From an uncultured Methylobacterium sp. (lineage in GTDB: Bacteria > Pseudomonadota > Alphaproteobacteria > Rhizobiales > Beijerinckiaceae), in the NCBI GenBank assembly GCA_963990595.1, contig CAXDNE010000008.1, positions 370 to 64,369 of the forward strand: 64,000 bases of DNA. Direction: 5' to 3'. The first letter of the stretch is position 1. Every line of letters begins with the position of its first letter. Under the pieces are notes generated by a model, which was given only the letters and a program-made list of their open reading frames with translations, had not been told where the DNA came from and did not search any database. The translations under genes and the position numbers were made by a program. This document shows, piece after piece, positions 1 to 64,000 of this stretch.

Positions 1-16
1 GGGATCTCCTGATCGC

Positions 17-508
17 GTGATCCAGCTCCGCGTCACCGTAGACACCGCCGCGTTCCGACTGCAGGCCCAGGCCAAGTTCGCCGACGTCCGCAGCGCGCTC
101 GACGACGCGGTCCTCTACCTGGCGCGCTCGGCCCGGACGCGATTGGCCCAGGCCACGGCCGAGGCCTTCGACCGCCCGACGCCCTTCGCGGTGAACGCCT
201 TCTCGGCTCGCCTGAGAAAGGGCACGACGATGAAGCCTGCGGTTAGGGCTCGGGGTCGGTATCGCGGGCGTAGGTCGTTTGCGTCGTGGACTTGCTCATG
301 TCTGCCATCGTCGCGAGGCAGCTGGGCGCATCCGCGCGCCAGTCAGGCCTCGGGGGGTGTCGTGTCGATGGTGTGGGATGGCGCGCGGTGCACGGACGCG
401 ATCGGGATCGCCACCAATAGGCGGAATCGCCGAGGAGTCCGTTCTCAGGTTGAGGACAGGATCGTCATGGAATGGCCGTTAGGCTGGGCCCGAGCCGTCG
501 TCGCTTAA
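17..508 (+). pseudogene. Possible remnant of a phage-like protein; only the first ~70 aa look protein-like
   Basis: The N-terminal AFDRPTPFAVNAF motif resembles phage/prophage hypothetical proteins; the rest of the ORF reads like non-coding shadow translation. Confidence 0.3.
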
Positions 509-671
509 GGGCAAGGTTCAATCCGGCAATGGCCGGAGGCGTCGTCCCGATCAGCGGGGCGACGCGGAACAGATAAGGAACAATTCCGTCCGGGGTCAAC
601 GCCCTTCGTCGACTATTCGACAGGTCATCTCGCCCGCTGTGGAGAACTTTGCTCCGAGGCGTTTGGAGGAG

Positions 672-2909
672 TTAATCGTCGCCGGGCGCGATGGTGGGCG
701 TCGTGCCCGGCGAGGCTGCATCGATCAGCCGGCGCACCTGACGAACAAACCGCTCGGCATCGGATTTGTCGTCCTCAGGGACACGGTCGTTCGCAAGGTG
801 CTCAGCGACGGCATCGGCCAGCGCCGACGCATCGAACACATCCCGGTCCGGTAGCCTATCGAGATCCCGGTAGTTGTAGGGCGGCGCGCTTGAAGTGACG
901 CGTCCCATCTGGGCGAAGGCGAGATCCACCGCGGCGATCGCATCGGGCAAACGCGTCGCTGCCCAGGACGAGGGGCCGGTCGCTCCGGCGAAGGTTGCCC
1001 AGACCTTGAGGGTCAGCCCGATCATCGGTTTGGTTTCGAGCGTACCCGTCTCGGCGGCCCGATTGATGCGTTCGGCCACGGCAGTCCCGAGGAGGTCGAT
1101 TTCGGAACGGGTCAGCAGCGGCGGATCCCTCGGCTCATGGCTGCCCCAGACGACTTGGTGGTCGCGACCGATGACAGCCACGAGCAGCGCCGAGGCATGG
1201 ACCCCCGTCGTTGGCTGGGCAGCGATCTCAAGGAGCGCTTCCAGGCGCTGGGTTTCCGGGATGCGTTCGACGGCGAGGATGATGAAGCTGTCGAGCCGGT
1301 CCGCGTTGCCGACCTTGAAAAAGTCGGAGACCTCGTCGCGCACCCTCATCATGTCTTCCGCGAACTCCAGGACGACGCCGATCAGGCACGGTTCGGCCGC
1401 GGCACCGTCCGCCAGCATCCCGGAGATCTCTTCGAGCAGCGGTGCGGCAAACGATATGTCGTCCGATCGCCGTCGCGCGAACGCATCACGGAACGCGTTC
1501 CGGATGAGCTCGGGGTCCCCCAATCCCTCGCGGATGCGCCGCAACTCGCTGGCGAGGATCTCGTCGAGGGGCGCCGAGAAGCGGAAGTAGGCGTCGAAGC
1601 CGTGAGGCGATCCGATGCGTCGGCCCGAGGTCGCGGGGACCCGCGAGCGATATACGAGGTGGCGGGGTCTCAGGCGCTCTTGGATGGCGGGGAGCATGCG
1701 GCAGAGCAGATCCACGACCTCGTCGCGGCCATTCGGCGATATGCTCTCGGTGATCAATCGTCCGAGTGCCTTCTCCGCCTCCTCGCCCATGAACGTGGCC
1801 TCGCCCGTGACGAAGCTCCGATTGTCCCGGATGAGGGCGTAGGTGCGAGGCTCGAAGTGCCGAAGCATCTCGACCGCCACGAGATCCGGCACGTACGCCT
1901 CACCGGCTACGGCCGGCCAGGCGACCGAGAGGGCGTTGCAGAGGCGGGTCACGTCGCGCGGTGAGATGAGGTAGCGTTTGAACGCGAGGCGAGCCACGGC
2001 GCCCCAGTCCTCCTGCTCCATCGGCGGGTTCGGCCCGACGATCGCCGTCAGCCGGTCGAAGGTCAGTTTGCGTAGGCCGGTAGGCCCGGGGGGCGGGAGG
2101 TCGAGTTCGACCTGCACGATCTTTTCGAGATAGGTCGGCAGGCGGCGCTCTTGGTCGCCTTGCGAGGGGGCCGCGCCGAGGGCCCTGTCGACGATCGTCC
2201 GGTCGTAGACGAGCAGGTGGATGACGTTCGGCAGGTTGCCGAAGGTCTTCACCAGCGTGAGGACTTGGCGCACTTCCTCGGGCTGCAGCCGATCGAGGTC
2301 GTCGATGATGACGAGGATCTTCGTCTCGATCCGGCCGAGTTGCGTCCGCAGATCGCCGATCCTGTCGTCCAGCGAGCGGGCCTGGAGACGATCCGCCCCG
2401 TAGTTGAGGGCGCCGGTCACGACCGATTTGAGGGCCGCGGCTCCCGGCGCCGCCGCCCCACCGCTCAACGCCACAGCGCCGACCGCGACGGCCCCGCCGA
2501 CCATCTCCGCGCCCCCACGGATCAGGCCTTCGAGGAAGCGCCGTGTACCTTCCGGTGCGCCCTCTCCCAACGTCTCGTCGATGACCCGCGCCAATTCGGA
2601 GACGTAGGCGGCTGCGAGGGTTTCCAGTCCTGAGAAGAGCCAAGGATTGAAGGGGCGGATCTTGAGCCGTCGCTCATCGGGAACGTCGGCTTCAAGCTCC
2701 CGGATCGCCTCCAGCGTCAGGTTGATGGCGCTGCTCTTACCCATGCCCCACTGCGCCTGCACGCCGATGACGAAGCCGTCGATCGGTGCGCGCTGGACGA
2801 TGCTTCGTGCCAACGCCTCGGCGAAGGCCTGGTAGTGCAGGCGATCCTCCCCCTTCGTCGAGATCGGCCGGTCTGCGGCGAGCTGAGCCGTGGCAACGTG
2901 ATCGGTCAT
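672..2909 (-). CDS. KAP family P-loop NTPase with long C-terminal extension
   Basis: N-terminal D-x-L (EDRLHYQAFA), Walker A QWGMGKSS, FNPWLFS, hydrophobic insert GGAVAVGAVALSGG, Walker B IIDDLDRL, YLEKIVQ and PRDVTRL: the KAP motif order. Alternative GTG start at 2930. Confidence 0.9.
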   Translation of the reverse strand: MTDHVATAQLAADRPISTKGEDRLHYQAFAEALARSIVQRAPIDGFVIGVQAQWGMGKSSAINLTLEAIRELEADVPDERRLKIRPFNPWLFSGLETLAAAYVSELARVIDETLGEGAPEGTRRFLEGLIRGGAEMVGGAVAVGAVALSGGAAAPGAAALKSVVTGALNYGADRLQARSLDDRIGDLRTQLGRIETKILVIIDDLDRLQPEEVRQVLTLVKTFGNLPNVIHLLVYDRTIVDRALGAAPSQGDQERRLPTYLEKIVQVELDLPPPGPTGLRKLTFDRLTAIVGPNPPMEQEDWGAVARLAFKRYLISPRDVTRLCNALSVAWPAVAGEAYVPDLVAVEMLRHFEPRTYALIRDNRSFVTGEATFMGEEAEKALGRLITESISPNGRDEVVDLLCRMLPAIQERLRPRHLVYRSRVPATSGRRIGSPHGFDAYFRFSAPLDEILASELRRIREGLGDPELIRNAFRDAFARRRSDDISFAAPLLEEISGMLADGAAAEPCLIGVVLEFAEDMMRVRDEVSDFFKVGNADRLDSFIILAVERIPETQRLEALLEIAAQPTTGVHASALLVAVIGRDHQVVWGSHEPRDPPLLTRSEIDLLGTAVAERINRAAETGTLETKPMIGLTLKVWATFAGATGPSSWAATRLPDAIAAVDLAFAQMGRVTSSAPPYNYRDLDRLPDRDVFDASALADAVAEHLANDRVPEDDKSDAERFVRQVRRLIDAASPGTTPTIAPGDD

Positions 2910-3082
2910 GTCGTCTCGCTTCGGCTTCACATTGCGGTCGAAAGGAGTAGGGGAGCAGGCTCTCCGCCGGCCGTGTTAGGGTCGGATCACGACGTCTTGC
3001 GCCCCACGGGGCGATAGGATCGAGGGAGGCCCGGCTCCCATCGACCCTCGCCGGTCGAATGGCCCGATCACGGATCTCGCGA

Positions 3083-3424
3083 TCAGCACCAGTCGACCTT
3101 GCCCCTGCGGAGCCAGAAATGGCTTTTGCAACCAACCTTGCGCCAGACGCTTGGCGCAAGGGATGCGGTGCCATCCCAGTGCTCTTTCAATCTCCAGCCC
3201 GGTCGGTCTCCAGGGATGAGAGAGAGTTTGATGGTCTCACCGCACCCGCAGGGGCAATCGAAGGCGGCGAACCACCGATGGCCGTCCTCGCCCACGACGT
3301 AGACGGTGCGAGGCGTGAGGGCGTCGGGCTCCTCCTCGACGAAGGCGGCGGTGTGTCGCCCGCGGCGGCGGGAGACCCAACGCAGGGCCCCCCGCAGTTT
3401 CATGAGGATGGGCCCCGTCATCAC
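3083..3424 (-). CDS. DUF6527-like small Cys/His protein (typical partner of prokaryotic E1/E2/JAB operons)
   Basis: Motifs CPCGCG, SLAPSVW and GCKSHFW, with terminal WC. The start overlaps the stop of the JAB-E1 gene. Confidence 0.8.
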   Translation of the reverse strand: MMTGPILMKLRGALRWVSRRRGRHTAAFVEEEPDALTPRTVYVVGEDGHRWFAAFDCPCGCGETIKLSLIPGDRPGWRLKEHWDGTASLAPSVWRKVGCKSHFWLRRGKVDWC

Positions 3425-4815
3425 GCGGCCCTCGCGAGCATGTCGAGATGGGGCCGATTGAGGAACGGGACCATGTCGCCCCGACCGACGTACCGGGCCA
3501 GCGCCTCGTCGACGCCCACGTCTGGCAAGTTCTCCCAGTATCCGGCCGTCAGGCTGAACGTCTGTGTCGCGAACCCGCCGTTCGGTTCGAGCCGCGACGG
3601 ATGCAGCCTGAGCAGGAACTCCATGACGGCAAGGCTGGAGAAGAGCCCATTCAACGCCCCCACGGCCGGCCGGTCCTCCGGAACCCCGCGGATGTAGCCG
3701 CGGGCGAGCCTGTCCTCGTAGGCCGCCGGATCCTGCCGGCGGAGGCTCTCGGCCTCCAGCATGCCATCCGTGTAAAGACCGCGCCCACGCAAGCTGGAAC
3801 GACCGGGCTGGAGGTAGTGGACCGAGCCGCAGATCTGCTTGACCCCGCCGTGCCCGTCGGCGTCGAGCATCACGCCGACATCGAAGTAGGCCAAGCCGTA
3901 GAAGGCAGTGAGCCGCCCCAGAAGATCACGGCCTTCGACGCCGTCCATGCAGCCGAAGACGATGTCGCAGGTCGAGACCGACTGCAGAGCTGCGGGGTGG
4001 GAGAGGTCGTGCGGGAACGCCTCCACGCGTGAGCCGAGGCCGAGCCGGTCCACGAAATCGGCGAGCACCTCGACCTTGGGCCGTCCAATATCGGCCCACG
4101 TGGTGTTCACGATACGGTTGAGGTTCTTCTCCTCGACCTTGTCCGGGTCGACGAGCACGATTTGGCCTACACCGAGGCGGGCAACCTGGTCGACGAGGGG
4201 GCCCCCGGTGCCGGAGCAGCCGACGATTCCGACCCGCAGCCCGCGGACGGTCTCGAAGGTCCCGCGTCCGAAGGCTTGGGCGTGCCGCTTGGCGAATTCG
4301 GGGACCTGCTGATCCTCGCTTGTCGGCGGCCTCCAGAGCCGGATGTCGTCGCCGACCAGGCAGACGTGGTGCAGTTCGCCGTGCTTCCCGTCGGCATGAT
4401 GGGCGCGGGCCAGCACGGCGCCGGATGGCACCATGATGGCGCTGAGGTGCGGGGCGCCGTCGTCGACCCAGGCGTGGATGCTGCCGAACAAGGCGTCGTC
4501 GGCCGCGTCATCGACCTCGCTGAACTGGAGGTTCCCGCCGGGGTGGGAGTGGATCTTCGCCACCGCCATCCCACGCCGCGCCGCCTTTTCCAGCAGGGGT
4601 TCAAGGAAGGAGGTCGGCCAGGTCACGCGCCGATCGGTCCGCTGGCAGGCGTCGTGGGGGACCGGCACGATCTCGTGGACGACGAGCTTGGCGCAGCCTG
4701 GCGACGCGGCCCGGCCGCACAGCATCAGGGCGACGGCCTCGCGGCCGTCACCCGGGAACAGATGGGAGTGGATCGCAGCGTGCTGGGCTGCGGTAAGGGC
4801 GAGCGTGACGCGCAT
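3421..4815 (-). CDS. JAB/MPN peptidase fused to ThiF/E1-like adenylating enzyme (464 aa)
   Basis: True start MRVTLAL at 4815 (TGATG overlap with the upstream gene). JAB motif E...HSHPGGNLQFSEVD; E1 motifs VGIVGCSGTGG, DPDKVEEKNLNR, GRPKV and FGCMD. Confidence 0.9.
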   Translation of the reverse strand: MRVTLALTAAQHAAIHSHLFPGDGREAVALMLCGRAASPGCAKLVVHEIVPVPHDACQRTDRRVTWPTSFLEPLLEKAARRGMAVAKIHSHPGGNLQFSEVDDAADDALFGSIHAWVDDGAPHLSAIMVPSGAVLARAHHADGKHGELHHVCLVGDDIRLWRPPTSEDQQVPEFAKRHAQAFGRGTFETVRGLRVGIVGCSGTGGPLVDQVARLGVGQIVLVDPDKVEEKNLNRIVNTTWADIGRPKVEVLADFVDRLGLGSRVEAFPHDLSHPAALQSVSTCDIVFGCMDGVEGRDLLGRLTAFYGLAYFDVGVMLDADGHGGVKQICGSVHYLQPGRSSLRGRGLYTDGMLEAESLRRQDPAAYEDRLARGYIRGVPEDRPAVGALNGLFSSLAVMEFLLRLHPSRLEPNGGFATQTFSLTAGYWENLPDVGVDEALARYVGRGDMVPFLNRPHLDMLARAA

Positions 4816-5510
4816 CAGGCGGCCCCCACTTCCTTGGCGAGGTTGTGCTCGACCACGGCGAGGTGCGTGCCGATGTCGTCGATGTCGGGCCGCCACGGGT
4901 TCAGGCCGGTGCGGTGCCGCGACCAGCCCTGCCAGTGCTTGCCCTCGAAGTTGTCGCCGACGAGCGCCCGGATCTGCGCGCCGTCCGTCCGGGCCAGGGG
5001 CGGGTGGAAGTACCACATGTCGATCTGCGAGGTCGGATACCCCGGCAGGAGCCGCATCATCAGGTCGGTCCGTTCCGGCGCGTAGCCGGCCCGGACGGGG
5101 TAGCCGCGGATGACGACGCGGGGGACGCCCGACTCCTGGACGGTCTCCCAGCGCAGGCCCAAGGCGTCGAGGGTCTCGCGGTCGCCCTCCGGCAGGACGA
5201 AGTCCCGGCGCGGGGGGAGCGCCTGCTCCCCCTCGGTCTGGTCCAGCGGCAGGGTGATGAAGCGCTCCTCGCCCTGGTCGCTGACATGGACCACCTCGTC
5301 GAGGCCGATCGGCTTCATCGTGGCGCCGATCTTCTGGAGGAGCTTGTAGCGCTCCGGGTACTCCTTGCCGGCGATGACGAGGAGGTCGCGGCCGGTCAGG
5401 TCCGGCAGCGCGTTCTCGTACTCCGTCTTGTCGATGCGGAAGCGGTAGACCCGGATCTTGCGGGTGCCGTCCTCGTCGTCGTGGTCGTTGGTGTGGCCGT
5501 TGGTCGTCAT
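4815..5510 (-). CDS. Ubiquitin-like (multi-ubiquitin type) domain fused to prokaryotic E2/UBC family E domain
   Basis: aa ~20-94 look beta-grasp-like (FRID...LTGRDLL...IGLDEVV...ERFIT) and end in QTEG94. The C-terminal part has PGYPTSQIDMWYFHPPL and WQGWSRH, typical of family-E prokaryotic E2. AGGAG RBS upstream. Confidence 0.82.
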   Translation of the reverse strand: MTTNGHTNDHDDEDGTRKIRVYRFRIDKTEYENALPDLTGRDLLVIAGKEYPERYKLLQKIGATMKPIGLDEVVHVSDQGEERFITLPLDQTEGEQALPPRRDFVLPEGDRETLDALGLRWETVQESGVPRVVIRGYPVRAGYAPERTDLMMRLLPGYPTSQIDMWYFHPPLARTDGAQIRALVGDNFEGKHWQGWSRHRTGLNPWRPDIDDIGTHLAVVEHNLAKEVGAA

Positions 5511-5653
5511 GACCGCTCCTTTCGTTCTCTCGTTGGATCCGGTGCTTCCCGCACCGTCGAGAGGTTGATCGAAAGGGACCGGCGCACCCGGAAACGGTCG
5601 CGCTCACTTTTTTTACAGGATCGATCTCGGCCTTCCCGCGGGCTTGCCGAACC

Positions 5654-8600
5654 TCAACGCTCCCTGGACAGCGGGTGCCGCACGAAGGCGCCGCCTGCCG
5701 GCAGACCGGGGCAAGCGAAGAGGTGTGGGCAGCGAAGGCAGCCACGGCCAGGATTGGGAGCGAAGTGGCCGCCGCCGATGTCGGCCATGTGCTGGGCGAC
5801 GGCGGCGACAAGCTCGGCCCGCTTGTCAGCCGCGACCGCCCGGCGGGTCGAGCCAGTCAGGTGGATCGCCTCGACGGTCACGGGCTCGCCGAAAGCCTGT
5901 TCTGCGGCGGCATCGAGGATCGCGTACTCGAATTCCTTTTCCAGAGAGGCCATGGCTCTGCGCGTGGCGATCCGCCTCACGATCAACCGGCCGTCTCGGG
6001 TGCGCACCACGTCGTGCGCCCGGGAGAGAATGTGTCCGCCGCCGGCAGCCAGACGCAAGGCCCTGGGCGCCTGCCGGCCTTCCTCGTCGCGCGTGCCTAC
6101 GAGAAATCTCAACATCTCCTCGGCGATCCGCCTGTATGCGTTGGCGTGGCCGTGGTCGGCCGGCCCGTGCTTTTCCCAGGCACCCTCGAACGCCGCCGCA
6201 AAACCCGCCGGCTCCGCCTGGGCGGCGTCGAAGTTCCGATCGAGCCAATCGATCATCGCCCGGACTGCGTTGTGCATCCGGATGTACGGGTTCTCGTCGC
6301 GGCGGCCGCCGAGGCTGAGGACGTAGGTGTATAGGAAGCGTAATCCGCACTTCCCGTAGGCATCGAGATGCTGGTGGTCGAGCTCGACCGGAACGCTCCA
6401 GGCGACCGGCACCGGCACGGGGGCAGCCGCCATGGGTGGTGCCGGGAGTGGGGGGATCGGACGTGTCGGGCCCAGCGTGGCGGCGATGCGTGCGTTGTAA
6501 GCGGAAGGGTTCCGCCGCCGCGCGCCACCCTTTTGCATCGTGGAGCGGTACAGGCGCAGGCCGTCTCGCGCGCGGGAAAGAAGCACGAAGAACAGACAGG
6601 CTTCCTGCTCGTCGTGGCCTGCCATGCACGCCTGGAGACCGGTCATGCCCACGCTGCCGGCGATGAGGCCGTCCGGCGGTGGGCAATCCGGCGCCTTCGC
6701 GCTACGGGGCAGTCCCGTGGCGATCATGCCCGGGGCATGCACGAGGTCGAATTCGAGCCCCTTGCTTCCATGGATCGTCATCAGCCGGACGGCATCGAGT
6801 TCCAGGGCTGCGTCCGGGAATTGCCGCAGCGAGCGCTCTTCGTTCAGCCGGATCAACCTCCTGATCTGACGAGTGACCTCGAAGGTCGGGAATTGCCCTT
6901 CAATCGGCAGGGACCGAAGGAAGTTGAGGAATTGCCAGACCGCGACGCCGGCCATCCGGTCGCCCAGCGTGGCGGCCCCCCCGATGCGTCTGGCGATCCC
7001 GAGCCTGTCGAGCACCAGGGCGCTCGCGATATTCCAGGGATGGGCGCGGGGCTCGAAGCCAGCGCAGGCTTCTCGGAGCCGCCGCAGGGATTCCTGCCCT
7101 TGCCGGCTCAGGCCGGGGATCTCGTCCGCCCCCTCCAGCCATGCCAGCGGATCGGTGGCCGCATCCCTGAGATGGGCCGCGACCAAGGCAACGTCGCCGA
7201 GCCCCATCCCGACTTCCGGGATCATGGCGACCCGTACCAGCGTCGCGGCGCGAGGGTCGTGGAACAGGGCGAGCAGGCTGAGCAGATCCTTGATCTCGGG
7301 CCGCTCGAAGAGGGGCCCGAGGTAGAGGACGGGGATGTTCCGAGCCGCCAGGCCGCCGGCGAAGGCAGCGAGCCGGTCGTTGGCCGTGCAGAGGACAGCT
7401 TGGTCGCGAAAGGCGATCCCCTCGGCGTTTGCCTCGGCGATTGAAGCGGCGACCAGAGCGATCTCGTCGTCGGGCGTTCCCGCCTCGTGAAGGACCGGTC
7501 GTTCGCCGCACCTCCCTCGATCGGGGGTAAGACGGAGGTCGCCAATGCGCCTAAAGGCCTCGACGCTCGAAGCGAAGGCCGAGAAGGTGTCGATGATCTC
7601 GCCGCGCGAACGATAGTTGACGGTCAGCGCGCCGTCCGTCGCGGTGGGGTAATCTTCCTTGAAAGCCCCCATACTTGCCGAGGTCGCGCCCCGGAAGCGG
7701 TAGATCGACTGGCGGGCATCGCCCACGACCCAGAGACGTTCACCGCCGTCCGCGGCGAGCGCACCGATCAGGCGGACGGTGGCGAAATTCACATCCTGGT
7801 ATTCGTCGACGAGGATGTGACGGTGCCGGAGCGCCAGCGCCTTGGCCACCTCGGGATGGTCCGCCATCAAGCGCACCGGCTTCATGATGAGATCGCCGAA
7901 GTCCAGGGTGTCATTGTCCGCGAGGAGCCGTTCGTAGGCTGCGTAGACCATCGCCTCCTCCGTCGCGCGCTTCGCCCGTAGGCGCGTCGCCTCGTCGGTC
8001 GCGGCACGGCCCATAGCCTCCGCGAGTTCGGCGTAACGAACGTGGTCGACGAGTTCGTCCTTCGCCCGCGAGATGGCAGCGAGGATGTCCGCGAGGTTGT
8101 CCTCGGGATCCCAGAGATCCCGGTAGTGATCCAATGGGAGGGCCGGGATGATCTCCTCAAGCATCGTGATGGCCGTGGCCTTGTCGACGAGGCGCGGGCT
8201 CGGGGGAAGCTTGAGACGGTCATGGAAGCGACGGACGATATCCAGGCCGAAGGCGTGGAAGGTACCGATCCAGACGGAAGCGGCCGCCTCGGGGTGTGAA
8301 AGGGCGAGCCGGTCCATCAGCTCGCCTGCCGCCTTGTTCGAGAATGTCAGGACGAGAATGCCGTTCGGGTCCACGCCCTCGTCGATGAGGCTCGTGACCC
8401 GGCGGATCAGGGTCCTGGTCTTACCAGTGCCGGGGCCGGCCTGGAGGAGATAGGGGCTGCCGCGGTGCGCGACGGCGACGTCCTGGCTTGGATCGGGTCG
8501 AAGCGCCCCGCCGGCGGGAGCGGCGACCGCCTCAGGAACCGGCGGCAGCAGGAGGGCATCGAGCAGTTGTTGCGTGACGACGTCCTCCCGGATCCCGAGC

Positions 8601-9082
8601 CGGGCGGCGATATCCGCTACGCTCATGCCCGCGGCATGGTGCTCGCGCACGACGAAGCGTGGCAACACGAGCTCGCGGGCGAAGAGATCCGCTTGGACTT
8701 CCCGCCGTTCGCCTCGCCCGTAATCGACGAGTCTCTCGACGGCGGAACCGCTCTCCGCCGAACGGCTGGGATCAGTGTGGTAGGTGAGAACCGGCACCGC
8801 GCACCCGTGCATCGCCACGTGGCCGAGTTCGTGCCCGATCAGGAGGGCGTCTTCTCCAGCCGATCCCGTCTCGCCGTAGAGGATACCTTTCGTCTCGGGG
8901 TCGATGATCGCCTTGCACCCGCGCAGCGAGACGTCGCCCGCCTGTGCAGGTTGATGCCAGAGGTCGTAGGTCGGGAGGGCCCGCACGACGACGTCGTAAG
9001 GCTGCCAAGGGTCGCCGCCGCTGGCGACGACCTCCCGGTGGATACGTTCAGCCCTCTTTCTTGCGGCCTCAATCGGATCCAC
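5654..9082 (-). CDS. ImmA/IrrE-type metallopeptidase fused to UvrD/PcrA-like SF1 helicase and a C-terminal PD-(D/E)XK-like (AddB/Cas4-like) domain
   Basis: N-terminal GHELGH and EVQADLFARELVLP; helicase motifs AGPGTGKT, DEYQD, GDARQSIYRFRGA, LMTIHGSKGLEF and VLLSRAR; C-terminal YGKC...CLRCPHLFAC four-Cys pattern. Confidence 0.88.
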   Translation of the reverse strand: MDPIEAARKRAERIHREVVASGGDPWQPYDVVVRALPTYDLWHQPAQAGDVSLRGCKAIIDPETKGILYGETGSAGEDALLIGHELGHVAMHGCAVPVLTYHTDPSRSAESGSAVERLVDYGRGERREVQADLFARELVLPRFVVREHHAAGMSVADIAARLGIREDVVTQQLLDALLLPPVPEAVAAPAGGALRPDPSQDVAVAHRGSPYLLQAGPGTGKTRTLIRRVTSLIDEGVDPNGILVLTFSNKAAGELMDRLALSHPEAAASVWIGTFHAFGLDIVRRFHDRLKLPPSPRLVDKATAITMLEEIIPALPLDHYRDLWDPEDNLADILAAISRAKDELVDHVRYAELAEAMGRAATDEATRLRAKRATEEAMVYAAYERLLADNDTLDFGDLIMKPVRLMADHPEVAKALALRHRHILVDEYQDVNFATVRLIGALAADGGERLWVVGDARQSIYRFRGATSASMGAFKEDYPTATDGALTVNYRSRGEIIDTFSAFASSVEAFRRIGDLRLTPDRGRCGERPVLHEAGTPDDEIALVAASIAEANAEGIAFRDQAVLCTANDRLAAFAGGLAARNIPVLYLGPLFERPEIKDLLSLLALFHDPRAATLVRVAMIPEVGMGLGDVALVAAHLRDAATDPLAWLEGADEIPGLSRQGQESLRRLREACAGFEPRAHPWNIASALVLDRLGIARRIGGAATLGDRMAGVAVWQFLNFLRSLPIEGQFPTFEVTRQIRRLIRLNEERSLRQFPDAALELDAVRLMTIHGSKGLEFDLVHAPGMIATGLPRSAKAPDCPPPDGLIAGSVGMTGLQACMAGHDEQEACLFFVLLSRARDGLRLYRSTMQKGGARRRNPSAYNARIAATLGPTRPIPPLPAPPMAAAPVPVPVAWSVPVELDHQHLDAYGKCGLRFLYTYVLSLGGRRDENPYIRMHNAVRAMIDWLDRNFDAAQAEPAGFAAAFEGAWEKHGPADHGHANAYRRIAEEMLRFLVGTRDEEGRQAPRALRLAAGGGHILSRAHDVVRTRDGRLIVRRIATRRAMASLEKEFEYAILDAAAEQAFGEPVTVEAIHLTGSTRRAVAADKRAELVAAVAQHMADIGGGHFAPNPGRGCLRCPHLFACPGLPAGGAFVRHPLSRER

Positions 9083-9701
9083 GTTCGGCCTCTGCCATAT
9101 CGAGCAGCCGTTTCTGCTGCTCGGCGGTCAGGCCCGACGTAGCAACCGCTTCCTCGAAGGTCTGCTTTTTCCCCGCCGCGGGTTTGCCGTCCGACTTCGC
9201 CATCATACCGAGCGGCATCGAGGCGGACCGCGCAAGACTTGCATGCACCGCACTTACTTCATGCCCAAGCTCGTCGGCAATTATCTTGGATAGTTTTCTA
9301 GGAAACGCGGATGCCTCGATAAGACCATCTTTTATTTTAATCAAAAAAAGCGGACTTAAATCAAGACGTGCAGCTAATCGTGGAAAGGCTGCTCCGCTAA
9401 CCCCCGAAAAAACGTTAGCCATTCTGGCTGCGTTAGGTACGGGTGTCGTCGCGGGCTCGGACTTTATCCCGGCCTGGAAACGGGCCCATGCGGAAGACAC
9501 CGTCTTCCTCGTCGACGCATCAGCAGCCGGCAATGTGCGAGCGGGTTCCAGGACCATCTCGACCGCAAGTTCCGTCAGCTCCCGACGCAACTCAGGGTGT
9601 TCCTTCGCGTAGGTTTCGAGGCGTCTTGGGGTCGGCTCCCCTTCCGTTGCAAACTCCATCAGTACGTCGCGCATGCCGCGCATGGTGCTGGTCGTTGTCA
9701 T
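9069..9701 (-). CDS. Hypothetical protein, putative anti-sigma / HTH-containing partner of the sigma factor and IrrE peptidase
   Basis: 210-aa ORF overlapping both neighbours (ATGA with the sigma gene, 14 nt with the helicase gene). Helical composition with an HTH-like C-terminal half (LAARLDLSPLFLIKIKDG). Function is inferred from position only. Confidence 0.6.
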   Translation of the reverse strand: MTTTSTMRGMRDVLMEFATEGEPTPRRLETYAKEHPELRRELTELAVEMVLEPARTLPAADASTRKTVSSAWARFQAGIKSEPATTPVPNAARMANVFSGVSGAAFPRLAARLDLSPLFLIKIKDGLIEASAFPRKLSKIIADELGHEVSAVHASLARSASMPLGMMAKSDGKPAAGKKQTFEEAVATSGLTAEQQKRLLDMAEAERGSD

Positions 9702-10471
9702 CGTCCCTCTCCGAGTTCACGACGCAGCTTTTCGTACGCCTTCTGAAGGCGATACCGTATCGCCCGGTCGGAGACGTCGCAAAGCTTCGCAATGTTTTCC
9801 GCGTCGTCGCCCTCGATGGGGTGCCCCTTGAGGACGAGCGTGACAGCCACCCTTTCGTGGTCTGGCAAACGGTCGATCGCGCGAAGAAGCTCGTTCCGGA
9901 AACGTTCTCTTTCCTGTTCGGCGCCCTCCGCCTGGAAAAATTCCCGCAGCTGCTTGGCTAGGACTGGTAGGGGCTGCCCTTCCTCGTCGTGCATGTCCTC
10001 GACGTGATCCTCCTTGGCGGACATCCGTCCGGAGGCGCGCAGCACGTCGATGCGCAAGGCCGCGAGCGCGCTGGCGAAACGCACCTCGAAGTAGTCGAGA
10101 CGCTCGCCCGATTGGTTGCGGTCCTCCACCAGGAGATCCACGAACCTATCGGCCACCTCCTGACGCAACTCCTCCACGTCATAGAGCGAGCTTGGCCGAA
10201 CAGACCCCTTCAACGATCGGACGACGCGGTCGAGGAGGATCTCGAATAACTGCGCGAAGCGGTCGTCGGAATTGTCTAGACGGGTCGAGCGGATGAGGTG
10301 GAGCAGGCATTCGGGCTCGATGAAGCCCGGTGCTCGCGGATCATCGAGGCGTGCCTCGCGGATGACGGTGTCGAGATCGAGCCCCGTTGCACGATCTATG
10401 GCGGCGTCGACAGAAGCTGTCCTGGCATAGAGTTCGCCCGTTTTTTTACGTTTCGTGAGGGGAGGCGGCAT
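9698..10471 (-). CDS. Sigma-70 / ECF-like sigma factor
   Basis: Region 2-like (EELRQEVADRFVDLL...FASALAALRIDVLR) and a clear region 4 HTH (AIDRLPDHERVAVTL...NIAKLCDVSDRAIRYRLQKAYEKLR). Confidence 0.75.
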   Translation of the reverse strand: MPPPLTKRKKTGELYARTASVDAAIDRATGLDLDTVIREARLDDPRAPGFIEPECLLHLIRSTRLDNSDDRFAQLFEILLDRVVRSLKGSVRPSSLYDVEELRQEVADRFVDLLVEDRNQSGERLDYFEVRFASALAALRIDVLRASGRMSAKEDHVEDMHDEEGQPLPVLAKQLREFFQAEGAEQERERFRNELLRAIDRLPDHERVAVTLVLKGHPIEGDDAENIAKLCDVSDRAIRYRLQKAYEKLRRELGEGR

Positions 10472-10594
10472 GCCGAATCCGTGTGGCGTTCCAGCGACGC
10501 TACCTCAAGATGATTTGTCGCCAAGTTCAAGGTGCGGGCCCCGTCCTTCCGTCCAATCTGAGCCTCAACGATTCTTCTGTTCGGCACCCTGTCC

Positions 10595-11409
10595 CTAACG
10601 GGCCGGAGATAGGTTGACCGCGCGCCCGCCTTCGAACCCGCTGGCCTCCTCGACGTGCCCGCGCGGGTTGCAGGCGACCCGGGTGGGCCCGACGCGGTAA
10701 TCGGCGGCGTGGTGGAGGTGGCCGTGGATCCAGAGGTCCGGCCCCCTCGCGTGGACCAGGTCGCGCAGGTCCGAGGCGTAGCACCAGCGCAGGTTGACGT
10801 GCGGATCTGGCAGGCTCTCGGGGAGCGGCGCGTGGTGGGTCACGACGACCGTGGGGCCGGGATGCGGCTCCGATAGGACGCGGTCTAGGAACGCGCGGGT
10901 GCGCCGGTGCATGGCGAGCACCTCGCCGGGCTCGATCCGGTGCCGCGAGCTCGGGCCGGTGCGGATCCGGCGGTAGTCGACCATGCCGAACCGCCCTTGC
11001 GCTGACCGCGTAGCCTGCGTCAGGGTCACGGATCCGAGCCGGAAATCGGTCCAGAGCGTGCCGCCGGCGAACCGGGTTCCGCCGATGGTGACGGCGTCGT
11101 CCATCAGCAGGTGAATGCCGTGACGGGCGGCGAGATCGCGGCCCCGGGCGACTTGGTCTTGGATCGTGTAGCGGTCCTCGCCCCGATCCCACAGAAGTCG
11201 TGGTTGCCGGGCACGTAGACGACCGGCACCCGGGGCAGGCGCTCGGCGAGCCAGCCGAGGGCGCGGGTCCGGGGCGTGTGTACGTCGCCGGCGACGATGG
11301 CCGCGTCGAACCCGCCCGTCGGCGCGTGCGCGGCTGGGTCCCAGGTGTTCTCCGGCTATTCCTGGTGCAGGTCGGAGAAGATCCTGAGGCGCTGAGGGCG
11401 GCCGGTCAC
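10595..11409 (-). pseudogene. Calcineurin-like metallophosphoesterase, inactivated
   Basis: GTG start at 11409 gives RIFSDLHQE* (in-frame TAG), then AGDVH...YVPGNHDF, a frameshift near 11195, and it continues GTLWTD...VVVTHHAP...WIHGHLH...NPRG. Confidence 0.85.
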
Positions 11410-11960
11410 GGGTCGCCTCCGTTTCGGCCCGCATTCTCGGCGAGGCGGGTGAGGATCTCGTCGATGGCGACGGGGCGGAAATCGAAGCAGTCCACGCCGA
11501 CGTTTGTGCTGGCCGCGGTGCCGGGCAGCCGGCCGTGGGAATGGCCGTAGAGGTGGATGTCGCCCCGGTGCTGGCCGGGCCAGACGCGGTGGGCGTAGTG
11601 CGAGCACCACACGCCCAGGGTCGTGCCGTCGGGGCGCGGGACGACGACCCGGGCGACGTCGACGACGCCGTCCCAGGGCAGGCGGGCCGCGATGCGGTCG
11701 TGGTTGCCGCGGACGAGGAAGCGTCGGCGGCCGTTGAGCCGGCCGAAGATCGCGCGTGCTCTGTCCTTCGGGCAGCGGTGACAGAAGTCGCCGAGGTGCC
11801 AGACGGTGTCGCCGGGGCGGACGGCCGCGTTCCAGCGGGCGATCAGCGCCTCGTCGTGCTCCTCGATGGTGGCGAAGGGGCGGTTCAGGCCGAACCGTGC
11901 GCCGAGTGCGGCCCGGTGCCCGAAATGACTGTCGGCGGTAAGCAGAATTCGGGATGGCAT
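11406..11960 (-). CDS. Metallophosphoesterase (phage-type small phosphoesterase)
   Basis: MPSRILLTADSHFGH, HDEALIARWN, WHLGDF, RGNHD, HLYGHSHG and NVGVD motifs. Confidence 0.88.
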   Translation of the reverse strand: MPSRILLTADSHFGHRAALGARFGLNRPFATIEEHDEALIARWNAAVRPGDTVWHLGDFCHRCPKDRARAIFGRLNGRRRFLVRGNHDRIAARLPWDGVVDVARVVVPRPDGTTLGVWCSHYAHRVWPGQHRGDIHLYGHSHGRLPGTAASTNVGVDCFDFRPVAIDEILTRLAENAGRNGGDP

Positions 11961-12002
11961 GGGAGCCTCGCGCGGGTCGCGGAGGCTCGACGCAGGGGGC
12001 CG

Positions 12003-12090
12003 CCATGGTGCCCGCCATGGTGGCAATAGACGGCCTCCCATGACGCTGTCCATGGTGGCGTATCGCTGTCGCCCATAAGGGTCTCCATGG
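12003..12090. repeat. CCATGG palindrome cluster (copy 1; 4 perfect plus near variants)
   Basis: CCATGG at 12003, 12015, 12050 and 12085; CCATGA at 12038. Confidence 0.8.
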
Positions 12091-12480
12091 CAGGGATCGT
12101 CAGAATGCGGCGCCCATCCTTCGCCACAAGCGGTGCCGATGTCCGATCAATCAATCTCCGCCGACATGCAGAGTGCTTACAACGAGGATGCGGAGTTCTT
12201 ACACTGCGCCTAGGGAAAGCCAACGCAAAACGAGCGCTTCGGCGCGCGCAATACTGTAAGGCAAAGACATAGAGCGGGTTGCGGAGCTGTCTTACCGGGG
12301 GATTGGCTGCCTGGTAAGCCTTCCCTGGCCATCCCAGCGCCTTCCACGGCCAGTCTCGCGTTACCTAGAGAGCTGTTTCCTAGAAACAGTATTGTCGGAC
12401 CTCGCCGCCCCGTTTCCCTTGTGGAATTGCTCCGCTTGCTGTAAGAACGTTACACGTCCTTCAGCCTGCCTCGGAGCCAG
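12048..12480 (+). other. Non-coding origin/promoter-like region upstream of rep (copy 1), homologous to 18452-18870
   Basis: Exact 29-mer 12048-12076 = 18452-18480, exact 25-mer 12095-12119 = 18500-18524, and colinear similarity through to TGTAA-N5-TTACA (12440-12454 vs 18844-18858). Confidence 0.75.
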
Positions 12481-12482
12481 GC

Positions 12483-14411
12483 ATGGCCTTCGTCCCCCAT
12501 TCTAGGAACATGCATGGCGCGCGTTACCGCCGGGCGGCGTTCACGCCCGGGCGCCGGGGGGACCTGGCGGCTGCGCTGGCGGATCCGGCGGCGCTCGCCG
12601 CCATCGCGCCCGGCCTTCCCCGTCCCGCATCGTGGCTTCTGGACGGACACGTCGCGCGTATGAGGGGGACGTACGCCCGGGACATGGCGCTATTCGAGTG
12701 TTTGGTCGAATGCGCCCGCGACGCCGACCCTTCTCTGGGCCGCCAGGACCTCGTCGAGATCCCGGTGCGCTGCGCTCTCACCGTTCTGTCGGCGGGCGGA
12801 CGCTCCGCCGCGCCGCGGGAGCTTGCACAGGCCCTGTCGCGGCTTTTCGACGTCCCGGCGCCCCGGCTGACGATCGACGGCCACTTCACCTTTCGCCTGC
12901 CCACGTGGACGCGGCACGTCATGCCGAAGGCCATCGGAGGCCGGTACGCACACTTGGACCTCGCCGCCTTGGCGAGGTTCAGAAAGAGGGCGAGCGCCCT
13001 CCTTTACCGGCAGATTCTCGGGCGTTTGGCCCAGCTTAAGGCGAGATACGCGCCGGATGCCGAACCTGTGCGCGTGACGTTCGATCCGCTCGAACTCTCC
13101 GACCTTCTTGGGCAGCCAGTCCCGCACATCCCCCAACTCAGGACGGGTTACCTTCAGCCGGCCCTCGACGAGATCCGCGAGCAGGTGAAGGATTTCGCCA
13201 TCGACGCTGTTGAGGAGACGAGATCCTCCGGGGCGGTGTCATCCTTTACGTTCGTGGTTCGACCGCTCCCCCCCAGGAACCTTCGCGCCGTCCGGGCCCG
13301 CGTTCTCGACGACGGCGATTTCGATGCCCTGTCGGCGCTCCTCGACGTCCCCGCCTATCGCGTTTCCGTGGCGGCGATGATCCGCGTCGGATCTGTCCTA
13401 CCGTCCAAAGTCCTCCGGCCGAAGGGGAAGCCGGCCCCCTCGCTCGTGAGCGAGGTTCTGTATCTCTACGAATGCTGGCTGGCTGCCCTGGACGAGGCCC
13501 TATCGGCGCGGCGGCTCTCCCCCGGCGTCGAGACGCGCCGATACCGGGGTGAGCGTCTGTTGCGGGCGATCGATGCGGAGACGCCTGACCAAGCCTTCTA
13601 TGGCTTTGTCCTAGAGGAGTCGGAGAGCCCCGACCTCACCGCGATGCTGCGTGATGACTACTTCATCCGTCGGGAGGCACAGCGCGTTCGCCGGGGTCGT
13701 GTCAGGGAGCATAAGGTCAATGCCGCCCGCGCGACCCGCGCGGAACTCCGGGCAGCGCGCGCCGAGGGGACCGCCCCGGCGGCGAAGCCCCGAAAGGCCG
13801 TAGCCCCGGCCGAGCCCGTCCAGGCCGTCCCGCCCGTGCCGACCGCGGAACCCTGGCGCGCGGAGCATGCGTCGGCCCTCCAATCCGATCAGGCCAAGTC
13901 GGAGGCCAAGGCGCTCTATGCCCTTTGGCAACTCGCGCGAGATCTGCCATTCGCCCACGTCGGGGATACATGCGCGTTGGTTCTGCGCGATTTCGAGACG
14001 CGGTTCCCGCTCCTGGCTCGCCTCGATACGGAGCGAGGGGGGCCCTATCGCCAAAACCTCAAATACCTGAAGCCGCTCAAACGCACGCCGTGGCTAAACT
14101 CAGACTCTGCGACCGAGTACGTAATTTGGCTGGCCATTGCGAGTTTAATCGGCATCGAGAATGGCGTGACCGACGATTGGGCCGCCAAAGTCCTCGCCGA
14201 TCGCGCCCACTGCAAGACGGTCATCCTCCGTGACAAGGAGGCCTACGCCAAGGCGCAGGAGCGAAACCGGGGACGCTACGTGCGCGGGCAACGATCGAGC
14301 TACGAGGAGGAGAAGCGGCTCAACGAGTCGACCCCAATCTTCCTCCCGCCAGCGGAGATGGATGAGCTGATTGCCTTCAACGAACGCATGCGCGAAGTAA
14401 GAGAGGATTAA
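12483..14411 (+). CDS. Plasmid replication initiator, Rep_3 (winged-helix) family, with long C-terminal extension
   Basis: Rep_3-like stretch YAHLDLAALARFRKRASALLYRQIL...FDPLELSDLLG...LRTGYLQPALDEIRE...VSSFTF, followed by ~380 aa with no recognisable domain. Confidence 0.75.
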   Translation: MAFVPHSRNMHGARYRRAAFTPGRRGDLAAALADPAALAAIAPGLPRPASWLLDGHVARMRGTYARDMALFECLVECARDADPSLGRQDLVEIPVRCALTVLSAGGRSAAPRELAQALSRLFDVPAPRLTIDGHFTFRLPTWTRHVMPKAIGGRYAHLDLAALARFRKRASALLYRQILGRLAQLKARYAPDAEPVRVTFDPLELSDLLGQPVPHIPQLRTGYLQPALDEIREQVKDFAIDAVEETRSSGAVSSFTFVVRPLPPRNLRAVRARVLDDGDFDALSALLDVPAYRVSVAAMIRVGSVLPSKVLRPKGKPAPSLVSEVLYLYECWLAALDEALSARRLSPGVETRRYRGERLLRAIDAETPDQAFYGFVLEESESPDLTAMLRDDYFIRREAQRVRRGRVREHKVNAARATRAELRAARAEGTAPAAKPRKAVAPAEPVQAVPPVPTAEPWRAEHASALQSDQAKSEAKALYALWQLARDLPFAHVGDTCALVLRDFETRFPLLARLDTERGGPYRQNLKYLKPLKRTPWLNSDSATEYVIWLAIASLIGIENGVTDDWAAKVLADRAHCKTVILRDKEAYAKAQERNRGRYVRGQRSSYEEEKRLNESTPIFLPPAEMDELIAFNERMREVRED

Positions 14412-14747
14412 GCCGGAAAATAATCCGAACGGCCTGCATTTTTCCCTGGACGCATTCAACTTTCCACGATCGGGCGTAGCCTCTTCTCGTTTCCGAGCGG
14501 GCAGCAGTTCGGGGCGGTCTACGGTCGATGATCGAGTTCCATGCCTACTTCTGTGTCGGGGAGGACCCCGCCGGCGAGAAGCGTCCGATCCTGCTGCGGC
14601 CCGGCTTGCGAACGTGATGTCGGCTGTGCAGGCCGACGGATGTTGCGCCACTGCGAGATATCCACAGCCATCCACATCCGAACTCCACCGGGATGCCTGA
14701 AATTTCTTAGGCCACGCTCCGCCACTTGGCGGGAACCCACCGCGTAT

Positions 14748-14762
14748 GTTCATCTTTTGTTC
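14748..14762 (+). promoter_or_regulatory. Alphaproteobacterial LexA (SOS) box
   Basis: Perfect GTTC-N7-GTTC (GTTCATCTTTTGTTC), 21 nt upstream of the umuD start. Confidence 0.9.
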
Positions 14763-14783
14763 CGTAGGTTTCGGAGCGAGCGC

Positions 14784-15212
14784 ATGCAGGCCCATACTGT
14801 CACGATCGGGCTGCCCACCCCCGTCCCCATCCTCGCCAAGGCAGTGCGTGCCGGCTTCCCAAGCCCGGCCGACGACTTCATCGAGGACGAGATCGACCTT
14901 CAGCGGCTGCTGATCGCAAACCGCCCGGCGACCTTCCTGGTGCGGGTGGCCGGCGACAGCATGATGCTCGCCAAGCTGTTCGACGGCGATATCGCGGTGG
15001 TCGACCGCTCGCTCAAGCCTCGCAATGGCGACGTGGTGGTGGTCGACGTCGACGGGGAGCGGTCGTTCAAAGTCTGGCGCCGCCAGGGCCCCCGGGTGAC
15101 CCTGCATTTCGCCAACCCCCGCTTTCCCGAGTTCCAGCTGTCCCCGGACGCGGTCATCGAGGTCTGGGGCGTCGTGTCCGGCTCGGTGAACCCGAGGCGA
15201 CGGAGCGAATGA
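14784..15212 (+). CDS. umuD: UmuD-like S24 peptidase (SOS mutagenesis)
   Basis: VRAGFPSPADD, TFLVRVAGDSM and DGERSFK (Ser/Lys dyad); ATGA overlap with umuC. Confidence 0.92.
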   Translation: MQAHTVTIGLPTPVPILAKAVRAGFPSPADDFIEDEIDLQRLLIANRPATFLVRVAGDSMMLAKLFDGDIAVVDRSLKPRNGDVVVVDVDGERSFKVWRRQGPRVTLHFANPRFPEFQLSPDAVIEVWGVVSGSVNPRRRSE

Positions 15213-16494
15213 GCGACCGGGCCTACGCGCTCTCGGATGGCAACAGCTTCTACTGTTCGTGCGAGCGAGTTTTCGATGCCCGGCTCGCGCGGATGCCGGT
15301 GATCGTGCTGTCCAACAACGACGGCTGCGCGATCGCGCGGACCGCCGAGGCCAAGGCGCTGGGGATCGGCATGGGCGATCCCTGGTTCAAGATCCGGGCA
15401 CTGTGCAAGGCCCGGAGCGTACGGGTCTACTCGTCGAACTACGCCCTCTACGGCGACATGTCGGCCCGGGTGAACGCGGTTTACCGGGACTTCTCCCCGC
15501 GCATCGAGATCTACTCGATCGACGAGAGCTTTCTGGACATCTCGGACGTGCGCGAGCGGGAGCGCGTGACGCTCGCCCGCGACATGCGCGAGACGGTGCG
15601 GGCCTGGACGGGTATCCCGACTTGCGTCGGGATCGGCGCCACGAAGACGCTGGCCAAGCTCGCCAACCACGTCGCCAAGAAGAACCCCGATCTCGGCGGA
15701 GTCTGCGACCTGACCGACCCGGCCGCCTACGACCACTGGATGGTGCGGATCCCGCCCGAGGACATCTGGGGCGTCGGGCCGGCGAACGCCCGCAAGCTCG
15801 GTGCGCTCGGTTGCGAGAGCGCCGCCGACGTGCGCGACCTCGACACCCGAGTGGTTCGCAAGGCCATGACGGTCGTAGGCGAGCGCCTGGTGCGGGAGCT
15901 GCGCGGCGAGGCCTGCCTCGACCTGGAGGAGGTCGCCGCGACACGGAAGGGCTGCGCGGTCACTCGCAGCTTCTCCGACCGGGTCGAGGATCGCGCGACG
16001 ATGGAGCAGGCTGTGGCGGCCCACGCGACCCGGCTCGGGGAAAAGCTGCGGCGGGAGGGGCTCGGGACCAACCACGTCACCGTCTTCTTTCACACCTCCG
16101 AGCACGACCGGACCCGACCGCAGCGATCGGTCTCGACGGTGGTGACCCTGCCCGAGGCGTCGAACGACAGCCTCGTGCTGGTGAAGGTCGCCCTGCATGG
16201 CGTTCAAAAACCTGGCGGGACGGCTTTCGCTACTCGAAGGCCGGGGTCGTCACAACCGACCTGCTGCCGCTCCACACCTCGCAGCGGGCGATGCCCGGCC
16301 TCGGCCAGCTCGACCGCGAGCACGGCGCCGCGCTGATGGCGGCGCTCGACGCCTGCAACCGCCGCTTCGGGCGCGGGGCGGTCGTGCCGGCCGCGGCCGG
16401 GTTCGCTCAGCAGCGGGGATGGTCGACGAAGTTCGAGATGCGCTCGCCGCGCTACACGACTCGGCTTGAGGAGATCCCGGTCGTGGCGGCCTGA
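15209..16494 (+). pseudogene. umuC: UmuC-like Y-family DNA polymerase, frameshifted at ~16205
   Basis: DGNSFYCSCERVF, VLSNNDGC, YSIDESF, GIGATKTLAKLAN. A one-base loss in GGCGTTCAAAAACCTGG shifts the frame; the C-terminus KTWRDGFRYSKAG...SPRYTTRL lies in another frame. Confidence 0.88.
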
Positions 16495-17169
16495 GAAGGG
16501 CGGCGTTGTCCGCGAGGCTGGGTGGCCGGCGTGCCGCGGACCCGTGGCCGCCGACGGTAAGCGAGGGGCCGGGCCCCGGCTCCGGCTCCGGCTCGTCCGA
16601 GACTACATCGATCCCATGCTACGATACCGCCGGGTACTATTCCTGCGCCTGCGACGCGGCGCTCAAGCGTGAGGCGACGACCGTCGCGGACGGCTCGAAC
16701 GCATCCCTGGAGGTCCGGCGCCGGGCCTTGAGCGTGGTGGAAGCGACCGCCGCTATGGACTGCCGCGCCCCGTAGCCGCGCGCGCCGGGTTCTTCAGTTC
16801 GGATAGCTCGGCGCACCCGCGACCCGGGCTGCCGCCTCGCGGGCCTTGGCATCGGCCGCGGCCTCCGTATGGTCCGACGCCTCCACGATGGCGTCGGGGT
16901 GCACGTCGCTATGCATCGCATTGTATGTGGCGCGACGGCACTGAGTTCCGCTGGAGTCGTGGCGCGACGGCGGCCTGAGTGGCTGCCCGCGCACCGATCC
17001 CGCGCCTGAGATCCCGTCGCGGGGACGAGGCTGGACGAGACCGCAACAGCGCCGGTGCCGACCGCGGTCGAGCCCGCTTCTTAGATTGGTCCGTCCTGCC
17101 TGCCTGGCCGTATCCTGTGGCAGCATCACGCCGACCACGAACAGAAGAGCGGCCCCCGCGACGTGGCAT

Positions 17170-17960
17170 CAAAGCCGGTCATTGACCAACCCGATTATAG
17201 AAGAAACTCTTAGACAAACCGATCGCCTTGTCGAAAATACAGGGCTAACCCTTGAGGCCCTCTTCCTCGCGAGCTTCGTTGCTCCATCCAATCTAATCAA
17301 ATCGACACAGTTCGGCAACAAATTCGGAAGCGTCGGCTCCGCTAAAAGCCTATAGTCTCGGACTGCGCGCGCCTTGATGGCAGACAATCTAAGGCGGAGA
17401 CAGTTTATTTCTATTTCAATTACAGAGAGATCCGAACTAATAACTTCGGCAACTTTGTCTGTCAGATCCTCTAATGCACGCCGTTCACGCTCAAAATTCA
17501 TGCATCCATATGACCAAGGAAGTGGGTCTACAATGACTGAGTCTTTTGCAAGTAAAAATCGAAGATATATCAGATATTCTTGCATATGTCTCACCTATCG
17601 AAATGAAGATATGCGGAAATTTGTTCAAAGATGTATATAAAGATTTACCGGTGATGCGCAATTATCCGATTGGCCTAACAAAATTCGTCGCGGAAAGCTT
17701 AGTAGATGTCGACGGCCTAATTCTCTATTCTCCGCCGCCATATATTTACTGACGCTACTCGTAGGGGCCATAGAGATATCCTAAGTAAAATGTCCTTGTA
17801 AATGCCTTTAATCCTGAAATGATGGCCTCAACGGTCCATCTAAATTCATCGTCCAAACGGACTAATCCATCGCAATCGGCCATACCGAGTATGCGTATTC
17901 TATACGGAATAGGATCGAGATTTCGATCACAGCACTCGCATCACCGCCCCCTCGTTGAGC
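17170..17960. other. Low-GC (AT-rich) foreign patch, probably a degraded gene
   Basis: Abrupt AT-rich composition against ~70% GC flanks. Plus-strand ORFs 17086-17355 and 17374-17640 are in the same frame, separated by a single TAG, followed by 17546-17752 in another frame. Confidence 0.55.
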
Positions 17961-18244
17961 GGCTTTTCGAAGCCCTTCGCCTACGTACCGCGCGAGCCGA
18001 ACAGCCGCTCCAGGGCATTATTGGTCCGTGACAAGTCGGGCCGGTCGGCGGCGCTGTCCGGCCCCGACGGAAGCTTGGCTTTCGCTTAAAGGTTGTAATC
18101 GCGATGGTGATTGCAACGGTCGCCGTGGCGCTGGCGTCCCTAAAGCCCGTGCCGAGAACGCCGCCGCGAGCGCATGCTCGACCCTGCGGAGGAGGATGGT
18201 GACCTGACTGGCTGGCTTTGGACCGGCCAACTCATGCTGCTCAA

Positions 18245-18495
18245 CCATGGCGCCCGCCATGGCGGTATCGACAGCTCTCCATGGGACGATCCACGGGCCG
18301 CAAGCTGCCATCTCCATGGCGCCGGCTATCGCGCCCCATGGCGCGATCCATGAAGAGACAGAAGCAACTTTCATGGCGATCGCCATGGTGGTGATAGACA
18401 GCCATCCATGTACAGTCGGCATGGCAGGATTGATCGTCATCCAATGGCTCCGTCCATGGTGGCGTATCGCTGTCGCCCATGGCGGATCTCCATGA
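18245..18495. repeat. CCATGG palindrome array (copy 2; 8 perfect plus several 1-mismatch copies)
   Basis: CCATGG at 18245, 18257, 18279, 18314, 18336, 18383, 18454 and 18477, plus CCATGA, TCATGG, CCATGT and GCATGG variants. Confidence 0.85.
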
Positions 18496-18870
18496 CTGAG
18501 ATCGTCAGAATGCGGCGCCCATCCCTCGCCGGAAGCGGCACAGATGACCGGTTCAGCCTCTCCTGCGACGTGCAGAGTCCTTACAGAGAGAGTGCGGAAT
18601 TCTTACACGCGGCACTGCCGGAAGCGCAGTGAAACGGGTACTTCGTCGCGCACAATACTATTAAGCGAAGACAAAGGTGCGGTGAAAAGGGCTGCCTTGC
18701 CGGGGTATTGGCTGCCTGGCCAGCCCCTCCCGGTCATTTGAGCGCATTCCAGGGCCAGTCCCGCGTTACCCGCTAAGCGCCTCCGAGAGATAGTATTAGC
18801 AGGCCTGCCATCCCCTTTTCCTTTGTGTAATTATCGCGCTTTCTGTAAGAACTTTACACGCCCTTTAGCC
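18452..18870 (+). other. Second copy of the rep-upstream origin-like region, with no rep gene downstream
   Basis: Colinear homology to 12048-12480 ends just before the position of the rep ATG in copy 1. Confidence 0.72.
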
Positions 18871-19226
18871 CGCTCGGCGTCGTCGAGTCCATCGACGGCG
18901 CCGTGATGCGGCGGGGATTCCTGGACATAGACGGAACCACGACCCCGTGGACGGCCGTCGAGATCCTCCATGTGACGTAGGACGACATCGACGGGGTAGC
19001 CCACGTCCCGGCCACGCCTGGGAACCACCGATGCATCATCGTGGCGGAGTGCGGATTCCGACGGAAGCCGGCCACCCATTCCGACGCGAAGTCGGCCAGC
19101 GTTCCGATTTGATGTCGGCCACCCTTCCGAGATGAAGCCGGCCACCCGGTAGCCGATATCGGCGACGGATCATCCCCGCGGGTCAGCAACCGCGGCATCC
19201 CTGTCCTCGACCACGAGGAGAGCGGG

Positions 19227-20765
19227 ATGCCGGCCAGGAGAGAGCTGACCATGCGACAGATCAAACAGATGCTGCGACTCGCCCACGAGGGGGTGAGTGC
19301 GCGAGAGATCGGACGAACGCTGAGCATCGCCCGCTCGACCGTGCAGGACAACCTCGCCCGGGCGAGCGCCGCCGGCCTGACCTGGCCGCTCGGCCCCGAG
19401 GTCAGCGACGCGGTGCTGGAACAGCGCCTGTTCGCCCGGGCCGGGGTGAAGCAGGGCATGCGCCGGCTGCCAGAACCGGACTGGCCCTCCGTGATCCGGG
19501 AGATGCGCCGACCCGGGGTCAATCTCACCGTGCTCTGGGAGGAGTACCGGGAGACCCATCCGGACGGCTACGGCTACTCCCGGTTCTGCGATCTCTACCG
19601 GGAGTTCGAGCGCCGGCTCACTCCAGTGATGCGCCAGCACCATGCCGCCGGCGACAAGGTCTTCGTCGACTACTCGGGCAAGAGGGTCGGGATCGTCGAT
19701 CCTACCACCGGTATCGTGCGCAAGGCCGAGATCTTCGTGGCCGTGCTCGGCGCGTCGAGCCTGACCTACGCGGAGGCGACCTGGACCCAGACGCTGCCCG
19801 ACTGGATCGGCGCGCATTTCCGCCTGTTCCGCTTCCTCGGCGGCGTCCCCCGCCTCGTCGTGCCCGACAACCTCAAGAGCGGGGTCCACAAGGCGTCGTT
19901 CTACGACCCCGAACTCAACCGTTCCTACGGGATGATGGCCGGGCATTACGGCATCGGCGTCCTGCCGGCCCGGCCCCGCAAGCCGCGCGACAAGGCCAAG
20001 GTCGAGGCCGGCGTGCGCTTCGCCCAGAGCCACATCCTGGGACGGCTGCGTCGCCAGACGTTCTTCTCCCTGACCGAGTGCAACGCCGCCATCGCCGCGA
20101 TGGTCGAGCGCATCAACGCTCACCGCATGCGCCGGCTCGGCACGACGCGCCGCGCCCTGTTCGAGGCGGTCGAGCGCGCGGCGCTGCGGCCCCTGCCGGA
20201 GCAGGACTACACCTTCGCCGAGTGGCGGCTGGCCCGGGTCAACCTCAACTACCACGTCGAGGCGGGCGGCTTCCTGTACTCGGTACCCCACGCCCTGATC
20301 CGCGAGCAGGTCGACGTCCGCCTGACAGTACGCACCGTCGAGGTGTTCCATCACGGACAGCGCGTCGCCGCCCACGAACGCCGCCACACCGGCCGGCGGC
20401 ACGGCACCGATCCCGACCACATGCCCAGCGCCCATCGCCGCTACGCCGAGTGGAGCCCCGAGCGCTTCCGGCGCTGGGCGCGCGGCATCGGGCCGGAGAC
20501 GGAGGGGCTGGTCATCGCCATCCTCCGCGACCGGCCCCATCCCGAGCAGGGCTTCCGCACCTGCCTGGGTATCCTGCGCCCCTACCGCGGGCTCGACCCC
20601 GCCCGGGCGGAGGCGGCCTCGGCTCGGGCCGTAGCGCTCGGCGCGCTCACCTACAAGAGCATCGCCTCGATCCTGGCCAACGGCCTCGACCGCGCGACGC
20701 CGCCGGCCGAGGCCGTCCCGGTCATGCTCCATCTCAACATGCGCGGCCCGCGCTACTTCCACTGA
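19227..20765 (+). CDS. istA: IS21 transposase IstA
   Basis: N-terminal HTH (SAREIGRTLSIARSTV), GYGYSRFC, FVDYSG, VPDNLKSGV and PRDKAKVEAGV. Confidence 0.95.
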   Translation: MPARRELTMRQIKQMLRLAHEGVSAREIGRTLSIARSTVQDNLARASAAGLTWPLGPEVSDAVLEQRLFARAGVKQGMRRLPEPDWPSVIREMRRPGVNLTVLWEEYRETHPDGYGYSRFCDLYREFERRLTPVMRQHHAAGDKVFVDYSGKRVGIVDPTTGIVRKAEIFVAVLGASSLTYAEATWTQTLPDWIGAHFRLFRFLGGVPRLVVPDNLKSGVHKASFYDPELNRSYGMMAGHYGIGVLPARPRKPRDKAKVEAGVRFAQSHILGRLRRQTFFSLTECNAAIAAMVERINAHRMRRLGTTRRALFEAVERAALRPLPEQDYTFAEWRLARVNLNYHVEAGGFLYSVPHALIREQVDVRLTVRTVEVFHHGQRVAAHERRHTGRRHGTDPDHMPSAHRRYAEWSPERFRRWARGIGPETEGLVIAILRDRPHPEQGFRTCLGILRPYRGLDPARAEAASARAVALGALTYKSIASILANGLDRATPPAEAVPVMLHLNMRGPRYFH

Positions 20766-20776
20766 GGGAGACGCCG

Positions 20777-21520
20777 ATGCTCACCCACCCCACCCTAGAT
20801 CTCCTGCACGAACTCGGCCTGAGCGGCATGGCCTCGGGCTTCAAGGCGCTGGACGCCAACCCGGAGGCCCGCGCCCTCGACCACGCCGAGTGGCTCGGAT
20901 TGCTCCTCGACCACGAGGCCACGGCCCGGCGGCAGAAGCGCTTCGAGGCCCGCGCCCGCGCGGCTCGGCTACGCCATCCCGCCAGCATCCAGGACGTTGA
21001 CTACCGCAGCCATCGCGGTCTGGACCGAGGACTGTTCCTGAAGCTCGCCACCGGCGACTGGATCCGGACCCGGCGCAACCTCGTGATCACCGGCCCCTCC
21101 GGCGTAGGCAAGAGCTGGCTGGCCTGCGCGCTCGGGCACAAAGCCTGCCGGGACGACCTCTGGTCCTGTACTATCGGGTCCAGCGCTTGTTTGCGGCGCT
21201 GAGCCTCGCGCGTGGCGATGGCCGCTACGGCCGGCTGCTGCGCCAGATCGCCAAGGTGAACCTGCTGATCCTCGACGATTGGGGTCCAGAGCCGCTCCTG
21301 CCCGAACAGGCGCGCGATCTTCTGGAGGTCGTCGAGGACCGCTACGACGCCGGCTCGACCCTGATCACCAGCCAGGTCCCGGTGGATCGCTGGTACGAGA
21401 TCATCGGCATCCCCACGCTCGCCGATGCCGTCCTCGACCGGCTGCTGCAAAAACGCCCACCGCATCGAACTCGCCGGTGAGAGCCTCCGCAAACGCAAGG
21501 CGGCCGAACCCGCCGCTTGA
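20777..21520 (+). pseudogene. istB: IS21 helper ATPase IstB with two frameshifts
   Basis: Walker A GPSGVGKS and Walker B LILDDWG. Frameshifts at ~21160 (one base missing) and ~21450 (extra A in CAAAAAC). Confidence 0.9.
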
Positions 21521-21833
21521 CCTGTCGGACCGACCTCGTGATCTTCACCCCAGACCCGCGGGAGCGCCCCGTCACCGGCCGGCTTCAGATCGGACCGGTG
21601 GCCGGCTTCGCCTCGGAATGACGGCCGGCTTCAAATCGGAATCCCCGGCCGGCTTCGTCGGAATACGCAGCGGAGCGAGCCGCCTACGGTCTGCTGGTCC
21701 CGGACTGGATCAAACTCGTCCTCGTCGAGGTCGATGAGGCGCTCGGACCCGGGCCGTCCATCGCCTGATCGGACCGGGGCCGGGCGTTCCCCGGCCCCTC
21801 GCGCGAAATGATACCGAACCGGCATTCGCTTCC

Positions 21834-22194
21834 GTGAACACGGATTCAGCCATCGACGACGTCACCTCGCGCCACAACGCCGAGCGCAAGCGGCGGATTG
21901 CTCGGGCCCGGGTGGAGGCTCAGCCATCGGCCATCGAGATCGCCCTGGCGGATACGGGCGGCAACGGAGCGCCTCCAGAGCTCGATCCCATGGACACGAT
22001 CCGGACGATCGGCGAAATTTTTCTCGGGACGCGATGGCAATCCGATGTGGCGGCCGACCTCGGTATTGCCCCGAGGCAGGTACGCAGGTGGGTCTCCGGA
22101 GAGGCCAAACCCACCCGAGCGGCACGCGGACTGGATGCGCGTCAGGGCCCGCAAAAGGGCACAGGACATCATGCGTCTAGTCGACCGGATCTAG
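21834..22194 (+). pseudogene. XRE-like HTH protein, frameshifted near 22115
   Basis: WQSDVAADLGIAPRQVRRWVSG HTH; the natural-looking C-terminus ERHADWMRVRARKRAQDIMRLVDRI* is in another frame. Confidence 0.55.
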
Positions 22195-22559
22195 CGGGTC
22201 CGGACGATCAGATCTGGCTCGGCCATCCCCGGACATCCGGCGAGCCAACCGGCCCAAAGCGCCCTGCCCCTCAGGGCCAACGTGAAATGCCCGCCCCCCT
22301 CGACGGCCCCCATAACCCATTCCTTTTCGTCGGGGGCGACGCCGTCGTAGACGTGGGCATCGGCCCGGCCGCCCCGCGTGTCGTAGCACCGAAGCTGCCA
22401 CCGCGTGCCGGCCGCAGTCCTCTCGAAAACCAGGCGGGCGAGGACGGCCCCGTCCGCCTGAACATCTCGGATTATCGCCAACCACCGGCCGGGCCCCACC
22501 CCCGGAGAGGGGGCGAGCCCGGCCGCGGCGAGCGCTAGGGCGAACGCCGCGGCCTTCAC
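22191..22559 (-). CDS. Hypothetical exported protein
   Basis: Signal-peptide-like N-terminus MKAAAFALALAAAGLA; coupled to the upstream phosphoesterase gene. Confidence 0.55.
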   Translation of the reverse strand: MKAAAFALALAAAGLAPSPGVGPGRWLAIIRDVQADGAVLARLVFERTAAGTRWQLRCYDTRGGRADAHVYDGVAPDEKEWVMGAVEGGGHFTLALRGRALWAGWLAGCPGMAEPDLIVRTR

Positions 22560-23344
22560 AGCGACACCACGAGCGTCGGATCGAAGGCGGGGTTCTCACC
22601 AGGATGGCCCTTCGGGTTCGCGACGATCCGCGTCCGGCCGACCGTGTAATCCCGGGACGCGTGGATGTGCCCGTGGACCCACAGGTCGGGGGCGTGCGGC
22701 CCCTCCAGATCGCGCGTCAGGTCGCTGGCGTACGCTGCGTCGATCGTCACCGTCGGATACCCGTGGAGGAGCGACCGCGGATGCGGGGCGTGGTGCGTGA
22801 CGACGAGCGTCGGCCCCTCGTACGGCACCTCCAGGGCGCGCCGGATTCGGGCGAGGTGGTCGTGATGCAGCGCGGCTGCGTCCGACGGCCGGAAGGCATT
22901 CGTGCCCCCGTCCGCCAAGCGCTTCTTGATCTTGCGATGATCGCGCATCCCGCCCACGCGGTCACCCGCGACGGCCATGGCCACGGACCGCCACGCCTCG
23001 CCCTGGACCGCGTAGTCCGTCCATAGCGTGGCCCCGACGATCCGCACGCCTCCTCTCGTGACGGTCTCCCCGAGCGCGAGCAGGGAGAACCCGGCGGCCG
23101 CGGCGGCGTCCCGGCCCCGGGCGAGCTCGGACTGGAGCCTGTGCCCGTAATAGTCGTGGTTGCCCGGGACGTAGATCAGGCTCCGCGTCTGGGGGACGAG
23201 GTGCTCGGCCATCCACGCGATCGAGCGGACCAGGCCATCGCGCGTGTCCCCGGCCACGATGCAGACATCGTGCTCGGGAACAGTCTCAGGCCTCCAGTCC
23301 GAGACGTCCGTATGTAGGTCGCTCAGTATCCAAAATCGGGGCAT
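22556..23344 (-). CDS. Calcineurin-like metallophosphoesterase
   Basis: ILSDLH, VAGD, YVPGNHDYY, GATLWTD, VVTHHAP, WVHGHIH and NPKG. Confidence 0.9.
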   Translation of the reverse strand: MPRFWILSDLHTDVSDWRPETVPEHDVCIVAGDTRDGLVRSIAWMAEHLVPQTRSLIYVPGNHDYYGHRLQSELARGRDAAAAAGFSLLALGETVTRGGVRIVGATLWTDYAVQGEAWRSVAMAVAGDRVGGMRDHRKIKKRLADGGTNAFRPSDAAALHHDHLARIRRALEVPYEGPTLVVTHHAPHPRSLLHGYPTVTIDAAYASDLTRDLEGPHAPDLWVHGHIHASRDYTVGRTRIVANPKGHPGENPAFDPTLVVSL

Positions 23345-23678
23345 CCTCGCCTCCTGCTGCCCATGCCGTGCCGTCCGTCTCGAAGCGTACGAGGCGCGCT
23401 TTTCGGACGGGCATGCCGTCGGCGTGGAAGCCGGCCGCGAGGGCTGGCCGGTAGTGGAGGCGGACCGCGTCCGCGGGGCGAGCGGCGTCGACCAGGCAGC
23501 CGCGCGCCCATGCGTGAACCGTGCGGTGCCCGGTCCGCAGGTACCGGAGGCGAGCCGGCTCGGAGGCGTGCAGGGTGACGTCGGCAAGCGCGGCCGAGGC
23601 GGCATGCGCGACGACGCGGCCGCCCTGCCGGAGGCTCCAGCAGCGACGTGACAGGTTCCTGTAGATGTCAGTCGCCAT
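23286..23678 (-). CDS. Phage-like hypothetical protein
   Basis: YRNLSRRCWSLR...VVAH...VHAWARG pattern seen in small phage proteins; lies in an overlap-coupled run. Confidence 0.55.
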   Translation of the reverse strand: MATDIYRNLSRRCWSLRQGGRVVAHAASAALADVTLHASEPARLRYLRTGHRTVHAWARGCLVDAARPADAVRLHYRPALAAGFHADGMPVRKARLVRFETDGTAWAAGGEDAPILDTERPTYGRLGLEA

Positions 23679-24294
23679 AGGAGACGGCCTTCTTGCCTTG
23701 CGCATGGGCGTCGCACGTGACCTTGGCCCATCCGCCCTTGCGTAGTCGACCCGTTGCACCACAGTATTCACAAGTATATCCCGAAATGATTTCCACGGCA
23801 CTAATGACGTTGTAGTGCCTACGCGTCAGAGATCCGTAGACGTACCATCGCAGCGTGCCGAACTTTTCCTTGGTCTGGCCGCACGACCAGTCCTTCGGCC
23901 GACCCAGGTCCTCGATCCACTCGGCTCCGGCGGCCCACAGGAACCGCCAGCCTGCCCACGACGCGGGGCCGCCCTCGTCGAACATGCCCGGGAAGGCTCG
24001 CGCGATCGGCTCGCGCCAGGTCGCGTCGTCGAACTTGACCGGCGTCGGCGGGCCGCCTCGCCACCGGACTTGCATCACCCGCATCACCCCTTCGAGGATC
24101 ACTTCGGCTGGCGGCTCGCCCGTCGGAGCGCCGAAGGCCGTGTCCGGAGGCGGGCCGATCGGCGCGTGCTCGTAGGCGACGACCGGGCCGAGCCTAGACG
24201 GCCGGATGGCCGTGACACGGATCGTGTCCACGCCCTGCCGCTGCCGCAGGGCGTGCTTGGAGGTCCAAAGGAACTCGTCTTCGATGCGTGACAT
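23668..24294 (-). CDS. Phage-like hypothetical protein with C-terminal Zn-ribbon-like motif
   Basis: QTKEKFGTLRWY...CEYCGATG...GW..VTCDAH motif typical of a widespread phage protein family; GAGG RBS. Confidence 0.65.
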   Translation of the reverse strand: MSRIEDEFLWTSKHALRQRQGVDTIRVTAIRPSRLGPVVAYEHAPIGPPPDTAFGAPTGEPPAEVILEGVMRVMQVRWRGGPPTPVKFDDATWREPIARAFPGMFDEGGPASWAGWRFLWAAGAEWIEDLGRPKDWSCGQTKEKFGTLRWYVYGSLTRRHYNVISAVEIISGYTCEYCGATGRLRKGGWAKVTCDAHAQGKKAVSYGD

Positions 24295-24305
24295 GACGAG
24301 GCTCC

Positions 24306-25934
24306 TCAGTGGCGGGCGGTGTAGACGTCGCGGGCGGCGAAGATCGTCTCGACGGCGCGGCGGAGGGGGCGGAGCGACCCGCCCTTCCACCAATCGAGGT
24401 GGTCCAGCTCGTCGCCGTCGAGCTCGGGGACCCATGAAGCGTCGAGGCCTCGCTCGCTGCGGATCTCCCGGACGATCGCCTGCGCGACGAACGGCAGGTG
24501 CTCCCGGCGCGGCCCCTGCCAGCGGAGGACTTGGCACCGGTCCCGCATGGGCGGCGACAGGCCGTCCAAGCTGTTGGCCGTCAGGATGAAGCTCACCGCG
24601 GACAGGTTCACGTTGGCCTCCAAGGAGGGGTCGAAGATCACCCGGGCGGTATGGCGCTCCAGGAACGGCAAGACGGTCTCGTCGAGCCGCCCCCACCGGC
24701 GCGAGGGCCCGGCCTTCTCGACCTCGTCGACGACGATCCCGACCGAGGCCGTGCGGGCCCGGAGGATCGCCTGCGCCGGGACGGACAGGCGCCATGAGCC
24801 CCATTGCCTGGACGTGCCGGCGAAGCTGCCGCCATCCATCTGGCCCGCCGCCGAGTAGACGGTGCAGTCCAGGCCGGCGAGCTGCACCAGGGAACGCGCC
24901 GCGGCGGTCTTACCCTCGCCCGGCGGGCCGACGAGGATGCGCGGGCGGAACAAGGCGAATGGCGCGCCGACGAGGTCCATGGCGAAGACCTCGGCGGCCT
25001 CCTCGGCCCATGGGCACGCGGCGAGGAAGGCCTGCCGGAACGCCGCAGGGTCCGGCGTACGGACGAGTGGCAGCGGCTTCTCCGCGACGTCCTCCACGAG
25101 GGCGCGGGGGCTATCGCCGCGGTCGCGGGCCGACTTGGTTGGCTCCGGCAGATGACGCAAGTTTGGGAACACGACGAGCGTCGGGCCCGCCGGCGGCGAC
25201 GCGACCGGCCGGTCGCCGAGGTCCGATGGATCCCAGTCGGCCGGGAGCTCGGGCGGTAGGTCGGACCCGCCCTGAACGCCGGCGCCACCGCGCAGGATGT
25301 CATCCTCCACCTCGACCATAATCTGCCCCGCGCGCACATCGGCGAGGAGCTCCGCGAGCGGCTTGAGGAGCTCGTCCTCGCTGATGATGTCGGCGTACCG
25401 AGGCGACGGCTTGTATTCGATGTCCCACGTGTCGGCCTTGCCCCGGTAGGCCCACCAAAGTGCCGCCCTGATGAAAAACCACAGGCCAAGGTCGTCCCGC
25501 ACGATGGACGCGCGCGCCTCCGCGATCGCGTAGCCGGCTGCGGTCGCGCAGGCCTGCGCGTCGCCGCACTCGGCCCGAACGAGGACCAGGACCTTCGCCA
25601 GCTCCTGACATCCAACTTGCCGCCACAGCGGGATCTTGGAGCTCTCAGCCTCGACGGCGAGCGCGGCCTCGGCGGTCCGAAGGCGTTGGACGTTGATCGC
25701 ATCCAGCAGGGCGTTGAGGCTATGCTGCGTGCGGCGGGACAGCTGCGGCCCTTCGAGGAACTCGGGGATGCGGACAGCCAGGTCGCGGCGCACGTCCCAG
25801 TCCATCCACTCGCCGCCGGCGAGCAGGATGCGGAGATACGACGGCCGATCGGGCTGCTGGGGGCCGGTGACGCGGTCGGGATTGAGCAGGAGGGCGCGCG
25901 CGATCGTGGCGCGGTGATTGGACGACGCGGACAT
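24306..25934 (-). CDS. AAA+ ATPase (Lon-like ATPase domain, no protease domain)
   Basis: Walker A GPPGEGKT, Walker B VVDEVEKA, sensor ILTANS and Arg finger PMRDRC. Confidence 0.85.
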   Translation of the reverse strand: MSASSNHRATIARALLLNPDRVTGPQQPDRPSYLRILLAGGEWMDWDVRRDLAVRIPEFLEGPQLSRRTQHSLNALLDAINVQRLRTAEAALAVEAESSKIPLWRQVGCQELAKVLVLVRAECGDAQACATAAGYAIAEARASIVRDDLGLWFFIRAALWWAYRGKADTWDIEYKPSPRYADIISEDELLKPLAELLADVRAGQIMVEVEDDILRGGAGVQGGSDLPPELPADWDPSDLGDRPVASPPAGPTLVVFPNLRHLPEPTKSARDRGDSPRALVEDVAEKPLPLVRTPDPAAFRQAFLAACPWAEEAAEVFAMDLVGAPFALFRPRILVGPPGEGKTAAARSLVQLAGLDCTVYSAAGQMDGGSFAGTSRQWGSWRLSVPAQAILRARTASVGIVVDEVEKAGPSRRWGRLDETVLPFLERHTARVIFDPSLEANVNLSAVSFILTANSLDGLSPPMRDRCQVLRWQGPRREHLPFVAQAIVREIRSERGLDASWVPELDGDELDHLDWWKGGSLRPLRRAVETIFAARDVYTARH

Positions 25935-26182
25935 GGGGGAGGCTCGCAGATCGGAGATCAGGACGCGCGAAGGGCGCCGAGCGCGTGGGCTCAGCGGGCG
26001 GTCGGTATCCGTTTCGGGCGAGCGGTCTTGGTCATGAGGGCACCATGCCGGGGGGCGGCCTCCGGCGCAACGCGATCCTCACCGAGTGGTTAGGTTTTCC
26101 CTGGCCCCCAATACGAAAATAGCCTCCGGGGGTCGCCGGGGGCCAAGGGTCTCGCAGGGAGGGAACATCCCCCCGAAGGAGG

Positions 26183-26315
26183 CATCCCCGCGCAAGGGGC
26201 GGGGTCTGGGGTGACGGTGCGACACCCACTTCTCGATGGGCCATCCCGCCCGGGGGGCGAGGGGTAACGCGTCCCCACGGGACGTAGGGATTTTTGGGTC
26301 ATCCCCGCGCAAGGG
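26183..26315. repeat. 16-bp direct repeat CATCCCCGCGCAAGGG (x2) within a C-run/G-run hairpin-rich intergenic region
   Basis: Exact copies at 26183-26198 and 26300-26315; related CATCCCCCCGAAGG at ~26166 and CCCCACATGGGG at ~26365. Confidence 0.7.
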
Positions 26316-26617
26316 CGAGCTCGATGACTTGGTCCCGGGTCCCGCCTTCGTTCGGGTGATCTTCCCCACATGGGGCGGGGGGCGTCCGCTTGTTCAGCGG
26401 TCGAGGCCCCAATGTAGACCCCGGCTTGGCCTTCGGGAAGGGGCAGACCTCGCGACCGGTCCGCATGGTAAACCTCGGTAGTCGCTACTGAGGTCGCCCA
26501 TGCCAGCCATCCTCCTGATCATCGCGGTCGTCTGGGCCGCGTCCCTGGCGATCTCGATGGATGGGATTTACTGCCTTGCAACGGCAGCCAGTACCCTCCC
26601 GCAGGATGGAGGTGACC

Positions 26618-26947
26618 ATGTCGCGACCAGAATGGATGACGTCTAGGACCGTCACGCACGCCGAGGCCGAGGAGGCTTCCAGGCGGCTGATCAACTTGCA
26701 CTTCCGGAACCCGGACGGGGCCCGCGTCTCGATCCCGGCGGACGCGGACCGGGACGACGACCTCGTCCTGACTGCCTACATCGCGCAGCGGAAGGTCGCC
26801 TGTTACGAGGCCGCCCAGCGGGCCCGAGATGCCATCGAGCGGGTGGAGCGGATCGCTCGACAGGTCGACAACTCCGACATCCGCAGGATCCGGCCCGATC
26901 TCTACCGGATCCTCGACCACGTCACCGGAAAGGACCGCTCCGGCTGA
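26618..26947 (+). CDS. Hypothetical protein
   Basis: GGAGG RBS before the ATG at 26618; protein-like composition. Confidence 0.6.
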   Translation: MSRPEWMTSRTVTHAEAEEASRRLINLHFRNPDGARVSIPADADRDDDLVLTAYIAQRKVACYEAAQRARDAIERVERIARQVDNSDIRRIRPDLYRILDHVTGKDRSG

Positions 26948-27080
26948 TTGGGCCAGCCCCCGTCCAAGCGGCGGCCCCAGGTTGAGGAGCGAACCTACAG
27001 GGCCGATGGAACCGTGCGAATCTGGATAGGCGGCGAGCCCAGCCTGCCCGCCGTCGGATCGTTCGGTTGAGGAGGTGGCC

Positions 27081-27311
27081 ATGTCGGACGGCTTCGAGGA
27101 CCTCGGTCTGGATGTCTACGCCTTGCGGAAGGCCGCCGACGGACTGCTCCGGCCCCGTCGCTCAGTCCAAGTAGCCATCAGCCAGACGGATAGCCTCCGC
27201 GAGAAGCGGGCGCTGGCCAAGCTCGCCGAGGACATTAAGGGCGTCCGATTGCGGTGCCGGGCGGCCAAGAACCGGATGGCGGCCCGGCGCCGCGCGAAGC
27301 AGGTGGCCTAA
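27081..27311 (+). CDS. Hypothetical protein (basic, helical)
   Basis: GAGGAGG RBS; sits in a co-directional run of small genes. Confidence 0.6.
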   Translation: MSDGFEDLGLDVYALRKAADGLLRPRRSVQVAISQTDSLREKRALAKLAEDIKGVRLRCRAAKNRMAARRRAKQVA

Positions 27312-27313
27312 CC

Positions 27314-27430
27314 GTGCGGATCGTAGGCTGGGCCGAGTTCCGGACGATGCTCCAGGGCACGGTGTTCCGAGTGAAGGACGATCGACATCCGGACCGGGGC
27401 GCTCTCCGGGTGCTTGATAAAATCTGGTTC
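27314..27430 (+). pseudogene. Truncated phage-like small gene, cut at a palindromic element
   Basis: GTG start 2 nt after the previous stop (MRIVGWAEFRTMLQGTVF..., resembling small phage proteins). Protein-like sequence stops exactly where the 27431 palindrome starts. Confidence 0.45.
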
Positions 27431-27497
27431 TGGCCGAAAGCTGCTGGTCCGCTTCGGAGCGGTGCGGCCGAAAAAGCGGACGAGCTCCTACCGACCC
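27431..27497. repeat. Junction palindrome, copy A (67 bp)
   Basis: TGGCCGAAAGCTG..GTCCGCTTCGG...CCGAAAAAGCGGAC..CTCCTACCGACCC; 58/67 identical to 49293-49359. Confidence 0.85.
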
Positions 27498-27696
27498 GAT
27501 GCGGTCGCCAAAGAGCCGTTCGATGGACCTTGAAAGCGGACCTCCTTGATCGCCTCGCCGGCGAAGCCGTCGACGTCCGCTATCGCCGAGGATGCGGTCT
27601 GCATGCTGACGACCTTGGGCTTCGATCTCATGGCGGGCAGCCGGACATCGCGTCGTTCCACCCGGACCTTTCCATGAGGCGCGGCATTGAGGGGGG

Positions 27697-28119
27697 ATGA
27701 CCCATGCCCCCTCGAACGCTTCGCCCTGTGCTCTCGTCGTCGATGACGACGAAATGGTCCGAATGGCCGCGGTCGACATCCTGGAGGACGCGGGGTTCAC
27801 GACCTTCGAGGCCGCCTCCGGCGACAAGGCGTTGCTCGTGCTCGAAGAACACCATGCGTGCATCACGCTGCTGTTCACCGACGTGCAGATGCCGGGCGTG
27901 CACGATGGCTTCGCCCTCGCTCGCAAGGTCGCGAGCGCCTATCCTCACATCTCGATCGTCGTTGCGTCGGGGCAGGCCAAGCCCGGACCGAGCGATCTGC
28001 CGGACGGAGCACGCTTCATCGGAAAGCCGTTCAGCGCGGACATCGTGCATCACCACCTGCGCGAGGTTCTGCCGGACGAGCAGAAGCCCGAGCCCTTGCG
28101 CAAAAAGAACCCCGCCTGA
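27697..28119 (+). CDS. Single-domain response regulator (receiver)
   Basis: LVVDDD, LFTDVQMPG, VASG and FIGKPF. Confidence 0.92.
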   Translation: MTHAPSNASPCALVVDDDEMVRMAAVDILEDAGFTTFEAASGDKALLVLEEHHACITLLFTDVQMPGVHDGFALARKVASAYPHISIVVASGQAKPGPSDLPDGARFIGKPFSADIVHHHLREVLPDEQKPEPLRKKNPA

Positions 28120-28206
28120 GAGTTGCGGTCATATCCGCCGTCAGCACTCGCAGCTACGCAAGCATTTGGAATGACTGTCAGCACCTCATAGCGGAAACGG
28201 CGGCGA

Positions 28207-28350
28207 CTTCCGCTTCGATGCATCTGCCATCCAGAAGCGGACAAGCGGGAAACCACCCGACCCAGTCGTTTAGGGGCGCCTGCCAATGCGACCGGAGCTG
28301 GCCGAAAGCGGAATGGCTGCTGTTAGGCTCAGATTGCGGGCAAGCGGACG
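28207..28350. repeat. Junction palindromes, degenerate copies
   Basis: TTCCGCTTC...GAAGCGGAC...CCCGACCC (28207-28263) and TGGCCGAAAGCGG...AAGCGGAC (28299-28350). Confidence 0.7.
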
Positions 28351-28687
28351 TTCAGCGCGGCTAATTTAATGGGCTCAGAGTGCCGTCCTCAGGACCATCC
28401 ACATCATACCACTGAAGGTCTGCATCAAGTTGCGAATCGGGCGTGACGCTGCTGATGCTGGCGCAAGCTGACGCCCAGTTTTTGCGCTCCGGACCAATGA
28501 TATGTTTTGCAACTCAAAGTTATTCTTAAAGCAGATCCAACTTAACCGGAGGATACGATCGTCAACCTGAGGCTGATTTAGGTCTTGCGTGCGCTGGATT
28601 TGATCGCCTTGACCTCCCCAAGGGCATCCTTGGCGAAGTCCCGCCCTGTGGCGGTAACCACCAAGCCGGCCCTAGCCGCGCGTGCCG

Positions 28688-28860
28688 TCAGATGGCGAAC
28701 TCGACGTCCGGCACCACCGCGAGCCGCTCGGGCAACGGCGCCTCGAGCGTGAACCGCACCCAGCCGGGCGGTAGTCGATCCCGGCCTTGCCGCCCATCTC
28801 GGACGCGAGCGCCCGCTCGATCAGGCGTAAGCCCAACCCGGCGGTCGTCTCTCTGATCGA
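28688..28860 (-). pseudogene. C-terminal fragment of an HWE-type histidine kinase
   Basis: GLGLRLIERALASEMGGKAGIDYRP, then a frameshift to (G)VRFTLEAPLP...; the N-terminal part is missing. Confidence 0.6.
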
Positions 28861-29088
28861 GGCCTCGGCCGGAAGTCTGTGACGCGCAGGGTCGCCGATC
28901 CGCATCGCGCCCGGCAGACGCACCCGTACCCGCATCATGCGCCGTTGCACAAAGGGCCCGAATTCCGCTCCTTGGTCATCCGGACGACCAAGCTTCGACC
29001 TTCCGCGGCAGGATCCCGTGCACGTCCGTCCCGCAGCCTTTTGAAGCTTGCAACTTGCGCGGACCTATATATGTACGTGTGAGCATAT

Positions 29089-29910
29089 ATGGGGACGGTG
29101 ACGATGCTGGCTGAGGGGTCAATCGGCGCTCGACGGACGTCGCGGCAGGCATTCCTGTTCCCCGGGGCGGCGCTGTTCCTCGGCCAGGCCACCGATCAGC
29201 GGCTGCATCGCCACAGGGCGTTCGAGGTCGCCATCCCGCTGGAAGGCCATCTGCGCATCGAGACGGCGCGCGCCCCGGGCATCGGTCCCGAGGCAGGCGT
29301 CCTCGCGCCACTCGAACATCATCGCGTCATCGCGACCGGCAGGACCGCCTTCCTGTGGGTGGATCCTGAAACCCGTGCGGCCCGCGCCTTGGCGCAGGTC
29401 CGCCCCTCCGTGGACGGCAAGGGGCACGAGCGGTTGGTGTCACTGCTGCGCGAGATGGACCGTTCGGAGCCGACCCATGACGAGGCATGGGCGCTGCTCG
29501 ACCTCTGGCGTTCGATCTGGCTCGACGGACTGCCGCAGTTGCCGCGGCTGGACCGCCGCGTGTCAGAGGTTGTCGATCTCATCGATTCCGCGCCGGTACC
29601 GCTGGCCAACCGCTACGAGGCTGCCGACCAGGTCGCCCTCTCTCCGAGTCGGTTCTCGGCGCTCTTCACCCAACAGGTCGGCATGCCGCTCAGGAAGTAC
29701 CTCCTCTGGCGGCGCCTGCTCTTTGGCATTCGCCGCCTCGGCAACGGGGCTTCGGTGACGTCGGCCGCGGTCGAGGCCGGCTTCGCCGACGGCGCGCATT
29801 TCAGCCGGGTTTTCCGGGCGACCTTCGGATGCAAGCCCTCGTCGCTCGCGAACATGAGGGTCGTCGCGAGCGAAGCCCACCCGATCTCGCCGCGACCCCG
29901 ACCGAGCTAG
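29089..29910 (+). CDS. AraC family transcriptional regulator
   Basis: C-terminal LSPSRFSALFTQQVGMPLRKYLLWRRL...AAVEAGFADGAHFSRVFRATFG. Confidence 0.92.
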   Translation: MGTVTMLAEGSIGARRTSRQAFLFPGAALFLGQATDQRLHRHRAFEVAIPLEGHLRIETARAPGIGPEAGVLAPLEHHRVIATGRTAFLWVDPETRAARALAQVRPSVDGKGHERLVSLLREMDRSEPTHDEAWALLDLWRSIWLDGLPQLPRLDRRVSEVVDLIDSAPVPLANRYEAADQVALSPSRFSALFTQQVGMPLRKYLLWRRLLFGIRRLGNGASVTSAAVEAGFADGAHFSRVFRATFGCKPSSLANMRVVASEAHPISPRPRPS

Positions 29911-29934
29911 GACGCGGCCCCGTCTCGCGGGACC

Positions 29935-29949
29935 GTCGTATCGTTCAAG
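29935..29949 (+). promoter_or_regulatory. 15-bp motif GTCGTATCGTTCAAG, repeated exactly at 31621-31635; candidate regulator site
   Basis: Exact duplicate upstream of two neighbouring transcription units. Confidence 0.5.
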
Positions 29950-30070
29950 GAATTCCCGTCGCCCGGCCCAGATGTAGGTGCAACCAGCGCAAGACCGGGT
30001 CGAGGGCGAAAGCCCCCACGTCAGGTATCCGCATTTGCGCGGAGCTCTTGCAGAAACATGGAGATCATCG

Positions 30071-30343
30071 ATGAGAGCCGTAGGCCCCCGTAAAAAGCAC
30101 CTTCCCACCGCGCTCGTCGGACTGGTGCTGACGTGCCTCGTCGGATCGGTCATGCAGGTCGAGGCACAGGAGTTTCACGACACCCCGTCGGAGACGATCC
30201 GCGACCGCCAGGCATGCACCTCTGACGTCATGAATCTCTGCCGGGCCTTCATCCCGAACCGGACCGCCATCACCAACTGCCTGGTCGAGAACATCGACCA
30301 TCTCAGTCCGGCCTGCCGCACCGTGATCGCGAGCCGTCGATGA
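30071..30343 (+). CDS. Small secreted Cys-rich protein
   Basis: Signal peptide followed by AC..DV..LC...P....I..CL...LS..C; paralogue at 58748-59005. Confidence 0.8.
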   Translation: MRAVGPRKKHLPTALVGLVLTCLVGSVMQVEAQEFHDTPSETIRDRQACTSDVMNLCRAFIPNRTAITNCLVENIDHLSPACRTVIASRR

Positions 30344-30492
30344 CCGCGGCACCACTCGACCAGCCCCTGGCCGGCGACGGGGTGGGCGGCGAGGCCGGTC
30401 ACGGTCATCCGCCCTCGGTGGGCCGCCGCGTCTGCTTGCAGCGTCGACGCCCGACGTTATATGTACGAAAGGACACTTATTCGGCGGGTGGG

Positions 30493-31158
30493 ATGGTTTC
30501 TCGACCCAGAGGGCCGGCCGAGGCGGGAACCCGTCCGCGCGGCCGCAGGACCAAAGACATGCCGGACGGTCGGCAGGCCCTTCTCCGTGCGGCGACCCTC
30601 GCGTTCTCCAACGACGGCTTCGACGGAGCCGACATCCGGAGCATTTCCATCGCTGCGGGGGTCAGCCCGAACCTGGTTCGCATCCATTTCGGCAGCAAGG
30701 CGGAGCTCTGGGAAGCCTGCCTCGACTTAATCGTGACGGCGACGACGCCTGTCATCGACGAGGTCGGAAAGCTTTCCAGGCAATCGGATAGGCCCCTTTA
30801 CGAACGTCTGAGCAATCTCATCACCACGGTCGCGAACTTCTACGCGGTCCATCCGGAGGTAAGGGATTTCGTCTTCCACCACGGGTCGGACGCCCCCGAG
30901 CGAGCGGTGATGGTGACGGAGCGCCTCCTCAGGCCGGCCTACGAGGCCTGCCGTTCGTTGTTCGCAGCCGGCATCGAGGCCGGGATCGTGCGCAGCAGCC
31001 ATCCGGCCCTGTTCTTCTCGCTGCTCAACGGTGCCGTGGGCCAGCCGCCCGCCTTCCCGGCGATGCTGAATCGGCTCGCGCCCGACATCGACGTCGAAGA
31101 GGCGCGCAGGCGCATGGCCAAGACCGTGGTCGCATCGCTGCTTCACCGGGCCGCCTGA
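30493..31158 (+). CDS. TetR/AcrR family regulator
   Basis: AATLAFSNDGFDGADIRSISIAAGVSPNLVRIHFGSKAELW. Start uncertain (30493 or 30559). Confidence 0.9.
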   Translation: MVSRPRGPAEAGTRPRGRRTKDMPDGRQALLRAATLAFSNDGFDGADIRSISIAAGVSPNLVRIHFGSKAELWEACLDLIVTATTPVIDEVGKLSRQSDRPLYERLSNLITTVANFYAVHPEVRDFVFHHGSDAPERAVMVTERLLRPAYEACRSLFAAGIEAGIVRSSHPALFFSLLNGAVGQPPAFPAMLNRLAPDIDVEEARRRMAKTVVASLLHRAA

Positions 31159-31707
31159 CCCGACCAGCCTTCTCCCGACGTCGATGGCGCCGGACCGAGC
31201 GACGGGACGCCGGCATCACCAGCCGGGTCCCGGCTGGCCAGCGGTCCCGGGCACGATGGTGAAGATTGAGAGAGCCGCCATGCCGCTCACCTTCGTTCGA
31301 CGTCCATCCTCTCACGGAGGCCGACCACGCCTCCGCATAGGACGCTGGGCCTTCGGCTTCGCCCCCTCGCCGGAAGTCCAGCCAGCAGGCCGCGCGGGCA
31401 ATAAGCCCGATCCCCGCGCGGCCTCCGACCTCGCCGACTTCCGGGGGGCGGTCCGCGGCAAGGAAAGCCTTCGCCGGTGCCGGTGGACCGAAATCCAGCC
31501 GCGGCAGGATCATCGGCTACCCCCGTGCCGAAGCCATCACTTGTTCGAAGAACTTCGAACCCATCGCCTTAAGCCGCGGTGGAGAACTTCGTCTCGGCTG
31601 CCGCCAGCGACGGCAAGTCAGTCGTATCGTTCAAGCGTTCAGGGCCGCCTGCCCGTAGCGTCCCTGCTCCGGCCCGAGGGCCGAAGCACCATCGGCCGGG
31701 GGGCTCA

Positions 31708-31953
31708 GTGAATGTGCCGGCTTCCCGGACGATGGCAGTGATGCAAGCCGCGGCACCGACCTTCAGCCTCTTCGGGGCCTTCTTCCCTGCGTGGCTCGTC
31801 TGCGCGGTCGCGGGGATCGTCGGCGCGTTGTCGCTCAGGGTGGCATTCTCCGTCATCCAACTCGACGACGGCATCCCGTTCAAGCTGCTGACCTACACCT
31901 GTGCGGCCTTGGCCATCGACTGTGGCCTCTGGCTGCTGCTGTTCGGCCCGTGA
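31708..31953 (+). CDS. ytcA: YtcA-like small membrane protein
   Basis: APTFSLFGAFFPAWLVC motif, directly upstream of mdtN-like gene. Lipobox not evident and start uncertain. Confidence 0.7.
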   Translation: MNVPASRTMAVMQAAAPTFSLFGAFFPAWLVCAVAGIVGALSLRVAFSVIQLDDGIPFKLLTYTCAALAIDCGLWLLLFGP

Positions 31954-31968
31954 GCGATATGCGGCCGC

Positions 31969-32997
31969 ATGGTTAAGGCACTCCTCGGCAGGCTCGTCGC
32001 CCTCGCGATCATCCTCACGGCGGTCGGCGTAGGCTGGAGCTACTACCGCGCGACGCAGCACAACCCGACCTCCGACGATGCGTCCATCGATGCGGACGTG
32101 GTCCACATGGCCGCCTCGGTCGGGGGACGGATCGTCGAGTTGCCGGTGCAGGAGAACCAACTGGTCCGGAAGGACGAGGTGGTGTTCCGCATCGACCCGG
32201 AGCCCTACCGCCTGCGCCTGGAGGCGGCCCTGGCCGAGGTGAAGGCCGGCGAGGGCCTGCTCGCGAGCCAGACCCGGGCCGTCGCCACCGAGCGGGCGAA
32301 CGTGGAGATCGCCGATCAGCAGGTCGTGCGCGCCCGTTCAAACCTCGAACTGGCCACGAACACCCTGGCGCGGATCAAGCCGCTGCATCCGAAGGGGTAC
32401 GTGTCGGATCAGCAGGTGGACGATGCCGCCACGGCCAAACGCAACGCCGAGACAAGCCTGACCCAGGCGATGCAGCAGGCCGCCGCCGCCCGCGGCGCGG
32501 TCGGTGACACGGAATCGGCGAAGGCCAACCTGGAGACCCGCAAGGCCACGGCGGCCCTGGCGGCGCGTGACCTCGCGAACACGGTCGTCAAGGCGCCCCA
32601 CGAAGGCCGCGTCACCGGCCTCACCGTCAAGTCGGGGGAATTCGTCGCCCCCGGCCAGTCGCTCTTCACCCTGATCGTCACCGACGAGTGGTTCGCCGTC
32701 GCCAACTTCCGCGAGACCGAACTCAACCGCATCCGGGGCGGCGGGTGCGCGGTCGTGTACTCGATGATCGACCGGACTGTGCCCATCAAGGGACGCGTCG
32801 ACAGCATCGGCTACGGCGTCTCGGGACAGGACCGGGTGAACCTGCCGCGTTCGGTCCCCATCGTCGTCCGTTCCGTCGACTGGGTCCACGTCGCCCAGCG
32901 GTTCCCCGTGCGCGTGAAGCTGGAGAACCCGCCGGAGGATCTCGCCCGGCTGGGCGCCAGCGCCATCGTCAGGATACCCCGCGATGGCGACTGCTGA
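31969..32997 (+). CDS. mdtN: MdtN-like membrane fusion protein (HlyD family)
   Basis: N-terminal TM, VGGRIVELPVQENQLV, FRIDPEPY, VKAPHEGRV and WVHVAQRFPVRV. Confidence 0.88.
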   Translation: MVKALLGRLVALAIILTAVGVGWSYYRATQHNPTSDDASIDADVVHMAASVGGRIVELPVQENQLVRKDEVVFRIDPEPYRLRLEAALAEVKAGEGLLASQTRAVATERANVEIADQQVVRARSNLELATNTLARIKPLHPKGYVSDQQVDDAATAKRNAETSLTQAMQQAAAARGAVGDTESAKANLETRKATAALAARDLANTVVKAPHEGRVTGLTVKSGEFVAPGQSLFTLIVTDEWFAVANFRETELNRIRGGGCAVVYSMIDRTVPIKGRVDSIGYGVSGQDRVNLPRSVPIVVRSVDWVHVAQRFPVRVKLENPPEDLARLGASAIVRIPRDGDC

Positions 32998-34870
32998 AGC
33001 ACGCGGCCCGTCGCCCCTCCTCGCCGAGTTGGCGCCTTTCCCAGGCCGCACCGGGATGGCCCTGCGGGTGACCGCGGTGTCCGTGCTCGTCGTCCTGGCA
33101 TCGATGACCTTCAAGGTCCCCGAGACCGCGGTCAGCGTCTTCCTCGTCCTCTTCCTGCAGAAGCCCGACAGCGCGACCACCGTCCTGATGTGCATCGCCC
33201 TCTCGGTGCTGCTGCCCATCATCGTGGGGATCATCTTCGCCGTCGCGATCCTGACCCTGGACTTCCCCCAGGCGCGGGTCGCCGCGATGGTCCTGCTGTC
33301 GTTCGGCATCCTTTGGTTAGCCTCGGCGAGCAAGCTCGGCGCCCTGGGCAACACGATAGGCCTCGTCCTCGCCTACGGCATCGACCTGCTCGGCAAGGGC
33401 GCCAACGGCGAGCTCGTGACCCGGGGCCTGCTTTATGCCCTGCAGTTCTCGATGATGCCGCTCGCGGTGTTGATCGCCTTCAACCTGCCCTTCGGCCGGC
33501 ATCCGGAGCGGCTCGCGAGGGAGGCGCTGGCGGAACGCCTCAGGCTCGCTGCCGCGTGCTTCGAGGACCCGGGCCGCGCGGATGCCATTCGCGTCGTGGA
33601 CCTGGACGATGGCGCGATCCGGAAGCTGGTACGTCTGGCCGGTCTCCTGGGCCGTCTGAAGCGGACGTCGGCGGCGCGGCTGGGCGCCCTGATGCCCGTC
33701 AGTCGGGCGCTCCTGATCAGGCTTGCCGCCGGTGGGGGCGCCGGACAGCCCACGGACCGTCCCGACCTCGGCGCCCGGTGCCGGGACCTGGCGCAGACGG
33801 TCGAACACGGGCGACCGACGACAGGGGGCGCAAGGCCGGCCGTCCAGCCGGGAGACGCCCTCGGGGATCTGGTCACGGAAGCGGAGGAGGCTTTCGCGAG
33901 CGGCCGGGCCGCAGCGAAGCCGAAGGTCGCGAAATCGGGATTCCTCAAACCCGACGCGTTCTCGAACCCCGACCACGTCCGCTACGCGCTGAAGACGACG
34001 TTGGCGGCGATGGCCTGCTACCTCACCTACGCCATCCTCGACTGGCCGGGCATCCACACCTGCATGATCACGTGCTTCGTGGGGTCGCTGCTCACGGTCG
34101 GCGAGACCAACCGGAAGCTGGTCCTGCGCCTATCCGGCTGCCTGATCGGCGCGACGCTCGGCCTCGCGACCCTCGTGTACGTCCTGCCGCACATCGACGG
34201 CATCACCGGCCTGCTCGTCGTCGTCGCCGCCGTCGTCCTGCCGAGCGCGTGGGTCGTCGTCGGCAGCGAGCGGATTTCGTACATGGGCATCCAGATCGCC
34301 TTCGCGTTCTGCCTGTGCGTGCTGCAGGGCTTCGCGCTGAAGACGGATCTGACCGTCGCCCGCGACAGGATCATCGGCATCGTCTTCGGCGACCTCGTGA
34401 TCTTCCTGGTGGCGACCCGGCTCTACCCCGTTTCGATCCTGCCGGAGGTGGAGGCGACGGTGCGCCGCTTCCTCGCCGGCATCCGCGGCCTCGTGGCGAG
34501 GGAGGAGACCGGTCCCGTCGGCCAGCGTTCCGACCCCGGCGCGCTGGAAGCCCTGGAGCGCCTGCGGGACCAGATCGACGCCCTGGCCTACGAGCCGGGC
34601 GACGGCCCCGAACGGGCGCGGCCCGCCACCGACATGCTCGACGCCGGGGAGCGTCTCTACGAGCGCGCGGCCCGCATCGGATCGCTCGCCGCGGAGCACC
34701 GCCCCCCCGCCATGGCCGGTGCCCGAGCCATGGCGGCTGCCGTGGACGGGGCGATGCACGAGGCGGACGACCCCGAAGCGCCCGCAAGGGGCGCCCCGGA
34801 CGTGGCCGGGTTCGCCGAGGCGTGGCGGACGCTCCGTTCGGACGCAGCGAGGCGTCACGCACATGCTTAG
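32984..34870 (+). CDS. mdtO: FUSC family / MdtO-like inner membrane efflux subunit
   Basis: ELAPFPGR start, NPDHVRYALKTTLAAMACY, WPGIHTCMITCF and ARDRIIGIVFG. Confidence 0.85.
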   Translation: MATAEARGPSPLLAELAPFPGRTGMALRVTAVSVLVVLASMTFKVPETAVSVFLVLFLQKPDSATTVLMCIALSVLLPIIVGIIFAVAILTLDFPQARVAAMVLLSFGILWLASASKLGALGNTIGLVLAYGIDLLGKGANGELVTRGLLYALQFSMMPLAVLIAFNLPFGRHPERLAREALAERLRLAAACFEDPGRADAIRVVDLDDGAIRKLVRLAGLLGRLKRTSAARLGALMPVSRALLIRLAAGGGAGQPTDRPDLGARCRDLAQTVEHGRPTTGGARPAVQPGDALGDLVTEAEEAFASGRAAAKPKVAKSGFLKPDAFSNPDHVRYALKTTLAAMACYLTYAILDWPGIHTCMITCFVGSLLTVGETNRKLVLRLSGCLIGATLGLATLVYVLPHIDGITGLLVVVAAVVLPSAWVVVGSERISYMGIQIAFAFCLCVLQGFALKTDLTVARDRIIGIVFGDLVIFLVATRLYPVSILPEVEATVRRFLAGIRGLVAREETGPVGQRSDPGALEALERLRDQIDALAYEPGDGPERARPATDMLDAGERLYERAARIGSLAAEHRPPAMAGARAMAAAVDGAMHEADDPEAPARGAPDVAGFAEAWRTLRSDAARRHAHA

Positions 34871-36386
34871 GATACTCCGTCGCGCCTTCGGTCTGGCGAC
34901 CGTCCTCCTCACGGCGGGATGCGCGACGTCGTCCCTGGACCTCGCCCCGGCGACGCCCGGCACGCCCTTCGTGCCGCCGGGCGCACCGGCGCCCATCGAG
35001 ATGAGCGAGGTCGATTTCGGTCTCCCGGCCAGGCCTGCGCTCGCGGTCGTTCAACCGCCGCCGGCCACAGACCCCGTCCGGGTCCACACCTTGCCGGAAC
35101 TCATCGACATCGCGCAGACCACGAACCCGACGACCCGCATCGCATGGGAGCAGGCCCGGCAGGCGGCTTTGGCGGTCGGCATCGTCAAGGCGAGCTACCT
35201 GCCGGTCGTCACCGCCACGGTCCTCGGCGGGTATCAGTATACCTCGTCGAGCCAGACGCTGCCGCTCACCGGCCGGACCGGCAACCTCGGGACCGAGGCT
35301 ACCGGCACGGTCTCGACGGCAGCCTTGCAGTGGCTCCTGTTCGATTTCGGGCAGCGTGACGCGCTGGCGAAGGCGGCCGGCAAGCTGTCGCTCGCCTCGA
35401 ACATCTCGTTCAACGCCGTCCACCAGAAGATCATCTATGACGTCGGGCGGCAGTTCTACGAGTTCGGCGCCGCCCGCGAGCGCGTCCGCATCGCGGGTGC
35501 GTCGCAGCGTGACGCGCGGGCCGTCCTCGACGCCGCCGAGAGCCGCCTGCACCAGGGCGTCGGGACCACCGTCGAGGTCGCGCAGGCCAAGCAGATGCTC
35601 GCCCAGGCCGACTTCGACCTGGTCCAGGGCCGGAACGCCGAGCGGGATTCCTACAACGGCCTCATCGGCGCGATGGGCGTGTCGCCGGTCACGCGGATCC
35701 GCGTCGAGGACGCTTCCGTCCATCCTCTGCCCCCATTGGTCGGTGCCCCCCTGGAAACGCTCGTCGGAACGGCCCTGCGCCACAGGCCGGACCTGCAGGT
35801 CGCGGTCGCGACCGCACAGGCCAGCCGCGCCGGCGTCGCCGCGGCGGAAGCCGACTTCCTGCCGAAGGTCTTCACGTCGGTCTCGGGGAACTCCGTGAAC
35901 GGCCGGCTGAGCGTGACGTCGTTGCCCATCGTGGGGAACGTCGGGAGCTCCGCCCTTGGCACGTCGCCAGGAAGCAGCAACGTCACCGTGCTCGGCGGCG
36001 TTTCCGTGCCGATCTTCGACGGAGGCGTGCGGGCCGCGCGCCTCGAAGAGGCGAGGTCCCGGACCGCGCAGGCCGAGGACACGTTCATCCGCCTACAGCA
36101 GGACGCGGCGCGGGAAGTGGTCGTGTCGGTCGACGCGCTGAAGAGCGCGCTCGCCGCGTTCCGCGCCGCTACCACGCTCGTGGCAGCGTCCGCGGTCAGT
36201 TACGACGCGACCCTGTCTGCCTATCGCAGCGGCGCGGGGACGATCACGGCGGCGCTGGAGGCGCAGAGGGCTCTCTTGGCGGCCCGGAATGCGCGGGGCC
36301 AGGCCCATGGAACGGCGCAGATCGCCGCCGCCACGCTGGCTTTCGCCATGGGTAGCGCGACCAACGCCCGGGCTTTCTCACGATGA
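34863..36386 (+). CDS. mdtP: MdtP/TolC-like outer membrane efflux lipoprotein
   Basis: Lipobox LTAGC; TolC repeats (LPELIDIAQTTNP, ALRHRPDL, SVPIFDGG). Confidence 0.88.
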   Translation: MLRILRRAFGLATVLLTAGCATSSLDLAPATPGTPFVPPGAPAPIEMSEVDFGLPARPALAVVQPPPATDPVRVHTLPELIDIAQTTNPTTRIAWEQARQAALAVGIVKASYLPVVTATVLGGYQYTSSSQTLPLTGRTGNLGTEATGTVSTAALQWLLFDFGQRDALAKAAGKLSLASNISFNAVHQKIIYDVGRQFYEFGAARERVRIAGASQRDARAVLDAAESRLHQGVGTTVEVAQAKQMLAQADFDLVQGRNAERDSYNGLIGAMGVSPVTRIRVEDASVHPLPPLVGAPLETLVGTALRHRPDLQVAVATAQASRAGVAAAEADFLPKVFTSVSGNSVNGRLSVTSLPIVGNVGSSALGTSPGSSNVTVLGGVSVPIFDGGVRAARLEEARSRTAQAEDTFIRLQQDAAREVVVSVDALKSALAAFRAATTLVAASAVSYDATLSAYRSGAGTITAALEAQRALLAARNARGQAHGTAQIAAATLAFAMGSATNARAFSR

Positions 36387-36462
36387 CCGCGGCGCCGCCG
36401 TCCCGACGACGATCTGCACTTGGCGTGCCGCCGGGACCTGCTTACTGAATGAGCCTCTAGCT

Positions 36463-37407
36463 TTAAGCTTTAGCGATCTCGGATCGCAGCTCCGGGACGA
36501 CCTGGAACAGATCGCCAACGAGGCCGTAATCGGCAACTTGGAAGATTGGCGCGTCCTCATCCTTGTTGATCGCGACGATGATCTTCGAGTCCTTCATGCC
36601 GGCCAGATGCTGGATCGCGCCGGAGATGCCGACCGCTACGTAGAGGTCCGGGGCCACGACCTTGCCGGTCTGGCCGACCTGCCAGTCGTTCGGCGCGTAG
36701 CCGGCATCCACGGCTGCGCGCGAGGCACCCACCGCCGCGCCGAGGCTGTCAGCTAGGGGCTCGATCAACTCATGGAACTTGTCCGACGATCCTAGCGAGC
36801 GGCCACCCGATACGATGATCCGCGCGGAGGCCAGCTCCGGGCGGTCGGACTTGGCGATCTCCTCGCCCTTGAAGCTCGAACGGGCCGCGTCAGGCGCGGC
36901 GGCGGAGACCGGCTCGATCGGGGCCGCGGCTCCACTTTCCTCGGCGGCCTTGAAGGCCGCGGTGCGCACCGTGATCACACGCTTGCCGGTCGGCGTCTGC
37001 ACGGTCTGGATCGCATTGCCGGCGTAGATCGGCCGCTCGAAGGTGTCGGGTGCGATGACCTTGATGATGTCCGACACCTGCGCCACGTCGAGCAGGGCGG
37101 CCACGCGCGGCAGCACGTTCTTGCCCGTGGTCGAGGCCGAGGCGATGACCGTCTCGTAGGGGTCGGCGATCGACGCTATCAAAGCCCCGACCGGCTCGGC
37201 GAGATCGTGATCGTAGACCGCATCCTCGGCAACGAGCACCTTCTCGACGCCGTCGAGCTTGGCGGCCGCTTCCGCCACGGATTTCGATCCGGAACCGAGC
37301 ACGAGGGCGTGGATCGGTGCGCCGATAGTCTTGGCGGCGGTCAGCGCCTTGAGCGTGCCGTCCTTGATCCGGCCGTTGCCGTGCTCGACGAAGAGAAGTG
37401 TGGTCAT
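36463..37407 (-). CDS. etfA: Electron transfer flavoprotein alpha subunit
   Basis: [36 protein letters not shown] and [12 protein letters not shown]. Confidence 0.97.
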
Positions 37408-37477
37408 GTGCGTGCGAACCCCTGTGTGTGCGGGCCGCGCTCGACCGTAGCGGGAGCGCGGCCACGGTTGCGTAGAC

Positions 37478-38227
37478 TTATATGACGCCGGCCTCGACCT
37501 TGAGTTTCTGTACCAGCTCGGCCGCGGAGCTGACTTTGACGCCGGCTGACCGGCCCGGCGGCTCAGCAGTCTTGAGCACCGTGAGCTTCGGCGTCACATC
37601 GACACCGAGCGCGTCGGGCGCGAGTTCTTCGAGCGGCTTCTTCTTCGCCTTCATGATGTTTGGCAGGGAGGCGTAGCGCGGCTCGTTCAGGCGTAGATCC
37701 GTCGTGACGATCGCCGGAAGCGTCAGTGTCACGGTCTGCAGGCCGCCATCGACCTCGCGGGTCACGTCGAGGCTGCCCTCGCCGAACTCGATCTTGTACG
37801 CGAAGGTGCCCTGCGGCCAGCCGAGCAGGGCGCCGAGCATCTGCCCGGTTTGGTTTGAATCGTCGTCGATCGCCTGTTTGCCGAGGATGACGAGTTCGGG
37901 ATTCTCCTTTTCCACGACCCCCTTCAGGAGCTTGGCGACCGCGAGCGGCTCGCAGTTGACGTCGGTCTTCACCAGAATAGCCCGGTCGGCGCCCATGGCG
38001 AGCGCGGTGCGCAGAGTCTCCTGCGCAGCCTGCGGGCCGATCGAGATGGCCACGATCTCGGTGACCTGGCCTTTCTCCTTGAGCCGGATCGCCTCCTCGA
38101 CGGCGATCTCGTCGAAGGGGTTCATCGACATCTTGACGTTAGCGAGTTCGACCCCGGAGCCGTCGGCCTTTACGCGGATCTTGACGTTGTAGTCTACAAC
38201 CCGCTTGACGGGCACAAGAACCTTCAT
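37478..38227 (-). CDS. etfB: Electron transfer flavoprotein beta subunit
   Basis: [33 protein letters not shown] and [16 protein letters not shown]. Confidence 0.97.
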
Positions 38228-38291
38228 CCTGTCTCTCCTGAAGATCTTCGATGGCTGCACGCGCAGACCGGCGTCACCTCCAGCGCACGCA

Positions 38292-38600
38292 TCACTGATC
38301 GAGAAGACCGGCGAGCTTCATCGCCACGCCCTGCGAGCCCTGGACCTTGAGGCGGCCGGTAGAGAATGCGATCGTCGGGCTCAGCTTGCCCCGCACCAGC
38401 TTAAGAAGGTTGTCGGAACTCAGCTTCATCACCGTATCGGCCTCGCCGCCCTCGCCGGTGGAGACGTTCACGCCGCCGCCGGTCGCGTCCACGAGGATGC
38501 TGCCGCCATCGGTGAGATCGAACCGGACCCGGTAGCCGAGGGCACTGAGCGCCTCCGACCGTTGCTCGATGCAATCGACCAGTTGCCCGAGATCCGCCAT
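38292..38600 (-). CDS. SCP2 sterol/lipid-binding domain protein
   Basis: [37 protein letters not shown]. Confidence 0.9.
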
Positions 38601-38664
38601 TGCTCTTCTCCGCATCGCCTCGAATGAATGCCCCCGCCCGGTTTTCGGCCGAGGAAGCTTCCCG

Positions 38665-40449
38665 TCAGAACATCGCCTCGTCGAGCGCCATCATCGCGCC
38701 CTTGCCGGACTTCACCGCCGCCAGCAGGCCCGCGACCTGGGGCAGGATGCGCTCCATGTAGAAGCGGGCCGTCGCGAGCTTAGCCTCGTAGAAGTCGCGC
38801 TCGTCCGTCCCGGCCTCGAGCGCGGTGTGGGAGACCTTGGCCGTGCGCAGCCACATGTAGCCCAACGCCACCAACCCGAAGAGACGCAGGTACTCGGTGG
38901 CGGCGGCACCCGCCTCCTCCGGATCCTTGAGGCCCCGCTGGGCGATGTGAGCGGTGGCGAGTTGTAGGGCGCCGAAGGCCTTCGACAGGGGCTGGGCGAG
39001 GGGGGCGAGGTCGTCGTCCTCGATCGCCTCGTCCAGGGCAGCGAGCACCGGGTGGAAGAAGCTGCGCAGGTAGCGGCCGGCATGGGCCGGGAGTTTGCGG
39101 CCGACGAGGTCGAGGGCCTGGATGCCGTTTGTGCCCTCGTAGATCATCGAGATCCGGGCGTCGCGGACGTACTGCTCCATGCCGTGGTCGCGGATGAAGC
39201 CGTGGCCGCCGTAGACCTGCATGCCGATGCTCGCCGATTCGAAGCCGAGATCGGTGAACAGCGCCTTCACGATGGGGGTCATCAGGGCGGAGAAATCCTC
39301 AGCCCGCCGCCGCTCGGCCGGATCGGGATGGTGCTCCATCACGTCGAGGCTTCGGGCGACCCAGGCGCCGAGCGCCCGGCAGCCCTCGTTGTACGCGCGG
39401 ATCGTCATCAGCATCCGCCGCACGTCCGGGTGGACGAGGATCGGGTCGGCGGGCAGGTCCGGCCGCTTGGCGCCCGAGAGCGCGCGGCCCTGGAGGCGCT
39501 CCTTCGCGTAGGCGATGGCGCCCTGGTAGGCGGCCTCGCCCGCGCCGAGCCCCTGGATGCCGACCGACAGGCGCTCGCTGTTCATCATCGTGAACATCGC
39601 GCGCATGCCCTTGTGCGGCTCGCCCACGAGCCAACCCGTGGCGTCGTCGAACGACATCTGGCAGGTGGCCGAGGCCTTGATGCCCATCTTGTGCTCAAGG
39701 GCGCTACAGGTCACGCCATTGCGCTCGCCCGGCGAACCGTCCGCCCGCGGCAGGAATTTCGGCACGAGGAACAGGCTGATACCCTTCACGCCCTTGGGCG
39801 CGTCGGGGATCTTGGCCAGCACCAAGTGGATGATGTTCTCGGTGAGGTCGTGGTCGCCCGCCGAGATGAAGATCTTCGAGCCGGTGACGCGAAAGGACCC
39901 GTCGTCCTGCCGCACGGCCTTGGTCCGCAGGAGGCCGAGATCGGTGCCGCAATGGGGTTCGGTCAGGCACATCGTGCCGGACCACGTGCCGTCCACGAGC
40001 TTCGGCAGGTAGGCCGCCTTCAGCTCCTCCGAGGCGTGGCCCTCGATCGCCTGATAGGCCCCGTGGCTGAGGCCGGGATAGAGGCCGAAGGACAGGTTCG
40101 TGGAGCAGATCATCTCCTCGACGAGCTTGTTGATGCCCGCCGGCAGGCCCTGGCCGCCATAGGCGGGGTCCGCGCCCATGGCGGTCCAGCCGCCCTCCCG
40201 GAACGCCTTGTACGCCTCGGGAAAGCCCTTCGGCGTACGGACGACGCCGTTCTCCAGGCAGCAGCCCTCCTCGTCGCCGGAGGCGTTCAGCGGCAGCAGG
40301 CGCTCCGTGCAGAACTTGCCGGCCTCCTCCAGGATGGCGTCGGCGACGTCGGGGGTGAAGTCTTCCAGGCCCGGCAGGGGCTGGGCGTCGGCGTGCAACT
40401 CGTGCAGCACGAAGCGCATGTCGCGCAAGGGAGCCTTGTAGGTCTGCAT
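38665..40449 (-). CDS. Acyl-CoA dehydrogenase
   Basis: YKAPLRDMRF, GTMCLTEPHCGTDL, GSKIFIS, EHKMGIKASATC and IYEGTNGIQALDL. Confidence 0.96.
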   Translation of the reverse strand: MQTYKAPLRDMRFVLHELHADAQPLPGLEDFTPDVADAILEEAGKFCTERLLPLNASGDEEGCCLENGVVRTPKGFPEAYKAFREGGWTAMGADPAYGGQGLPAGINKLVEEMICSTNLSFGLYPGLSHGAYQAIEGHASEELKAAYLPKLVDGTWSGTMCLTEPHCGTDLGLLRTKAVRQDDGSFRVTGSKIFISAGDHDLTENIIHLVLAKIPDAPKGVKGISLFLVPKFLPRADGSPGERNGVTCSALEHKMGIKASATCQMSFDDATGWLVGEPHKGMRAMFTMMNSERLSVGIQGLGAGEAAYQGAIAYAKERLQGRALSGAKRPDLPADPILVHPDVRRMLMTIRAYNEGCRALGAWVARSLDVMEHHPDPAERRRAEDFSALMTPIVKALFTDLGFESASIGMQVYGGHGFIRDHGMEQYVRDARISMIYEGTNGIQALDLVGRKLPAHAGRYLRSFFHPVLAALDEAIEDDDLAPLAQPLSKAFGALQLATAHIAQRGLKDPEEAGAAATEYLRLFGLVALGYMWLRTAKVSHTALEAGTDERDFYEAKLATARFYMERILPQVAGLLAAVKSGKGAMMALDEAMF

Positions 40450-40453
40450 CGGG

Positions 40454-42775
40454 TCAGTTCCTCACCGGCCGGCCGGTTTCGATGACGCTCTCGAAGCGGT
40501 CGAGGGTCGCCTCCGTCCGCACGAGGCGCATGAAGCTGTCACGTTCGAGTTCGAGGATTGCATCCTCGTCCAGCGCATCCAGGATGTCGGCCTCGCCCCC
40601 GGAGAGCACTGAGGCCAGTTCCCCCGCCACGACGAGGTCGTGCTTGGTGGCGATGCCGCGACGGGCGAAGCCCTCCGCCGCCATGCGCATGGCGACCCCG
40701 CCCGCGGGGCCGGGCAGCGTCACAGTGACGGGCTTGGGTGCCTCGTAGCCCTCGATGAGCGACAGGGCCTTGGCCTTGGCGTCGGCGAGCAGCCGGTCGC
40801 GGTTCATGGTGATCCCGTCGCTCTCGCGCAGGAACAGGAGGTCGCGGGCCTCCTCCGCCGACTTGGCGACCGTGGCGGTCGAGATCGTCTCGAACACCTT
40901 GGCGGCGGCGGGCATCGGCCCCCTCGGCAGCTTCGGCGACGATTGCCAGCGGGCCAGCATCTCCTTGCAGCCGCCCCAGGCCGGCACGAGCCCGACGCCC
41001 GCCTCCACGAGGCCGATATAGCTCTCGGCATGGGCCTGCACGGCATCGCTGTGCAGAAGGATCTCGCAGCCGCCGCCAAGCGCCATGCCGGCGGGGGCGC
41101 TCACCACCGGGAAGGGCGCGTATTTCAGCTGACCGTAGGTCTGCTGACCGAGGCTGACCAGCTTCTCGATCTCGCCCCAGGCGGCGATGTTGGCGGCGAA
41201 CAGGGCCAGCCCGAGATTCGCGCCGACCGAGAAGTTCGAGCCTTCGTTGTAGACGACGAGCGCCTTGTACTTATCCTTGATCAGCTTGATGGTCTTGCCG
41301 AGCAAGACCATGATCTGCTCGTCCAGCGCGTTCGACTGCGAGATGAACTCGAAGCAGACCACGCCGTCGCCGATATCCCACAGGGCGGCGGAGCCGTTCT
41401 TGAGGAGTGGCTTGGCGGACAGTTTGATGTCCTCCAACCGCAGAACGCCCTCGGGGCGGACGACATCCTTGTAGCCGCCCTCGGCCTGCAGCACCTGCCG
41501 ACGGCCGTTCTCGACCCGGTAGAAGGTCTGGCCGTTGAGCCCGGCGAGGATCGGCGGGACGGCATGGCCGTCCTTCGCCAGCCGCTCGGCCACGTAGGCA
41601 CCGCCGATCCTGTCGGTCAGCTCGAACGGCCCCCACTTCCAGTTGTAGCCCAGGCGCATGGCCTCATCGATGGCGGCGACCTCGTCGCTCGCCTCGCCGA
41701 CGAGCCCGGCGGCATAGGCCAACGTCGGGCCGATCACCTTCCAGGCGTAGTCGCCGGCGCGGCCCTTCAGGTCGAGCACCGCGCGCGGGCCCTTGGCCTC
41801 CTTCAGCGCCGGCAAGTCGGCCTTCGCGGAGGGCCTGTACTCACCGGTCTTTAGGTCGATGGCTTCCTTGGTCTTCTGCCCGTCCTTCCGGTTCAGGCGG
41901 TAGAAGCCGCCCTTGCCCTTGCGGCCGGTGAAGCCCTCCGCGATCAGCTTCGTGACCACCGGCATCTCGCGATAGGTGGCGTGGAATGCGTCCTCCGGCG
42001 GCAGGGCCGCCCGCAGGCTCTTCGTGGTGTGCGGGATCAGGTCGAGCCCGACGAGATCGACGAGGCCGAACACGCCGGTCTTCGGGATGCCGAAGGGGCG
42101 GCCCATCACCGCGTCCGCCTCCTCCACCGGCACGTCGAGGTCGTCGGCCGCCGCGATGGCGTTCTGGATCCAGAAGATCCCGAGCCGGTTGGCGATGAAA
42201 CCCGGCCGGTCCTTGCAGCGGACGATGCTCTTGCCGAGCTTGCGGTCGGCGAAGTCCGCCACGGTCTGGGCGAGCGCCGGATCGGTCTTCGGCCCCGTCA
42301 CGATCTCCAGAAGCCGCATGTAGCGCGGCGGGTTGAAGAAGTGGGTGATGAGGAAGTCTCGCTGGAATGCCTCGGGCATCCCTTCGACCAGCGCGTCCAG
42401 CGGAATGGTCGAGGTGTTCGACGAGACCGCCGTGCCGGGCCGGCGCACGGCGTCGATCCGCTTGTAGAGCGCCTGTTTCGCGTCAAGCCGCTCGATCACC
42501 ACCTCGATGATCCAATCGACCTCGCCGAGGCGGTCGAGATGGTCCTCGACGTTGAGCGTCTCCACGAGCTTGGCGGCCCGCGGGGACATGAAGGCGGCGG
42601 GCTCGGTCTTGAGCAGCTTCGCGATGGCGCCCTCGGCCAGCGCGTTCCGGCCGGCGGCGCCCTCGGGGACGATGTCCATGAGGAGCACCGGCATGCCGGC
42701 ATTGGCGACATGGGCGGCGATGCCGGCGCCCATGACTCCGGCGCCGATGACGGCGACTTTGCGGATCCCGGTCAT
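40454..42775 (-). CDS. 3-hydroxyacyl-CoA dehydrogenase / enoyl-CoA hydratase fusion (FadN-like)
   Basis: VAVIGAGVMGAGIA, SSNTSTIP, HFFNPPRYM, FIANRLG and ALGGGCE...IGLVEAGVGLVP. True start MTGIRKV at 42775. Confidence 0.95.
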   Translation of the reverse strand: MTGIRKVAVIGAGVMGAGIAAHVANAGMPVLLMDIVPEGAAGRNALAEGAIAKLLKTEPAAFMSPRAAKLVETLNVEDHLDRLGEVDWIIEVVIERLDAKQALYKRIDAVRRPGTAVSSNTSTIPLDALVEGMPEAFQRDFLITHFFNPPRYMRLLEIVTGPKTDPALAQTVADFADRKLGKSIVRCKDRPGFIANRLGIFWIQNAIAAADDLDVPVEEADAVMGRPFGIPKTGVFGLVDLVGLDLIPHTTKSLRAALPPEDAFHATYREMPVVTKLIAEGFTGRKGKGGFYRLNRKDGQKTKEAIDLKTGEYRPSAKADLPALKEAKGPRAVLDLKGRAGDYAWKVIGPTLAYAAGLVGEASDEVAAIDEAMRLGYNWKWGPFELTDRIGGAYVAERLAKDGHAVPPILAGLNGQTFYRVENGRRQVLQAEGGYKDVVRPEGVLRLEDIKLSAKPLLKNGSAALWDIGDGVVCFEFISQSNALDEQIMVLLGKTIKLIKDKYKALVVYNEGSNFSVGANLGLALFAANIAAWGEIEKLVSLGQQTYGQLKYAPFPVVSAPAGMALGGGCEILLHSDAVQAHAESYIGLVEAGVGLVPAWGGCKEMLARWQSSPKLPRGPMPAAAKVFETISTATVAKSAEEARDLLFLRESDGITMNRDRLLADAKAKALSLIEGYEAPKPVTVTLPGPAGGVAMRMAAEGFARRGIATKHDLVVAGELASVLSGGEADILDALDEDAILELERDSFMRLVRTEATLDRFESVIETGRPVRN

Positions 42776-43911
42776 CAGATGCGCTCCAGAACGGTGGCGA
42801 TGCCCTGGCCGCCGCCGATGCACTGGGTGGCCAGCGCGAAGCGACCGCCCTCGCGGGACAGGAGCGAGGCCGCCTTGCCGACGATGCGGGCCCCTGTGGC
42901 GCCGAGCGGATGGCCGAGCGCGATGGCGCCGCCGTCGATGTTGACGATCTTTTCGTCGAGGCCGAGGTCGCGCATGCAGGCGAGCGCCTGGGAGGCGAAG
43001 GCCTCGTTCAGCTCGACCACGCTTAGGGCGTCGGCGGCGATGCCCGCCCGGGCCAAGGCCTTGCGCGAGGCGACGACGGGACCCATGCCCATGATCTCCG
43101 GCTCGCAGCCCGCGACCGCGACCGAGGCGACCCGCGCCAGCGGCTTCAGCCCGTGACGGTTCGCGAAGCCTGCGCTGCACACCAGCACCGCCGAGGCGCC
43201 ATCGGTCAGCGGCGAGGACGTGCCGGCGGTGACTGAGCCGTCCTGCTGGAAGGCGGGCTTGAGGCTGGCGAGACCTTCGGCGCTGGCATCCGCCCGGATG
43301 CAGCCGTCCGTCTCGACCGTGCCGCCCTTGGTGGCGATCGGGACGATCTCGGCGGCAAGCCGCCCTTCTCCCTGCGCCTTGGCCGCCTTGTGGTGGCTCG
43401 CCACCGCGAAGGCCTCCTGATCCGCACGGGAGATCTCCCAGCGGCGGGCGACGTTCTCGGCGGTGTCGCCCATGCCCATGTAGGCGCCGGGGCGCTTCTC
43501 ATGGAGAGCCGGGTTCGGCATCGGGTTGAAGCCCATCATCGGCACGCGGCTCATGCTCTCCACACCCGCGCAGACGAAGGCCACGCCCGCGCCGAGGGCG
43601 ATCTGCCCCGCCGCCATGTGGACCGACTGCATCGACGAGCCGCAGAAGCGGTTCACCGTGACGCCGCCGACGCCGAGGTCGAGATCGGCCATCAGGCCGA
43701 TCAGGCGGGCGATGTTGAAGCCCTGCTCGCCCTCGGGGAAGGCGCAGCCGACGATCAGGTCCTCGATGTCCTTCGAGGGGATCCCGATGTCGGCGACCAG
43801 CTTGCGCACCACCTGCGCGGCGAGGTCGTCGGGACGGACCCGGGCGAGCGCTCCCTTCTTCGCGGGTGTGAAGGGCGAGCGGGCATAGCCCGCGATGACG
43901 ATGTCGGTCAT
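42775..43911 (-). CDS. Acetyl-CoA C-acyltransferase (thiolase)
   Basis: NRFCGSSM, ELNEAFA, GHPLGATG and QCIGGGQG. Confidence 0.96.
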   Translation of the reverse strand: MTDIVIAGYARSPFTPAKKGALARVRPDDLAAQVVRKLVADIGIPSKDIEDLIVGCAFPEGEQGFNIARLIGLMADLDLGVGGVTVNRFCGSSMQSVHMAAGQIALGAGVAFVCAGVESMSRVPMMGFNPMPNPALHEKRPGAYMGMGDTAENVARRWEISRADQEAFAVASHHKAAKAQGEGRLAAEIVPIATKGGTVETDGCIRADASAEGLASLKPAFQQDGSVTAGTSSPLTDGASAVLVCSAGFANRHGLKPLARVASVAVAGCEPEIMGMGPVVASRKALARAGIAADALSVVELNEAFASQALACMRDLGLDEKIVNIDGGAIALGHPLGATGARIVGKAASLLSREGGRFALATQCIGGGQGIATVLERI

Positions 43912-44185
43912 GTTTACCTCCCGGAAAGACTACGATGAGAGAGCGCCGGCGACGTCGCGGCTGCGGGCAGCCGCATCGCCTCCGCGAAGCCCTGGGCGCA
44001 TGGGCTTGTGAAGTGCGGCCCGACCCACGCCTCCAGGGCGGGATGCAGTCCCGGGGATGCGGCCGGAAAGCCTGCCGGCGCCCGGCGGTGGCATCCCGCG
44101 GGCAGGCCGGCGCTGCGTCCGACTGAATCCTCGGTGCGCAGCAGTTCTTCGTCGCGAGACCGGCGACGGTTCTTGCGAGCCCTTG

Positions 44186-44617
44186 CTAGCGCGCGCGCCG
44201 CGTCTTGTCGGGCTCCGCGTCGTCGAGGCCGGCCAGAGCGTAAAGCCTGAGCTTCTCCAGTTCGCCGAGCGTCTCGATGAGCGCCTTCTGCTGATCGACG
44301 AGTTGATCGATCCGGCCCTGAACCTTCTTCAGAAGGTCGCGCCACTGCTCTCTCTGGGTCGGATCGGCCGCGTAGAGGTCGAGATATTCCTTGATCTCGC
44401 GGAGCGAGAAGCCCAACCGCTTGCCCCGTAGGATGAGGATCAACCGGACCTTGTCGCGATGGGCGAAGATGCGGGTATTCCCGGCGCGCTGCGGGGTCAG
44501 CAGCCCCTTGTCCTCGTAGAAGCGCACCGTCCTCGCCGTAACCCCCAATTCCGTGGCGAGTTGGGTCACGGTGTACAGCGTTTCGGACACAGACGGCCTT
44601 TTCGTGAAGAACGTCAT
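44186..44617 (-). CDS. MerR family regulator (LiuR-like)
   Basis: YTVTQLATELGVTARTVRFYEDKGLL...RGKRLGFSLREIKEYLDLY. Confidence 0.92.
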   Translation of the reverse strand: MTFFTKRPSVSETLYTVTQLATELGVTARTVRFYEDKGLLTPQRAGNTRIFAHRDKVRLILILRGKRLGFSLREIKEYLDLYAADPTQREQWRDLLKKVQGRIDQLVDQQKALIETLGELEKLRLYALAGLDDAEPDKTRRAR

Positions 44618-44647
44618 CGTATGCCCCGAGGGTCCTTAGGGTCAACA

Positions 44648-46369
44648 TCATGCCGAAGCCCGCCTGTTCATGGCCGCCAGCCCGGCCCGTTCGCGCTCCT
44701 CCGCGATCAGTTCCTTCTTCGACAGCTTGCCGACCGCGGTCTTCGGCAGGCTTGTCCGGATCTCGATTTCCCTGGGCATCTCGATCTTCGAGATACGCTC
44801 GGAGAGGAAGGCGCGAAGCTCATCGGGCGTCGTCGGGAACCCGGCGCGCAGCTTCACGAACGCCTTGGGACTTTCGCCGCGGTACGCATCCGGGATGCCG
44901 ATCGCGACCACCTCTTCGACGGCCTCGTGCTCGTACAGTGCATCCTCGATCTGGCGCGGATAGACGTTGTATCCGCCACAGATGATGAGATCCTTGATCC
45001 TATCGACGAGGAACAGGAATCCCTCCGGATCGCGGTAGCCCACGTCCCCGGTCCTGAGCGCCCCGTCGACCAGAACCTCAGAGGAGTCGGCCGGACGGCG
45101 CCAGTAACCCGCCATGATCTGCGGGCCCCGGATGTAGACTTCGCCCTTTGCGCCAGCCGGCATCAGCCGATCGGAGCAGTTCGGATCCCGGATCTCGATG
45201 GTCGTGTCCACCAGTGGCAGGCCGACCGAACCCGCGCGACGCCGGGCGTCGAACGGATTGACGCTGACGACGGGCGAACTCTCCGTCAGCCCATAGCCTT
45301 CCGACAGCCGGCATCCCGTCAGCGCCTCGAAACGGGCCCCGACCTCGGCGGGCAGCGGCGCGCCGCCCGAGATGCACAGACGGATGGAGCGGAGATCGAC
45401 GTCGGCCGTTTCCGCCGCCTTGTTGATCGCCGCGAAGATCGTCGGGACGGCCGGGAAGAACGTGGGCTTTGTTCGTGCGATCGTGGCGAGGAGTTCCTCG
45501 ATCTTGAATTGCGGAACGAGGACGATCTGGGCGCCCATATCGAGGGCCAGATTCATCGCGACGGTCATCGCGAAGACGTGGAACAGCGGGATCACGGCGA
45601 GCACTCGCTCTTGTCCGTCGCGCAGCCCTCCGCCCTGCATCAGGGGCGACAACTGACGAACGTTTCCGGCGAGATTGGCGTGGGTCAGCATCGCACCTTT
45701 GGGCACGCCGGTCGTCCCGCCGGTGTACTGCAGCAGCGCGACATCGTCCGGACGCGGTGCGGGACGTCGCTGGGTAGCGCTGCGGCCGGACAGCAGCTTC
45801 GAGAAGGAAACGTGCCGCGCATCGTCATGAACGCGGGCCTTTTCCGTCCGCTTGAACAGCCGATAGAGAACGCCGCGGCCGAAGGGCAAAGCATCCGCAA
45901 ACGGACAGACGACCAGATGGCGAAGACCGGCCTCATCCGCCACGGCGGCGACGGGGCCATAGACCCGTTCTATGTCGGGCAAGACCATGATCGTCGTGTC
46001 CGAATCGAGGATCTGCGCTAGGCACTCCCGCGGGGTATAGAGTGGATTGTAGTTGACGACGGTTCCGCCGGACTTGAGAATGGCGAAGTAGAACACCACC
46101 GAATACGGCGAGTTCGGCAAGCACAGACCGACCTTAACGCCGTGTCCGACGCCGAGGCGGATGAGGCCCTCGGCCACGCGATCGGTCAGCTCGCCGACGT
46201 CACGATAGGTCCACTTCCGCCCGAAAAAATCGAGCGCCGGCCTGTCCGCGAAACGACGCACGGCCCGGTCGAATACCTCCGGCAACGTGTTCGGCTCACT
46301 GGCGGACAGACGTGGTGCCGAGGGTGCGGCTGCTTGCCTGCAACCGCCATCATCGTGGGTGGCCGACAT
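44648..46369 (-). CDS. fadD: Long-chain fatty acid-CoA ligase
   Basis: LQYTGGTTGVPKG, EGYGLTESSP, GPQIMAGYW, TGDVG and PKTAVGKL. Start MSATH at 46369. Confidence 0.92.
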   Translation of the reverse strand: MSATHDDGGCRQAAAPSAPRLSASEPNTLPEVFDRAVRRFADRPALDFFGRKWTYRDVGELTDRVAEGLIRLGVGHGVKVGLCLPNSPYSVVFYFAILKSGGTVVNYNPLYTPRECLAQILDSDTTIMVLPDIERVYGPVAAVADEAGLRHLVVCPFADALPFGRGVLYRLFKRTEKARVHDDARHVSFSKLLSGRSATQRRPAPRPDDVALLQYTGGTTGVPKGAMLTHANLAGNVRQLSPLMQGGGLRDGQERVLAVIPLFHVFAMTVAMNLALDMGAQIVLVPQFKIEELLATIARTKPTFFPAVPTIFAAINKAAETADVDLRSIRLCISGGAPLPAEVGARFEALTGCRLSEGYGLTESSPVVSVNPFDARRRAGSVGLPLVDTTIEIRDPNCSDRLMPAGAKGEVYIRGPQIMAGYWRRPADSSEVLVDGALRTGDVGYRDPEGFLFLVDRIKDLIICGGYNVYPRQIEDALYEHEAVEEVVAIGIPDAYRGESPKAFVKLRAGFPTTPDELRAFLSERISKIEMPREIEIRTSLPKTAVGKLSKKELIAEERERAGLAAMNRRASA

Positions 46370-46426
46370 GTTCCCCCCTTCCTGCGTCGCTCTCTTCGGA
46401 AGCGCTTCGTTCGAGCAGGTCTGGAT

Positions 46427-46440
46427 TGACGTATACGTTA
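46427..46440. promoter_or_regulatory. LiuR-like operator upstream of fadD
   Basis: TGACGTATACGTTA palindrome resembling the LiuR TGACGTnnACGTnA consensus; a near-identical copy lies at 46795. Confidence 0.7.
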
Positions 46441-46794
46441 GTCTATATCCGCATAGGTAAACCAAACGCAAGCCCCCACCCCGGCATTCGATCGCGGCGG
46501 TGTCCGGTCGAACTTGGGTTCTGCCGCGCCCGACGGATGACGGGACGCCGGTGGTCGACCTTCGAGATCTCGCTGCCGACGAGGATCCGAGGCGCGGCCC
46601 GCCGTTCCGTGCCGAGATCGGCGGCCCTCACACCGCGCGCGCGAATATTTGCGCAACACGTCGTTGTGCGCTGCAGCGAGAGCGCCGTTGGTGCCCAAAG
46701 GCCACATCCATTGGCGATTACATTCGGCCGATCGAATTTCGGTGAGAAAGGGGCAATCCGTGCTTGCAACTTTTTGCAGCATTAGTCAGCATCA

Positions 46795-46808
46795 TGACGT
46801 ATAGGTTA
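46795..46808. promoter_or_regulatory. LiuR-like operator upstream of fadL
   Basis: TGACGTATAGGTTA, one mismatch from the 46427 site. Confidence 0.62.
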
Positions 46809-46974
46809 TGTTAGTGCCACAAGCCGGCGCGATGAGTCGGTCTCGGCACCTCGGCATCCGATCTTGCCAGCCGCCGTTTCTCCCGCCCGTGCCTGCTAAG
46901 CCTGGGCGCTCCGGAACGGACTCAAAATTCGAAATCCGCATCGGCTCAATCAGCGGATTCGTGTGGGGGAAACC

Positions 46975-48288
46975 ATGAATTCACGCCTTCGCATCGGCTC
47001 GATTGCCGTCCTCACCGCGCTCTGCGCCGTTACGGAAGCATCTGCGGGCGCATTCGGCCTGCGGGAGCAGAGCACGCAGGCCCAGGGCCTGGGATTCGCG
47101 GGTGCGGCGGCCGGCTCCGGCGGCGTGTCGTCGATGTTCTGGAACCCGGCCGTCATCACGATGCGGCCTGGCTTCGTCACCGAGCAGAACCTCACGTATC
47201 TCGGTCCCTCTGCGACCATCACCCCGTCCACCGGCACCAACCCGGCCTTCGGGGGCCTCGGCGGCTCGGGCGATATCGGCCAGGGCGCGGTGCTCCCGGC
47301 GGGTGCAAGCTCTTACCAAATCAACGACCGCCTCTGGCTCGGCATCTCCACCGGCGCGCCGTTCGGCCTGACTACCAAGCCGAACGAGGTCTGGGCCGGC
47401 GAGGTCTACGGTCGCTCTTCGCGAATCTTCTCGCTGGTCTTCAACCCGGTCGTCGGCTTCAAGGTGAACGAGTGGCTCTCGGTCGCCGCCGGTCCGAACA
47501 TCGAGTATTTCCGCCTAACCCTGCGCCAGGCCCTGCCGCTTCCCGGCCTGCCCCCGACGGCCTATCCCAGCTCCTTCCTGAAGGGTGAGTCCTGGGGTGC
47601 GGGCTTCACCGCGGGCGTGAACATCACGCCCTGGGAAGGGACGGCGCTCGGCATCGGCTACCGCTCCTCGGTGCATCACGACATCGACGGCTCGATCGGC
47701 GTGCCGATCCTCGCCCTGGCGCCGCTGGCCGGACAGGTGCGCGCAAACTTCAACACGCCGGAGAAGCTCAGCGTGGGCCTGACCCAGGCGGTGAGCCCGA
47801 TCGCCCGCGTGTCCCTCGGCTTCGAGTGGGACAACTGGTCGAGGCTCGGCACCGTCGGCATCGTGTCGAAGACGCTGGGCGTACCGGTGAACTCCCTGCC
47901 GCTGAACTACAAGGACGGGTATTACTACTCGATCGGCGGTGAGTACGACGTGAACGCCGCCCTGACGGTGCGCGCCGGCTTCGGCTACGAGACTTCGCCG
48001 ATCGACTTCAGCAACCGCTCGGTCCGCCTGCCGGACGGCGACCGCTACAGCCTGAACGTCGGTGCGAGCTACCGCTGGAACAATCAGCTGACGCTGAACG
48101 CCGCCTATTCTCACCTCTTCCTGGACCGCTCGCGTATCCTCGCGGGCATCGGGCGGGACTACAACGTTGGCAACATCGCCTTCGCGGGTGTGGTCGATTC
48201 GAGCGTCGACATCGTCTCGGTCGGCTTCCGCTACGCCTTCGGCGCCCCGCCGCCGCCGGCGCCCGTCCCGCTGGTCCGGAAGAACTGA
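46975..48288 (+). CDS. fadL: FadL/OmpP1/TodX outer membrane long-chain fatty acid transporter
   Basis: Signal peptide, AFGLREQS...GFAG, MFWNPA and RLPDGDR. Confidence 0.92.
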   Translation: MNSRLRIGSIAVLTALCAVTEASAGAFGLREQSTQAQGLGFAGAAAGSGGVSSMFWNPAVITMRPGFVTEQNLTYLGPSATITPSTGTNPAFGGLGGSGDIGQGAVLPAGASSYQINDRLWLGISTGAPFGLTTKPNEVWAGEVYGRSSRIFSLVFNPVVGFKVNEWLSVAAGPNIEYFRLTLRQALPLPGLPPTAYPSSFLKGESWGAGFTAGVNITPWEGTALGIGYRSSVHHDIDGSIGVPILALAPLAGQVRANFNTPEKLSVGLTQAVSPIARVSLGFEWDNWSRLGTVGIVSKTLGVPVNSLPLNYKDGYYYSIGGEYDVNAALTVRAGFGYETSPIDFSNRSVRLPDGDRYSLNVGASYRWNNQLTLNAAYSHLFLDRSRILAGIGRDYNVGNIAFAGVVDSSVDIVSVGFRYAFGAPPPPAPVPLVRKN

Positions 48289-48357
48289 TCAGGTTTCCGC
48301 CCAGCATTTGTCTTGACGGTAAATCGCAGCCTTCCAGGCAGATCGTACGGGATTGTC

Positions 48358-49135
48358 CGCCGCAACGACCAGGATCTCGTCCAGCCGGGTCGTGTAGCGC
48401 GGCGAGCGCATCTCGAACTTGGTCGACCATGCCCGCGCCGGGGTGAACCCGGCCGCGGCTGGGACGACCGCCCCGCGCCCGAAGCGCCGGTTGCAGGCAT
48501 CGAGCGCCGCCATCAGCGCGGCCCCCGCTCGCGGTCGAGCTGGCCGAGGCCGGGTATCGCTCGCTGGGAGGCGTGGAGAGGCAGGAGGTCCGTCGTGACC
48601 ACTCCGGCCTTCGAATAACAAAAGCCGTCCCGCCAGGTCTTGCGGACGCCATGCAGTGCGGCCTTCACCAGCACCAAAGTGTCGTTCGACGATTCCGGCA
48701 GGGTCACCACCGTCGAGACCGACCGCTGCAGCCGAGTCCGGTCGTGCTCGGAGGTGCGGAAGAAGACCGTGACGTGGTCGGTTCCGAACCCCTCCCGGCG
48801 GAGCTTTTCCCCGAGCCGGGTCGCGTTGGCGGCGACCGCCTGCTCCATCGTTGCGTGATCCTCGACCCGGTCGGAGAAGCTCCGGTTCACGGCGCAGCCC
48901 TTCCGAGTCGCGGCGACCTCCTCCAGGTCGAGACAGGCCTCGCCGCGTAGCTGCCGCAACAGCCGCTCGCCGACCACTGTCATGGCCTTGCGCACCGCCC
49001 GGGGGTCGAGATCGCGCACGTCGGCGGCGCTCTCGCACCCCAGCGCCCCAAGCTTGCGGGCGTTCACCGGGCCAACGCCCCAGATGTCCTGCGTCAAGTT
49101 CTGGGCCATCCAGTGGTCGTGGGCGGGTCGGTCCG
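48358..49135 (-). pseudogene. umuC: 5'-truncated, frameshifted second umuC copy
   Basis: C-terminal half nearly colinear with 15710-16494 (DIWGVGP...SPRYTTRL); N-terminal half missing; frameshift at ~48520. Confidence 0.88.
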
Positions 49136-49292
49136 GTCGTAGCCCGAACGGCTCTGTCAACAAGTGGAGCGGGAATACGGGTATCGGCACCCGCCATGTC
49201 TGCTTTGGAGATGCCATCGAACCCCTGCGAACGACTGGCTTGGGCGCAAAGTCGAATGTCCGCTCGCGATGGCGATCCGGCGTGACGGGGTT

Positions 49293-49359
49293 TGGCCGAA
49301 AGCTGTCGGTCCGCTTCGGAGCAGTACGACCGGAAAAGCGGACGGCCTCCTATCGACCC
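49293..49359. repeat. Junction palindrome, copy B (67 bp)
   Basis: 58/67 identical to 27431-27497; degenerate half-copies just upstream (ATGTCTGCTTTGG ~49196, ATGTCCGCTC ~49256). Confidence 0.85.
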
Positions 49360-49513
49360 TGGTAAGACACAACAACGCAATATCTGCCGAGCTGAAAGCA
49401 GACGCGCTCTGCCGGTCCCGTTGGAGCTGTGTCGCTCGTAGCTGGCCGCTTCCACCGCCGTGCCATAATGGGCCTACTACGCAGGATATTTTCGCCGATC
49501 ACAGTCCCGTCGG

Positions 49514-49891
49514 TTAGCGGGCATGGACGATGGCTTCAACGATTTCCTTCGTGCCGTAGGGTTTGGCCACGAACAGGCCGTGGTCTGGCACCTCTTCGTT
49601 GGCGAGACGCTGCCGCCCGGAGGTCAGAATAAGTTGGATATCGGGCCACAACGCGTGAACGCGTGCGGCTAGGGTTTTGCCGCACATGGACCCGGGCATG
49701 TCGATGTCAGTGAACAGCACGCCGATGTTCGTATGGCGCTTCAGGATGGCCCAGGCCTCGTCAGCATCGCAGGCCTCGACCACCGCCAAGCCAGCATCTT
49801 CCAGCATCTCGACAGCGTACAGGCGCACGAATTCGTTGTCCTCGACGACGAGGACCATCGAGGTATTCAAAGGGGGCTTTGCGGACATCAC
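49514..49891 (-). CDS. Single-domain response regulator (receiver)
   Basis: VLVVEDNE, LFTDIDMPG, LTSG and FVAKPY. Confidence 0.92.
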   Translation of the reverse strand: MMSAKPPLNTSMVLVVEDNEFVRLYAVEMLEDAGLAVVEACDADEAWAILKRHTNIGVLFTDIDMPGSMCGKTLAARVHALWPDIQLILTSGRQRLANEEVPDHGLFVAKPYGTKEIVEAIVHAR

Positions 49892-50078
49892 GCATCAACT
49901 TGGATCCCGCAGGTTGGTTTCCGCCGCTCCATCCAAGACCGGAAGCGGCGCGTAGTCCCGTTCACTGCGGGGAATGACGGCGGGCAGAAGCTAGACCGGA
50001 GCCGGAACGTCGTCTGCGAGTTATGTCCCGGCGTCGTACCGGGCGTGTTGTCCCGATAGGCATGCACCCGAGGAGCGC

Positions 50079-51056
50079 ATGAACGAGATTCCCGAATTGA
50101 CGAGCGACGGCTGGACGCTGGCAAATTTCACCGGCGCGATCCACCGGGGCGGCGTCGGCCTCTGGGCGTGGTCGCCGACCCAGCGGAAGGCTCAGCTCGA
50201 CAGCCTATGCTGTGAGTTCTGGGGGGTCTCGGAAACCGTCATCGACATCGACGCGCTATTCGCGCGCGTCAGCGCCGACGACCGCACAGCGATGGTGGAG
50301 GAATGGGCGGCCAGCGAGCGGAACCCACATCCCTACAGTTTCGACTTCCGCATCGGCGATGGTGCGGACGCACGCTGGATCTCGGCGCGAGGCGTCGGCG
50401 GGGATGCCGGTCGGGTCGGGGAATGGATCCAGGCCATTTTCCTCGACGTCACTGACCGCAAGAGGGCCGAAGAAGCCGAGCGGCTTCTAACTGCCGAGCT
50501 CGCTCACCGCGTCTCGAACATGTTTGCGGTGGCCCGGGCGCTGACGTCCATCGTCGCCCGAGACGCCAAGTCGGCGCCACTATTCGCTGAAGACCTGTCG
50601 CGGCGGTTCGGCGTGCTTCACGAGGCGACGGCCCTAGCGACGCGCGCGCAGCGTAACGACCACGGAAACGTCCCGATGGTCGTCCTCGCAGAGCGCATTT
50701 TGGCACCGTACCGGAACGGCGCCAATATCGAGATCGACATTGACGACACGGTGGTCGTTCCCCCAAACAAGATCAATGACTTCGCGATGATCTTCCACGA
50801 ACTCGCCACTAACTCCGCTAAGTACGGTGCCCTGTCGGGAGGCGGGTCACTGAGAGTTCAGGGACAGATGGGCGGCGATGGGTTGCGCGTGACGTGGCAC
50901 GAAGGTCCAGCGGATGCCGACGTGCCCAAGGCCGATGGGACTGGGTTCGGCTCGCGGCTACTCAAGCAGACTATCGAGCGCAGCTTGAGCGGTCGCTTCG
51001 AGCGCACCATCGACGGGAGTGGCCTACGCTTCGAGATGACCGTCCCAAAGGCCTGA
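50079..51056 (+). CDS. HWE-family sensor histidine kinase with PAS-like domain
   Basis: ELAHRVSN, FHELATNSAKYGALS, TWHE and GFGSRLL. Confidence 0.92.
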   Translation: MNEIPELTSDGWTLANFTGAIHRGGVGLWAWSPTQRKAQLDSLCCEFWGVSETVIDIDALFARVSADDRTAMVEEWAASERNPHPYSFDFRIGDGADARWISARGVGGDAGRVGEWIQAIFLDVTDRKRAEEAERLLTAELAHRVSNMFAVARALTSIVARDAKSAPLFAEDLSRRFGVLHEATALATRAQRNDHGNVPMVVLAERILAPYRNGANIEIDIDDTVVVPPNKINDFAMIFHELATNSAKYGALSGGGSLRVQGQMGGDGLRVTWHEGPADADVPKADGTGFGSRLLKQTIERSLSGRFERTIDGSGLRFEMTVPKA

Positions 51057-51435
51057 CGCACGGACCGCTTAAGGTGCGATGTCAGCAGCTCTATCGGATG
51101 GTACGTACGCCCACGCCAGGTGCCCTATGGCCGACTTAGCCAATTGGCGGGCATCCGCTCTTCCGATCTATTTCTCAAGAATCCGACGGACCGAAATCCA
51201 CCCGAAGCTGCCTCGGCATCAAGTTCGCCTCAGCATGTCGGAATGCGCTGCGACCATGGCTGCCACGATGCTCGCGTAGACGCGCCAGCGAAGGATCGGT
51301 GGATGGTCTTAAAGGCAGATTACCCCGGGCAATACCAAACGGCCTACGACGTCACAGGGGGGCATAACAGGGCAGCTATAACTCTCCTCACGCGTTGCGG
51401 CATGAGTTTGCTGCAGCGCATGATCAGGTGATTCA

Positions 51436-52473
51436 ATGACTGAAACGAAACCGCGGGTCGCGCTGGGGCTCCAGGGGGGAGGCTCCTACGGTGCCTACGG
51501 ATGGGGGGTGATCGACCGACTCCTAGAGGAGCATGTCGAAATCGTCGCCGTCAGCGGCGCGAGCGCGGGTGCGCTCAACGGCTCCGCCTTGGTGTCGGGA
51601 CTCGCCGTCGGTGGCGACGACGGAGCCAGGGATGCGCTGACCCGCCTTTGGCAGACTACGGCCGATCGATCGCCGCTGCGGAGCTTCGATGATTTCGGTG
51701 CCTTCGCACCGATGCTGAACCCATTCCTCACGCACTCGTTGGCCGCTTTCCGTGAGGTCTCGCCCTACTTCGCGCCGTTCCTGCCATCCATACGTGACAT
51801 GCACCTGCTGCGCTCGGTGGCGCGCGCGAGCCTTGATCTGGATCTGGTCGCCCGGCAGACGCGGGTGCCGTTCTTCGTGTCGGCAACCGATATCCTGTCT
51901 GGCGCGGCGCGGGTGTTCACAGGGAACGAGGTGACGCTGGATGCGCTGATGGCTTCGTGTTGCCTACCGGAACTGTTCGCACCGGTGGAGATCGCCGGGC
52001 GGCGGTACTGGGACGGCGGCTACTCAGCCAATCCCGCGCTGGAGCCGCTGGTGTACGGCGGGCATGGTGCCACCGACCTCATCGTCGTACAGCTGACGCC
52101 GTTCGTCACGGAGGACGTCGGCGTATTGCCGTCAGAGCGGGCGGGCCGCGTGAGCGACATTAGCTTCAACGCATGTCTAATCCGCGATCTGAAGACCCTT
52201 GCCGAGCTCAAGCGCTATGCCCTCGCATCGGTTACGCGGGACGCGCACATGCAGGCCGTGGCGGACATCAATATCCATCTGCTCCATGCACCGGGCGAAC
52301 TGTCGAGCGGGGGCGTGAGCAAACTCGACACGCGCTGGTCGACGCTGACTGGCTTGCGCGACCTCGGTCGCGAGACAGCAGAGCGATGGCTCGCGGACGT
52401 AGGTGAGCGGATCGGCTCGGGTTCGAACCTGCAGGCTCTCGAAGAGGCGGTGAACGCGCCTCACGCAGCCTGA
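51436..52473 (+). CDS. Patatin-like phospholipase
   Basis: LQGGGSYG, GASAG and WDGGY motifs. Confidence 0.9.
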   Translation: MTETKPRVALGLQGGGSYGAYGWGVIDRLLEEHVEIVAVSGASAGALNGSALVSGLAVGGDDGARDALTRLWQTTADRSPLRSFDDFGAFAPMLNPFLTHSLAAFREVSPYFAPFLPSIRDMHLLRSVARASLDLDLVARQTRVPFFVSATDILSGAARVFTGNEVTLDALMASCCLPELFAPVEIAGRRYWDGGYSANPALEPLVYGGHGATDLIVVQLTPFVTEDVGVLPSERAGRVSDISFNACLIRDLKTLAELKRYALASVTRDAHMQAVADINIHLLHAPGELSSGGVSKLDTRWSTLTGLRDLGRETAERWLADVGERIGSGSNLQALEEAVNAPHAA

Positions 52474-52735
52474 GTCGAAGCTCAGCCTGTCTCCTACGTG
52501 AAGACCGTGGTGCGGGGTGTCATCCCCGCTCCGCTACCGAAGCGCAGCTTTATACCGGCTGCGGCGGTGTAGTTGCCCTGGCTGCCCCCAAGGCAGCGGT
52601 TCGACGTCGGTAGTGGGCCCGTCGGTTGAAGACGCCAGCAGTCTGTCGATCTAAGGCAGTGCATGCGCAGTGCTCACAGAACTAGGTTGGCCTAGCCCAT
52701 CTGGGCCGCGGACCAACCTATAACGAAACCCGGTC

Positions 52736-52795
52736 ATTCCGCTTCCGACCCAACTAAGTCATTCACATACAGCCATGCGGATCCCGAAAGCGGAC
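52736..52795. repeat. Junction palindrome, degenerate copy
   Basis: ATTCCGCTTCCGACCC...CCCGAAAGCGGAC, between the patatin and GntR genes. Confidence 0.65.
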
Positions 52796-52848
52796 GCATG
52801 TTTCGCGGTGTCACGATGCGTCAAAGGCTTTACTGCGCTGATCAGAGC

Positions 52849-53631
52849 CTATCGCTCGACTTTCTGACGTGTCGAAACCCGAACCCGATTCAGCCTGCGC
52901 AAGGATACCTGCAGACGCGCTTCCGATGCCTTGATCTCATTTAGGGCGTGGTGCGTGTAGTGGATGTGTGCCTCAGCGGCATTGCCGGCTTCCTCCGCGT
53001 TCCCGGCCATCACGCTGTCGAAGATCGCCCGATGTTGCGCACGCAGTTGGTCGCGCGTCTCCGGACGGGAGAACAAGGTCTCGCGGTTCTCGATCACACC
53101 CTGACGGAGCAGGCCGGACAACGCCCGCATCGTGTGCAGCACAACGAGGTTGTGGCTCGCCTCGTAGACCGCGATGTGCAGGTCGACATCCGCCTCCGCC
53201 TCCTCGCGCCGGACGCCGCTCTCGTGAGCGCGGTCGATGCGATCCATACAGAGGCTGAGCCGCTCGCGATCGACGCTGTTCGCGCGTTCGGCCGCGAGGC
53301 GGGCCGCTAGCCGTTCGGTCGTCGCCCGGAACTCCAGGTAATCGTCCACGACCTCCGCATGGGAGGCGATGAGCGCGATCAGCGGGTCCGTGATCCCGCG
53401 GCCGAGGGCGGCCACCGAGCGTCCGGTGGGCGTTTGGACGATGAGGCCTTCGTCCTCCAGGATCTTGATGCCCTGTCGCAAGGTCGGGCGCGACACGTTG
53501 AGCTGCACGGCCAGATCACGCTCGGGCAGCAGATGATCGCCGGGGCTGAGAGAACCCTCGCGGATCAGGTCCTTCAGGTGGCGCGCCGTGCTCTCGGCAG
53601 CGCTCGCCCCCTTGATCGGGTCCTCCTCCAT
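52849..53631 (-). CDS. GntR/FadR-family regulator (LldR/GlcC-like)
   Basis: LLPERDLAVQLNVSRPTLRQGI HTH and FCD domain (ADVDLHIAVYEASHN). Divergent from lldP-lldD. Confidence 0.92.
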   Translation of the reverse strand: MEEDPIKGASAAESTARHLKDLIREGSLSPGDHLLPERDLAVQLNVSRPTLRQGIKILEDEGLIVQTPTGRSVAALGRGITDPLIALIASHAEVVDDYLEFRATTERLAARLAAERANSVDRERLSLCMDRIDRAHESGVRREEAEADVDLHIAVYEASHNLVVLHTMRALSGLLRQGVIENRETLFSRPETRDQLRAQHRAIFDSVMAGNAEEAGNAAEAHIHYTHHALNEIKASEARLQVSLRRLNRVRVSTRQKVER

Positions 53632-53702
53632 CTCCCGCCCCCACTCACCCGTACCAACCCGCCCGGCCTGACAACTGTAGCTCGGGCAAGCGCCATGTCC
53701 AG

Positions 53703-53731
53703 TTGACATGATTGGTAAAATAGTTTTACCA
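53703..53731 (+). promoter_or_regulatory. TTGACA -35 box overlapping a perfect FadR-family operator TGGTAAAA-TAG-TTTTACCA
   Basis: TTGACA at 53703-53708; inverted repeat at 53713-53731 matches the TGGT...ACCA consensus of LldR/GlcC/PdhR. Confidence 0.85.
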
Positions 53732-53884
53732 GAACATTGCCTGCGGTTTAATAATGAGCCCTGGCGTCGGTTCAGCTCGATGAAGGCGGCCCTGGTTCTG
53801 CGCGCGTACGCCACACGCGCGGGGCGACGATAGGTGCTGGCTCGATCACGGCTCGGATCGGACCACCATCGGGAGGACCATGCC

Positions 53885-55552
53885 TTGAGTTGGAACCAAG
53901 TCTACGATCCCCTGGGCAGCGCGCTCTGGTCGACGGCGCTCGCCGCCCTGCCGATCGTCGTGCTGCTTGGCGGCATCGGCCTGCTGCACCTGAAGGCGCA
54001 CGTCGCGGCTCTGCTGGGCCTCGTCGTGGCGCTCTGCGTCGCCGTGATAGGCTTCGGGATGCCGGCCCCGATGGCCGGGGCCACCGCCGTCTACGGCGCG
54101 GCGTTCGGCCTGCTGCCGATCGGCTGGATCATCCTCAACGTCATCTTCCTCTACCGGCTTACGGAGCGGACCGGGCAGTTCGACATCCTGCGCGACTCGA
54201 TTGCCGGCATCACGCCGGATCGGCGGCTGCAACTCCTGTTCATCGCGTTCTCGTTCGGCGCCTTCTTCGAGGGTGCGGCCGGCTTCGGCACGCCGGTGGC
54301 GGTGACGGCCGCGATGCTGATGGGCCTCGGCTTCACGCCGCTGGCCGCTGCGGGCCTCTCGCTCATCGCCAACACGGCGCCCGTCGCCTACGGCGCGCTC
54401 GGCGCTCCCGTGATCGCGCTCTCAGCGGTCACGGGGCTCGATCTCATCGCGCTGTCCGCGATGATCGGCCGGCAGCTGCCGTTCTTCTCCCTCCTCGTGC
54501 CGTTCTGGCTGATCTGGGCGTTCGCCGGCCGCAAGGGCATGCTGGAGGTCTGGCCGGCGCTGCTCGTGGCCGGTCTCTCGTTCGCGGTTCCGCAGTATCT
54601 CGTCTCGAACTTCCACGGCCCCTGGCTCGTAGACGTGGTCGCGGCGATCTGCTCGATGGCGGCGCTCGCCGGCTTCCTGCGCGTCTGGCAGCCCGCTCGC
54701 ATCTGGACCGCAACCGATGTCGCCGCAGGAACGGCTCCGGTCGCTGAGCGGCGGACTCACTCCCCCGGCACGGTGTTCCGCGCCTGGCTGCCCTGGCTGA
54801 TCCTGTCGCTGTTCGTCTTCGCCTGGGGCACGCCGCAGTTCCGCGCCTGGCTCGACGCCCTCTGGGTGTGGAAGATGCCGGTGCCCTACCTGCACAACCT
54901 GGTCTTCAAGATGCCGCCGGTTGTCGCCGCGAGTCACAGCGAGGCCGCGATCTATACCCTCAACCTGCTCTCGGCGACGGGCACCGGCATCCTGCTCTCG
55001 GCGATCGTGGGCGGCCTGATCCTCGGCTTCAGCCCGCACAAGCTGCTGCGCGAGTACGGCCGCACCGCTTGGCTCGTGCGCTACTCCCTGATCACGATCT
55101 CGGCGATGCTGGCGCTGGGCTACGTCACCAAATACTCGGGCACCGACGCGACGCTGGGCCTCGCCTTCGCGCAGACCGGCTGGATCTACCCGTTCTTCGG
55201 GGCGATGCTCGGCTGGCTCGGCGTGGCGCTGACGGGTTCTGACACGGCCTCGAACGTGTTGTTCGGCGGCCTGCAGAAGATCACCGCGGAGCAGCTCGGC
55301 CTGTCGCCGACCCTGATGGCGGCCTCGAATTCCTCGGGCGGTGTCATGGGCAAGATGATCGATGCGCAGTCGATCGTCGTCGCCTCCACGGCGACGCAGT
55401 GGTACGGCGGAGAGGCGAAGATCCTGCGCTACGTCTTCTTCCACTCGATCGCGCTCGCCTGCCTCGTCGGCCTCCTGGTGATGCTGCAGGCCTACGTGCC
55501 GCCATTCACCGCCATGGTGCCGGCCGCGGCGATCCCGACCCTCGCTCATTGA
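53885..55552 (+). CDS. lldP: L-lactate/glycolate permease
   Basis: WNQVYDP, FGAFFEGAAGFGTP, ALTGSDTASNVLFG and GKMIDAQSI. TTG start after GGAGG. Confidence 0.93.
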   Translation: MSWNQVYDPLGSALWSTALAALPIVVLLGGIGLLHLKAHVAALLGLVVALCVAVIGFGMPAPMAGATAVYGAAFGLLPIGWIILNVIFLYRLTERTGQFDILRDSIAGITPDRRLQLLFIAFSFGAFFEGAAGFGTPVAVTAAMLMGLGFTPLAAAGLSLIANTAPVAYGALGAPVIALSAVTGLDLIALSAMIGRQLPFFSLLVPFWLIWAFAGRKGMLEVWPALLVAGLSFAVPQYLVSNFHGPWLVDVVAAICSMAALAGFLRVWQPARIWTATDVAAGTAPVAERRTHSPGTVFRAWLPWLILSLFVFAWGTPQFRAWLDALWVWKMPVPYLHNLVFKMPPVVAASHSEAAIYTLNLLSATGTGILLSAIVGGLILGFSPHKLLREYGRTAWLVRYSLITISAMLALGYVTKYSGTDATLGLAFAQTGWIYPFFGAMLGWLGVALTGSDTASNVLFGGLQKITAEQLGLSPTLMAASNSSGGVMGKMIDAQSIVVASTATQWYGGEAKILRYVFFHSIALACLVGLLVMLQAYVPPFTAMVPAAAIPTLAH

Positions 55553-55634
55553 GGCTGCCGGGCCGGGGGCGAGCGATCCCTCCCGGCCATCCTTCTGCTC
55601 TGGCGATGGCGCCACGCGCCCACGGGGATCCGAG

Positions 55635-56780
55635 ATGCGACTGAAGAGCTGCCACAGCTTCCACGATTTCCGCCGCATGGCGAAGGCCCGGCTGCCCGGG
55701 CCGATCTTCGATTACATCGACGGGGCGGCCGACGACGAGGTCACGTACCGGCGCAACACGACGGCCTTCGACCGGTGCGACCTGGTGCCGAACGTCCTGC
55801 GCGGCGTCGGCGATATCGACCTGTCCGTGACGGTCATGGGCCAGCGGCTCGCGCTGCCGGTCTACTGCTCGCCCACGGCTCTTCAGCGGCTATTCCATCA
55901 TCAGGGGGAACGCGCCGTCGCCGCTGCGGCGGGCAAGTACGGGACGATGTTCGGCGTCTCCTCGCTCGGGACCGTAAGCCTGGAGGAAGCGCGTCGCATC
56001 AGCGGCGGTCCCCAGGTCTACCAGTTCTACTTCCACAAGGACCGCGGCTTGAATCGCGAGATGATGGCCCGGGCCAAGCAGGCCGGCATCGAGGTCATGA
56101 TGCTGACCGTCGACAGCATCACGGGAGGGAACCGCGAGCGCGACAAGCGGACGGGCTTCTCGATCCCGTTCCGGCTTACCCTCGCCGGGATGATGCAATT
56201 CGCGATGAAGCCGGCCTGGGGGATCAACTATGTCACGCACGAGAGCTTCAAGCTCCCGCAACTTGATGGCCACGTGGATATGGGCGGCGGGGCACTCTCT
56301 ATCAGCCGCTACTTCACCGAGATGCTCGATCCCAGCCTGTCATGGGACGACGTCGCCGCCATGGTGCGTGAGTGGGGCGGCCAATTCTGCCTGAAGGGCG
56401 TGATGTCGGTGGAGGACGCCAAGCGTGCGGTCGACATCGGCTGCACCGGCATCATCCTGTCGAACCACGGCGGGCGCCAGCTCGACGGCTCACGCACGGC
56501 CTTCGACCAGCTCGCCGAGATCGTGGACGCGGTCGGCGACCGGATCGACGTGATCATGGACGGCGGCGTCCAGCGCGGCACCCATGTCTTGAAGGCGTTG
56601 TCAGTCGGAGCGAAGGCCGTCGGCCTCGGACGCTACTACCTGTTCCCCCTCGCTGCGGCTGGTCAGGCCGGGGTCGAACGCGCATTGGACCTGATGCGGT
56701 CCGAGATCGAAAGGGACATGCGGTTGATGGGTTGCGCATCCGTCGATCAGCTGACCCGGAGCAACTTGCGCTTCTCCTGA
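55635..56780 (+). CDS. lldD: FMN-dependent alpha-hydroxy acid (L-lactate) dehydrogenase
   Basis: FDYIDGAADDE, SNHGGRQLDG and MDGGVQRGTHVLKAL. Confidence 0.92.
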   Translation: MRLKSCHSFHDFRRMAKARLPGPIFDYIDGAADDEVTYRRNTTAFDRCDLVPNVLRGVGDIDLSVTVMGQRLALPVYCSPTALQRLFHHQGERAVAAAAGKYGTMFGVSSLGTVSLEEARRISGGPQVYQFYFHKDRGLNREMMARAKQAGIEVMMLTVDSITGGNRERDKRTGFSIPFRLTLAGMMQFAMKPAWGINYVTHESFKLPQLDGHVDMGGGALSISRYFTEMLDPSLSWDDVAAMVREWGGQFCLKGVMSVEDAKRAVDIGCTGIILSNHGGRQLDGSRTAFDQLAEIVDAVGDRIDVIMDGGVQRGTHVLKALSVGAKAVGLGRYYLFPLAAAGQAGVERALDLMRSEIERDMRLMGCASVDQLTRSNLRFS

Positions 56781-57079
56781 CGGGGTCCGGGCTTGCCGCT
56801 GTCGCGGGCCGTTGCAAGGCACCGCGATGCGGTTGAGCGCGGGTCCGCGAATCCTAGGAAAGACGGAGCATCGCCGGTCGTCCAGGCTTTTCAGCCGGAT
56901 CGCAATCGGGATGCGCGCCCGAGGGGATCGAGCCCTTGGAAGATGTCCGGCGCCGTGTCGCAGCCGACGGGCCGGATCAACTTGGTCCGGTCGATCATCG
57001 GCTCCCGCATCGACGGCAGCTCGGGCGTGGCGCTTAAGCCGGGTGAAATACGGCTCACCGGAACGTTGAGGAGGTCATC

Positions 57080-57301
57080 TTGCGTCCGCTCACGCCGCAC
57101 GAACTCAAGATCTTGGCGGCCCTCGACGACGAATTCATGAGCGCATCAGTCATCAAGATCCGGTCTGGCCACTCCAGCTCCGATCCCATCGACGGCGTCT
57201 GCGCGGCCTGCATCGAACTTGAGCGAAGAGGTCTGGCGGAGCGGACAGGGTCAGGTCGACGGTCGAAAAACCGCTGGCGTCGATCGCCGCAGATCAACTG
57301 A
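57080..57301 (+). CDS. Small hypothetical protein, possible winged-HTH
   Basis: 73 aa, LKILAAL...CIELERRGLAER; followed by AT-rich DNA. Confidence 0.35.
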   Translation: MRPLTPHELKILAALDDEFMSASVIKIRSGHSSSDPIDGVCAACIELERRGLAERTGSGRRSKNRWRRSPQIN

Positions 57302-57475
57302 GCTTGAATTGGGAAATTATATATCGAAGACAAATTTCTAGATTTATTGGTTTTAGTTTAACCTTTCTTACTTCGATATTTAAGCTCGGAGGGGTTTGTA
57401 TTAAAGCGAATTTTTGCTATTTGATTACTCGAATTAAGATCTGTCGCTTCGCTTTCGGCATGAATTTGCTGCTGC

Positions 57476-57620
57476 CGAGCGTCCGCTTCTCCCGATCTGT
57501 GCCCGAAACCGGAACTGCAGAAATCCACCCGGCGCAGTCATTCAGACCCCGTCCACGGGACGGGATCTGGCCGAAAGCGGTCTGGCAGCTTTCGGTCGCG
57601 CGAGGCGCTAAACCGGACAC
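57476..57620. repeat. Junction palindromes, degenerate copies
   Basis: GTCCGCTTC...CCCGAAACCGGAA and TGGCCGAAAGCGG...CAGCTTTCGG...AAACCGGAC (from 57568). Confidence 0.65.
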
Positions 57621-57988
57621 CGCAGCGTTCTCGCTGCCGGCTACCGACGGATACCTTTTCTCGACATTTGAATTTCCGACGCAGTATTCCAAGAGAATCC
57701 GGCAGCCTCGGCGGGCGCAACACATGCATAGACCGCGTTTGTTGAAAAACTTTCCTTTTATCTGCATCGCTGAGCGCGCTACCTATCGTTGAATTCCGAT
57801 TGGGCAAGCAATGTGGAACAGCGCAGCTAGAACTCATCCTTGCCGGTCAGCTCACAGAGAGAAGCTGGAACTGTCCGTCCGCTACAGATGCGCCTTTAGA
57901 CAACAATCGCCGGCATCTTCTCCTGACACCGACCGAAGACAGAGATATGATTTTGTATAATAATTCTGCATATGTTTAACCGATACTA

Positions 57989-58657
57989 TTATTTATTTTT
58001 GCACCAGGCCAGAAACATTCTGACACCTTCTCTTACTTGATCTTCAATTTCTATTGAAGAAGGACGCTCACCTAGAAGCATTCGCTCTCGGATCTGTCCT
58101 GTCGTCACGGACACAAACAACTGAACGGCGGTCGAGACATCCTTGATCACGAGCACACGTCGAGCGACTTGATCGGTGAGATACGCCGTCACGACTTCAC
58201 GGAACGCGTCGGTGCTCTCTCGATAAAGCGTTACGAGGTGGGGGAAGCGACCGGCTTCCGTGATGACAAGCCTGTAGAGTCCGAACTCACGCTCCGATGT
58301 CCAATGGTAGGCGGTGGTCAGGGCAAAGGTCGTCAGACCTTGCTCGGGGCTGATTGAGCCATCCATCAGCTCCTGTGCCAGTCCTTCGCGCGAGGCTTCC
58401 GTTAGGTGAACCACGACTGCCAGCAGCAACTCGTCCTTTGTGGCGTAGCGCGCGTAGATCGTCTTGGGCGAAACTCCTGCGGTACGGGCTACACGCGCGA
58501 TATTTGCCCCCTCATAGCCGTATGTCAGAAACTCGGCAGTGACGATGTCCATCAGCCGATCCTGACGTGCCTGGATCGTTGCCGCGCGCGGGCGTCCGGG
58601 GCTGAGGGCACGCTTCCGCGACGCCAACGGCGACGCCTCTTTCTGGCTTGTCGTCAC
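57989..58657 (-). CDS. TetR/AcrR family regulator
   Basis: EFLTYGYEGANIARVARTAGVSPKTIYARYATKDELL. GTG start at 58657 after GGAGG. Confidence 0.92.
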   Translation of the reverse strand: MTTSQKEASPLASRKRALSPGRPRAATIQARQDRLMDIVTAEFLTYGYEGANIARVARTAGVSPKTIYARYATKDELLLAVVVHLTEASREGLAQELMDGSISPEQGLTTFALTTAYHWTSEREFGLYRLVITEAGRFPHLVTLYRESTDAFREVVTAYLTDQVARRVLVIKDVSTAVQLFVSVTTGQIRERMLLGERPSSIEIEDQVREGVRMFLAWCKNK

Positions 58658-58687
58658 TGCATACCTCCCCGTGACATTCCTACTTGA

Positions 58688-58709
58688 AAAGGAACTTATT
58701 ATTTCCTTT
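58688..58709. promoter_or_regulatory. Candidate TetR operator AAAGGAA-N8-TTCCTTT
   Basis: Inverted repeat in the short divergent interval between tetR and the P450 operon. Confidence 0.6.
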
Positions 58710-58747
58710 ATGGTTCTACGACGGGGGCGCATCCAGAGAGCCGCATC

Positions 58748-59005
58748 ATGTCGCGTTTGACCCTCCTAATCCTATTCCTCGTCGTCGGTACCAGTCTCAA
58801 CGGCGCCGCTGCCGAGACAAGTATCACGGAAGCGACCTTGGCGTGTCGCAGCGACGTCCTGCGCCTGTGCGCTGAGGACGTGCCCAACCGTCCGGCGATC
58901 ATCGCCTGCATGCATCAACACCGCGAGCAGTTGAGTGCTCGGTGCGGTGCCGTGTTCGATGAGGGGACGAGCGCGCCATCCTCCGCCGGGAGGTCACACG
59001 ACTGA
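58748..59005 (+). CDS. Small secreted Cys-rich protein
   Basis: Signal peptide followed by ACRSDVLRLC...P....IIACM...LSARC; paralogue of 30071-30343. Confidence 0.82.
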   Translation: MSRLTLLILFLVVGTSLNGAAAETSITEATLACRSDVLRLCAEDVPNRPAIIACMHQHREQLSARCGAVFDEGTSAPSSAGRSHD

Positions 59006-59066
59006 CGCTCCGCGTCCTCCAGTGACTGCCGCCACCGGCGCTTGCCCCTTCGACGGAGTGTCATCC

Positions 59067-59294
59067 ATGAAGGTCGTCGTCGACCTCAACCGCTGCCAAG
59101 CTTACGCGCAGTGCATCTACGCCGCTCCCGACCACTTCGCCCTGCATGGTGCAGAAGCGTTGGTCTACGACACGGCACCCGACGAAGCCGCTCGAGCCGA
59201 GATTGAGCGCGCGGTGCAGGCCTGCCCGGTGCGTGCCATTACTGCGACGAGCGACGTTCCGGCCCTTATGCCGCATAAAGTGGGCGACCGATGA
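59067..59294 (+). CDS. Ferredoxin (3Fe-4S type, P450-associated)
   Basis: VVVDLNRCQAYAQC...AP..F...AVQACPVRAI. Confidence 0.92.
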   Translation: MKVVVDLNRCQAYAQCIYAAPDHFALHGAEALVYDTAPDEAARAEIERAVQACPVRAITATSDVPALMPHKVGDR

Positions 59295-60577
59295 CAGCGC
59301 CCACCGAAGCTCCTCGCCAGATCGTCATCGTCGGCGCCTCGCTCGCGGGCCTGTCCGCGGCGCACGCACTGCGTGACGTGGGCTACGAAGGCAGGATTGT
59401 TCTGATCGGTGACGAGAACGAGCCGCCCTACGATCGTCCGCCGCTGTCGAAGCAGGTGCTCCGCGGCCTGTACAGCGCGGAAACATCCCTGCCGCAACGG
59501 GCCGATCTGAACGCCACGTTCCGCCTCGGGGTCGGTGCATTGGGGCTCGATACGCTCGCACATCGTATCTACCTCTCGGACGGCACACAGATCGTATACG
59601 ACCGGCTGCTTATCGCGACCGGGACTCGGGCACGCCCGTGGCCGAACGGTGCGGAAGCAGCTTCCTCGAACGTGTACACGCTTCGCGGCCACGCGGACGC
59701 AGAGCATCTTGCGCGTGGCCTCGCCGGGAAACCGCGCCGCGTGCTCATCATCGGTGGCGGGTTTATCGGCTGTGAGATCGCGTCGTGCTGCCGCGATCTC
59801 GGCCTCGACGTGACCCTGGCGGTGCGCGGTGCGCTCCCGTTGGTTCATGCCCTGGGTTCCGTCACGGCCGCTTTCATGCGGGACGTAATCCGCGACCGCG
59901 GCGTGGACCTCCGACTGGAGACAGAAGTCGCGCGATTTCAACCCGACGCGGATAGCCGGGTCGTCGCGGCCATCCTGCGCAACGGCCAACGGATCGAGGC
60001 CGATTGCGTCGTCGCTGCCCTCGGCGCCCTGCGCAACACTGAGTGGCTGGCCGGTGCAGGCTTGGCGGTTTCGCCTAAAGGCGTCCGGGTGGACACCCAC
60101 TGCCGCGTCCTCACCGCCACTCGGGCAGTTGTGCCGGATGTCTTCGCGGCCGGCGATATCGCTCACTGGCCGAGCGCCATCTACGGCAACCGCCTCCTCG
60201 CCGTCGAGCATTGGGGCAACGCGGTCGCTCAAGCGGAGACGGCAGCCCGGAACATGGTCGCCGGTGAAGCGGGACTAATCCCCTACGACCACCTGCCGGA
60301 CTTCTGGTCGCAGCAGTTCGGCCTCAACATCAAGCTCGTTGGCCTGCCGACCGGGGCCAACCAATTCGCCGTCGTGCAGGGTTCGTTGCGGGATCGCCGG
60401 TTCATCGGCGTGTACGGCGCGCAGGGGCGAACTGTGGCCGCTGTCTCCGTAGACAGCGCCCGCTGGCTGCCCGCCTACCGGGCGGCGGTGGCGGAGGCGA
60501 CGCCTTTCCCACCGATCGTCGGCGCTCTCGACCAAGCCGACATCCGGCCTCAACCGCTGGCCCGGGCCGTGTCCTGA
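59291..60577 (+). CDS. NAD(P)/FAD-dependent ferredoxin reductase
   Basis: IVGASLAG, PYDRPPLSK, IIGGGFIG, FAAGD and PDFWSQQF. Confidence 0.94.
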   Translation: MTAPTEAPRQIVIVGASLAGLSAAHALRDVGYEGRIVLIGDENEPPYDRPPLSKQVLRGLYSAETSLPQRADLNATFRLGVGALGLDTLAHRIYLSDGTQIVYDRLLIATGTRARPWPNGAEAASSNVYTLRGHADAEHLARGLAGKPRRVLIIGGGFIGCEIASCCRDLGLDVTLAVRGALPLVHALGSVTAAFMRDVIRDRGVDLRLETEVARFQPDADSRVVAAILRNGQRIEADCVVAALGALRNTEWLAGAGLAVSPKGVRVDTHCRVLTATRAVVPDVFAAGDIAHWPSAIYGNRLLAVEHWGNAVAQAETAARNMVAGEAGLIPYDHLPDFWSQQFGLNIKLVGLPTGANQFAVVQGSLRDRRFIGVYGAQGRTVAAVSVDSARWLPAYRAAVAEATPFPPIVGALDQADIRPQPLARAVS

Positions 60578-60612
60578 CCGCATCCCGCACCACCGTCCGA
60601 CAGGAGCTCACC

Positions 60613-61875
60613 GTGAACGGCACGCTGTTCCAGCAGATCCTCGATCCGGCCAACCGCGCCGACCCGTACCCGCTCTACGCCGAGATGCGCCGGACGCCCG
60701 TGAGCCGCCAGGACGACGGCAGTTACGTCGTGAGCACTCACGCGGAACTCTACCGCCTCCTGCACGATCCGCGCATTAGCTCGGAGGATCTGCCCGATCC
60801 GCCTCTATTCCGCTGGACCGGGCATCCACTGAGCGATCTGTTCGTGCGCCCGGTCCGCAGCCGGATCACCGCGCGCCATCGTCCCTTCATCTTCCGCGAT
60901 CCGCCAGACCACGACCTCCTGCGCCGGCAGGTCATGCGCGAGTTCGCACCTGCTCGCGTGCGGGCGATGCACCGTAAGGCGGAGCAGCTCACCCACGCCC
61001 TCCTCGACGGGCTGCGGGACCGGACCGACCTCGATCTGGTCGACGATTTCTCCTACCCCCTGCCAGTCACGGTGATCTGCGAGCTGCTCGGCGTCCCGCG
61101 CGAGGACGAGCCCCGGTTCCAGGGGTGGGCGACTCAGCTCGCCACCGCCCTCGAACCGGACCGGCGTACGGACCGCGAGAACGCCGGCAGGACTGAGGAA
61201 GCGTTTACTGCGATCACCGACTACCTGCAGGGATTGATCAAAGAGAAGCGCCGGGCGCCGCAGGACGACCTGCTCTCCGGGCTCGCAGCCGAGCACGACG
61301 GCGAGCGGATGAACGACCACGACCTCGTGGCCACGGCCGTCCTCCTCCTGGTCGCGGGTCACGAGACGACCGTGAACTTGATTACCAACGGCGTCCTTAC
61401 GCTGCTCCGCTTCCCCGAGCACCTGGAACGCCTGCGCCGAGAGCCGGAAGTCGCGCCGCGGCTGATCGAGGAGTTGCTGCGCTACGAGCCGCCCGTCCAC
61501 TATCGCACGCGGCTGGCGCGCGCCGACATCGCGATCGGTGGAACCACGATCCCGGAAGGGGCGCCGGTGGTGCTCCTGCTCGCCTCCGGCAGCCGCGACC
61601 CGCTGCGCTTCGCTGATCCGGACCGCTTCGTTCCCGACCGCGCGAACAACCAGCACTTCGGGTTCGGCGGCAGCCTGCACTACTGCGTGGGCGCGCCGCT
61701 CGCGCGGATCGAGGCGGAGGTCGCACTCGTGGCATTGGCCCAGCGGCTGCAAGCGCCGCGGCTTCTCGCCGACCCACCGCCATACCGCCCCGGCGCCTCG
61801 CTGCGAGGCCCACGGCACTTGCTTTTGGCCATCGACGCCGTCACACCGAGCGCATCGGCGGAGCTCGCGGCATGA
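60613..61875 (+). CDS. Cytochrome P450
   Basis: DPPDH, I-helix LLVAGHETT, ExxR EELLR and heme motif FGGSLHYCVG. Confidence 0.96.
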   Translation: MNGTLFQQILDPANRADPYPLYAEMRRTPVSRQDDGSYVVSTHAELYRLLHDPRISSEDLPDPPLFRWTGHPLSDLFVRPVRSRITARHRPFIFRDPPDHDLLRRQVMREFAPARVRAMHRKAEQLTHALLDGLRDRTDLDLVDDFSYPLPVTVICELLGVPREDEPRFQGWATQLATALEPDRRTDRENAGRTEEAFTAITDYLQGLIKEKRRAPQDDLLSGLAAEHDGERMNDHDLVATAVLLLVAGHETTVNLITNGVLTLLRFPEHLERLRREPEVAPRLIEELLRYEPPVHYRTRLARADIAIGGTTIPEGAPVVLLLASGSRDPLRFADPDRFVPDRANNQHFGFGGSLHYCVGAPLARIEAEVALVALAQRLQAPRLLADPPPYRPGASLRGPRHLLLAIDAVTPSASAELAA

Positions 61876-62996
61876 GTACGCTCGACGGGAGTTCTCACCG
61901 CGACGCCGGAAGGCCCTATCTTCGCTACACGCCGGATGTCGAGGTTCAACAACCCGATGAGGCGGCCCTGACGGCCGAAATCCTCAACGTCATGGCGCGC
62001 TCGAACCATGTGGCGTTCGAGCGGCATCGTCACGCGGTTCGCGACGCCCACGCGAAGAGCCACGGCATCCTCACGGGCGAGCTTGTCATATCTGACGGGC
62101 TGCCGGCATACCTGCAGCAGGGGATCTTCGCACGACCCGCCGTCTATCCCGTCGTCGTGCGCCTGTCCTCCGCGCCCGGCGACATCCACTCCGATACAAT
62201 CCCGGCTCCGCGCGGCATGGCGATCAAGGTGCTCGGGGTCAAGGGCGAACGCCTTCTGCATGAGGATGCGGGAGGCAACCAAGACTTCCTGCTGGTCAAC
62301 ATCCCCGTACTCAGCTTCGGTACCATCCAGGCCTACAGGCAGCTCGTCGATCTCCTGGAAAAGAACGCCCGAAATCCAGCCTTCCTGCAGCGGGCGCTCG
62401 CCGGCGCCGCGCGCGGGATCGAGTCGGCGGCCGAAGCGATCGGTCTCATGCCCGGCGCGACCCTGCGCGGGTTGGCCCGGGACAACGCGCACCTGCTCGG
62501 CGAGACCTACCACTCCATGGCGGCGCTCCGCTTCGGCGACCACGTCGCCAAGATCAGCGCCGCGCCGTTGTCCGCGAACGTGAGGGCGCTGGCGGGCAAG
62601 GAAGTCGGCCCGGTCGACGATGGGACTATGCGCAATCTCGTAGTCGAGCACTTCCGGACGGCAGGGGCCGAGTATCAGCTGCGTGCCCAGCTCTGCACCG
62701 ATCTCGCGGCGATGCCAGTCGAGGATGCGTCGGTGCTCTGGCCGGACGATCTCTCCCCGCATCAGCCGATTGCGACCCTGCGGTTCCCACCGCAGGATGC
62801 CTACTCTCCGACCCGGCGTGTCTACGGCGACGACGTGCTCTCGTTCAATCCTTGGCACGGCATCCAGGAGCACCGGCCACTCGGCTCGATCATGCGCGTG
62901 CGCATCGCCGCCTACGAACGGTCGAGCGCACGTCGACACATGCTGAACGCACAGCCACGCGTCGAGCCGACGTCGATCGAGCAGATACCTGACTGA
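61872..62996 (+). CDS. Catalase-related heme protein (mini-catalase / allene oxide synthase-like)
   Basis: Distal RDAHAKSHG, VRLSS, RGMAIKV, QDFLLVN, and proximal RIAAY; only 374 aa. Confidence 0.85.
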   Translation: MSTLDGSSHRDAGRPYLRYTPDVEVQQPDEAALTAEILNVMARSNHVAFERHRHAVRDAHAKSHGILTGELVISDGLPAYLQQGIFARPAVYPVVVRLSSAPGDIHSDTIPAPRGMAIKVLGVKGERLLHEDAGGNQDFLLVNIPVLSFGTIQAYRQLVDLLEKNARNPAFLQRALAGAARGIESAAEAIGLMPGATLRGLARDNAHLLGETYHSMAALRFGDHVAKISAAPLSANVRALAGKEVGPVDDGTMRNLVVEHFRTAGAEYQLRAQLCTDLAAMPVEDASVLWPDDLSPHQPIATLRFPPQDAYSPTRRVYGDDVLSFNPWHGIQEHRPLGSIMRVRIAAYERSSARRHMLNAQPRVEPTSIEQIPD

Positions 62997-63032
62997 AGGG
63001 ATCTCGAACCCCAGACGCGACAGGAGCCACCG

Positions 63033-63644
63033 ATGACCGACAGCCACGACGCCCCGCAGATCGACGAGACCCGTCTCCAGGCGATCCGCCGCCGGATCGA
63101 GGAGGTTGCGGGCGACGCGCCGCAGCTCGCCAAGCTTGCGCTCGAACAGATGATGACCAAGCACAATCCCGACTTGAAGGGCTCCGCGGGCTCGGCCGGG
63201 CGGGTCGGTGCACAGTCCGGCAACGTCTCGGAGCTGACGGCGATCGCCAGGCTGAAGCCTGGAGGCGCCGAACGGCTGCGGCGCATCTTCGGCCTGGTCA
63301 ACGGCAACTTCGACGGCGCGCAGAAGGTCGGCACACTCCACGACATGCGCTTCGCCTTCTTCGACGATGACACGCGCATCCTGTTCGCCACCACCTACGA
63401 CGGCGACTGGGACACGTACATCAACGACTTCGCCACCAAGATCCCGGATCTGATGGATCTGCTGTTCCAGTCGGTTGAGGGCTGGCCGGGGATCAAGAGC
63501 CCGAAAGTCAAGGACTTCATCGCCGGACATCAGATCACCGCGGCCGGCTGGTTCGTGGCCAACCCACAGGTCACGGTCGTCGACGTGCGCCGGCTCCAGC
63601 GCTTGGAGCGCGCGTTCAACGAATTCCTGGACAAGGTGGGTTGA
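63033..63644 (+). CDS. Hypothetical protein of the type associated with Dyp/catalase-like clusters
   Basis: LHDMRFAF..LFATTYDGDWDTYINDF...GWPG motif; co-transcribed position. Confidence 0.7.
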   Translation: MTDSHDAPQIDETRLQAIRRRIEEVAGDAPQLAKLALEQMMTKHNPDLKGSAGSAGRVGAQSGNVSELTAIARLKPGGAERLRRIFGLVNGNFDGAQKVGTLHDMRFAFFDDDTRILFATTYDGDWDTYINDFATKIPDLMDLLFQSVEGWPGIKSPKVKDFIAGHQITAAGWFVANPQVTVVDVRRLQRLERAFNEFLDKVG

Positions 63645-63647
63645 GGC

Positions 63648-64000
63648 ATGTCGATCATCGAACGACTCGCATCGCGCTTCCGCAGAGACACCGTCTCGCT
63701 GGAGCTCGACGACATCCAGGCGCTGATCCTGCGCAGCCGTCCCGAGCCGTACGTCGGCATCCACGCCATGCTCCACTTCGACGACGCGGAGGGTGCGCGC
63801 GACCTGCTCGGACGCCTTGCTCCCCACATCGCGTCGGCCGACACGTGGACCGACGAACTCGATTACTGGATCGGCGTGGCCATCAGCTACGAAGGGTTGA
63901 AGGCCCTTGGTCTGCCTGAGGCCCAGCTCAAGACCTTCCCGCTGCCCTTCCAGCAGGGCATGGCCGCACGCGCGCCGCAGCTGCGCGATCAGGGGCTCAA
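63648..64000 (+). CDS. Dyp-type peroxidase, N-terminal part (runs off the window)
   Basis: LELDDIQALILR, VAISYEGLKALGL, FQQGMAARA..LRD: typical Dyp N-terminus. The catalytic motifs are beyond the window. Confidence 0.75.
   Translation, partial: MSIIERLASRFRRDTVSLELDDIQALILRSRPEPYVGIHAMLHFDDAEGARDLLGRLAPHIASADTWTDELDYWIGVAISYEGLKALGLPEAQLKTFPLPFQQGMAARAPQLRDQGL

What the first reader, a model, noticed from the sequence alone, without database searches (positions are those of the whole stretch)
672..10471. Ubiquitination-like (Bub / type 6E-like) defence operon with its own sigma factor, IrrE-helicase sensor and KAP NTPase
Seen: seven co-directional genes; four of the six junctions overlap (9698/9701, 9069/9082, 4815, 3421/3424). 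Order: sigma > unknown HTH-like > IrrE::UvrD::nuclease-like > Ubl::E2 > JAB::E1 > DUF6527-like > KAP NTPase. There is no CD-NTase. Established: multi-Ub/E2-family-E/JAB-E1/Cys-cluster operons form the type 6E or Bub class of bacterial ubiquitination systems, proposed to act in antiphage defence; IrrE/CapP peptidases control defence operons after DNA damage; KAP NTPases (e.g. PifA) act in phage exclusion. Inference: a self-contained sense > transcribe > conjugate > effector system. I do not recognise this exact combination as a characterised system.
Basis: partly seen in the sequence, partly recalled or inferred. Interest (0 to 1): 0.92.

Follow-up and report, generated by a model that had tools for sequence, protein, structure and literature searches.

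The report
Sigma-switched bacterial ubiquitin-like (Bub) operon
Six of the seven genes form a conserved cassette in which a dedicated sigma factor, a small partner protein and a protease-helicase fusion sit in front of a known bacterial ubiquitin-like conjugation (Bub) operon and share a conserved promoter with it, while the seventh gene (a PifA-like KAP ATPase) is only a neighbour.

Summary
There are seven co-directional minus-strand genes with the stated domains and four overlapping junctions.

- **Conjugation genes (3083-5510).** They are a catalytically intact, already described Type I Bub (6E.1) operon: BubAB, BubCD and BubE. BubE (DUF6527) is a Ser-His protease.
- **KAP gene (672-2930).** It is a full-length PifA homologue, but it is absent from all 88 related loci. 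Homology to the closest relative ends 6 nt after the bubE stop.
- **Upstream triad (new part).** It comprises an ECF-like sigma factor, a 210-aa protein and an M78 peptidase-UvrD helicase-nuclease-like fusion. Of 64 helicase-anchored loci with full flanks, taken from genomes that each represent a different species across several phyla, 60 have the triad upstream of a ubiquitin-like operon: 44 Bub and 16 Bil.
- **Promoter-like motif.** TTWCCGG-N16-CGATY lies between the helicase gene and the cargo in 62 loci. It also lies inside the sigma gene in Bub loci, or upstream of it in Bil loci. The window has exactly two copies (0.03 expected).

I infer a DNA-sensing protease-helicase that releases the sigma factor to switch on the conjugation operon. 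I found no paper describing this module.

The parts
9698..10471 (-). SIG: ECF-like sigma-70 family factor, 257 aa. It has an N-terminal extension of about 70-90 aa, a region-2-like segment and region 4.
   Evidence: Pfam Sigma70_r4_2 6.8e-8. NCBIfam TIGR02937 1.1e-11, 44.6 bits against a cutoff of 42.9, covering residues 71-253. Present directly upstream of HYP-HEL in 62 of the 64 full-flank loci. PGAP names the Acinetobacter plasmid homologue 'sigma-70 family RNA polymerase sigma factor'.
9875..9902 (-). Internal promoter-like motif TTTCCGG-N16-CGATC. It lies inside the 3' part of the sigma gene, about 170 nt upstream of the HYP start codon.
   Evidence: One of only two exact matches to TTWCCGG-N16-CGATY in the 64-kb window (0.03 expected). 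The same position carries the motif in 37 of 44 Bub-type loci and 0 of 16 Bil-type loci. All motif positions are near 2 bits, including codon third positions.
9069..9701 (-). HYP: 210-aa protein of unknown family. It is the proposed anti-sigma or repressor partner and substrate of the M78 peptidase.
   Evidence: No Pfam, PADLOC, NCBIfam or PDB match. It is conserved between SIG and HEL in the related loci. The AF2 model (pLDDT 70) shows four N-terminal helices, a four-helix HTH-like middle domain and a C-terminal hairpin, joined by disordered linkers. Only weak Xre/Cro-type HTH signals were found. A YKADxKP...TFEEA motif is conserved and P174 is invariant.
5654..9082 (-). HEL: 1142-aa fusion of an M78 (IrrE/ImmA-type) peptidase, a UvrD-type SF1 helicase and a PD-(D/E)xK-like domain with four Cys. 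It is the proposed DNA sensor and protease.
   Evidence: Pfam hits. HExxH (H84, E85, H88), Walker A (GPGTGKT) and DEYQD are invariant in 15 homologues at 45-73% identity. Four Cys are invariant (C912, C1115, C1118, C1124). The nuclease motif III reads RRVKTG in the family and RRIATRR in the window, instead of DYKTG. The family is found in up to 574 species-representative genomes (an upper bound, see the full report) and on 92 plasmids.
5567..5594 (-). Cargo promoter-like motif TTTCCGG-N16-CGATC in the 143-nt gap between HEL and bubAB. The -10-like element ends about 55 nt before the bubAB ATG, which has a GAAAGGAG ribosome-binding site.
   Evidence: Exact motif match. The motif lies 3-70 nt after the HEL stop in 62 loci, in front of both Bub and Bil cargo. 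The logo from 44 unique sequences is TTaCCGG-N16-CGATTga.
4815..5510 (-). BubAB: ubiquitin-like domain (residues 1-94) fused to a serine-type E2 (residues 95-231).
   Evidence: Multi_ubiq 2.1e-9 and Prok-E2_E 2.4e-32. PDB 9eav_D Citrobacter BubB 2.7e-20, aligning from residue 95. G94 is nearly invariant at the Ubl/E2 junction (at least 93% of 15 type I BubAB). S197, H199 and D164 are present.
3421..4815 (-). BubCD: JAB/JAMM peptidase fused to a tyrosine-type E1 adenylyltransferase, 464 aa.
   Evidence: PDB 9ea4 Citrobacter BubCD, E = 2.3e-77 over the full length. The published catalytic residues E28, D104, R227 and Y370 align with E26, D102, R234 and Y374.
3083..3424 (-). BubE: DUF6527 zinc-binding Ser-His protease, 113 aa.
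   Evidence: PF20137 3e-24. C57, C61, S92, C99 and H102 are invariant, and C59 is present in the window protein. These match the residues published for Citrobacter BubE.
672..2930 (-). PifA-like KAP P-loop NTPase, 752 aa. It is an adjacent, independent gene and NOT part of the conserved cassette.
   Evidence: PADLOC PifA 1.5e-86 over residues 15-701, aligned to 3-689 of the 720-position model. Absent from all 88 related loci. Homology to Methylobacterium sp. 2A covers window 3077-11999 only. No motif lies in the 152-nt gap.

Best explanation
Window 3083-10471 is a six-gene cassette. Its output is a Type I Bub (bacterial ubiquitination-like) pathway, and its input is a previously undescribed three-gene control module.

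**Shown**
- BubAB, BubCD and BubE are intact homologues of the biochemically characterised Citrobacter proteins, with all catalytic residues present.
- SIG, HYP and HEL are encoded in this order directly upstream of a Ubl-conjugation operon (Bub or Bil) in nearly every genome that has HEL.
- A promoter-like motif with an ECF-type layout (TTWCCGG, 16 nt, CGATY) sits between HEL and the cargo. A second copy sits within the sigma gene in Bub loci, or upstream of it in Bil loci.
- HEL keeps its peptidase and ATPase motifs and four Cys, but lacks the acidic residue of the nuclease (D/E)xK motif.
- The KAP/PifA gene is an unrelated neighbour.

**Inferred mechanism**
1. SIG is made at a low level and is held inactive by HYP. 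HYP acts either as an anti-sigma factor through its N-terminal helices or as a CapH-like repressor through its Xre-like HTH.
2. HEL loads on aberrant DNA, such as ssDNA or ends from phage replication or DNA damage. It does so through its UvrD motor and a nuclease-dead four-Cys (presumed Fe-S) domain.
3. DNA engagement activates the fused M78 peptidase. By analogy with ImmA/ImmR, IrrE/DdrO and CapP/CapH, it cleaves HYP.
4. Freed SIG directs RNA polymerase to the two promoters. One gives a burst of BubAB/BubCD/BubE. The other re-synthesises HYP-HEL, which resets the switch.
5. The JAB domain of BubCD cleaves BubAB after G94. BubA is then adenylated, passed through E1-Tyr374 and E2-Ser197 oxyesters and conjugated to still unknown targets. 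BubE removes conjugates.
For: **Bub membership**
- Pfam hits.
- PDB Citrobacter BubCD 2.3e-77 and BubB 2.7e-20.
- Catalytic residues are conserved, matching the published mechanism.

**Association of the triad with Ubl cargo**
- 8 of 8 complete Methylobacterium/Methylorubrum loci keep the six genes.
- Among 64 helicase-anchored loci from species-representative genomes with full flanks, 60 have SIG+HYP upstream and a Ubl operon downstream: 44 Bub and 16 Bil.
- The Bil cargo was identified with PADLOC: BilA 4e-50, BilB 4e-64, BilC 1e-61, BilD 1e-163.
- The same order is seen on K. pneumoniae and Acinetobacter plasmids, where PGAP annotates the sigma factor, hypothetical protein, UvrD helicase, multiubiquitin protein, ThiF and DUF6527 protein.

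**Promoter motif**
- 175 regex hits in 3.6 Mb. About 136 of them lie at three fixed positions.
- The spacer is 16 nt in 53 of 63 cargo copies.
- The window has exactly 2 exact hits against 0.03 expected, both on the operon strand.
- Placement tracks cargo type.

**HEL motifs:**

**HYP:** the gene order mirrors HTH-substrate/M78-peptidase pairs, and the model shows a weak Xre-like HTH.

**Precedents**
- CapH+CapP, CapW and CapK+CapS regulate Bub, Bil and CBASS operons after DNA damage.
- The ECF sigma DdvS regulates a CBASS-CRISPR island (PMC11506125, listed).

**KAP exclusion:**
Against: - There is no experimental or transcript evidence. The public runs holding this sequence gave only flat, low contig coverage.
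- HYP has no significant similarity to any anti-sigma factor, HTH family or solved structure. Its role is assigned by position and analogy.
- The motif has not been shown to be a promoter. The internal copy lies in coding sequence (F/Y-R...A-I), so protein constraint contributes to its conservation. ACCGGT is palindromic and could instead be an operator.
- No sigma-type motif was found upstream of SIG itself in Bub-type loci, so how SIG is expressed is unknown.
- The call that the nuclease is dead rests on motif alignment by eye. No structural superposition was made, and the C-terminal domain matches no PDB sequence.
- Only the 80 HEL homologues most similar to the window were examined.
- Bub has not been shown to defend against phage.
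Confidence: 0.6

Rival explanations
1. All seven genes form one self-contained system, with the KAP NTPase as the downstream effector of Ubl conjugation.
For: KAP is co-directional and only 152 nt downstream of bubE. KAP/PifA proteins act in phage exclusion, and the PADLOC PifA match is 1.5e-86.
Against: - KAP is absent from all 88 related loci, including the relative whose BubAB is 93% identical.
- The homology block ends 6 nt after the bubE stop.
- No shared motif precedes KAP.
- The cassette on plasmids ends with DUF6527, followed by unrelated genes.
Confidence: 0.04
2. The triad is an independent defence system, with a helicase-nuclease effector under its own sigma factor (Gabija- or AddAB-like). 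It merely clusters with Bub and Bil in defence islands.
For: The UvrD part matches PADLOC GajB models and a DRT-associated helicase model (RTasHel), with E-values down to 3e-67. A PD-(D/E)xK fold with four Cys is present. The locus lies in a variable region with umuDC-like genes and a transposase.
Against: - Order, orientation and spacing are fixed, and 94% of loci carry a Ubl operon immediately downstream. This is not a variable island neighbourhood.
- The shared motif is placed exactly at the HEL/cargo junction.
- The acidic residue of the nuclease motif III is replaced by an invariant Arg.
- The few loci without cargo look degraded, with a split or truncated HEL and flanking IS elements.
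Confidence: 0.07
3. The parts are the same but the logic differs. HYP is a CapH-like DNA-binding repressor sitting on the conserved (partly palindromic) motif. HEL cleaves it after DNA damage. SIG is simply the promoter-specific sigma and is not sequestered by HYP.
For: The middle domain of HYP gives weak Xre/Cro-type hits. The -35-like element ACCGGT is palindromic. CapH/CapP work in exactly this way upstream of Bub and Bil operons.
Against: - The fixed 16-nt spacing to a non-palindromic CGATT element fits a sigma promoter better than a dimer operator.
- The HTH signal is below every threshold.
- This model gives no reason for a dedicated sigma factor.
- The conserved N-terminal four-helix region of HYP has no role in this model.
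Confidence: 0.2
4. HEL is also a working partner of the conjugation machinery. It might be the Ubl target, or a DNA-bound platform that brings Bub or Bil enzymes to invading DNA or virion assembly sites. This would explain why the triad is restricted to Ubl systems.
For: All 60 cargo-bearing loci examined carry Ubl-conjugation operons of two evolutionarily distinct families (Bub and Bil) and no CBASS or other system. By contrast, CapH/P, CapW and CapK/S serve many system types.
Against: - Nothing tested here bears on a physical link.
- One locus (L077) has non-Ubl cargo.
- Bil works in E. coli when moved alone, according to the published studies (one search lists them).
- The sample is limited to the 80 closest HEL homologues.
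Confidence: 0.09

Closest known systems
Type I Bub (6E.1 / DUF6527) operon: BubAB, BubCD, BubE (Corbett laboratory, bioRxiv 10.1101/2024.11.21.623953)
   Same: Same three genes, fusions and order. BubCD is full-length homologous to the solved Citrobacter protein (2.3e-77). The E2 Ser/His/Asp, E1 Tyr and Arg, JAB Glu/His/Ser/Asp, BubE Cys/Ser/His and the Ubl C-terminal Gly are all conserved. Methylobacterium Bub operons are in the published lists.
   Different: Nothing essential in the core. BubA here is a single beta-grasp of 94 residues. The published tables list Methylobacterium extorquens and M. populi 6E.1 operons with no associated regulator (column layout).
CapH + CapP (HTH repressor plus M78/IrrE-like peptidase) regulators of CBASS, Bil and Bub operons
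   Same: An M78 metallopeptidase with an intact HExxH is encoded next to a small helical, HTH-like protein, immediately upstream of a Ubl operon. A DNA-damage or ssDNA trigger is plausible.
   Different: - The peptidase is fused to a 950-aa UvrD helicase and nuclease-like module.
- The genes are co-directional with the cargo, whereas capH/capP were divergent from bilABCD in all but one published case.
- The partner protein matches no Xre HTH model.
- A dedicated sigma factor and a sigma-type promoter are added.
CapK + CapS and CapW/BrxR (other DNA-damage-responsive regulators of Bub operons; PMC13373217)
   Same: A modular cassette placed upstream of Bub or Bil operons that presumably couples DNA stress to operon expression.
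   Different: The proteins are unrelated (kinase/STAS-wHTH and WYL-HTH). Those act by de-repression of a housekeeping promoter rather than through a dedicated sigma factor.
DdvS/DdvA: an ECF sigma and transmembrane anti-sigma pair controlling a CBASS-CRISPR island in Myxococcus xanthus (PMC11506125)
   Same: An alternative sigma factor dedicated to switching on defence genes.
   Different: The anti-sigma there is a membrane protein. Here no partner has a predicted membrane segment, the sensor is a cytoplasmic protease-helicase, and the cargo is a Ubl system.
PifA (F-plasmid phage exclusion KAP NTPase; PADLOC/DefenseFinder single-gene system)
   Same: The 752-aa KAP protein matches the PifA model end to end (1.5e-86).
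   Different: It is not linked to the Bub cassette in any other genome examined. It is treated here as a separate neighbouring defence gene.
AddB, Cas4 and RecB-family Fe-S nuclease domains fused to SF1 helicases
   Same: A UvrD-type motor is followed by a PD-(D/E)xK-fold domain with the C...CxxCxxxxxC cysteine pattern.
   Different: Motif III DYK is RxK (RxA in the window), so cleavage activity is unlikely. An N-terminal M78 peptidase is present. There is no partner subunit.

Membership tests
Type I Bub (6E.1) operon | Ubl-E2 fusion (BubAB) with multiubiquitin-type beta-grasp and family-E E2 | tested here: met
   Multi_ubiq 2.1e-9 and Prok-E2_E 2.4e-32. Citrobacter BubB structure 2.7e-20.
Type I Bub (6E.1) operon | E2 uses an invariant Ser with nearby His and Asp instead of a catalytic Cys | tested here: met
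   W-S197-R-H199 and D164 in the window. W196, S197 and R198 are nearly invariant in 15 type I homologues. Criterion taken.
Type I Bub (6E.1) operon | JAB/JAMM peptidase-E1 fusion (BubCD) with an adenylation Arg and a catalytic Tyr | tested here: met
   2.3e-77 to PDB 9ea4 over residues 6-458. E26, H89, H91, S99, D102, R234 and Y374 align with the published E28, D104, R227 and Y370.
Type I Bub (6E.1) operon | DUF6527 protein (BubE) with a C4 zinc site and a Ser-His dyad | tested here: met
   PF20137 3e-24. C57, C59, C61, C99, S92 and H102 are present.
Type I Bub (6E.1) operon | Ubl released by JAB cleavage to expose a C-terminal Gly, followed by oxyester-based conjugation | not testable with these tools
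   G94 is nearly invariant at the junction, and the solved BubB chain aligns from residue 95. This is consistent, but the activity itself is biochemical.
ECF-type sigma-70 family factor | Regions 2 and 4 only, recognised by family models above the curated cutoff | tested here: met
   TIGR02937 at 44.6 bits (cutoff 42.9), residues 71-253. Sigma70_r4_2 at 32.5 bits (cutoff 25.7). It is atypical in having an N-terminal extension of about 70-90 aa.
ECF-type sigma-70 family factor | Cognate promoter with conserved -35 and -10 elements at fixed spacing near its own operon | tested here: inconclusive
   A conserved TTWCCGG-N16-CGATY motif lies at three fixed places. Transcription from it was not tested.
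ECF-type sigma-70 family factor | Adjacent anti-sigma factor | tested here: inconclusive
   HYP is adjacent and its start overlaps the SIG stop (4 nt), which suggests translational coupling. It matches no anti-sigma family or structure.
CapH + CapP regulator pair | Stand-alone M78 peptidase (PF06114) next to an Xre-family HTH (PF01381), usually divergent from the cargo | tested here: not met
   The M78 domain is present, but fused to helicase and nuclease-like domains and co-directional with the cargo. HYP gives only sub-threshold HTH hits.
PifA / KAP NTPase defence gene | Full-length match to the PifA model with a KAP P-loop domain | tested here: met
   PADLOC PifA 1.5e-86 (residues 15-701). 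KAP_NTPase 5.3e-44.
   0 of 88 loci. The homology break lies 6 nt after bubE.
Type II CBASS (Cap2/Cap3) | CD-NTase plus an E1-E2 fusion (Cap2) and a JAB (Cap3) | tested here: not met
   There is no CD-NTase among the seven proteins. The PADLOC 'E1-E2' hits to BubCD cover only the ThiF core.
Gabija (GajA + GajB) | GajB UvrD-like helicase paired with a GajA OLD-family nuclease | tested here: not met
   The GajB model hits come from the shared UvrD fold. No GajA-like gene is in the locus.
AddB/Cas4/RecB-family nuclease | Catalytic D...(D/E)xK motif plus four Fe-S Cys | tested here: not met
   The four Cys are invariant, but motif III is RRVKTG (window RRIATRR), read from the alignment by eye.

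The most novel reading that the evidence does not exclude
SIG-HYP-HEL is a new, widespread family of immune or stress switches dedicated to bacterial ubiquitin-like conjugation systems, both Bub and Bil. A single polypeptide couples a DNA-tracking UvrD motor and a nuclease-dead four-Cys (presumed Fe-S) domain to an M78 protease. That protease destroys an anti-sigma or repressor partner and so releases a private sigma factor that reads a private promoter. If so, expressing SIG alone would turn on otherwise silent native Bub operons. That could reveal their so far unknown targets and biological role.
Probability: 0.45. Interest if true: 0.78.

Novelty: new variant of a known kind. Interest (0 to 1): 0.62.

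Why it matters
- **An open problem in Bub biology.** Bub operons are biochemically understood, but their biological function is not. The published work could not find a Bub operon that protects E. coli from phage, and its tables list about half of the 544 catalogued operons without a regulator.
- **A missing control layer.** The triad supplies a candidate control layer for a share of those operons that was not measured here. It also appears upstream of Bil, which is an experimentally validated antiphage system.
- **Bub as an inducible response.** The triad's presence upstream of Bil strengthens the case that Bub is an inducible immune or DNA-stress response.
- **Concrete experimental handles.** The work yields a sigma factor, a 28-nt promoter, and peptidase and ATPase active sites.
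- **A possible explanation for negative results.** A private sigma factor would explain why transplanted operons could stay silent in E. coli.
- **A new regulatory design.** A protease-helicase fusion acting with a sigma factor would be a new design for coupling DNA sensing to transcription.
- **Reach into clinical species.** The cassette is carried on conjugative and mobilizable plasmids of Acinetobacter and Klebsiella.

Tried and rejected
- **Expression evidence.** I looked for RNA evidence in public runs. They gave only low, flat contig coverage, probably from contaminating or metagenomic Methylobacterium DNA. No transcript ends could be read.
- **HYP identity.** Profile search against PDB sequences gave no hit. 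The AF2 model searched with Foldseek gave only E > 1 matches, to cyanase N-terminal and ClgR Xre-type HTH domains. A relaxed Pfam scan of 23 family members gave only scattered sub-threshold HTH hits. No family assignment is possible.
- **HEL domains against PDB sequences.** Neither the N-terminal peptidase region nor the C-terminal nuclease-like domain found a solved relative by sequence.
- **Bub-anchored census.** The fraction of all Bub operons that carry the triad was therefore not measured.
- **Standard regulatory signals.** The sigma-70 promoter scan found no promoter-like site. The four terminator-like sites it found are no more than chance (4 found, 4.7 expected in shuffles).
- **Literature.** Searches for the triad returned nothing relevant. 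Searches combined sigma factor, UvrD, M78, ImmA, Bub, Bil and ECF.
- **Rejected readings.** KAP as effector; the triad as a Gabija-like effector; DUF6527 as an E3-like Cys-cluster protein.

Full report
**1. What is in the window**

Seven co-directional ORFs lie on the minus strand between 672 and 10471.

| Coordinates | Size | Pfam result | Label used here |
|---|---|---|---|
| 9698-10471 | 257 aa | Sigma70_r4_2 | SIG |
| 9069-9701 | 210 aa | no family | HYP |
| 5654-9082 | 1142 aa | Peptidase_M78 + UvrD-helicase/UvrD_C + PDDEXK_1 | HEL |
| 4815-5510 | 231 aa | Multi_ubiq + Prok-E2_E | BubAB |
| 3421-4815 | 464 aa | Prok-JAB + ThiF | BubCD |
| 3083-3424 | 113 aa | DUF6527 | BubE |
| 672-2930 | 752 aa | KAP_NTPase | KAP |

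SIG also reaches the curated cutoff of the ECF sigma model TIGR02937. Four junctions overlap, by 4, 14, 1 and 4 nt. Two gaps remain: 143 nt before bubAB and 152 nt before the KAP gene.

**2. The conjugation genes are a known system**

The literature defines '6E/DUF6527' operons as Bub. Type I Bub consists of BubAB (Ubl-E2), BubCD (JAB-E1) and BubE. In that work:
- the E1 uses a Tyr and the E2 a Ser, forming oxyester intermediates;
- the JAB domain cleaves BubAB to release the Ubl;
- DUF6527 is a zinc-binding Ser-His protease that removes conjugates.

The window proteins fit this in every respect.
- **BubCD** matches the solved Citrobacter BubCD over its full length (E = 2.3e-77). The published E28, D104, R227 and Y370 align with E26, D102, R234 and Y374.
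- **BubAB**, from residue 95 onward, matches the solved Citrobacter BubB (2.7e-20).
- **A nearly invariant Gly (G94)** marks the Ubl/E2 junction.
- **The E2 Ser-x-His and upstream Asp** are present as S197, H199 and D164.
- **BubE** has C57, C59, C61, C99, S92 and H102.

Methylobacterium Bub operons are already in the published catalogues. This part is 'already known'. The same papers state that no Bub operon has yet been shown to protect against phage.

**3. The KAP gene is a neighbour, not a component**

- It matches the PADLOC PifA model end to end (1.5e-86). PifA is a stand-alone phage-exclusion gene.
- In nine related Methylobacterium/Methylorubrum loci the other six genes are kept but KAP never appears. 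One of these loci is cut at a contig end and holds only the three Bub genes.
- It is absent from all 80 helicase-anchored loci as well.
- Nucleotide homology to the closest relative (Methylobacterium sp. 2A, 84% identity over 8.9 kb) spans window 3077-11999. It ends 6 nt after the bubE stop.
- On Klebsiella and Acinetobacter plasmids the cassette ends with the DUF6527 gene, followed by unrelated genes.

**4. The upstream triad is conserved and tied to Ubl operons**

HEL belongs to a large, well conserved family of about 1140 aa. Fifteen members at 45-73% identity share:
- an invariant HExxH (H84, E85, H88);
- Walker A, DEYQD and helicase motif III;
- four invariant Cys.

A genome scan with this alignment found 574 relatives among genomes that each represent one species. 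This is an upper bound, because the search patterns are generic UvrD-helicase motifs. The 80 best hits come from Alpha-, Beta- and Gammaproteobacteria, Myxococcus, Opitutaceae, Gemmataceae, Latescibacterota, Acidobacteria, Chloroflexota and others.

I called genes in these loci, clustered them and rescanned with family HMMs. Of 64 loci with at least 2.5 kb upstream and 4.5 kb downstream:
- 60 have SIG and HYP directly upstream of HEL and a ubiquitin-like conjugation operon directly downstream;
- 44 of these carry Bub (types I and II);
- 16 carry a second family, which PADLOC identifies as BilA, BilB, BilC and BilD (E-values 4e-50 to 1e-163). This is the ISG15-like system known to block phage assembly (papers listed).

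The four exceptions have a truncated or split HEL, or lack SIG. Those inspected look degraded. One further locus, with shorter flanks, has different small cargo genes (L077).

HEL homologues also sit on 92 PLSDB plasmids, 45 of them from Acinetobacter. One is a conjugative K. pneumoniae plasmid. None is in the phage collection beyond generic helicase matches.

**5. A shared promoter-like motif**

Reading the HEL-cargo gaps side by side showed a conserved TT(T/A)CCGG, then 16 nt, then CGAT(T/C).
- A regex finds 175 matches in 3.6 Mb of locus sequence, counting both strands. About 136 of them fall at three fixed places.
- The first place is 3-70 nt after the HEL stop, in 62 loci.
- The second is about 800 nt before the HEL start, which is inside the 3' part of the sigma gene and roughly 200 nt before HYP.
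- The third is just upstream of SIG.
- The spacer is 16 nt in 53 of 63 cargo copies. The logo from 44 unique sequences is TTaCCGG-N16-CGATTga.

Placement follows cargo type:

| Cargo type | Motif inside SIG | Motif in HEL-cargo gap | Motif upstream of SIG |
|---|---|---|---|
| Bub loci (44) | 37 | 39 | 2 |
| Bil loci (16) | 0 | 10 | 10 |

In the 64-kb window the exact pattern occurs only twice, at 5567-5594 and 9875-9902. Both copies are on the operon strand, against 0.03 expected. None, even with two mismatches, precedes the KAP gene.

The two-box layout with fixed spacing is what ECF sigma promoters look like. Its conservation across phyla next to a private sigma factor is the strongest argument that SIG drives the cargo.

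Two caveats apply. No transcription data exist. The internal copy overlaps codons (F/Y-R...A-I), so it is partly constrained at the protein level. However, in A7 some SIG sequences carry other residues at these positions (e.g. F-L...A-I, Y-L...V-V); their cargo type was not checked.

**6. What the triad proteins look like**

- **SIG.** It has a conserved N-terminal extension of about 70-90 aa, a region-2-like segment (LDYFEVRF...LR) and a clear region 4.
- **HYP.** It has no detectable family. The AF2 model (pLDDT 70) gives four N-terminal helices, a disordered linker, a four-helix HTH-like domain, a second linker carrying a conserved YKADxKP motif, and a C-terminal helical hairpin. Foldseek and relaxed Pfam scans give only sub-threshold Xre/Cro-type signals.
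- **HEL.** The nuclease-like domain keeps the Cas4/AddB-type Cys pattern. The canonical hhDYKTG motif reads VVRRVKTG, and IVRRIATRR in the window. I therefore consider it a DNA-binding module rather than a cutting one. This rests on motif reading, not on a structural superposition.

**7. Mechanism**

*Shown.* The core enzymes are intact, the six genes are conserved together, and the motif is shared.

*Inferred, by analogy with ImmA/ImmR, IrrE/DdrO and CapP/CapH, and with sigma/anti-sigma logic.*
1. HYP holds SIG, or the promoter, inactive.
2. HEL engages abnormal DNA through its helicase and presumed Fe-S domains.
3. Its M78 domain cleaves HYP.
4. SIG then transcribes bubAB-CD-E from the promoter at 5567-5594. 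It also transcribes HYP-HEL from the internal promoter, which gives negative feedback.
5. The Bub pathway then runs as published.

I put about 0.85 on 'six-gene unit with SIG-dependent control of Bub, KAP separate'. I put about 0.45 on the specific protease-releases-sigma mechanism.

**8. Comparison with known systems and novelty**

Published regulators of Bub and Bil operons are:
- CapW (8% of Bub operons);
- CapH+CapP (31% of Bub, 15% of Bil), which were divergent from bilABCD in all but one case;
- CapK+CapS.

Dataset EV1 of the 2026 EMBO J paper lists Methylobacterium extorquens and M. populi Type I Bub operons with no regulator (column layout). My literature searches found nothing describing a sigma factor plus an M78-UvrD fusion upstream of Ubl operons. 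Absence from the held library is not proof.

The closest concepts are CapH/CapP (same peptidase family, different architecture) and the ECF pair DdvS/DdvA that controls a CBASS-CRISPR island. I therefore rate the finding as a new variant of a known kind, namely inducible transcriptional control of defence operons. It is attached to an already known effector system and sits next to an unrelated known defence gene.

**9. Context**

The cassette lies in a variable region. Nearby are a metallophosphoesterase split into two ORFs immediately upstream, umuD/umuC-like genes, a low-GC stretch and an IS21/Mu-type transposase.

Noticed in passing
window 10595-12053 (-): A calcineurin-like metallophosphoesterase appears split into two ORFs that overlap by 29 nt. 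11406-12053 carries the N-terminal Metallophos domain. 10595-11434 carries an HGHLHH-type C-terminal part. The same split is seen in Methylobacterium sp. 2A (L001), and both ORFs belong to the block shared with that genome. It could be a frameshifted pseudogene, a recoding site or two genes.
   Followed up: partly
window 14541-16336 (+): A umuD-like gene (Peptidase_S24, 1.3e-24) is followed by a umuC-like Y-family polymerase gene (IMS, 5.7e-37), overlapping it by 4 nt. This is an SOS mutagenesis pair typical of mobile elements, about 4 kb from the cassette.
   Followed up: partly
window 17000-20765: GC content drops to about 0.50 at 17.0-18.5 kb, against about 0.67 around it. An IS21/Mu-type transposase follows (rve + Mu-transpos_C_2, 19227-20765, + strand). 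This suggests an insertion and a variable island.
   Followed up: no
window 12483-14411 (+): A 642-aa ORF with no Pfam family lies on the opposite strand between the metallophosphoesterase and the umuDC-like genes.
   Followed up: no
L012, L014, L015, L038, L066 (BubAB homologues): In one clade of type I BubAB, the E2 motif WSRH is WSRN and the upstream IDMFY is IYGFY. The His and Asp that accompany the catalytic Ser are therefore replaced together. This may be a covarying alternative active-site environment.
   Followed up: no
L077:7406-9081 (Acidobacteria MAG): Here SIG-HYP-HEL is followed not by Bub or Bil but by three small genes. One is a 223-aa protein with DEDD-type exonuclease-like motifs. 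The strict regex found no motif there. This may be a rare third kind of cargo.
   Followed up: partly
L090 (K. pneumoniae plasmid CP120875.1) and L091 (A. seifertii plasmid NZ_CP061579.1): The same six-gene cassette, with a type II Bub, sits on clinical-species plasmids. It lies next to Tn7-like TnsD and ATP-binding genes in Klebsiella, and next to IS5 and IS1006 in Acinetobacter. 45 of the 92 plasmid hits are from Acinetobacter.
   Followed up: partly
HEL stop region in most loci; window about 5605-5615 (-): An A-rich run (AAAAAAA) lies 13-19 nt upstream of the -35-like box. In most genomes it encodes the C-terminal Lys-Lys-Phe of HEL. In the window HEL stops about 40 nt earlier, but the A-run is retained. 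This suggests it is kept for a DNA-level reason, possibly as a UP element.
   Followed up: no
L027 (Mesorhizobium sp. LjNodule214): A second full-length HEL-family gene (1130 aa) lies about 4 kb downstream of the first cassette, so two copies occur within 12 kb.
   Followed up: no
L012, L014, L016, L018, L019, L034 (upstream of SIG): In several Betaproteobacteria and an Opitutaceae MAG the cassette is preceded by an AAA+ ATPase (about 390 aa, in most of these loci) and a subtilase S8 protease (about 740 aa). In several Alphaproteobacteria it is preceded by a DUF6088 + AbiEii pair. These are different defence-type neighbours, consistent with defence-island residence.
   Followed up: partly

What the first reader, a model, noticed from the sequence alone, without database searches (positions are those of the whole stretch)
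3421..5510. Cysteine-free conjugation chemistry: E2 has no Cys, E1 lacks catalytic and Zn-binding Cys, and the Ubl is fused to its E2
Seen: the 231-aa Ubl::E2 protein has zero cysteines, with S197-x-H199 in WQGWSRH. The E1 has no Cys after QICGSV (~135 aa): the usual CxxC positions read GRSSL and DEAL, and a GYIRG Tyr sits in the crossover loop. The Ubl ends internally at QTEG94 and must be cut from the E2, and a JAB peptidase is fused to the E1. Established: Bub systems are reported to use oxyester rather than thioester intermediates. Inference: JAB liberates the Ubl at G94, then transfer runs via E1 (Tyr?) and E2 Ser197.
Basis: partly seen in the sequence, partly recalled or inferred. Interest (0 to 1): 0.75.

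Follow-up and report, generated by a model that had tools for sequence, protein, structure and literature searches.

The report
Cysteine-free bacterial ubiquitin-like (Bub) operon
This is a textbook-complete copy of a recently described bacterial "Bub" protein-tagging operon that works with tyrosine and serine instead of cysteine, so the chemistry is already known, but it sits behind a conserved sigma-factor/peptidase-helicase-nuclease control cassette that I could not find described.

Summary
Window 5510..3083 (minus strand) holds three translationally coupled genes.

This is a Type I Bub operon (BubAB-BubCD-BubE; Ye et al. 2024, PMC11601596). BubCD matches Citrobacter BubCD (PDB 9EA4, E=2e-77). 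The E2 model superposes on Citrobacter BubB (TM 0.94). Every published catalytic residue is present and invariant in 60-70 homologues.

The finding is real but already known: a new member of a known kind. A Methylorubrum orthologue is in the paper's own alignment.

Caveats:
- Zero Cys alone is not unusual (P about 0.10).
- "No Cys after C329" is not a family trait.
- The CxxC mapping could not be confirmed.

Beyond the finding, the three upstream genes travel with Bub I, Bub II, Bil and CBASS operons across phyla. They are an ECF-like sigma, a 210-aa unknown and an M78 peptidase-UvrD-nuclease. They share a promoter-like motif present twice per locus. This looks like an undescribed controller module.

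The parts
4815..5510 (-). bubAB: Ubl::E2 pre-protein, 231 aa. BubA is aa 1-94 (nt 5510..5229), a single beta-grasp after a disordered acidic/His-rich N-terminus. BubB is aa 95-231 (nt 5228..4818), a UBC-like E2 without Cys.
   Evidence: Pfam Multi_ubiq and Prok-E2_E. PDB 9EAV_D BubB, E=2.7e-20. AF2 model pLDDT 89, with a low-confidence linker at 91-100. Foldseek hit 9EAE_C, TM 0.94, rmsd 1.3 A.
5229..5231 (-). Codon of G94, the predicted C-terminal Gly of mature BubA and the JAB cleavage site (LPLDQTEG|E).
   Evidence: Invariant in 60 of 60 homologues. E95 aligns with the first residue of Citrobacter BubB (residue 230), so G94 corresponds to G229.
4914..4922 (-). Codons S197-R198-H199, the E2 active-site Ser-x-His. 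The partner Asp D164 is at nt 5021..5019.
   Evidence: S197, H199 and D164 are invariant in 60 of 60 homologues. They align with Citrobacter S333, H335 and D299 (paper).
3421..4815 (-). bubCD: JAB/JAMM peptidase (about aa 1-165) fused to a ThiF-type E1 adenylation domain (about aa 170-464). Its ATG overlaps the bubAB stop codon (TGATG).
   Evidence: PDB 9EA4 Citrobacter BubCD, E=2.4e-77 over residues 5-457. E26, H89, H91, S99, D102, the G199-G204 loop, D223, N231, R234, K247 and Y374 are invariant in 70 homologues.
3694..3696 (-). Codon of Y374, the crossover-loop Tyr and proposed E1 nucleophile.
   Evidence: Invariant in 70 of 70 homologues. None of the 70 has a Cys in the region equivalent to 345-385. 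It corresponds to Citrobacter Y370.
3083..3424 (-). bubE: DUF6527 protein, 113 aa from a GTG start that overlaps the bubCD stop (112 aa if it starts at ATG 3421). Predicted C4 zinc site and Ser-His protease dyad.
   Evidence: Pfam PF20137, E=3e-24. C57, C59, C61, C99, S92 and H102 carry the same residue numbers as in Citrobacter BubE and are invariant in 70 homologues, except C61 at 69 of 70.
5565..5594 (-). Promoter-like motif TTTCCGG-N16-CGATCAA, 55 nt upstream of the bubAB ATG, in the 143-nt gap after the helicase gene.
   Evidence: Found at the equivalent place in 12 of the 14 independent loci examined for it. The window holds 2 matches against 0.01 expected by chance, and 76 loci fetched without the cassette have no strict match.
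5654..9082 (-). Context gene: M78 (ImmA/IrrE-type) peptidase + UvrD-type SF1 helicase + PD-(D/E)XK nuclease with four invariant Cys, 1142 aa.
   Evidence: Pfam domains. In 30 homologues, the HExxH motif (H84, E85, H88), E128, Walker A 216-222, D426/E427 and C912/C1115/C1118/C1124 are invariant. Its neighbours are conserved.
9069..9701 (-). Context gene: 210-aa protein with no known domain, here called 'p210'. It overlaps both neighbouring genes. Candidate anti-sigma factor or cleavable repressor.
   Evidence: No hit in Pfam, NCBIfam or PADLOC. 1474 cluster representatives in a profile search. Always found between the sigma-like gene and the helicase gene. AF2 pLDDT 72. The conserved K173-P174 pair lies in a low-confidence linker.
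9698..10471 (-). Context gene: ECF-type sigma-70-like protein, 257 aa. It contains the second copy of the promoter-like motif at 9873-9902 (-), 201 nt before the p210 start.
   Evidence: TIGR02937 at 44.6 bits against a cut-off of 42.9. Pfam Sigma70_r4_2, E=7e-8. Motif evidence.

Best explanation
The region is an intact Type I Bub (bacterial ubiquitination-like, formerly '6E') operon of a Methylobacterium-like alphaproteobacterium: bubAB-bubCD-bubE.

Most likely mechanism:
1. The JAB/JAMM domain of BubCD (E26, H89, H91, D102) cuts the BubAB pre-protein after G94. This releases a 94-aa single-beta-grasp Ubl and a 137-aa E2.
2. The ThiF-type domain of the BubCD dimer adenylates G94, using R234 and the GxGxxG loop.
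3. Y374 on the Cys-free crossover loop takes the Ubl as a tyrosyl oxyester and swings to the E2.
4. S197 of BubB, activated by H199 and D164, takes the Ubl as a seryl oxyester and passes it to a lysine on a target.
5. BubE (zinc site C57/C59/C61/C99, dyad S92/H102) removes conjugates.

What is shown here: gene content and order, domain folds, and the identity and invariance of every catalytic residue.

What is inferred by homology to the Citrobacter system: the cleavage site, ATP-dependent conjugation and the roles of Tyr and Ser.

What is inferred by the original authors as well: that the Tyr and Ser adducts are covalent intermediates.

The biological role (antiphage or stress response) and the targets are unknown for the whole family.
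For: - Pfam architecture of all three genes.
- The stop and start codons of the three genes overlap.
- BubCD against PDB 9EA4, E=2.4e-77, full length.
- BubB against 9EAV_D, E=2.7e-20.
- AF2 model with pLDDT 89, whose best Foldseek hit is Citrobacter BubB (TM 0.94, rmsd 1.3 A, 36% identity). Its N-terminal domain hits multi-ubiquitin structures, including BubA 155-229.
- Residue-by-residue mapping onto the published catalytic residues.
- Invariance of G94, D164, S197 and H199 in 60 BubAB homologues at 36-86% identity, with no conserved Cys column.
- Invariance of E26, H89, H91, D102, R234 and Y374, with no Cys in the crossover loop, in 70 BubCD homologues. Invariance of the BubE zinc site and dyad (C61 in 69 of 70).
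- Gene order bubAB-bubCD-bubE in 78 of 80 genome loci from many phyla.
- Published biochemistry and structures for the Citrobacter orthologue (PMC11601596).
- GC3 of bubAB is 0.98, typical of a well-adapted, expressed gene in this genome.
Against: - Nothing in the sequence contradicts membership.
- The weak points lie in the family-level mechanism. In the preprint I read, the oxyester intermediates are deduced from loss-of-function mutants and crystal or AlphaFold geometry, not trapped.
- The BubA~BubCD band seen in vitro persisted with Y370F and was judged off-pathway.
- No Bub operon has yet protected E. coli from a phage.
- The Lys that Citrobacter BubB auto-modifies (K358, equivalent to K226 here) is Arg in 42 of 60 homologues, so that read-out may not transfer.
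- No usable expression data were found for this locus.
Confidence: 0.85

Rival explanations
1. The components are the same, but Tyr374 and Ser197 are not covalent carriers. The Ubl acyl-adenylate on the E1 is attacked directly by the target lysine, as in amide-forming ThiF relatives such as MccB and PaaA. The E2-like domain acts as a substrate-positioning scaffold. Y374, S197, H199 and D164 act as general base, oxyanion or positioning residues.
For: In the preprint the oxyesters are inferred, not trapped. The only E1-linked band persisted in Y370F. Oxyesters are intrinsically poor acyl donors, as the authors' own discussion notes. MccB and PaaA appear among the sequence relatives of the E1 domain.
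Against: An invariant Ser sits exactly where E2s carry the catalytic Cys, flanked by an invariant His and Asp. That arrangement resembles a nucleophile triad. In the crystal structures the crossover-loop Tyr is juxtaposed to that Ser. An E2 fold would be an odd choice for a mere scaffold.
Confidence: 0.1
2. The E2-like domain is a catalytically dead RWD-like Ubl-binding module (the 2006 prediction for '6e' operons), and the E1 serves another adenylation-dependent chemistry such as sulfur transfer.
For: Iyer, Burroughs and Aravind 2006 classed these UBC-like domains as inactive because they lack the Cys (PMC1779556). The E1 hits ThiF and MoeB models, though well below their family cut-offs.
Against: Conjugation was reconstituted in vitro and in cells for the Citrobacter and E. 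coli systems. The active-site residues are invariant. There are no rhodanese or sulfur-transfer partners nearby. No full ThiF/MoeB-type pair of CxxC motifs is visible: one candidate position is never Cys and the other is Cys in only 46 of 70 homologues. The mapping itself is unconfirmed.
Confidence: 0.02
3. The operon is a decaying remnant in a genomic island and does nothing in this strain.
For: It lies in a variable region with a transposase, umuDC and other accessory genes. No expression evidence was obtained.
Against: All three ORFs are intact and translationally coupled, with every catalytic residue preserved. Codon usage is strongly host-like, with GC3 of 0.98. The same six-gene unit is conserved at 72-93% protein identity in other Methylobacterium and Methylorubrum genomes.
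Confidence: 0.03

Closest known systems
Type I Bub operon of Citrobacter sp. RHBSTW-00271 (BubAB, BubCD, BubE; Ye, Gong, Chambers and Corbett 2024, PMC11601596; PDB 9EA4, 9EA5, 9EA8, 9EAE, 9EAV)
   Same: Same three genes in the same order, with the same fusions. All catalytic residues are identical: the junction Gly, the JAB E/HxH/D, the adenylation Arg, the crossover Tyr, the E2 Ser-x-His plus Asp, and the BubE C4 site plus Ser-His dyad. The BubE residues even carry the same numbers.
   Different: The Ubl here has one beta-grasp domain (94 aa), whereas Citrobacter has three (229 aa, filament-forming). Single-domain Ubls are themselves common, at 40% of Bub Ubls (PMC11601603). The upstream controller is a sigma / p210 / peptidase-helicase-nuclease cassette rather than CapW, CapH+CapP or CapK+CapS.
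Type II Bub operons (BubA, BubBD E2-E1 fusion, BubE)
   Same: Same Cys-free Tyr/Ser logic and the same BubE. They are found behind the same upstream cassette on Klebsiella, Acinetobacter, Leptolyngbya and Cereibacter plasmids.
   Different: In Type II, the E2 is fused to the E1, there is no JAB domain, the Ubl is a separate gene, and the Ser is accompanied by Lys+His rather than His+Asp. The window has the Type I layout.
[quoted passage not shown]
   Same: A Ubl with a C-terminal Gly, a JAB peptidase, an adenylating E1, a UBC-fold E2, and a lysine isopeptide product.
   Different: Those systems use catalytic Cys thioesters on the E1 and E2. Here the E2 has no Cys at all and the E1 crossover loop has none.
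CapH+CapP, and ImmR/ImmA or DdrO/IrrE: an M78 peptidase that cleaves a repressor after DNA damage
   Same: An M78 HExxH peptidase is encoded directly after a small partner protein and upstream of an immune operon. Lau et al. 2022 note 24 CBASS systems in which capH and capP sit beside a sigma-70-family factor.
   Different: Here the M78 domain is the N-terminus of an 1142-aa UvrD helicase / PD-(D/E)XK nuclease. The partner (p210) has no detectable HTH or CapH similarity. A dedicated sigma-like gene is always present. Standalone CapP-like M78 genes of about 250 aa occur upstream of 22 other Bub loci and form a separate class.

Membership tests
Type I Bub operon | Gene complement and order: Ubl-E2 fusion (BubAB), JAB-E1 fusion (BubCD), DUF6527 (BubE) | tested here: met
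   Pfam Multi_ubiq+Prok-E2_E, Prok-JAB+ThiF, and DUF6527, on three consecutive overlapping minus-strand genes.
Type I Bub operon | Conserved Gly at the Ubl/E2 junction, cleaved by the JAB domain | tested here: met
   G94 is invariant in 60 of 60 homologues and aligns with Citrobacter G229. The cleavage itself was not tested.
Type I Bub operon | E2 lacks a catalytic Cys and has an invariant Ser with an invariant His and Asp | tested here: met
   0 Cys. S197, H199 and D164 are invariant and correspond to S333, H335 and D299. The model superposes on BubB with TM 0.94.
Type I Bub operon | E1 crossover loop lacks Cys and has an invariant Tyr | tested here: met
   Y374 corresponds to Y370 and is invariant in 70 of 70. 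None of the 70 homologues has a Cys in the region equivalent to 345-385.
Type I Bub operon | Intact JAB/JAMM zinc site and catalytic Glu; intact adenylation site | tested here: met
   E26, H89, H91, S99 and D102, and G199-G204, D223, R234 and K247, are all invariant.
Type I Bub operon | BubE with a C4 zinc site and a Ser-His dyad | tested here: met
   C57, C59, C61, C99, S92 and H102 are present and invariant in 70 homologues, except C61 at 69 of 70.
Type I Bub operon | ATP-dependent Ubl conjugation through Tyr and Ser oxyesters | not testable with these tools
   Biochemistry exists only for the Citrobacter and E. coli systems. There is no chemical trapping in the version I read.
Canonical thioester E1-E2 cascade (eukaryotic-like, Bil, CBASS Cap2) | Catalytic Cys in the E2 and in the E1 crossover loop or Cys domain | tested here: not met
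   No Cys in the 231-aa protein, and no Cys beyond residue 329 of the E1.
ThiF/MoeB sulfur-carrier adenylyltransferases | Two CxxC motifs forming a structural zinc site; partner ThiS/MoaD and sulfur-transfer genes | tested here: inconclusive
   No CxxC occurs after the Rossmann core. All NCBIfam ThiF/MoeB hits fall far below their cut-offs. The exact equivalence of GRSSL and DEAL to the CxxC sites could not be aligned reliably. No sulfur-transfer genes are nearby.
CapH+CapP regulator pair (for the upstream cassette) | Standalone M78 peptidase (about 250-300 aa, with a C-terminal GAF-like domain) next to a small Xre-type HTH repressor | tested here: not met
   The M78 HExxH motif is present and invariant, but it is fused to UvrD + PD-(D/E)XK in an 1142-aa protein. 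The partner p210 shows no significant HTH or CapH match. Standalone M78 genes upstream of other Bub loci are a separate group.

The most novel reading that the evidence does not exclude
The three genes upstream of the operon may form a fourth, so far undescribed class of 'controller of adjacent pathway' module for bacterial conjugation-type immune operons. The genes are an ECF-like sigma, the p210 protein and an M78 peptidase-UvrD-PD-(D/E)XK/Fe-S nuclease.

Proposed logic:
1. The helicase-nuclease engages DNA ends or ssDNA, from phage DNA or from damage.
2. Its M78 domain cleaves p210, an anti-sigma or repressor-like partner, in its conserved disordered linker around K173-P174.
3. The freed sigma then fires two cognate promoters of the form TT(T/A)CCG(G)-N15-17-CGATYRA. 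One lies inside its own gene and drives p210 and the helicase. The other lies directly upstream of the cargo operon.

[quoted passage not shown] The -35-like half co-varies between the two sites of a locus.

It may overlap with the 24 'capH+capP plus sigma factor' CBASS cases mentioned without detail by Lau et al. 2022.
Probability: 0.45. Interest if true: 0.6.

Novelty: new member of a known kind. Interest (0 to 1): 0.33.

Why it matters
The finding itself adds no new chemistry. The Cys-free Tyr/Ser relay, JAB processing of the Ubl-E2 fusion and the DUF6527 protease were all published for this family in 2024, and structures are in the PDB.

The window does offer a compact, single-beta-grasp Type I Bub system from a culturable, non-pathogenic methylotroph lineage. 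That could be a convenient model for the two open questions in the field:
- directly trapping the tyrosyl and seryl oxyesters;
- finding the targets and the biological role.

What could matter more is the context. A conserved sigma / p210 / peptidase-helicase-nuclease cassette, with its own promoter-like motif, sits in front of Bub, Bil and CBASS operons. If it is a DNA-sensing transcriptional switch, it would explain how a further share of these immune operons is turned on. It would also give a defined promoter-sigma pair to test.

Tried and rejected
- **CxxC mapping.** hhalign of a 70-sequence BubCD profile against E. coli ThiF and MoeB gave confident local alignments only to residues 324 and 310. 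A forced global alignment had zero confidence beyond that. I kept only a topological argument.
- **Expression evidence.** 23 public runs hold the locus. The one possible RNA run, and two others, showed flat, low contig depth across all genes. That is indistinguishable from contaminating DNA, and no transcript ends were visible. Uninformative.
- **Near-identical plasmid.** None found.
- **tRNA genes as island anchors.** None in the window.
- **Generic sigma-70 promoter and terminator scan of 2800-10800.** No promoters, and terminators at chance level.
- **p210.** No Pfam, NCBIfam or PADLOC family. The AF2 model is only moderately confident (pLDDT 72). Foldseek found nothing below E=1, with weak Xre-HTH-like hits only. 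A profile search against PDB sequences found nothing. Its function stays inferred.
- **Supplementary Table S1 of Ye et al.** Not held. I could not check how the authors classified Methylobacteriaceae operons or this cassette.
- **Literature searches for the cassette.** They found no description. The closest was one sentence in Lau et al. 2022 about capH and capP beside a sigma factor.
- **The helicase-nuclease as an integral Bub component.** Rejected, because the same cassette precedes Bil and CBASS operons.
- **PADLOC.** It has no Bub models. It hit only the generic 'E1-E2' and GajB-like helicase models.
Full report
**Anatomy.** On the minus strand, three genes run head to tail with overlapping stop and start codons.
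- 5510..4815 encodes a 231-aa protein.
- 4815..3421 encodes a 464-aa protein. Its ATG shares one base with the preceding TGA.
- 3424..3083 encodes a 113-aa protein. Its GTG start overlaps the preceding TGA; an ATG follows at 3421.

Pfam assigns Multi_ubiq + Prok-E2_E to the first gene, Prok-JAB + ThiF to the second, and DUF6527 to the third.

**Observation.** A script on the translations confirms every residue-level statement.
- The 231-aa protein has no Cys.
- QTEG ends at G94.
- WQGWSRH is at 193-199.
- The last Cys of the E1 is C329, in QICGSV.
- GRSSL is at 338-342, DEAL at 436-439 and GYIRG at 373-377.

Lack of Cys is not remarkable on its own. With 1.0% Cys in 33 window proteins, a 231-aa protein has none with P=0.10, and 4 of 33 proteins here have none. 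What is remarkable is where the missing Cys residues would have been.

**Identity.**
- The E1 fusion matches the crystal-structure sequence of Citrobacter BubCD over its full length (9EA4, E=2.4e-77).
- The E2 part matches Citrobacter BubB (9EAV_D, E=2.7e-20).
- An AlphaFold2 model of the 231-aa protein (pLDDT 89, with a low-confidence linker at 91-100) finds Citrobacter BubB as its best PDB match (TM 0.94 on the target, rmsd 1.3 A). It finds bacterial multi-ubiquitin beta-grasp domains for its N-terminal half.

The system is described in Ye, Gong, Chambers and Corbett (bioRxiv 2024, PMC11601596). Type I Bub operons consist of BubAB, BubCD and BubE. In that paper:
- BubCD's JAB domain cleaves BubAB after a conserved Gly.
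- The E1 crossover loop has no Cys but an invariant Tyr (Y370).
- The E2 has an invariant Ser with His and Asp (S333, H335, D299).
- Y370F or S333A/H335A abolishes conjugation.
- BubE is a Ser-His protease with a C4 zinc site.

A 2006 survey had already noted these operons ('6e') and thought the Cys-less E2 was inactive (PMC1779556).

**Residue mapping and conservation.** Counting through the HMMER alignments, with the two-residue tag offset of the PDB chains, gives the correspondences below.

| Window | Citrobacter |
|---|---|
| E26 | E28 |
| H89 | H91 |
| H91 | H93 |
| D102 | D104 |
| R234 | R227 |
| Y374 | Y370 |
| G94 | G229 |
| D164 | D299 |
| S197 | S333 |
| H199 | H335 |

- In 60 BubAB homologues (36-86% identity), G94, D164, S197 and H199 are invariant. 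No column is conserved as Cys, and half of the E2 domains have no Cys at all.
- From 80 genome loci spanning many phyla I extracted 70 distinct BubCD and 70 distinct BubE sequences.
- In BubCD, all JAB and adenylation residues and Y374 are invariant. None of the 70 has a Cys in the crossover-loop region.
- BubE C57, C59, C99, S92 and H102 are invariant, and C61 is conserved in 69 of 70. They carry the same residue numbers as in Citrobacter.
- The gene order is kept in 78 of 80 loci.

- Position 436 (the D of DEAL) is Cys in 46 of 70 homologues and C329 is Cys in 56 of 70. A Cys-free C-terminal third is therefore not a family trait.
- The equivalence of GRSSL and DEAL to the ThiF/MoeB CxxC sites rests on element order only. 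Profile alignments to E. coli ThiF and MoeB are reliable only up to residues 324 and 310.

**Mechanism and its status.** The most likely mechanism is the published one:
1. JAB cleavage after G94.
2. Adenylation of G94.
3. Transfer to Y374.
4. Hand-off to S197, assisted by H199 and D164.
5. Transfer to a target lysine.
6. Reversal by BubE.

Shown here: architecture, folds and the catalytic residues. Inferred by homology: all activities. In the version I read, the oxyesters themselves are inferred from mutants and geometry and were not trapped. The only E1-linked band persisted in Y370F. A rival in which Tyr and Ser act non-covalently and the adenylate is attacked directly therefore keeps about 10%.

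The biological role is unknown for the whole family. No phage protection had been shown (restated in PMC13373217).

**Novelty of the finding.** The chemistry, the fusion, the processing site and the Tyr/Ser residues are all in the literature. A Methylorubrum extorquens BubAB is in the paper's own alignment. The locus is a new member of a known kind. A single-beta-grasp Ubl is also ordinary, at 40% of Bub Ubls.

**Context, beyond the finding.** The closest genomes are Methylobacterium and Methylorubrum (93% and 74% BubAB identity).

Upstream on the same strand, with overlapping stops and starts, lie three genes:
- an ECF-type sigma-like gene (10471..9698);
- a 210-aa gene with no known domain (9701..9069);
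- an 1142-aa gene combining an M78/ImmA-type peptidase, a UvrD helicase and a PD-(D/E)XK nuclease (9082..5654).

In 30 homologues of the large protein, the HExxH motif, Walker A and B, and four Cys (a probable Fe-S cluster) are invariant.

This trio is not a Methylobacterium peculiarity. The counts below cover the independent loci found outside Methylobacterium and Methylorubrum.
- At 41-48% identity it recurs in the same order in front of Type I Bub operons. These are in Xanthomonas, Nitrosomonas, Aquitalea, Duganella, Microvirga and Roseovarius.
- It precedes Type II Bub operons on Klebsiella, Acinetobacter, Leptolyngbya and Cereibacter plasmids.
- It lies divergently beside Bub in Robbsia and in a Pyrinomonadaceae MAG.
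- It precedes a Bil-like operon on a Bradyrhizobium plasmid and in a metagenome contig.
- It precedes a CBASS operon (CD-NTase, E2-CBASS, patatin).
- In Pseudomonas koreensis an IS66 element follows it.

On plasmids, at least 39 of the 60 best helicase hits have a DUF6527 gene 2-3 kb downstream. The p210 family has 1474 cluster representatives.

**The promoter-like motif.** A promoter-like motif, TT(T/A)(A)CCG(G)-N15-17-CGATYRA, occurs twice per locus on the coding strand.
- One copy lies 47-60 nt before the cargo operon. In the window this is 5565-5594 (minus strand).
- The other lies inside the sigma gene, 201-216 nt before p210. In the window this is 9873-9902 (minus strand).
- The window has 2 matches against 0.01 expected by chance. 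The 76 loci then fetched without the cassette have none with the strict pattern.
- A relaxed pattern hits 4 of 70 cassette-less loci once each.
- The -35-like half co-varies within loci. It reads TTTCCGG at both sites in most Type I loci, and TTACCG at both sites in the Type II loci and in the Bil plasmid locus L092.
- Two divergent loci lack the motif.

Standalone CapP-like M78 genes occur upstream of 22 of the other Bub loci. That agrees with the published 31% for CapH+CapP and shows the fused cassette is a separate class.

[quoted passage not shown] Lau et al. 2022 mention 24 CBASS systems with capH and capP beside a sigma factor, without detail. I therefore rate this as a plausible, partly anticipated, but undescribed controller module. 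Its function is inferred only.

**Other context.** A full-length PifA-like KAP NTPase (672..2930, PADLOC E=1.5e-86) lies just outside the unit shared with Methylobacterium sp. 2A. Homology to that genome ends 6 nt after bubE. Two metallophosphoesterase genes, umuDC and a Mu/IS-type transposase follow on the other side. Housekeeping genes start near 29 kb.

**Verdict.** Interest is low to moderate for the finding itself, with a more interesting lead in the upstream cassette.

Noticed in passing
window 5654-10471 (-), with motifs at 5565-5594 and 9873-9902 (-); also L001-L010, L083-L099: [quoted passage not shown] It carries a co-varying promoter-like motif, TT(T/A)CCG(G)-N15-17-CGATYRA, twice per locus. 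It looks like an undescribed DNA-sensing controller module.
   Followed up: partly
window 9069-9701 (-): p210 is a sizeable family with no Pfam domain: 1474 representatives at 50% clustering, all about 195-225 aa. The model shows an N-terminal helical bundle, a second helical domain, and a conserved K-P pair (K173, P174) in a disordered linker before a C-terminal helix pair. The linker is a candidate M78 cleavage site. No structural or sequence relative was found in the PDB.
   Followed up: partly
window 672-2930 (-): A 752-aa KAP-family P-loop NTPase matches the PADLOC PifA model end to end (E=1.5e-86). PifA is the F-plasmid protein that excludes phage T7. The gene lies immediately next to bubE but outside the unit shared with Methylobacterium sp. 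2A, so the region looks like a defence island.
   Followed up: partly
L083-L087, L096, L097 (Xanthomonas, Nitrosomonas, Aquitalea, Duganella): In beta- and gamma-proteobacterial versions, the cassette plus Bub unit is preceded by a conserved AAA ATPase (about 388 aa) and a Peptidase_S8 subtilase (about 740 aa). This pair is absent from the window.
   Followed up: no
window 3421-4815 (-), residues 329 and 436: In BubCD homologues, C329 (56 of 70) and a Cys at position 436 (46 of 70, often in C-P-x-L) tend to occur together (41 have both, 9 have neither). This may be a remnant of the ThiF-type zinc site or a disulfide. The window protein keeps C329 but has D436.
   Followed up: partly
window 10595-12053 (-): Two overlapping ORFs upstream of the sigma gene, at 10595-11434 and 11406-12053, are conserved with Methylobacterium sp. 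2A as part of the same block (homology to 11999). The second has a calcineurin-like metallophosphoesterase domain; the first had no Pfam or PADLOC hit. A third such phosphoesterase (22556-23731) weakly hits PADLOC candidate PDC-S10.
   Followed up: no
window 14541-16336 (+) and 19227-20765 (+): A umuD-like (Peptidase_S24) and umuC-like (IMS) pair, and a Mu/IS-type transposase (rve + Mu-transpos_C_2), mark the left 26 kb or so as accessory or mobile DNA. Beta-oxidation, ETF, FadL, lactate utilisation and P450 genes fill the rest of the window.
   Followed up: no
window 48513-49217 (-): A 234-aa ORF carries only the C-terminal 'little finger' (IMS_C) part of a Y-family DNA polymerase and lacks the catalytic IMS domain. 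It may be a truncated dinB-like pseudogene.
   Followed up: no
L017 3048-3310: In the Pyrinomonadaceae MAG, the divergent intergenic region between the sigma-like gene and bubAB lacks the motif. It has two direct copies of TATGCAAAAGCGTGACAAAAA, a possible operator for a different regulator.
   Followed up: no

What the first reader, a model, noticed from the sequence alone, without database searches (positions are those of the whole stretch)
5654..9082. IrrE metallopeptidase fused to a UvrD helicase and a catalytically degenerate Fe-S nuclease domain: a candidate DNA-sensing protease
Seen: intact HExxH (GHELGH) and all SF1 helicase motifs. The C-terminal domain keeps four Cys (GKC...CLRCPHLFAC, AddB/Cas4-like Fe-S staple), but where PD-(D/E)xK motifs belong it reads SRAHDVV...IVRRIAT, with no D/E-x-K. 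Established: IrrE/PprI and CapP are activated by ssDNA and cleave an HTH repressor. Inference: the helicase/dead-nuclease moiety loads on or generates ssDNA (phage replication forks, DNA ends) and switches on the attached peptidase in cis.
Basis: partly seen in the sequence, partly recalled or inferred. Interest (0 to 1): 0.85.

Follow-up and report, generated by a model that had tools for sequence, protein, structure and literature searches.

The report
Protease-helicase sensor controlling a ubiquitin-like defence operon
The gene encodes a real fusion of a CapP/IrrE-type zinc protease, a UvrD-type helicase and a dead iron-sulfur nuclease. With a dedicated sigma factor and a small partner protein, it forms a widespread cassette, not described in the papers searched, that most likely switches on an adjacent bacterial ubiquitin-like anti-phage operon when abnormal DNA is sensed.

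Summary
ORF 5654-9082 (-) encodes 1142 aa in three parts:
- an M78 peptidase with HExxH plus Glu invariant in all homologs;
- a complete SF1 UvrD/PcrA-type helicase;
- an AdnA/AddB-like four-Cys nuclease fold whose motif-III catalytic Asp is Arg or Lys, never Asp/Glu, in 89 homologs.

The gene is third in a conserved cassette: ECF-type sigma factor (9698-10471), a ~200-aa protein with no family assignment, here called p210 (9069-9701), then the fusion.

In 65 of 72 species-level loci the cassette lies directly upstream of, and in the same direction as, a ubiquitin-like conjugation operon. This is type I Bub in the window (3083-5510) and Bil in others.

A two-block promoter-like motif, TT(T/A)CCGG-N15/16-CGAT(T/C), follows the fusion gene's stop codon in 66 of 90 loci. 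A second copy lies inside the sigma gene, held in place by synonymous-codon choice and co-varying with the first.

Best reading: a sigma-factor switch for the defence operon, with the fusion protein as DNA sensor and protease and p210 as its probable substrate. The cassette and the promoter motif are shown. The proteolytic mechanism is inferred. No paper searched describes it. I classify it as a new variant of the ImmA/IrrE/CapP regulator kind.

The parts
9698..10471 (-). ECF-type sigma factor gene (257 aa), first gene of the cassette. It has a conserved ~50-aa N-terminal extension.
   Evidence: NCBIfam TIGR02937 sigma70-ECF, residues 71-253 on model 2-165/165, 44.6 bits against a cut-off of 42.9. 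Pfam Sigma70_r4_2 in 27 of 29 orthologs. PDB profile hits to ECF sigma factors. Present upstream in at least 68 of 73 loci.
9875..9902 (-). Promoter-like motif P1, TTTCCGG-N16-CGATC, embedded in the 3' part of the sigma ORF about 175 nt before the p210 start codon.
   Evidence: One of only 2 matches in the 64-kb window, with 0.39 expected. Synonymous sites are fixed across loci: preceding wobble base T in 53/55, Phe always TTC or Tyr always TAC, Arg CGG in 52/55, Ala GCG in 52, Ile mostly ATT. The -35 third base and the -10 last base co-vary with the intergenic copy.
9069..9701 (-). p210, a 210-aa protein with no Pfam, NCBIfam, PADLOC or PHROG family. It is the putative substrate or regulator. 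Its stop overlaps the fusion gene's start by 14 nt, and its start overlaps the sigma gene's stop.
   Evidence: AF2 model at pLDDT 72: N-terminal helices 4-79, disordered 80-100, four helices 105-157, disordered 158-180 with invariant Pro174 in K-x-x-x-K-P, C-terminal helices 182-208. Fold and profile hits to XRE/Cro/immunity repressors are only weak. There are 1453 cluster representatives at E<=1e-3, all about 195-225 aa.
5654..9082 (-). The fusion protein (1142 aa): M78 peptidase, UvrD-type helicase and inactive Fe-S nuclease fold.
   Evidence: AF2 model pLDDT 87.5, pTM 0.87. Foldseek matches UvrD/PcrA/Rep (E about 1e-32) and AddA, AdnA/B and RecB.
8543..9082 (-). Residues 1-180: M78 zinc-peptidase domain (HELGH codons at 8819-8833; Glu128) followed by three short helices (142-178) that look like an HTH-type linker.
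   Evidence: Pfam PF06114. Invariant H84, E85, H88, E128. Best PDB profile hit is CapP 7t5t_A, weak at E 0.04, aligned across HExxH and E..Q.DLFA..LLP. Secondary structure. CapP domain layout.
6443..8500 (-). Residues 195-880: SF1A UvrD/PcrA/Rep-type helicase core with all ATPase and translocase motifs.
   Evidence: Pfam UvrD-helicase 2e-59 and UvrD_C. PDB PcrA 3e-79. Motif residues invariant. Scores are far below the NCBIfam equivalog cut-offs for PcrA, UvrD, Rep, AddA and RecB.
5693..6400 (-). Residues 895-1130: AdnA/AddB-like PD-(D/E)xK fold with four Cys (C912, C1115, C1118, C1124). Arg1037 stands where the catalytic Asp belongs.
   Evidence: Pfam PDDEXK_1. Alignment to AdnA D934. Residue counts over 89 homologs. 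Alignment A8.
5567..5594 (-). Promoter-like motif P2, TTTCCGG-N16-CGATC, 60 nt after the fusion gene's stop codon and 57 nt before the bubAB ATG. An A-tract lies at 5608-5614.
   Evidence: Found after the stop codon in 66 of 90 loci. Across all loci there are 149 hits on the operon strand against 19 on the other. The spacer is 16 nt in 45 and 15 nt in 12 of 57 distinct sites, and the upstream A-tract is 75-84% A.
4815..5510 (-). bubAB: ubiquitin-like domain fused to an E2-like domain. It is the presumed regulated operon, not part of the sensor cassette.
   Evidence: Pfam Multi_ubiq 2e-9 and Prok-E2_E 2e-32. GC3 0.98.
3421..4815 (-). bubCD: JAB peptidase fused to an E1 (ThiF) adenylyltransferase.
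   Evidence: Pfam Prok-JAB and ThiF 3.5e-28. The start ATG overlaps the bubAB stop codon.
3083..3424 (-). bubE: DUF6527 serine protease of Bub operons.
   Evidence: Pfam PF20137, 3e-24. Its role comes from bioRxiv 10.1101/2024.11.21.623953.

Best explanation
What it is. The ORF is the sensor and protease of a three-gene transcriptional switch. The order is an ECF-type sigma factor, then a ~200-aa partner protein (p210), then the M78 peptidase / UvrD helicase / dead Fe-S nuclease fusion. The switch governs the ubiquitin-like conjugation defence operon immediately downstream: type I Bub here, Bil in other lineages.

Shown:
- the domain make-up of the fusion protein;
- family-wide conservation of the peptidase and ATPase sites;
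- family-wide replacement of the nuclease's catalytic Asp by Arg or Lys;
- the fixed gene order;
- the link to Bub and Bil operons;
- two copies of a two-block motif with fixed spacing, TT(T/A)CCGG-N15/16-CGAT(T/C). One lies in front of the Ubl operon. The other lies in front of p210 plus the fusion gene, or upstream of the sigma gene in Bil-linked loci.

Inferred:
- The motifs are promoters read by the cassette's own sigma factor.
- In the resting cell p210 keeps the system off, either by holding the sigma factor (anti-sigma role) or by binding DNA through its XRE-like domain.
- The helicase and dead-nuclease module replaces the ssDNA-binding GAF domain of CapP/IrrE. It loads on ssDNA or DNA ends produced by phage replication or DNA damage, and holds but cannot cut the strand.
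- That engagement, perhaps ATP-dependent, activates the N-terminal peptidase.
- The peptidase cuts p210, plausibly in or next to the conserved K-x-x-x-K-P / Phe182 segment ahead of the C-terminal helices.
- The freed sigma factor then transcribes the Ubl operon. Through the internal promoter it also transcribes more p210 and sensor, which resets the switch.
For: Architecture and active sites.

Cassette conservation. Among 73 species-level loci, sigma is present in at least 68 and p210 in at least 67. Downstream, 49 loci carry Bub, 16 carry Bil and 7 carry something else, out of 72. Bil identity is from PADLOC, BilA-D at E 1e-52 to 1e-165. Bub identity is from Pfam and the literature.

Promoter motif. 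It is present in 66 of 90 loci just after the stop codon, with a strand bias of 149 to 19. The spacer is fixed at 15-16 nt with an upstream A-tract. The window has only 2 matches, both in this operon and on its strand, against 0.39 expected. The internal copy is maintained by synonymous-codon choice. The pairs of -35 third base at the internal and intergenic sites are T/T in 25 loci, A/A in 23 and mixed in 2. No sigma-70-type promoter is found in 2900-11000.

Sigma identity: TIGR02937 above its cut-off.

Precedent. CapP is an M78 peptidase plus HTH-like linker plus GAF. It is activated by ssDNA and cuts the XRE repressor CapH to induce defence operons. [quoted passage not shown]

p210. It overlaps the fusion gene, which suggests translational coupling. 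It shows weak XRE-like signals.
Against: - No experiment or structure of a complex supports cleavage of p210, sigma binding by p210, or DNA-dependent activation.
- The XRE-like fold of p210 rests only on non-significant hits (best E 0.33 to 1.6). Its N-terminal domain matched no anti-sigma family.
- The motif could be an operator rather than a promoter. No transcription start is available, because the RNA-seq contigs were uninformative.
- Part of the co-variation between the two motif copies could reflect shared ancestry of two large clades.
- The CapP similarity of the peptidase domain is weak at sequence level (E 0.04).
- Seven of 72 loci lack a recognisable Ubl operon downstream.
Confidence: 0.55

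Rival explanations
1. Pro-sigma processing. The cassette is still a switch for the Ubl operon, but the peptidase's substrate is the conserved ~50-aa N-terminal extension of the sigma factor, removed as in Bacillus pro-sigma-E/K. p210 would then be an adaptor or DNA-binding co-regulator rather than the substrate.
For: All orthologs of the sigma factor carry a conserved N-terminal segment ahead of the region matched by the ECF model. R17 is invariant, L5 and G12 nearly so, and the TIGR02937 match starts only at residue 71.
Against: Known M78 regulators (ImmA, IrrE, CapP) cut XRE-type HTH partners encoded next to them. p210, not sigma, is the gene overlapping the peptidase gene, and it carries the XRE-like hints.
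Confidence: 0.15
2. Working partner, not regulator. The fusion protein acts within the Ubl pathway itself. It might be recruited to phage DNA as a platform or target for Ubl conjugation, or it might process a pathway component, with the sigma factor merely co-expressed.
For: It is tightly linked to two different Ubl systems, Bub and Bil. The biological targets of Bub are unknown, and no Bub operon has yet protected E. coli when expressed alone.
Against: Bil and Bub operons function or occur widely without this protein. In other loci the same position is held by known regulators: CapW, CapH+CapP or CapK+CapS. The fusion gene lies upstream of the conserved promoter motif that precedes the Ubl genes, not within that operon.
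Confidence: 0.15
3. Independent helicase-based defence or repair enzyme. It would be a stand-alone Nhi/Gabija/AddA-like helicase-nuclease, or a PcrA/UvrD paralog as databases name it, that merely sits in the same defence island.
For: Database names are 'DNA helicase-2/PcrA' and 'UvrD-helicase domain-containing protein'. PADLOC gives GajB and RTasHel helicase hits. The locus lies in a mobile defence island with a PifA-like gene and transposases.
Against: - The nuclease catalytic Asp is absent family-wide.
- Scores are far below the equivalog cut-offs for PcrA, UvrD, Rep, AddA and RecB.
- No GajA or second helicase-nuclease subunit is nearby.
- An accidental neighbour would not keep the same gene order, gene overlaps and shared motif across phyla.
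Confidence: 0.05

Closest known systems
CapP/CapH (with IrrE/DdrO and ImmA/ImmR): M78 peptidase plus XRE repressor switches
   Same: - M78 zinc peptidase with HExxH plus a downstream Glu ligand, followed by a short HTH-like linker.
- Encoded next to a small helical partner protein.
- Placed next to defence operons, including Bub and Bil.
- CapP is switched on by ssDNA and induces the neighbouring operon by cutting its partner.
   Different: - The GAF sensor domain is replaced by a ~950-aa UvrD helicase plus dead Fe-S nuclease.
- The partner has no recognisable HTH_3 domain and carries an extra N-terminal domain.
- The cassette includes its own ECF sigma factor and sigma-type promoter motifs.
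- Its genes run in the same direction as the regulated operon, whereas capH/capP are usually divergent.
AdnAB / AddAB / RecBCD helicase-nucleases
   Same: A UvrD-like SF1 motor is followed in the same chain by a PD-(D/E)xK fold. As in AddB and AdnA/B, the fold is stapled by one N-terminal and three C-terminal Cys.
   Different: - A single chain with no partner subunit nearby.
- The catalytic Asp (AdnA D934 equivalent) is Arg or Lys in all homologs.
- An N-terminal peptidase is added.
- It is not a housekeeping gene: distribution is patchy, on mobile islands and on 92 plasmid records.
ECF sigma / anti-sigma pairs released by regulated proteolysis
   Same: A sigma70-ECF family protein is encoded immediately before a small partner gene, with a protease in the same operon. 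The two-block promoter-like motif includes a copy that would feed back on the cassette.
   Different: - The partner is cytoplasmic and matches no anti-sigma family.
- The protease is an M78 enzyme fused to a helicase, not a site-1/site-2 membrane protease.
- The -35 block, TT(T/A)CCGG, is unlike the usual GGAAC.
- The 2021 ECF classification paper's main text mentions no helicase, peptidase or ubiquitin context.
CapK/CapS and CapW/BrxR: other DNA-damage-responsive controllers of Bub operons
   Same: They occupy the same position upstream of Bub operons and have the same presumed job. Both are activated by ssDNA.
   Different: The proteins are unrelated: a GHKL kinase with a STAS-wHTH repressor, and a WYL-HTH repressor. 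None has a helicase, a sigma factor or a protease.

Membership tests
Peptidase M78 (ImmA/IrrE family) | HExxH zinc site plus a downstream Glu ligand; match to the family model | tested here: met
   PF06114 at 35.1 bits against a cut-off of 22. H84, E85, H88 and E128 are invariant in 82-83 homologs. They align to CapP H96/E97/H100/E129.
CapP (CapH+CapP regulator) | Three-domain layout: peptidase, HTH-like linker, C-terminal GAF domain | tested here: not met
   Peptidase and three linker helices are present at residues 1-178. From residue 198 the chain is a UvrD helicase, with no GAF domain.
CapP (CapH+CapP regulator) | Adjacent XRE-family HTH partner (CapH) that is the cleavage substrate | tested here: inconclusive
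   The adjacent p210 gene is conserved. Its XRE-like signals are only sub-threshold. Cleavage is not testable with these tools.
CapP (CapH+CapP regulator) | Peptidase activated by single-stranded DNA | not testable with these tools
   This needs purified protein. It is inferred only from the attached helicase and nuclease-fold module.
SF1A UvrD/PcrA/Rep helicases | Walker A, DExQD, motifs III-VI; 1A/1B/2A/2B fold | tested here: met
   PF00580 at 2e-59. PcrA at 3e-79. Foldseek to UvrD at 8e-33. Motif residues are invariant. It is not an ortholog of PcrA, UvrD or Rep: 262 bits against a cut-off of 911.
AddAB/AdnAB-type helicase-nuclease | Catalytic PD-(D/E)xK triad in the C-terminal domain | tested here: not met
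   The motif-III Asp (AdnA D934 equivalent) is R in 73 and K in 6 homologs, never D or E. In the window's clade the motif-II Asp is His and the motif-III Lys is Ala.
AddAB/AdnAB-type helicase-nuclease | Four-Cys Fe-S staple in the nuclease domain | tested here: met
   C912, C1115, C1118 and C1124 are conserved in 84-87 of 90 sequences. Actual cluster binding was not tested.
AddAB/AdnAB-type helicase-nuclease | Second subunit encoded alongside | tested here: not met
   No second helicase-nuclease gene lies in the window neighbourhood or in the related loci.
ECF sigma factors (for the 9698-10471 product) | Sigma-2 and sigma-4 domains matching the ECF model | tested here: met
   TIGR02937, residues 71-253 on model 2-165/165, 44.6 bits against a cut-off of 42.9. 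Sigma70_r4_2 in 27 of 29 orthologs and Sigma70_ECF in 3 of 29. RNA polymerase binding was not tested.
Type I Bub operon (for 3083-5510) | BubAB (Ubl-E2 fusion), BubCD (JAB-E1 fusion) and BubE (DUF6527), in that order | tested here: met
   Multi_ubiq plus Prok-E2_E; Prok-JAB plus ThiF; DUF6527.
Gabija (GajB) and DRT helicase components | Partner GajA nuclease or reverse transcriptase in the operon | tested here: not met
   The PADLOC hits cover only the UvrD core. No GajA or reverse-transcriptase gene is nearby.

The most novel reading that the evidence does not exclude
This would be a fourth, undescribed class of controller of bacterial immune operons. An ATP-driven SF1 helicase carrying a deliberately inactivated Fe-S nuclease would serve as the DNA sensor for a CapP-like protease. 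The output would go through a private ECF sigma factor and its own promoters rather than through simple derepression. The cassette governs both Bil and Bub ubiquitin-like immunity across many phyla and on plasmids.
Probability: 0.45. Interest if true: 0.8.

Novelty: new variant of a known kind. Interest (0 to 1): 0.72.

Why it matters
Bub and Bil are recently recognised bacterial relatives of ubiquitination. For Bub, neither the trigger nor the biological role is known, and no Bub operon has yet protected E. coli when expressed alone. A dedicated sigma factor and sensor may explain why heterologous expression fails, and it gives a handle for switching these operons on.

Mechanistically, it would show that the M78 protease switch (ImmA, IrrE, CapP) can take a motor protein as its sensor. 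That would allow discrimination of DNA structures such as ends, forks or ssDNA tracts rather than mere ssDNA presence.

It would also give a clear case of a nuclease fold kept only for DNA binding.

The cassette is common. p210 has 1453 cluster representatives at 50% identity. The fusion protein is found in Alpha-, Beta- and Gammaproteobacteria, Planctomycetes, Acidobacteria, Myxococcus and others. It also occurs on 92 plasmid records, including Acinetobacter and Klebsiella plasmids. Its components are still annotated as 'hypothetical' or 'PcrA/UvrD'.

Tried and rejected
- RNA-seq support for the predicted transcript starts. Four true RNA-seq runs gave only sparse single-contig coverage and no start information.
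- Assigning p210 to a family. There was no Pfam, NCBIfam, PADLOC or PHROG match. Two PDB profile searches found nothing. Foldseek against PDB and viral models gave no match below E 0.3. Only a recurring but non-significant XRE/Cro theme emerged.
- Checking whether the authors of the Bub and Cap papers counted this protein as CapP. The Bub preprint's tables are not held. The EMBO J dataset lists some Methylobacterium type I Bub operons with no regulator, and others with CapP/CapH in a different gene order, but the IMG ids could not be resolved.
- Literature searches for the fusion or the sigma cassette found nothing. They covered the Bub, Bil, CapH/CapP and CapK/CapS papers, the 2006 Aravind-lab survey and the 2021 ECF classification.
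- A sigma-70 promoter scan of 2900-11000 found none.
- Rejected: annotation as PcrA/UvrD/AddA, because scores fall far below the equivalog cut-offs.
- Rejected: an active nuclease with catalytic residues elsewhere. The alignment to AdnA places Arg exactly at the catalytic Asp, and no alternative conserved acidic pair appears in the domain. E930 is variable. H937 is conserved but is not a substitute for the Asp.

Full report
**1. The observation**

ORF 5654-9082 on the minus strand is a 1142-codon reading frame with a GTG start. Its codon-position GC bias is that of a real gene in this 67% GC genome.

Pfam places four domains above their curated cut-offs: Peptidase_M78 at 59-173, UvrD-helicase at 198-479, UvrD_C, and PDDEXK_1 at 903-1125.

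More than 120 proteins of about 1140 aa share this architecture. The nearest named ones, at 90% identity, come from Methylobacterium. The rest, at 45-50% identity, come from Nitrosomonas, Paraburkholderia, Xanthomonas, Aquitalea, Duganella and others.

Two sets of alignments were used: 18 and 59 of these proteins, and 89 homologs taken from one genome per species. The following are invariant:
- the peptidase residues H84, E85, H88 and E128;
- the helicase motifs: Walker A G216-T222, DEYQD 426-430, VGDxxQSIYxFRG, NYRS, HxSKGLEF and SRA;
- the four cysteines C912, C1115, C1118 and C1124.

An AlphaFold2 model built on the 59-sequence alignment is confident (pLDDT 87.5, pTM 0.87). It matches UvrD, PcrA and Rep (E about 1e-32), and the helicase-nuclease chains AddA, AdnA/B and RecB.

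**2. The nuclease fold is dead, in the whole family**

A profile of the C-terminal domain finds the AdnA nuclease domain (E 9e-5). The family's 'vvvrRvrTG' lies on AdnA 'LVVVDLKTG'. That Asp is D934, the residue replaced in the deposited AdnA(D934A) nuclease-dead complexes.

At this position the family has Arg in 73 sequences and Lys in 6, and never Asp or Glu. The following Lys position is Arg or Lys in most homologs but Ala in the window's clade. The motif-II Asp is kept in 67 sequences but is His in the window's clade.

It also generalises: selection has kept the fold and the Cys staple while removing metal-ion catalysis.

**3. The peptidase end resembles CapP without its sensor**

The best solved relative of the N-terminal 195 residues is CapP (7t5t). 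The match is weak (E 0.04) but aligns across HExxH and the E..Q.DLFA..LLP motif.

[quoted passage not shown] CapP is inactive until it binds ssDNA, and it then cuts the XRE repressor CapH.

In the model here, the peptidase fold (residues 1-140) is followed by three short helices (142-178), a disordered linker (186-192) and then the helicase. The helicase and dead-nuclease module therefore stands where the GAF domain would be.

The same paper states that how IrrE is activated is unknown.

**4. The gene is part of a conserved cassette next to ubiquitin-like defence operons**

In the window the minus-strand order is:
- a sigma-like gene, 9698-10471;
- a 210-aa gene, 9069-9701, whose two ends overlap its neighbours;
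- the fusion gene;
- a 143-bp gap;
- Multi_ubiq plus Prok-E2_E, 4815-5510;
- Prok-JAB plus ThiF, 3421-4815;
- DUF6527, 3083-3424.

The last three genes are a type I Bub operon (BubAB, BubCD, BubE) as defined by the Corbett laboratory.

The same order recurs in Nitrosomonas, Xanthomonas and Methylobacterium contigs, on a Klebsiella plasmid, and in 80 loci from a one-genome-per-species collection.

Counting species-level loci with enough flank:
- the sigma gene is present upstream in at least 68 of 73, and the small gene in at least 67 of 73;
- downstream, 49 of 72 carry Bub genes, 16 carry a Bil operon and 7 carry something else.

Bil identity is supported by PADLOC models (BilA-D at E 1e-52 to 1e-165).

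The published regulators of Bub operons are CapW/BrxR, CapH+CapP and CapK+CapS. Those papers do not mention a helicase, an M78 fusion or a sigma factor.

**5. A dedicated sigma factor and its likely promoters**

The 257-aa protein passes NCBI's ECF sigma superfamily model over residues 71-253 (44.6 bits against a cut-off of 42.9). Profiles of its orthologs hit ECF sigma factors in the PDB and Pfam region 4 in 27 of 29 members.

The DNA just after the fusion gene's stop codon, lined up across distant loci, shows a two-block motif, TT(T/A)CCGG-N15/16-CGAT(T/C):
- it is preceded by an A-tract;
- it occurs there in 66 of 90 loci;
- hits across all loci number 149 on the operon strand against 19 on the other;
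- the spacer is 16 nt in 45 and 15 nt in 12 of 57 distinct sites.

In the window it lies at 5567-5594, 57 nt before the bubAB ATG.

The window holds only one other match, at 9875-9902. That match lies on the same strand, inside the sigma gene and about 175 nt before the small gene (0.39 matches expected by chance).

This internal copy is conserved in Bub-linked loci. Bil-linked loci instead carry a copy upstream of the sigma gene.

The internal copy encodes F/Y-R-x6-A-I at the start of sigma region 4, and its nucleotides are more constrained than the peptide requires:
- the wobble base of the preceding codon is T in 53 of 55 loci, whatever amino acid that codon encodes;
- Phe is always TTC and Tyr always TAC;
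- Arg is CGG in 52 of 55, Ala is GCG in 52, and Ile is ATT in 43, even in GC-rich genomes.

The third base of the -35 block agrees between the internal and intergenic copies in 48 of 50 loci (25 T/T, 23 A/A). The Methylobacterium clade ends the -10 block in C at both sites.

Fixed spacing, asymmetric blocks, position ahead of the genes and co-variation are what a sigma-dependent promoter pair looks like. No sigma-70-type promoter is detected in the region.

That the cassette's own sigma factor reads these sites is an inference.

**6. The small protein, p210**

It has no family in Pfam, NCBIfam, PADLOC or PHROGs. It is nevertheless abundant: 1453 cluster representatives at E<=1e-3, all about 195-225 aa.

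Its model (pLDDT 72) has the following parts:
- an N-terminal helical domain, residues 4-79;
- a disordered stretch;
- a four-helix domain, residues 105-157;
- a disordered segment with an invariant Pro in K-x-x-x-K-P (P174);
- two C-terminal helices beginning at a conserved Phe.

Fold searches give no significant match. The top of both lists is, however, populated by lambda-repressor-like domains (cyanase N-domain, ClgR) and by phage immunity repressors, Cro and HTH_XRE proteins. A few orthologs give sub-threshold HTH_31, HTH_3 or Xre-like hits.

This is weak evidence for the kind of partner that ImmA, IrrE and CapP cleave. CapH is cut at Phe82/Arg83, at the start of its C-terminal dimerisation helices. 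By analogy, the segment around K169-F182 is the place to look.

**7. Mechanism proposed, with its status**

Shown: the architecture, the active and inactive sites, the cassette, the link to Bub and Bil, and the motif pair.

Inferred: p210 keeps the sigma factor or the promoters silent. The helicase and dead nuclease engage ssDNA or DNA ends from phage replication or damage. This activates the peptidase, which cuts p210. The sigma factor then drives the Ubl operon and, through the internal promoter, drives p210 and the sensor.

Rivals are pro-sigma processing of the conserved N-terminal extension, a direct role of the fusion protein within the Ubl pathway, and an unrelated stand-alone helicase. 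The last is contradicted by the conserved order, the gene overlaps and the shared motif across phyla.

**8. Comparison and novelty**

The protein is a member of the M78 family and of the SF1A helicases.

It fails the defining tests for CapP (no GAF domain). It also fails those for AddAB/AdnAB-type enzymes (no catalytic Asp, no partner subunit).

It works most like CapP/CapH, with the sensor swapped for a motor protein and the output routed through a private sigma factor.

Nothing describing this was found in the searched libraries. That is absence of evidence within that library, not proof of novelty.

I classify it as a new variant of a known kind and score its interest at 0.72.

Noticed in passing
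window 672-2930 (-): A 752-aa KAP-family P-loop NTPase lies directly downstream of bubE. It matches the PADLOC PifA model over its whole length (E 1.5e-86), so it is a second likely anti-phage gene in the same island.
   Followed up: partly
window 10595-11434 and 11406-12053 (-); also L006 7130-8478: Two calcineurin-like phosphoesterase (Metallophos) ORFs lie just upstream of the sigma gene on the same strand. They are conserved in the Methylobacterium loci but not in other lineages. Their relation to the cassette is unknown.
   Followed up: no
L001 3175-6560; L003 3189-6574; also L012, L014, L016, L018, L019, L034, L066: In Beta- and Gammaproteobacterial loci and one Opitutaceae locus, an AAA ATPase plus Peptidase_S8 (subtilase) gene pair sits immediately upstream of the sigma gene, in the same direction. 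It may be a further associated module.
   Followed up: partly
window 19227-20765 (+); L006 18124-19791; L090 12956-14386: Mu/Tn7-type transposition genes flank the cassette in several genomes: rve plus Mu-transposase C-domain in the window, TniQ in Methylobacterium and TnsD on a Klebsiella plasmid. The fusion protein is also on 92 plasmid records, 45 of them Acinetobacter. The cassette with its Ubl operon appears to travel on mobile elements.
   Followed up: partly
L020 18148 and 18299 (+), next to a HipA_C ORF at 16474-18321: Two further copies of the promoter-like motif lie downstream of the Bil operon, near the end of a HipA-like kinase gene. The sigma factor's regulon may extend beyond the Ubl operon in some genomes.
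   Followed up: no
L043 about 13396-13420; also L024 and L038, same position: In some loci of the TTACCGG type, the -35 block sits inside a near-perfect inverted repeat (CTGACCGG-AATTA-CCGGTCAG in L043). This could be an operator for a dimeric DNA-binding protein overlapping the promoter. It is not universal.
   Followed up: no
L084 16532-16957: An HNH endonuclease ORF directly follows the BilD-like E1 gene in this Gemmatimonadaceae locus.
   Followed up: no
window 15209-16336 (+) and 12483-14411 (+): A Y-family (DinB/ImpB-type) DNA polymerase gene and a 642-aa ORF with no Pfam match lie between the cassette and the transposase.
   Followed up: no
L090 9480-11840 (Klebsiella plasmid); L024, L026, L027 and similar loci: Many loci carry a Bub variant whose E1-like protein is about 390-415 aa and matches the window's BubCD only weakly (E 1e-5 to 1e-10), apparently without the JAB domain. 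The cassette therefore serves more than one Bub subtype.
   Followed up: partly
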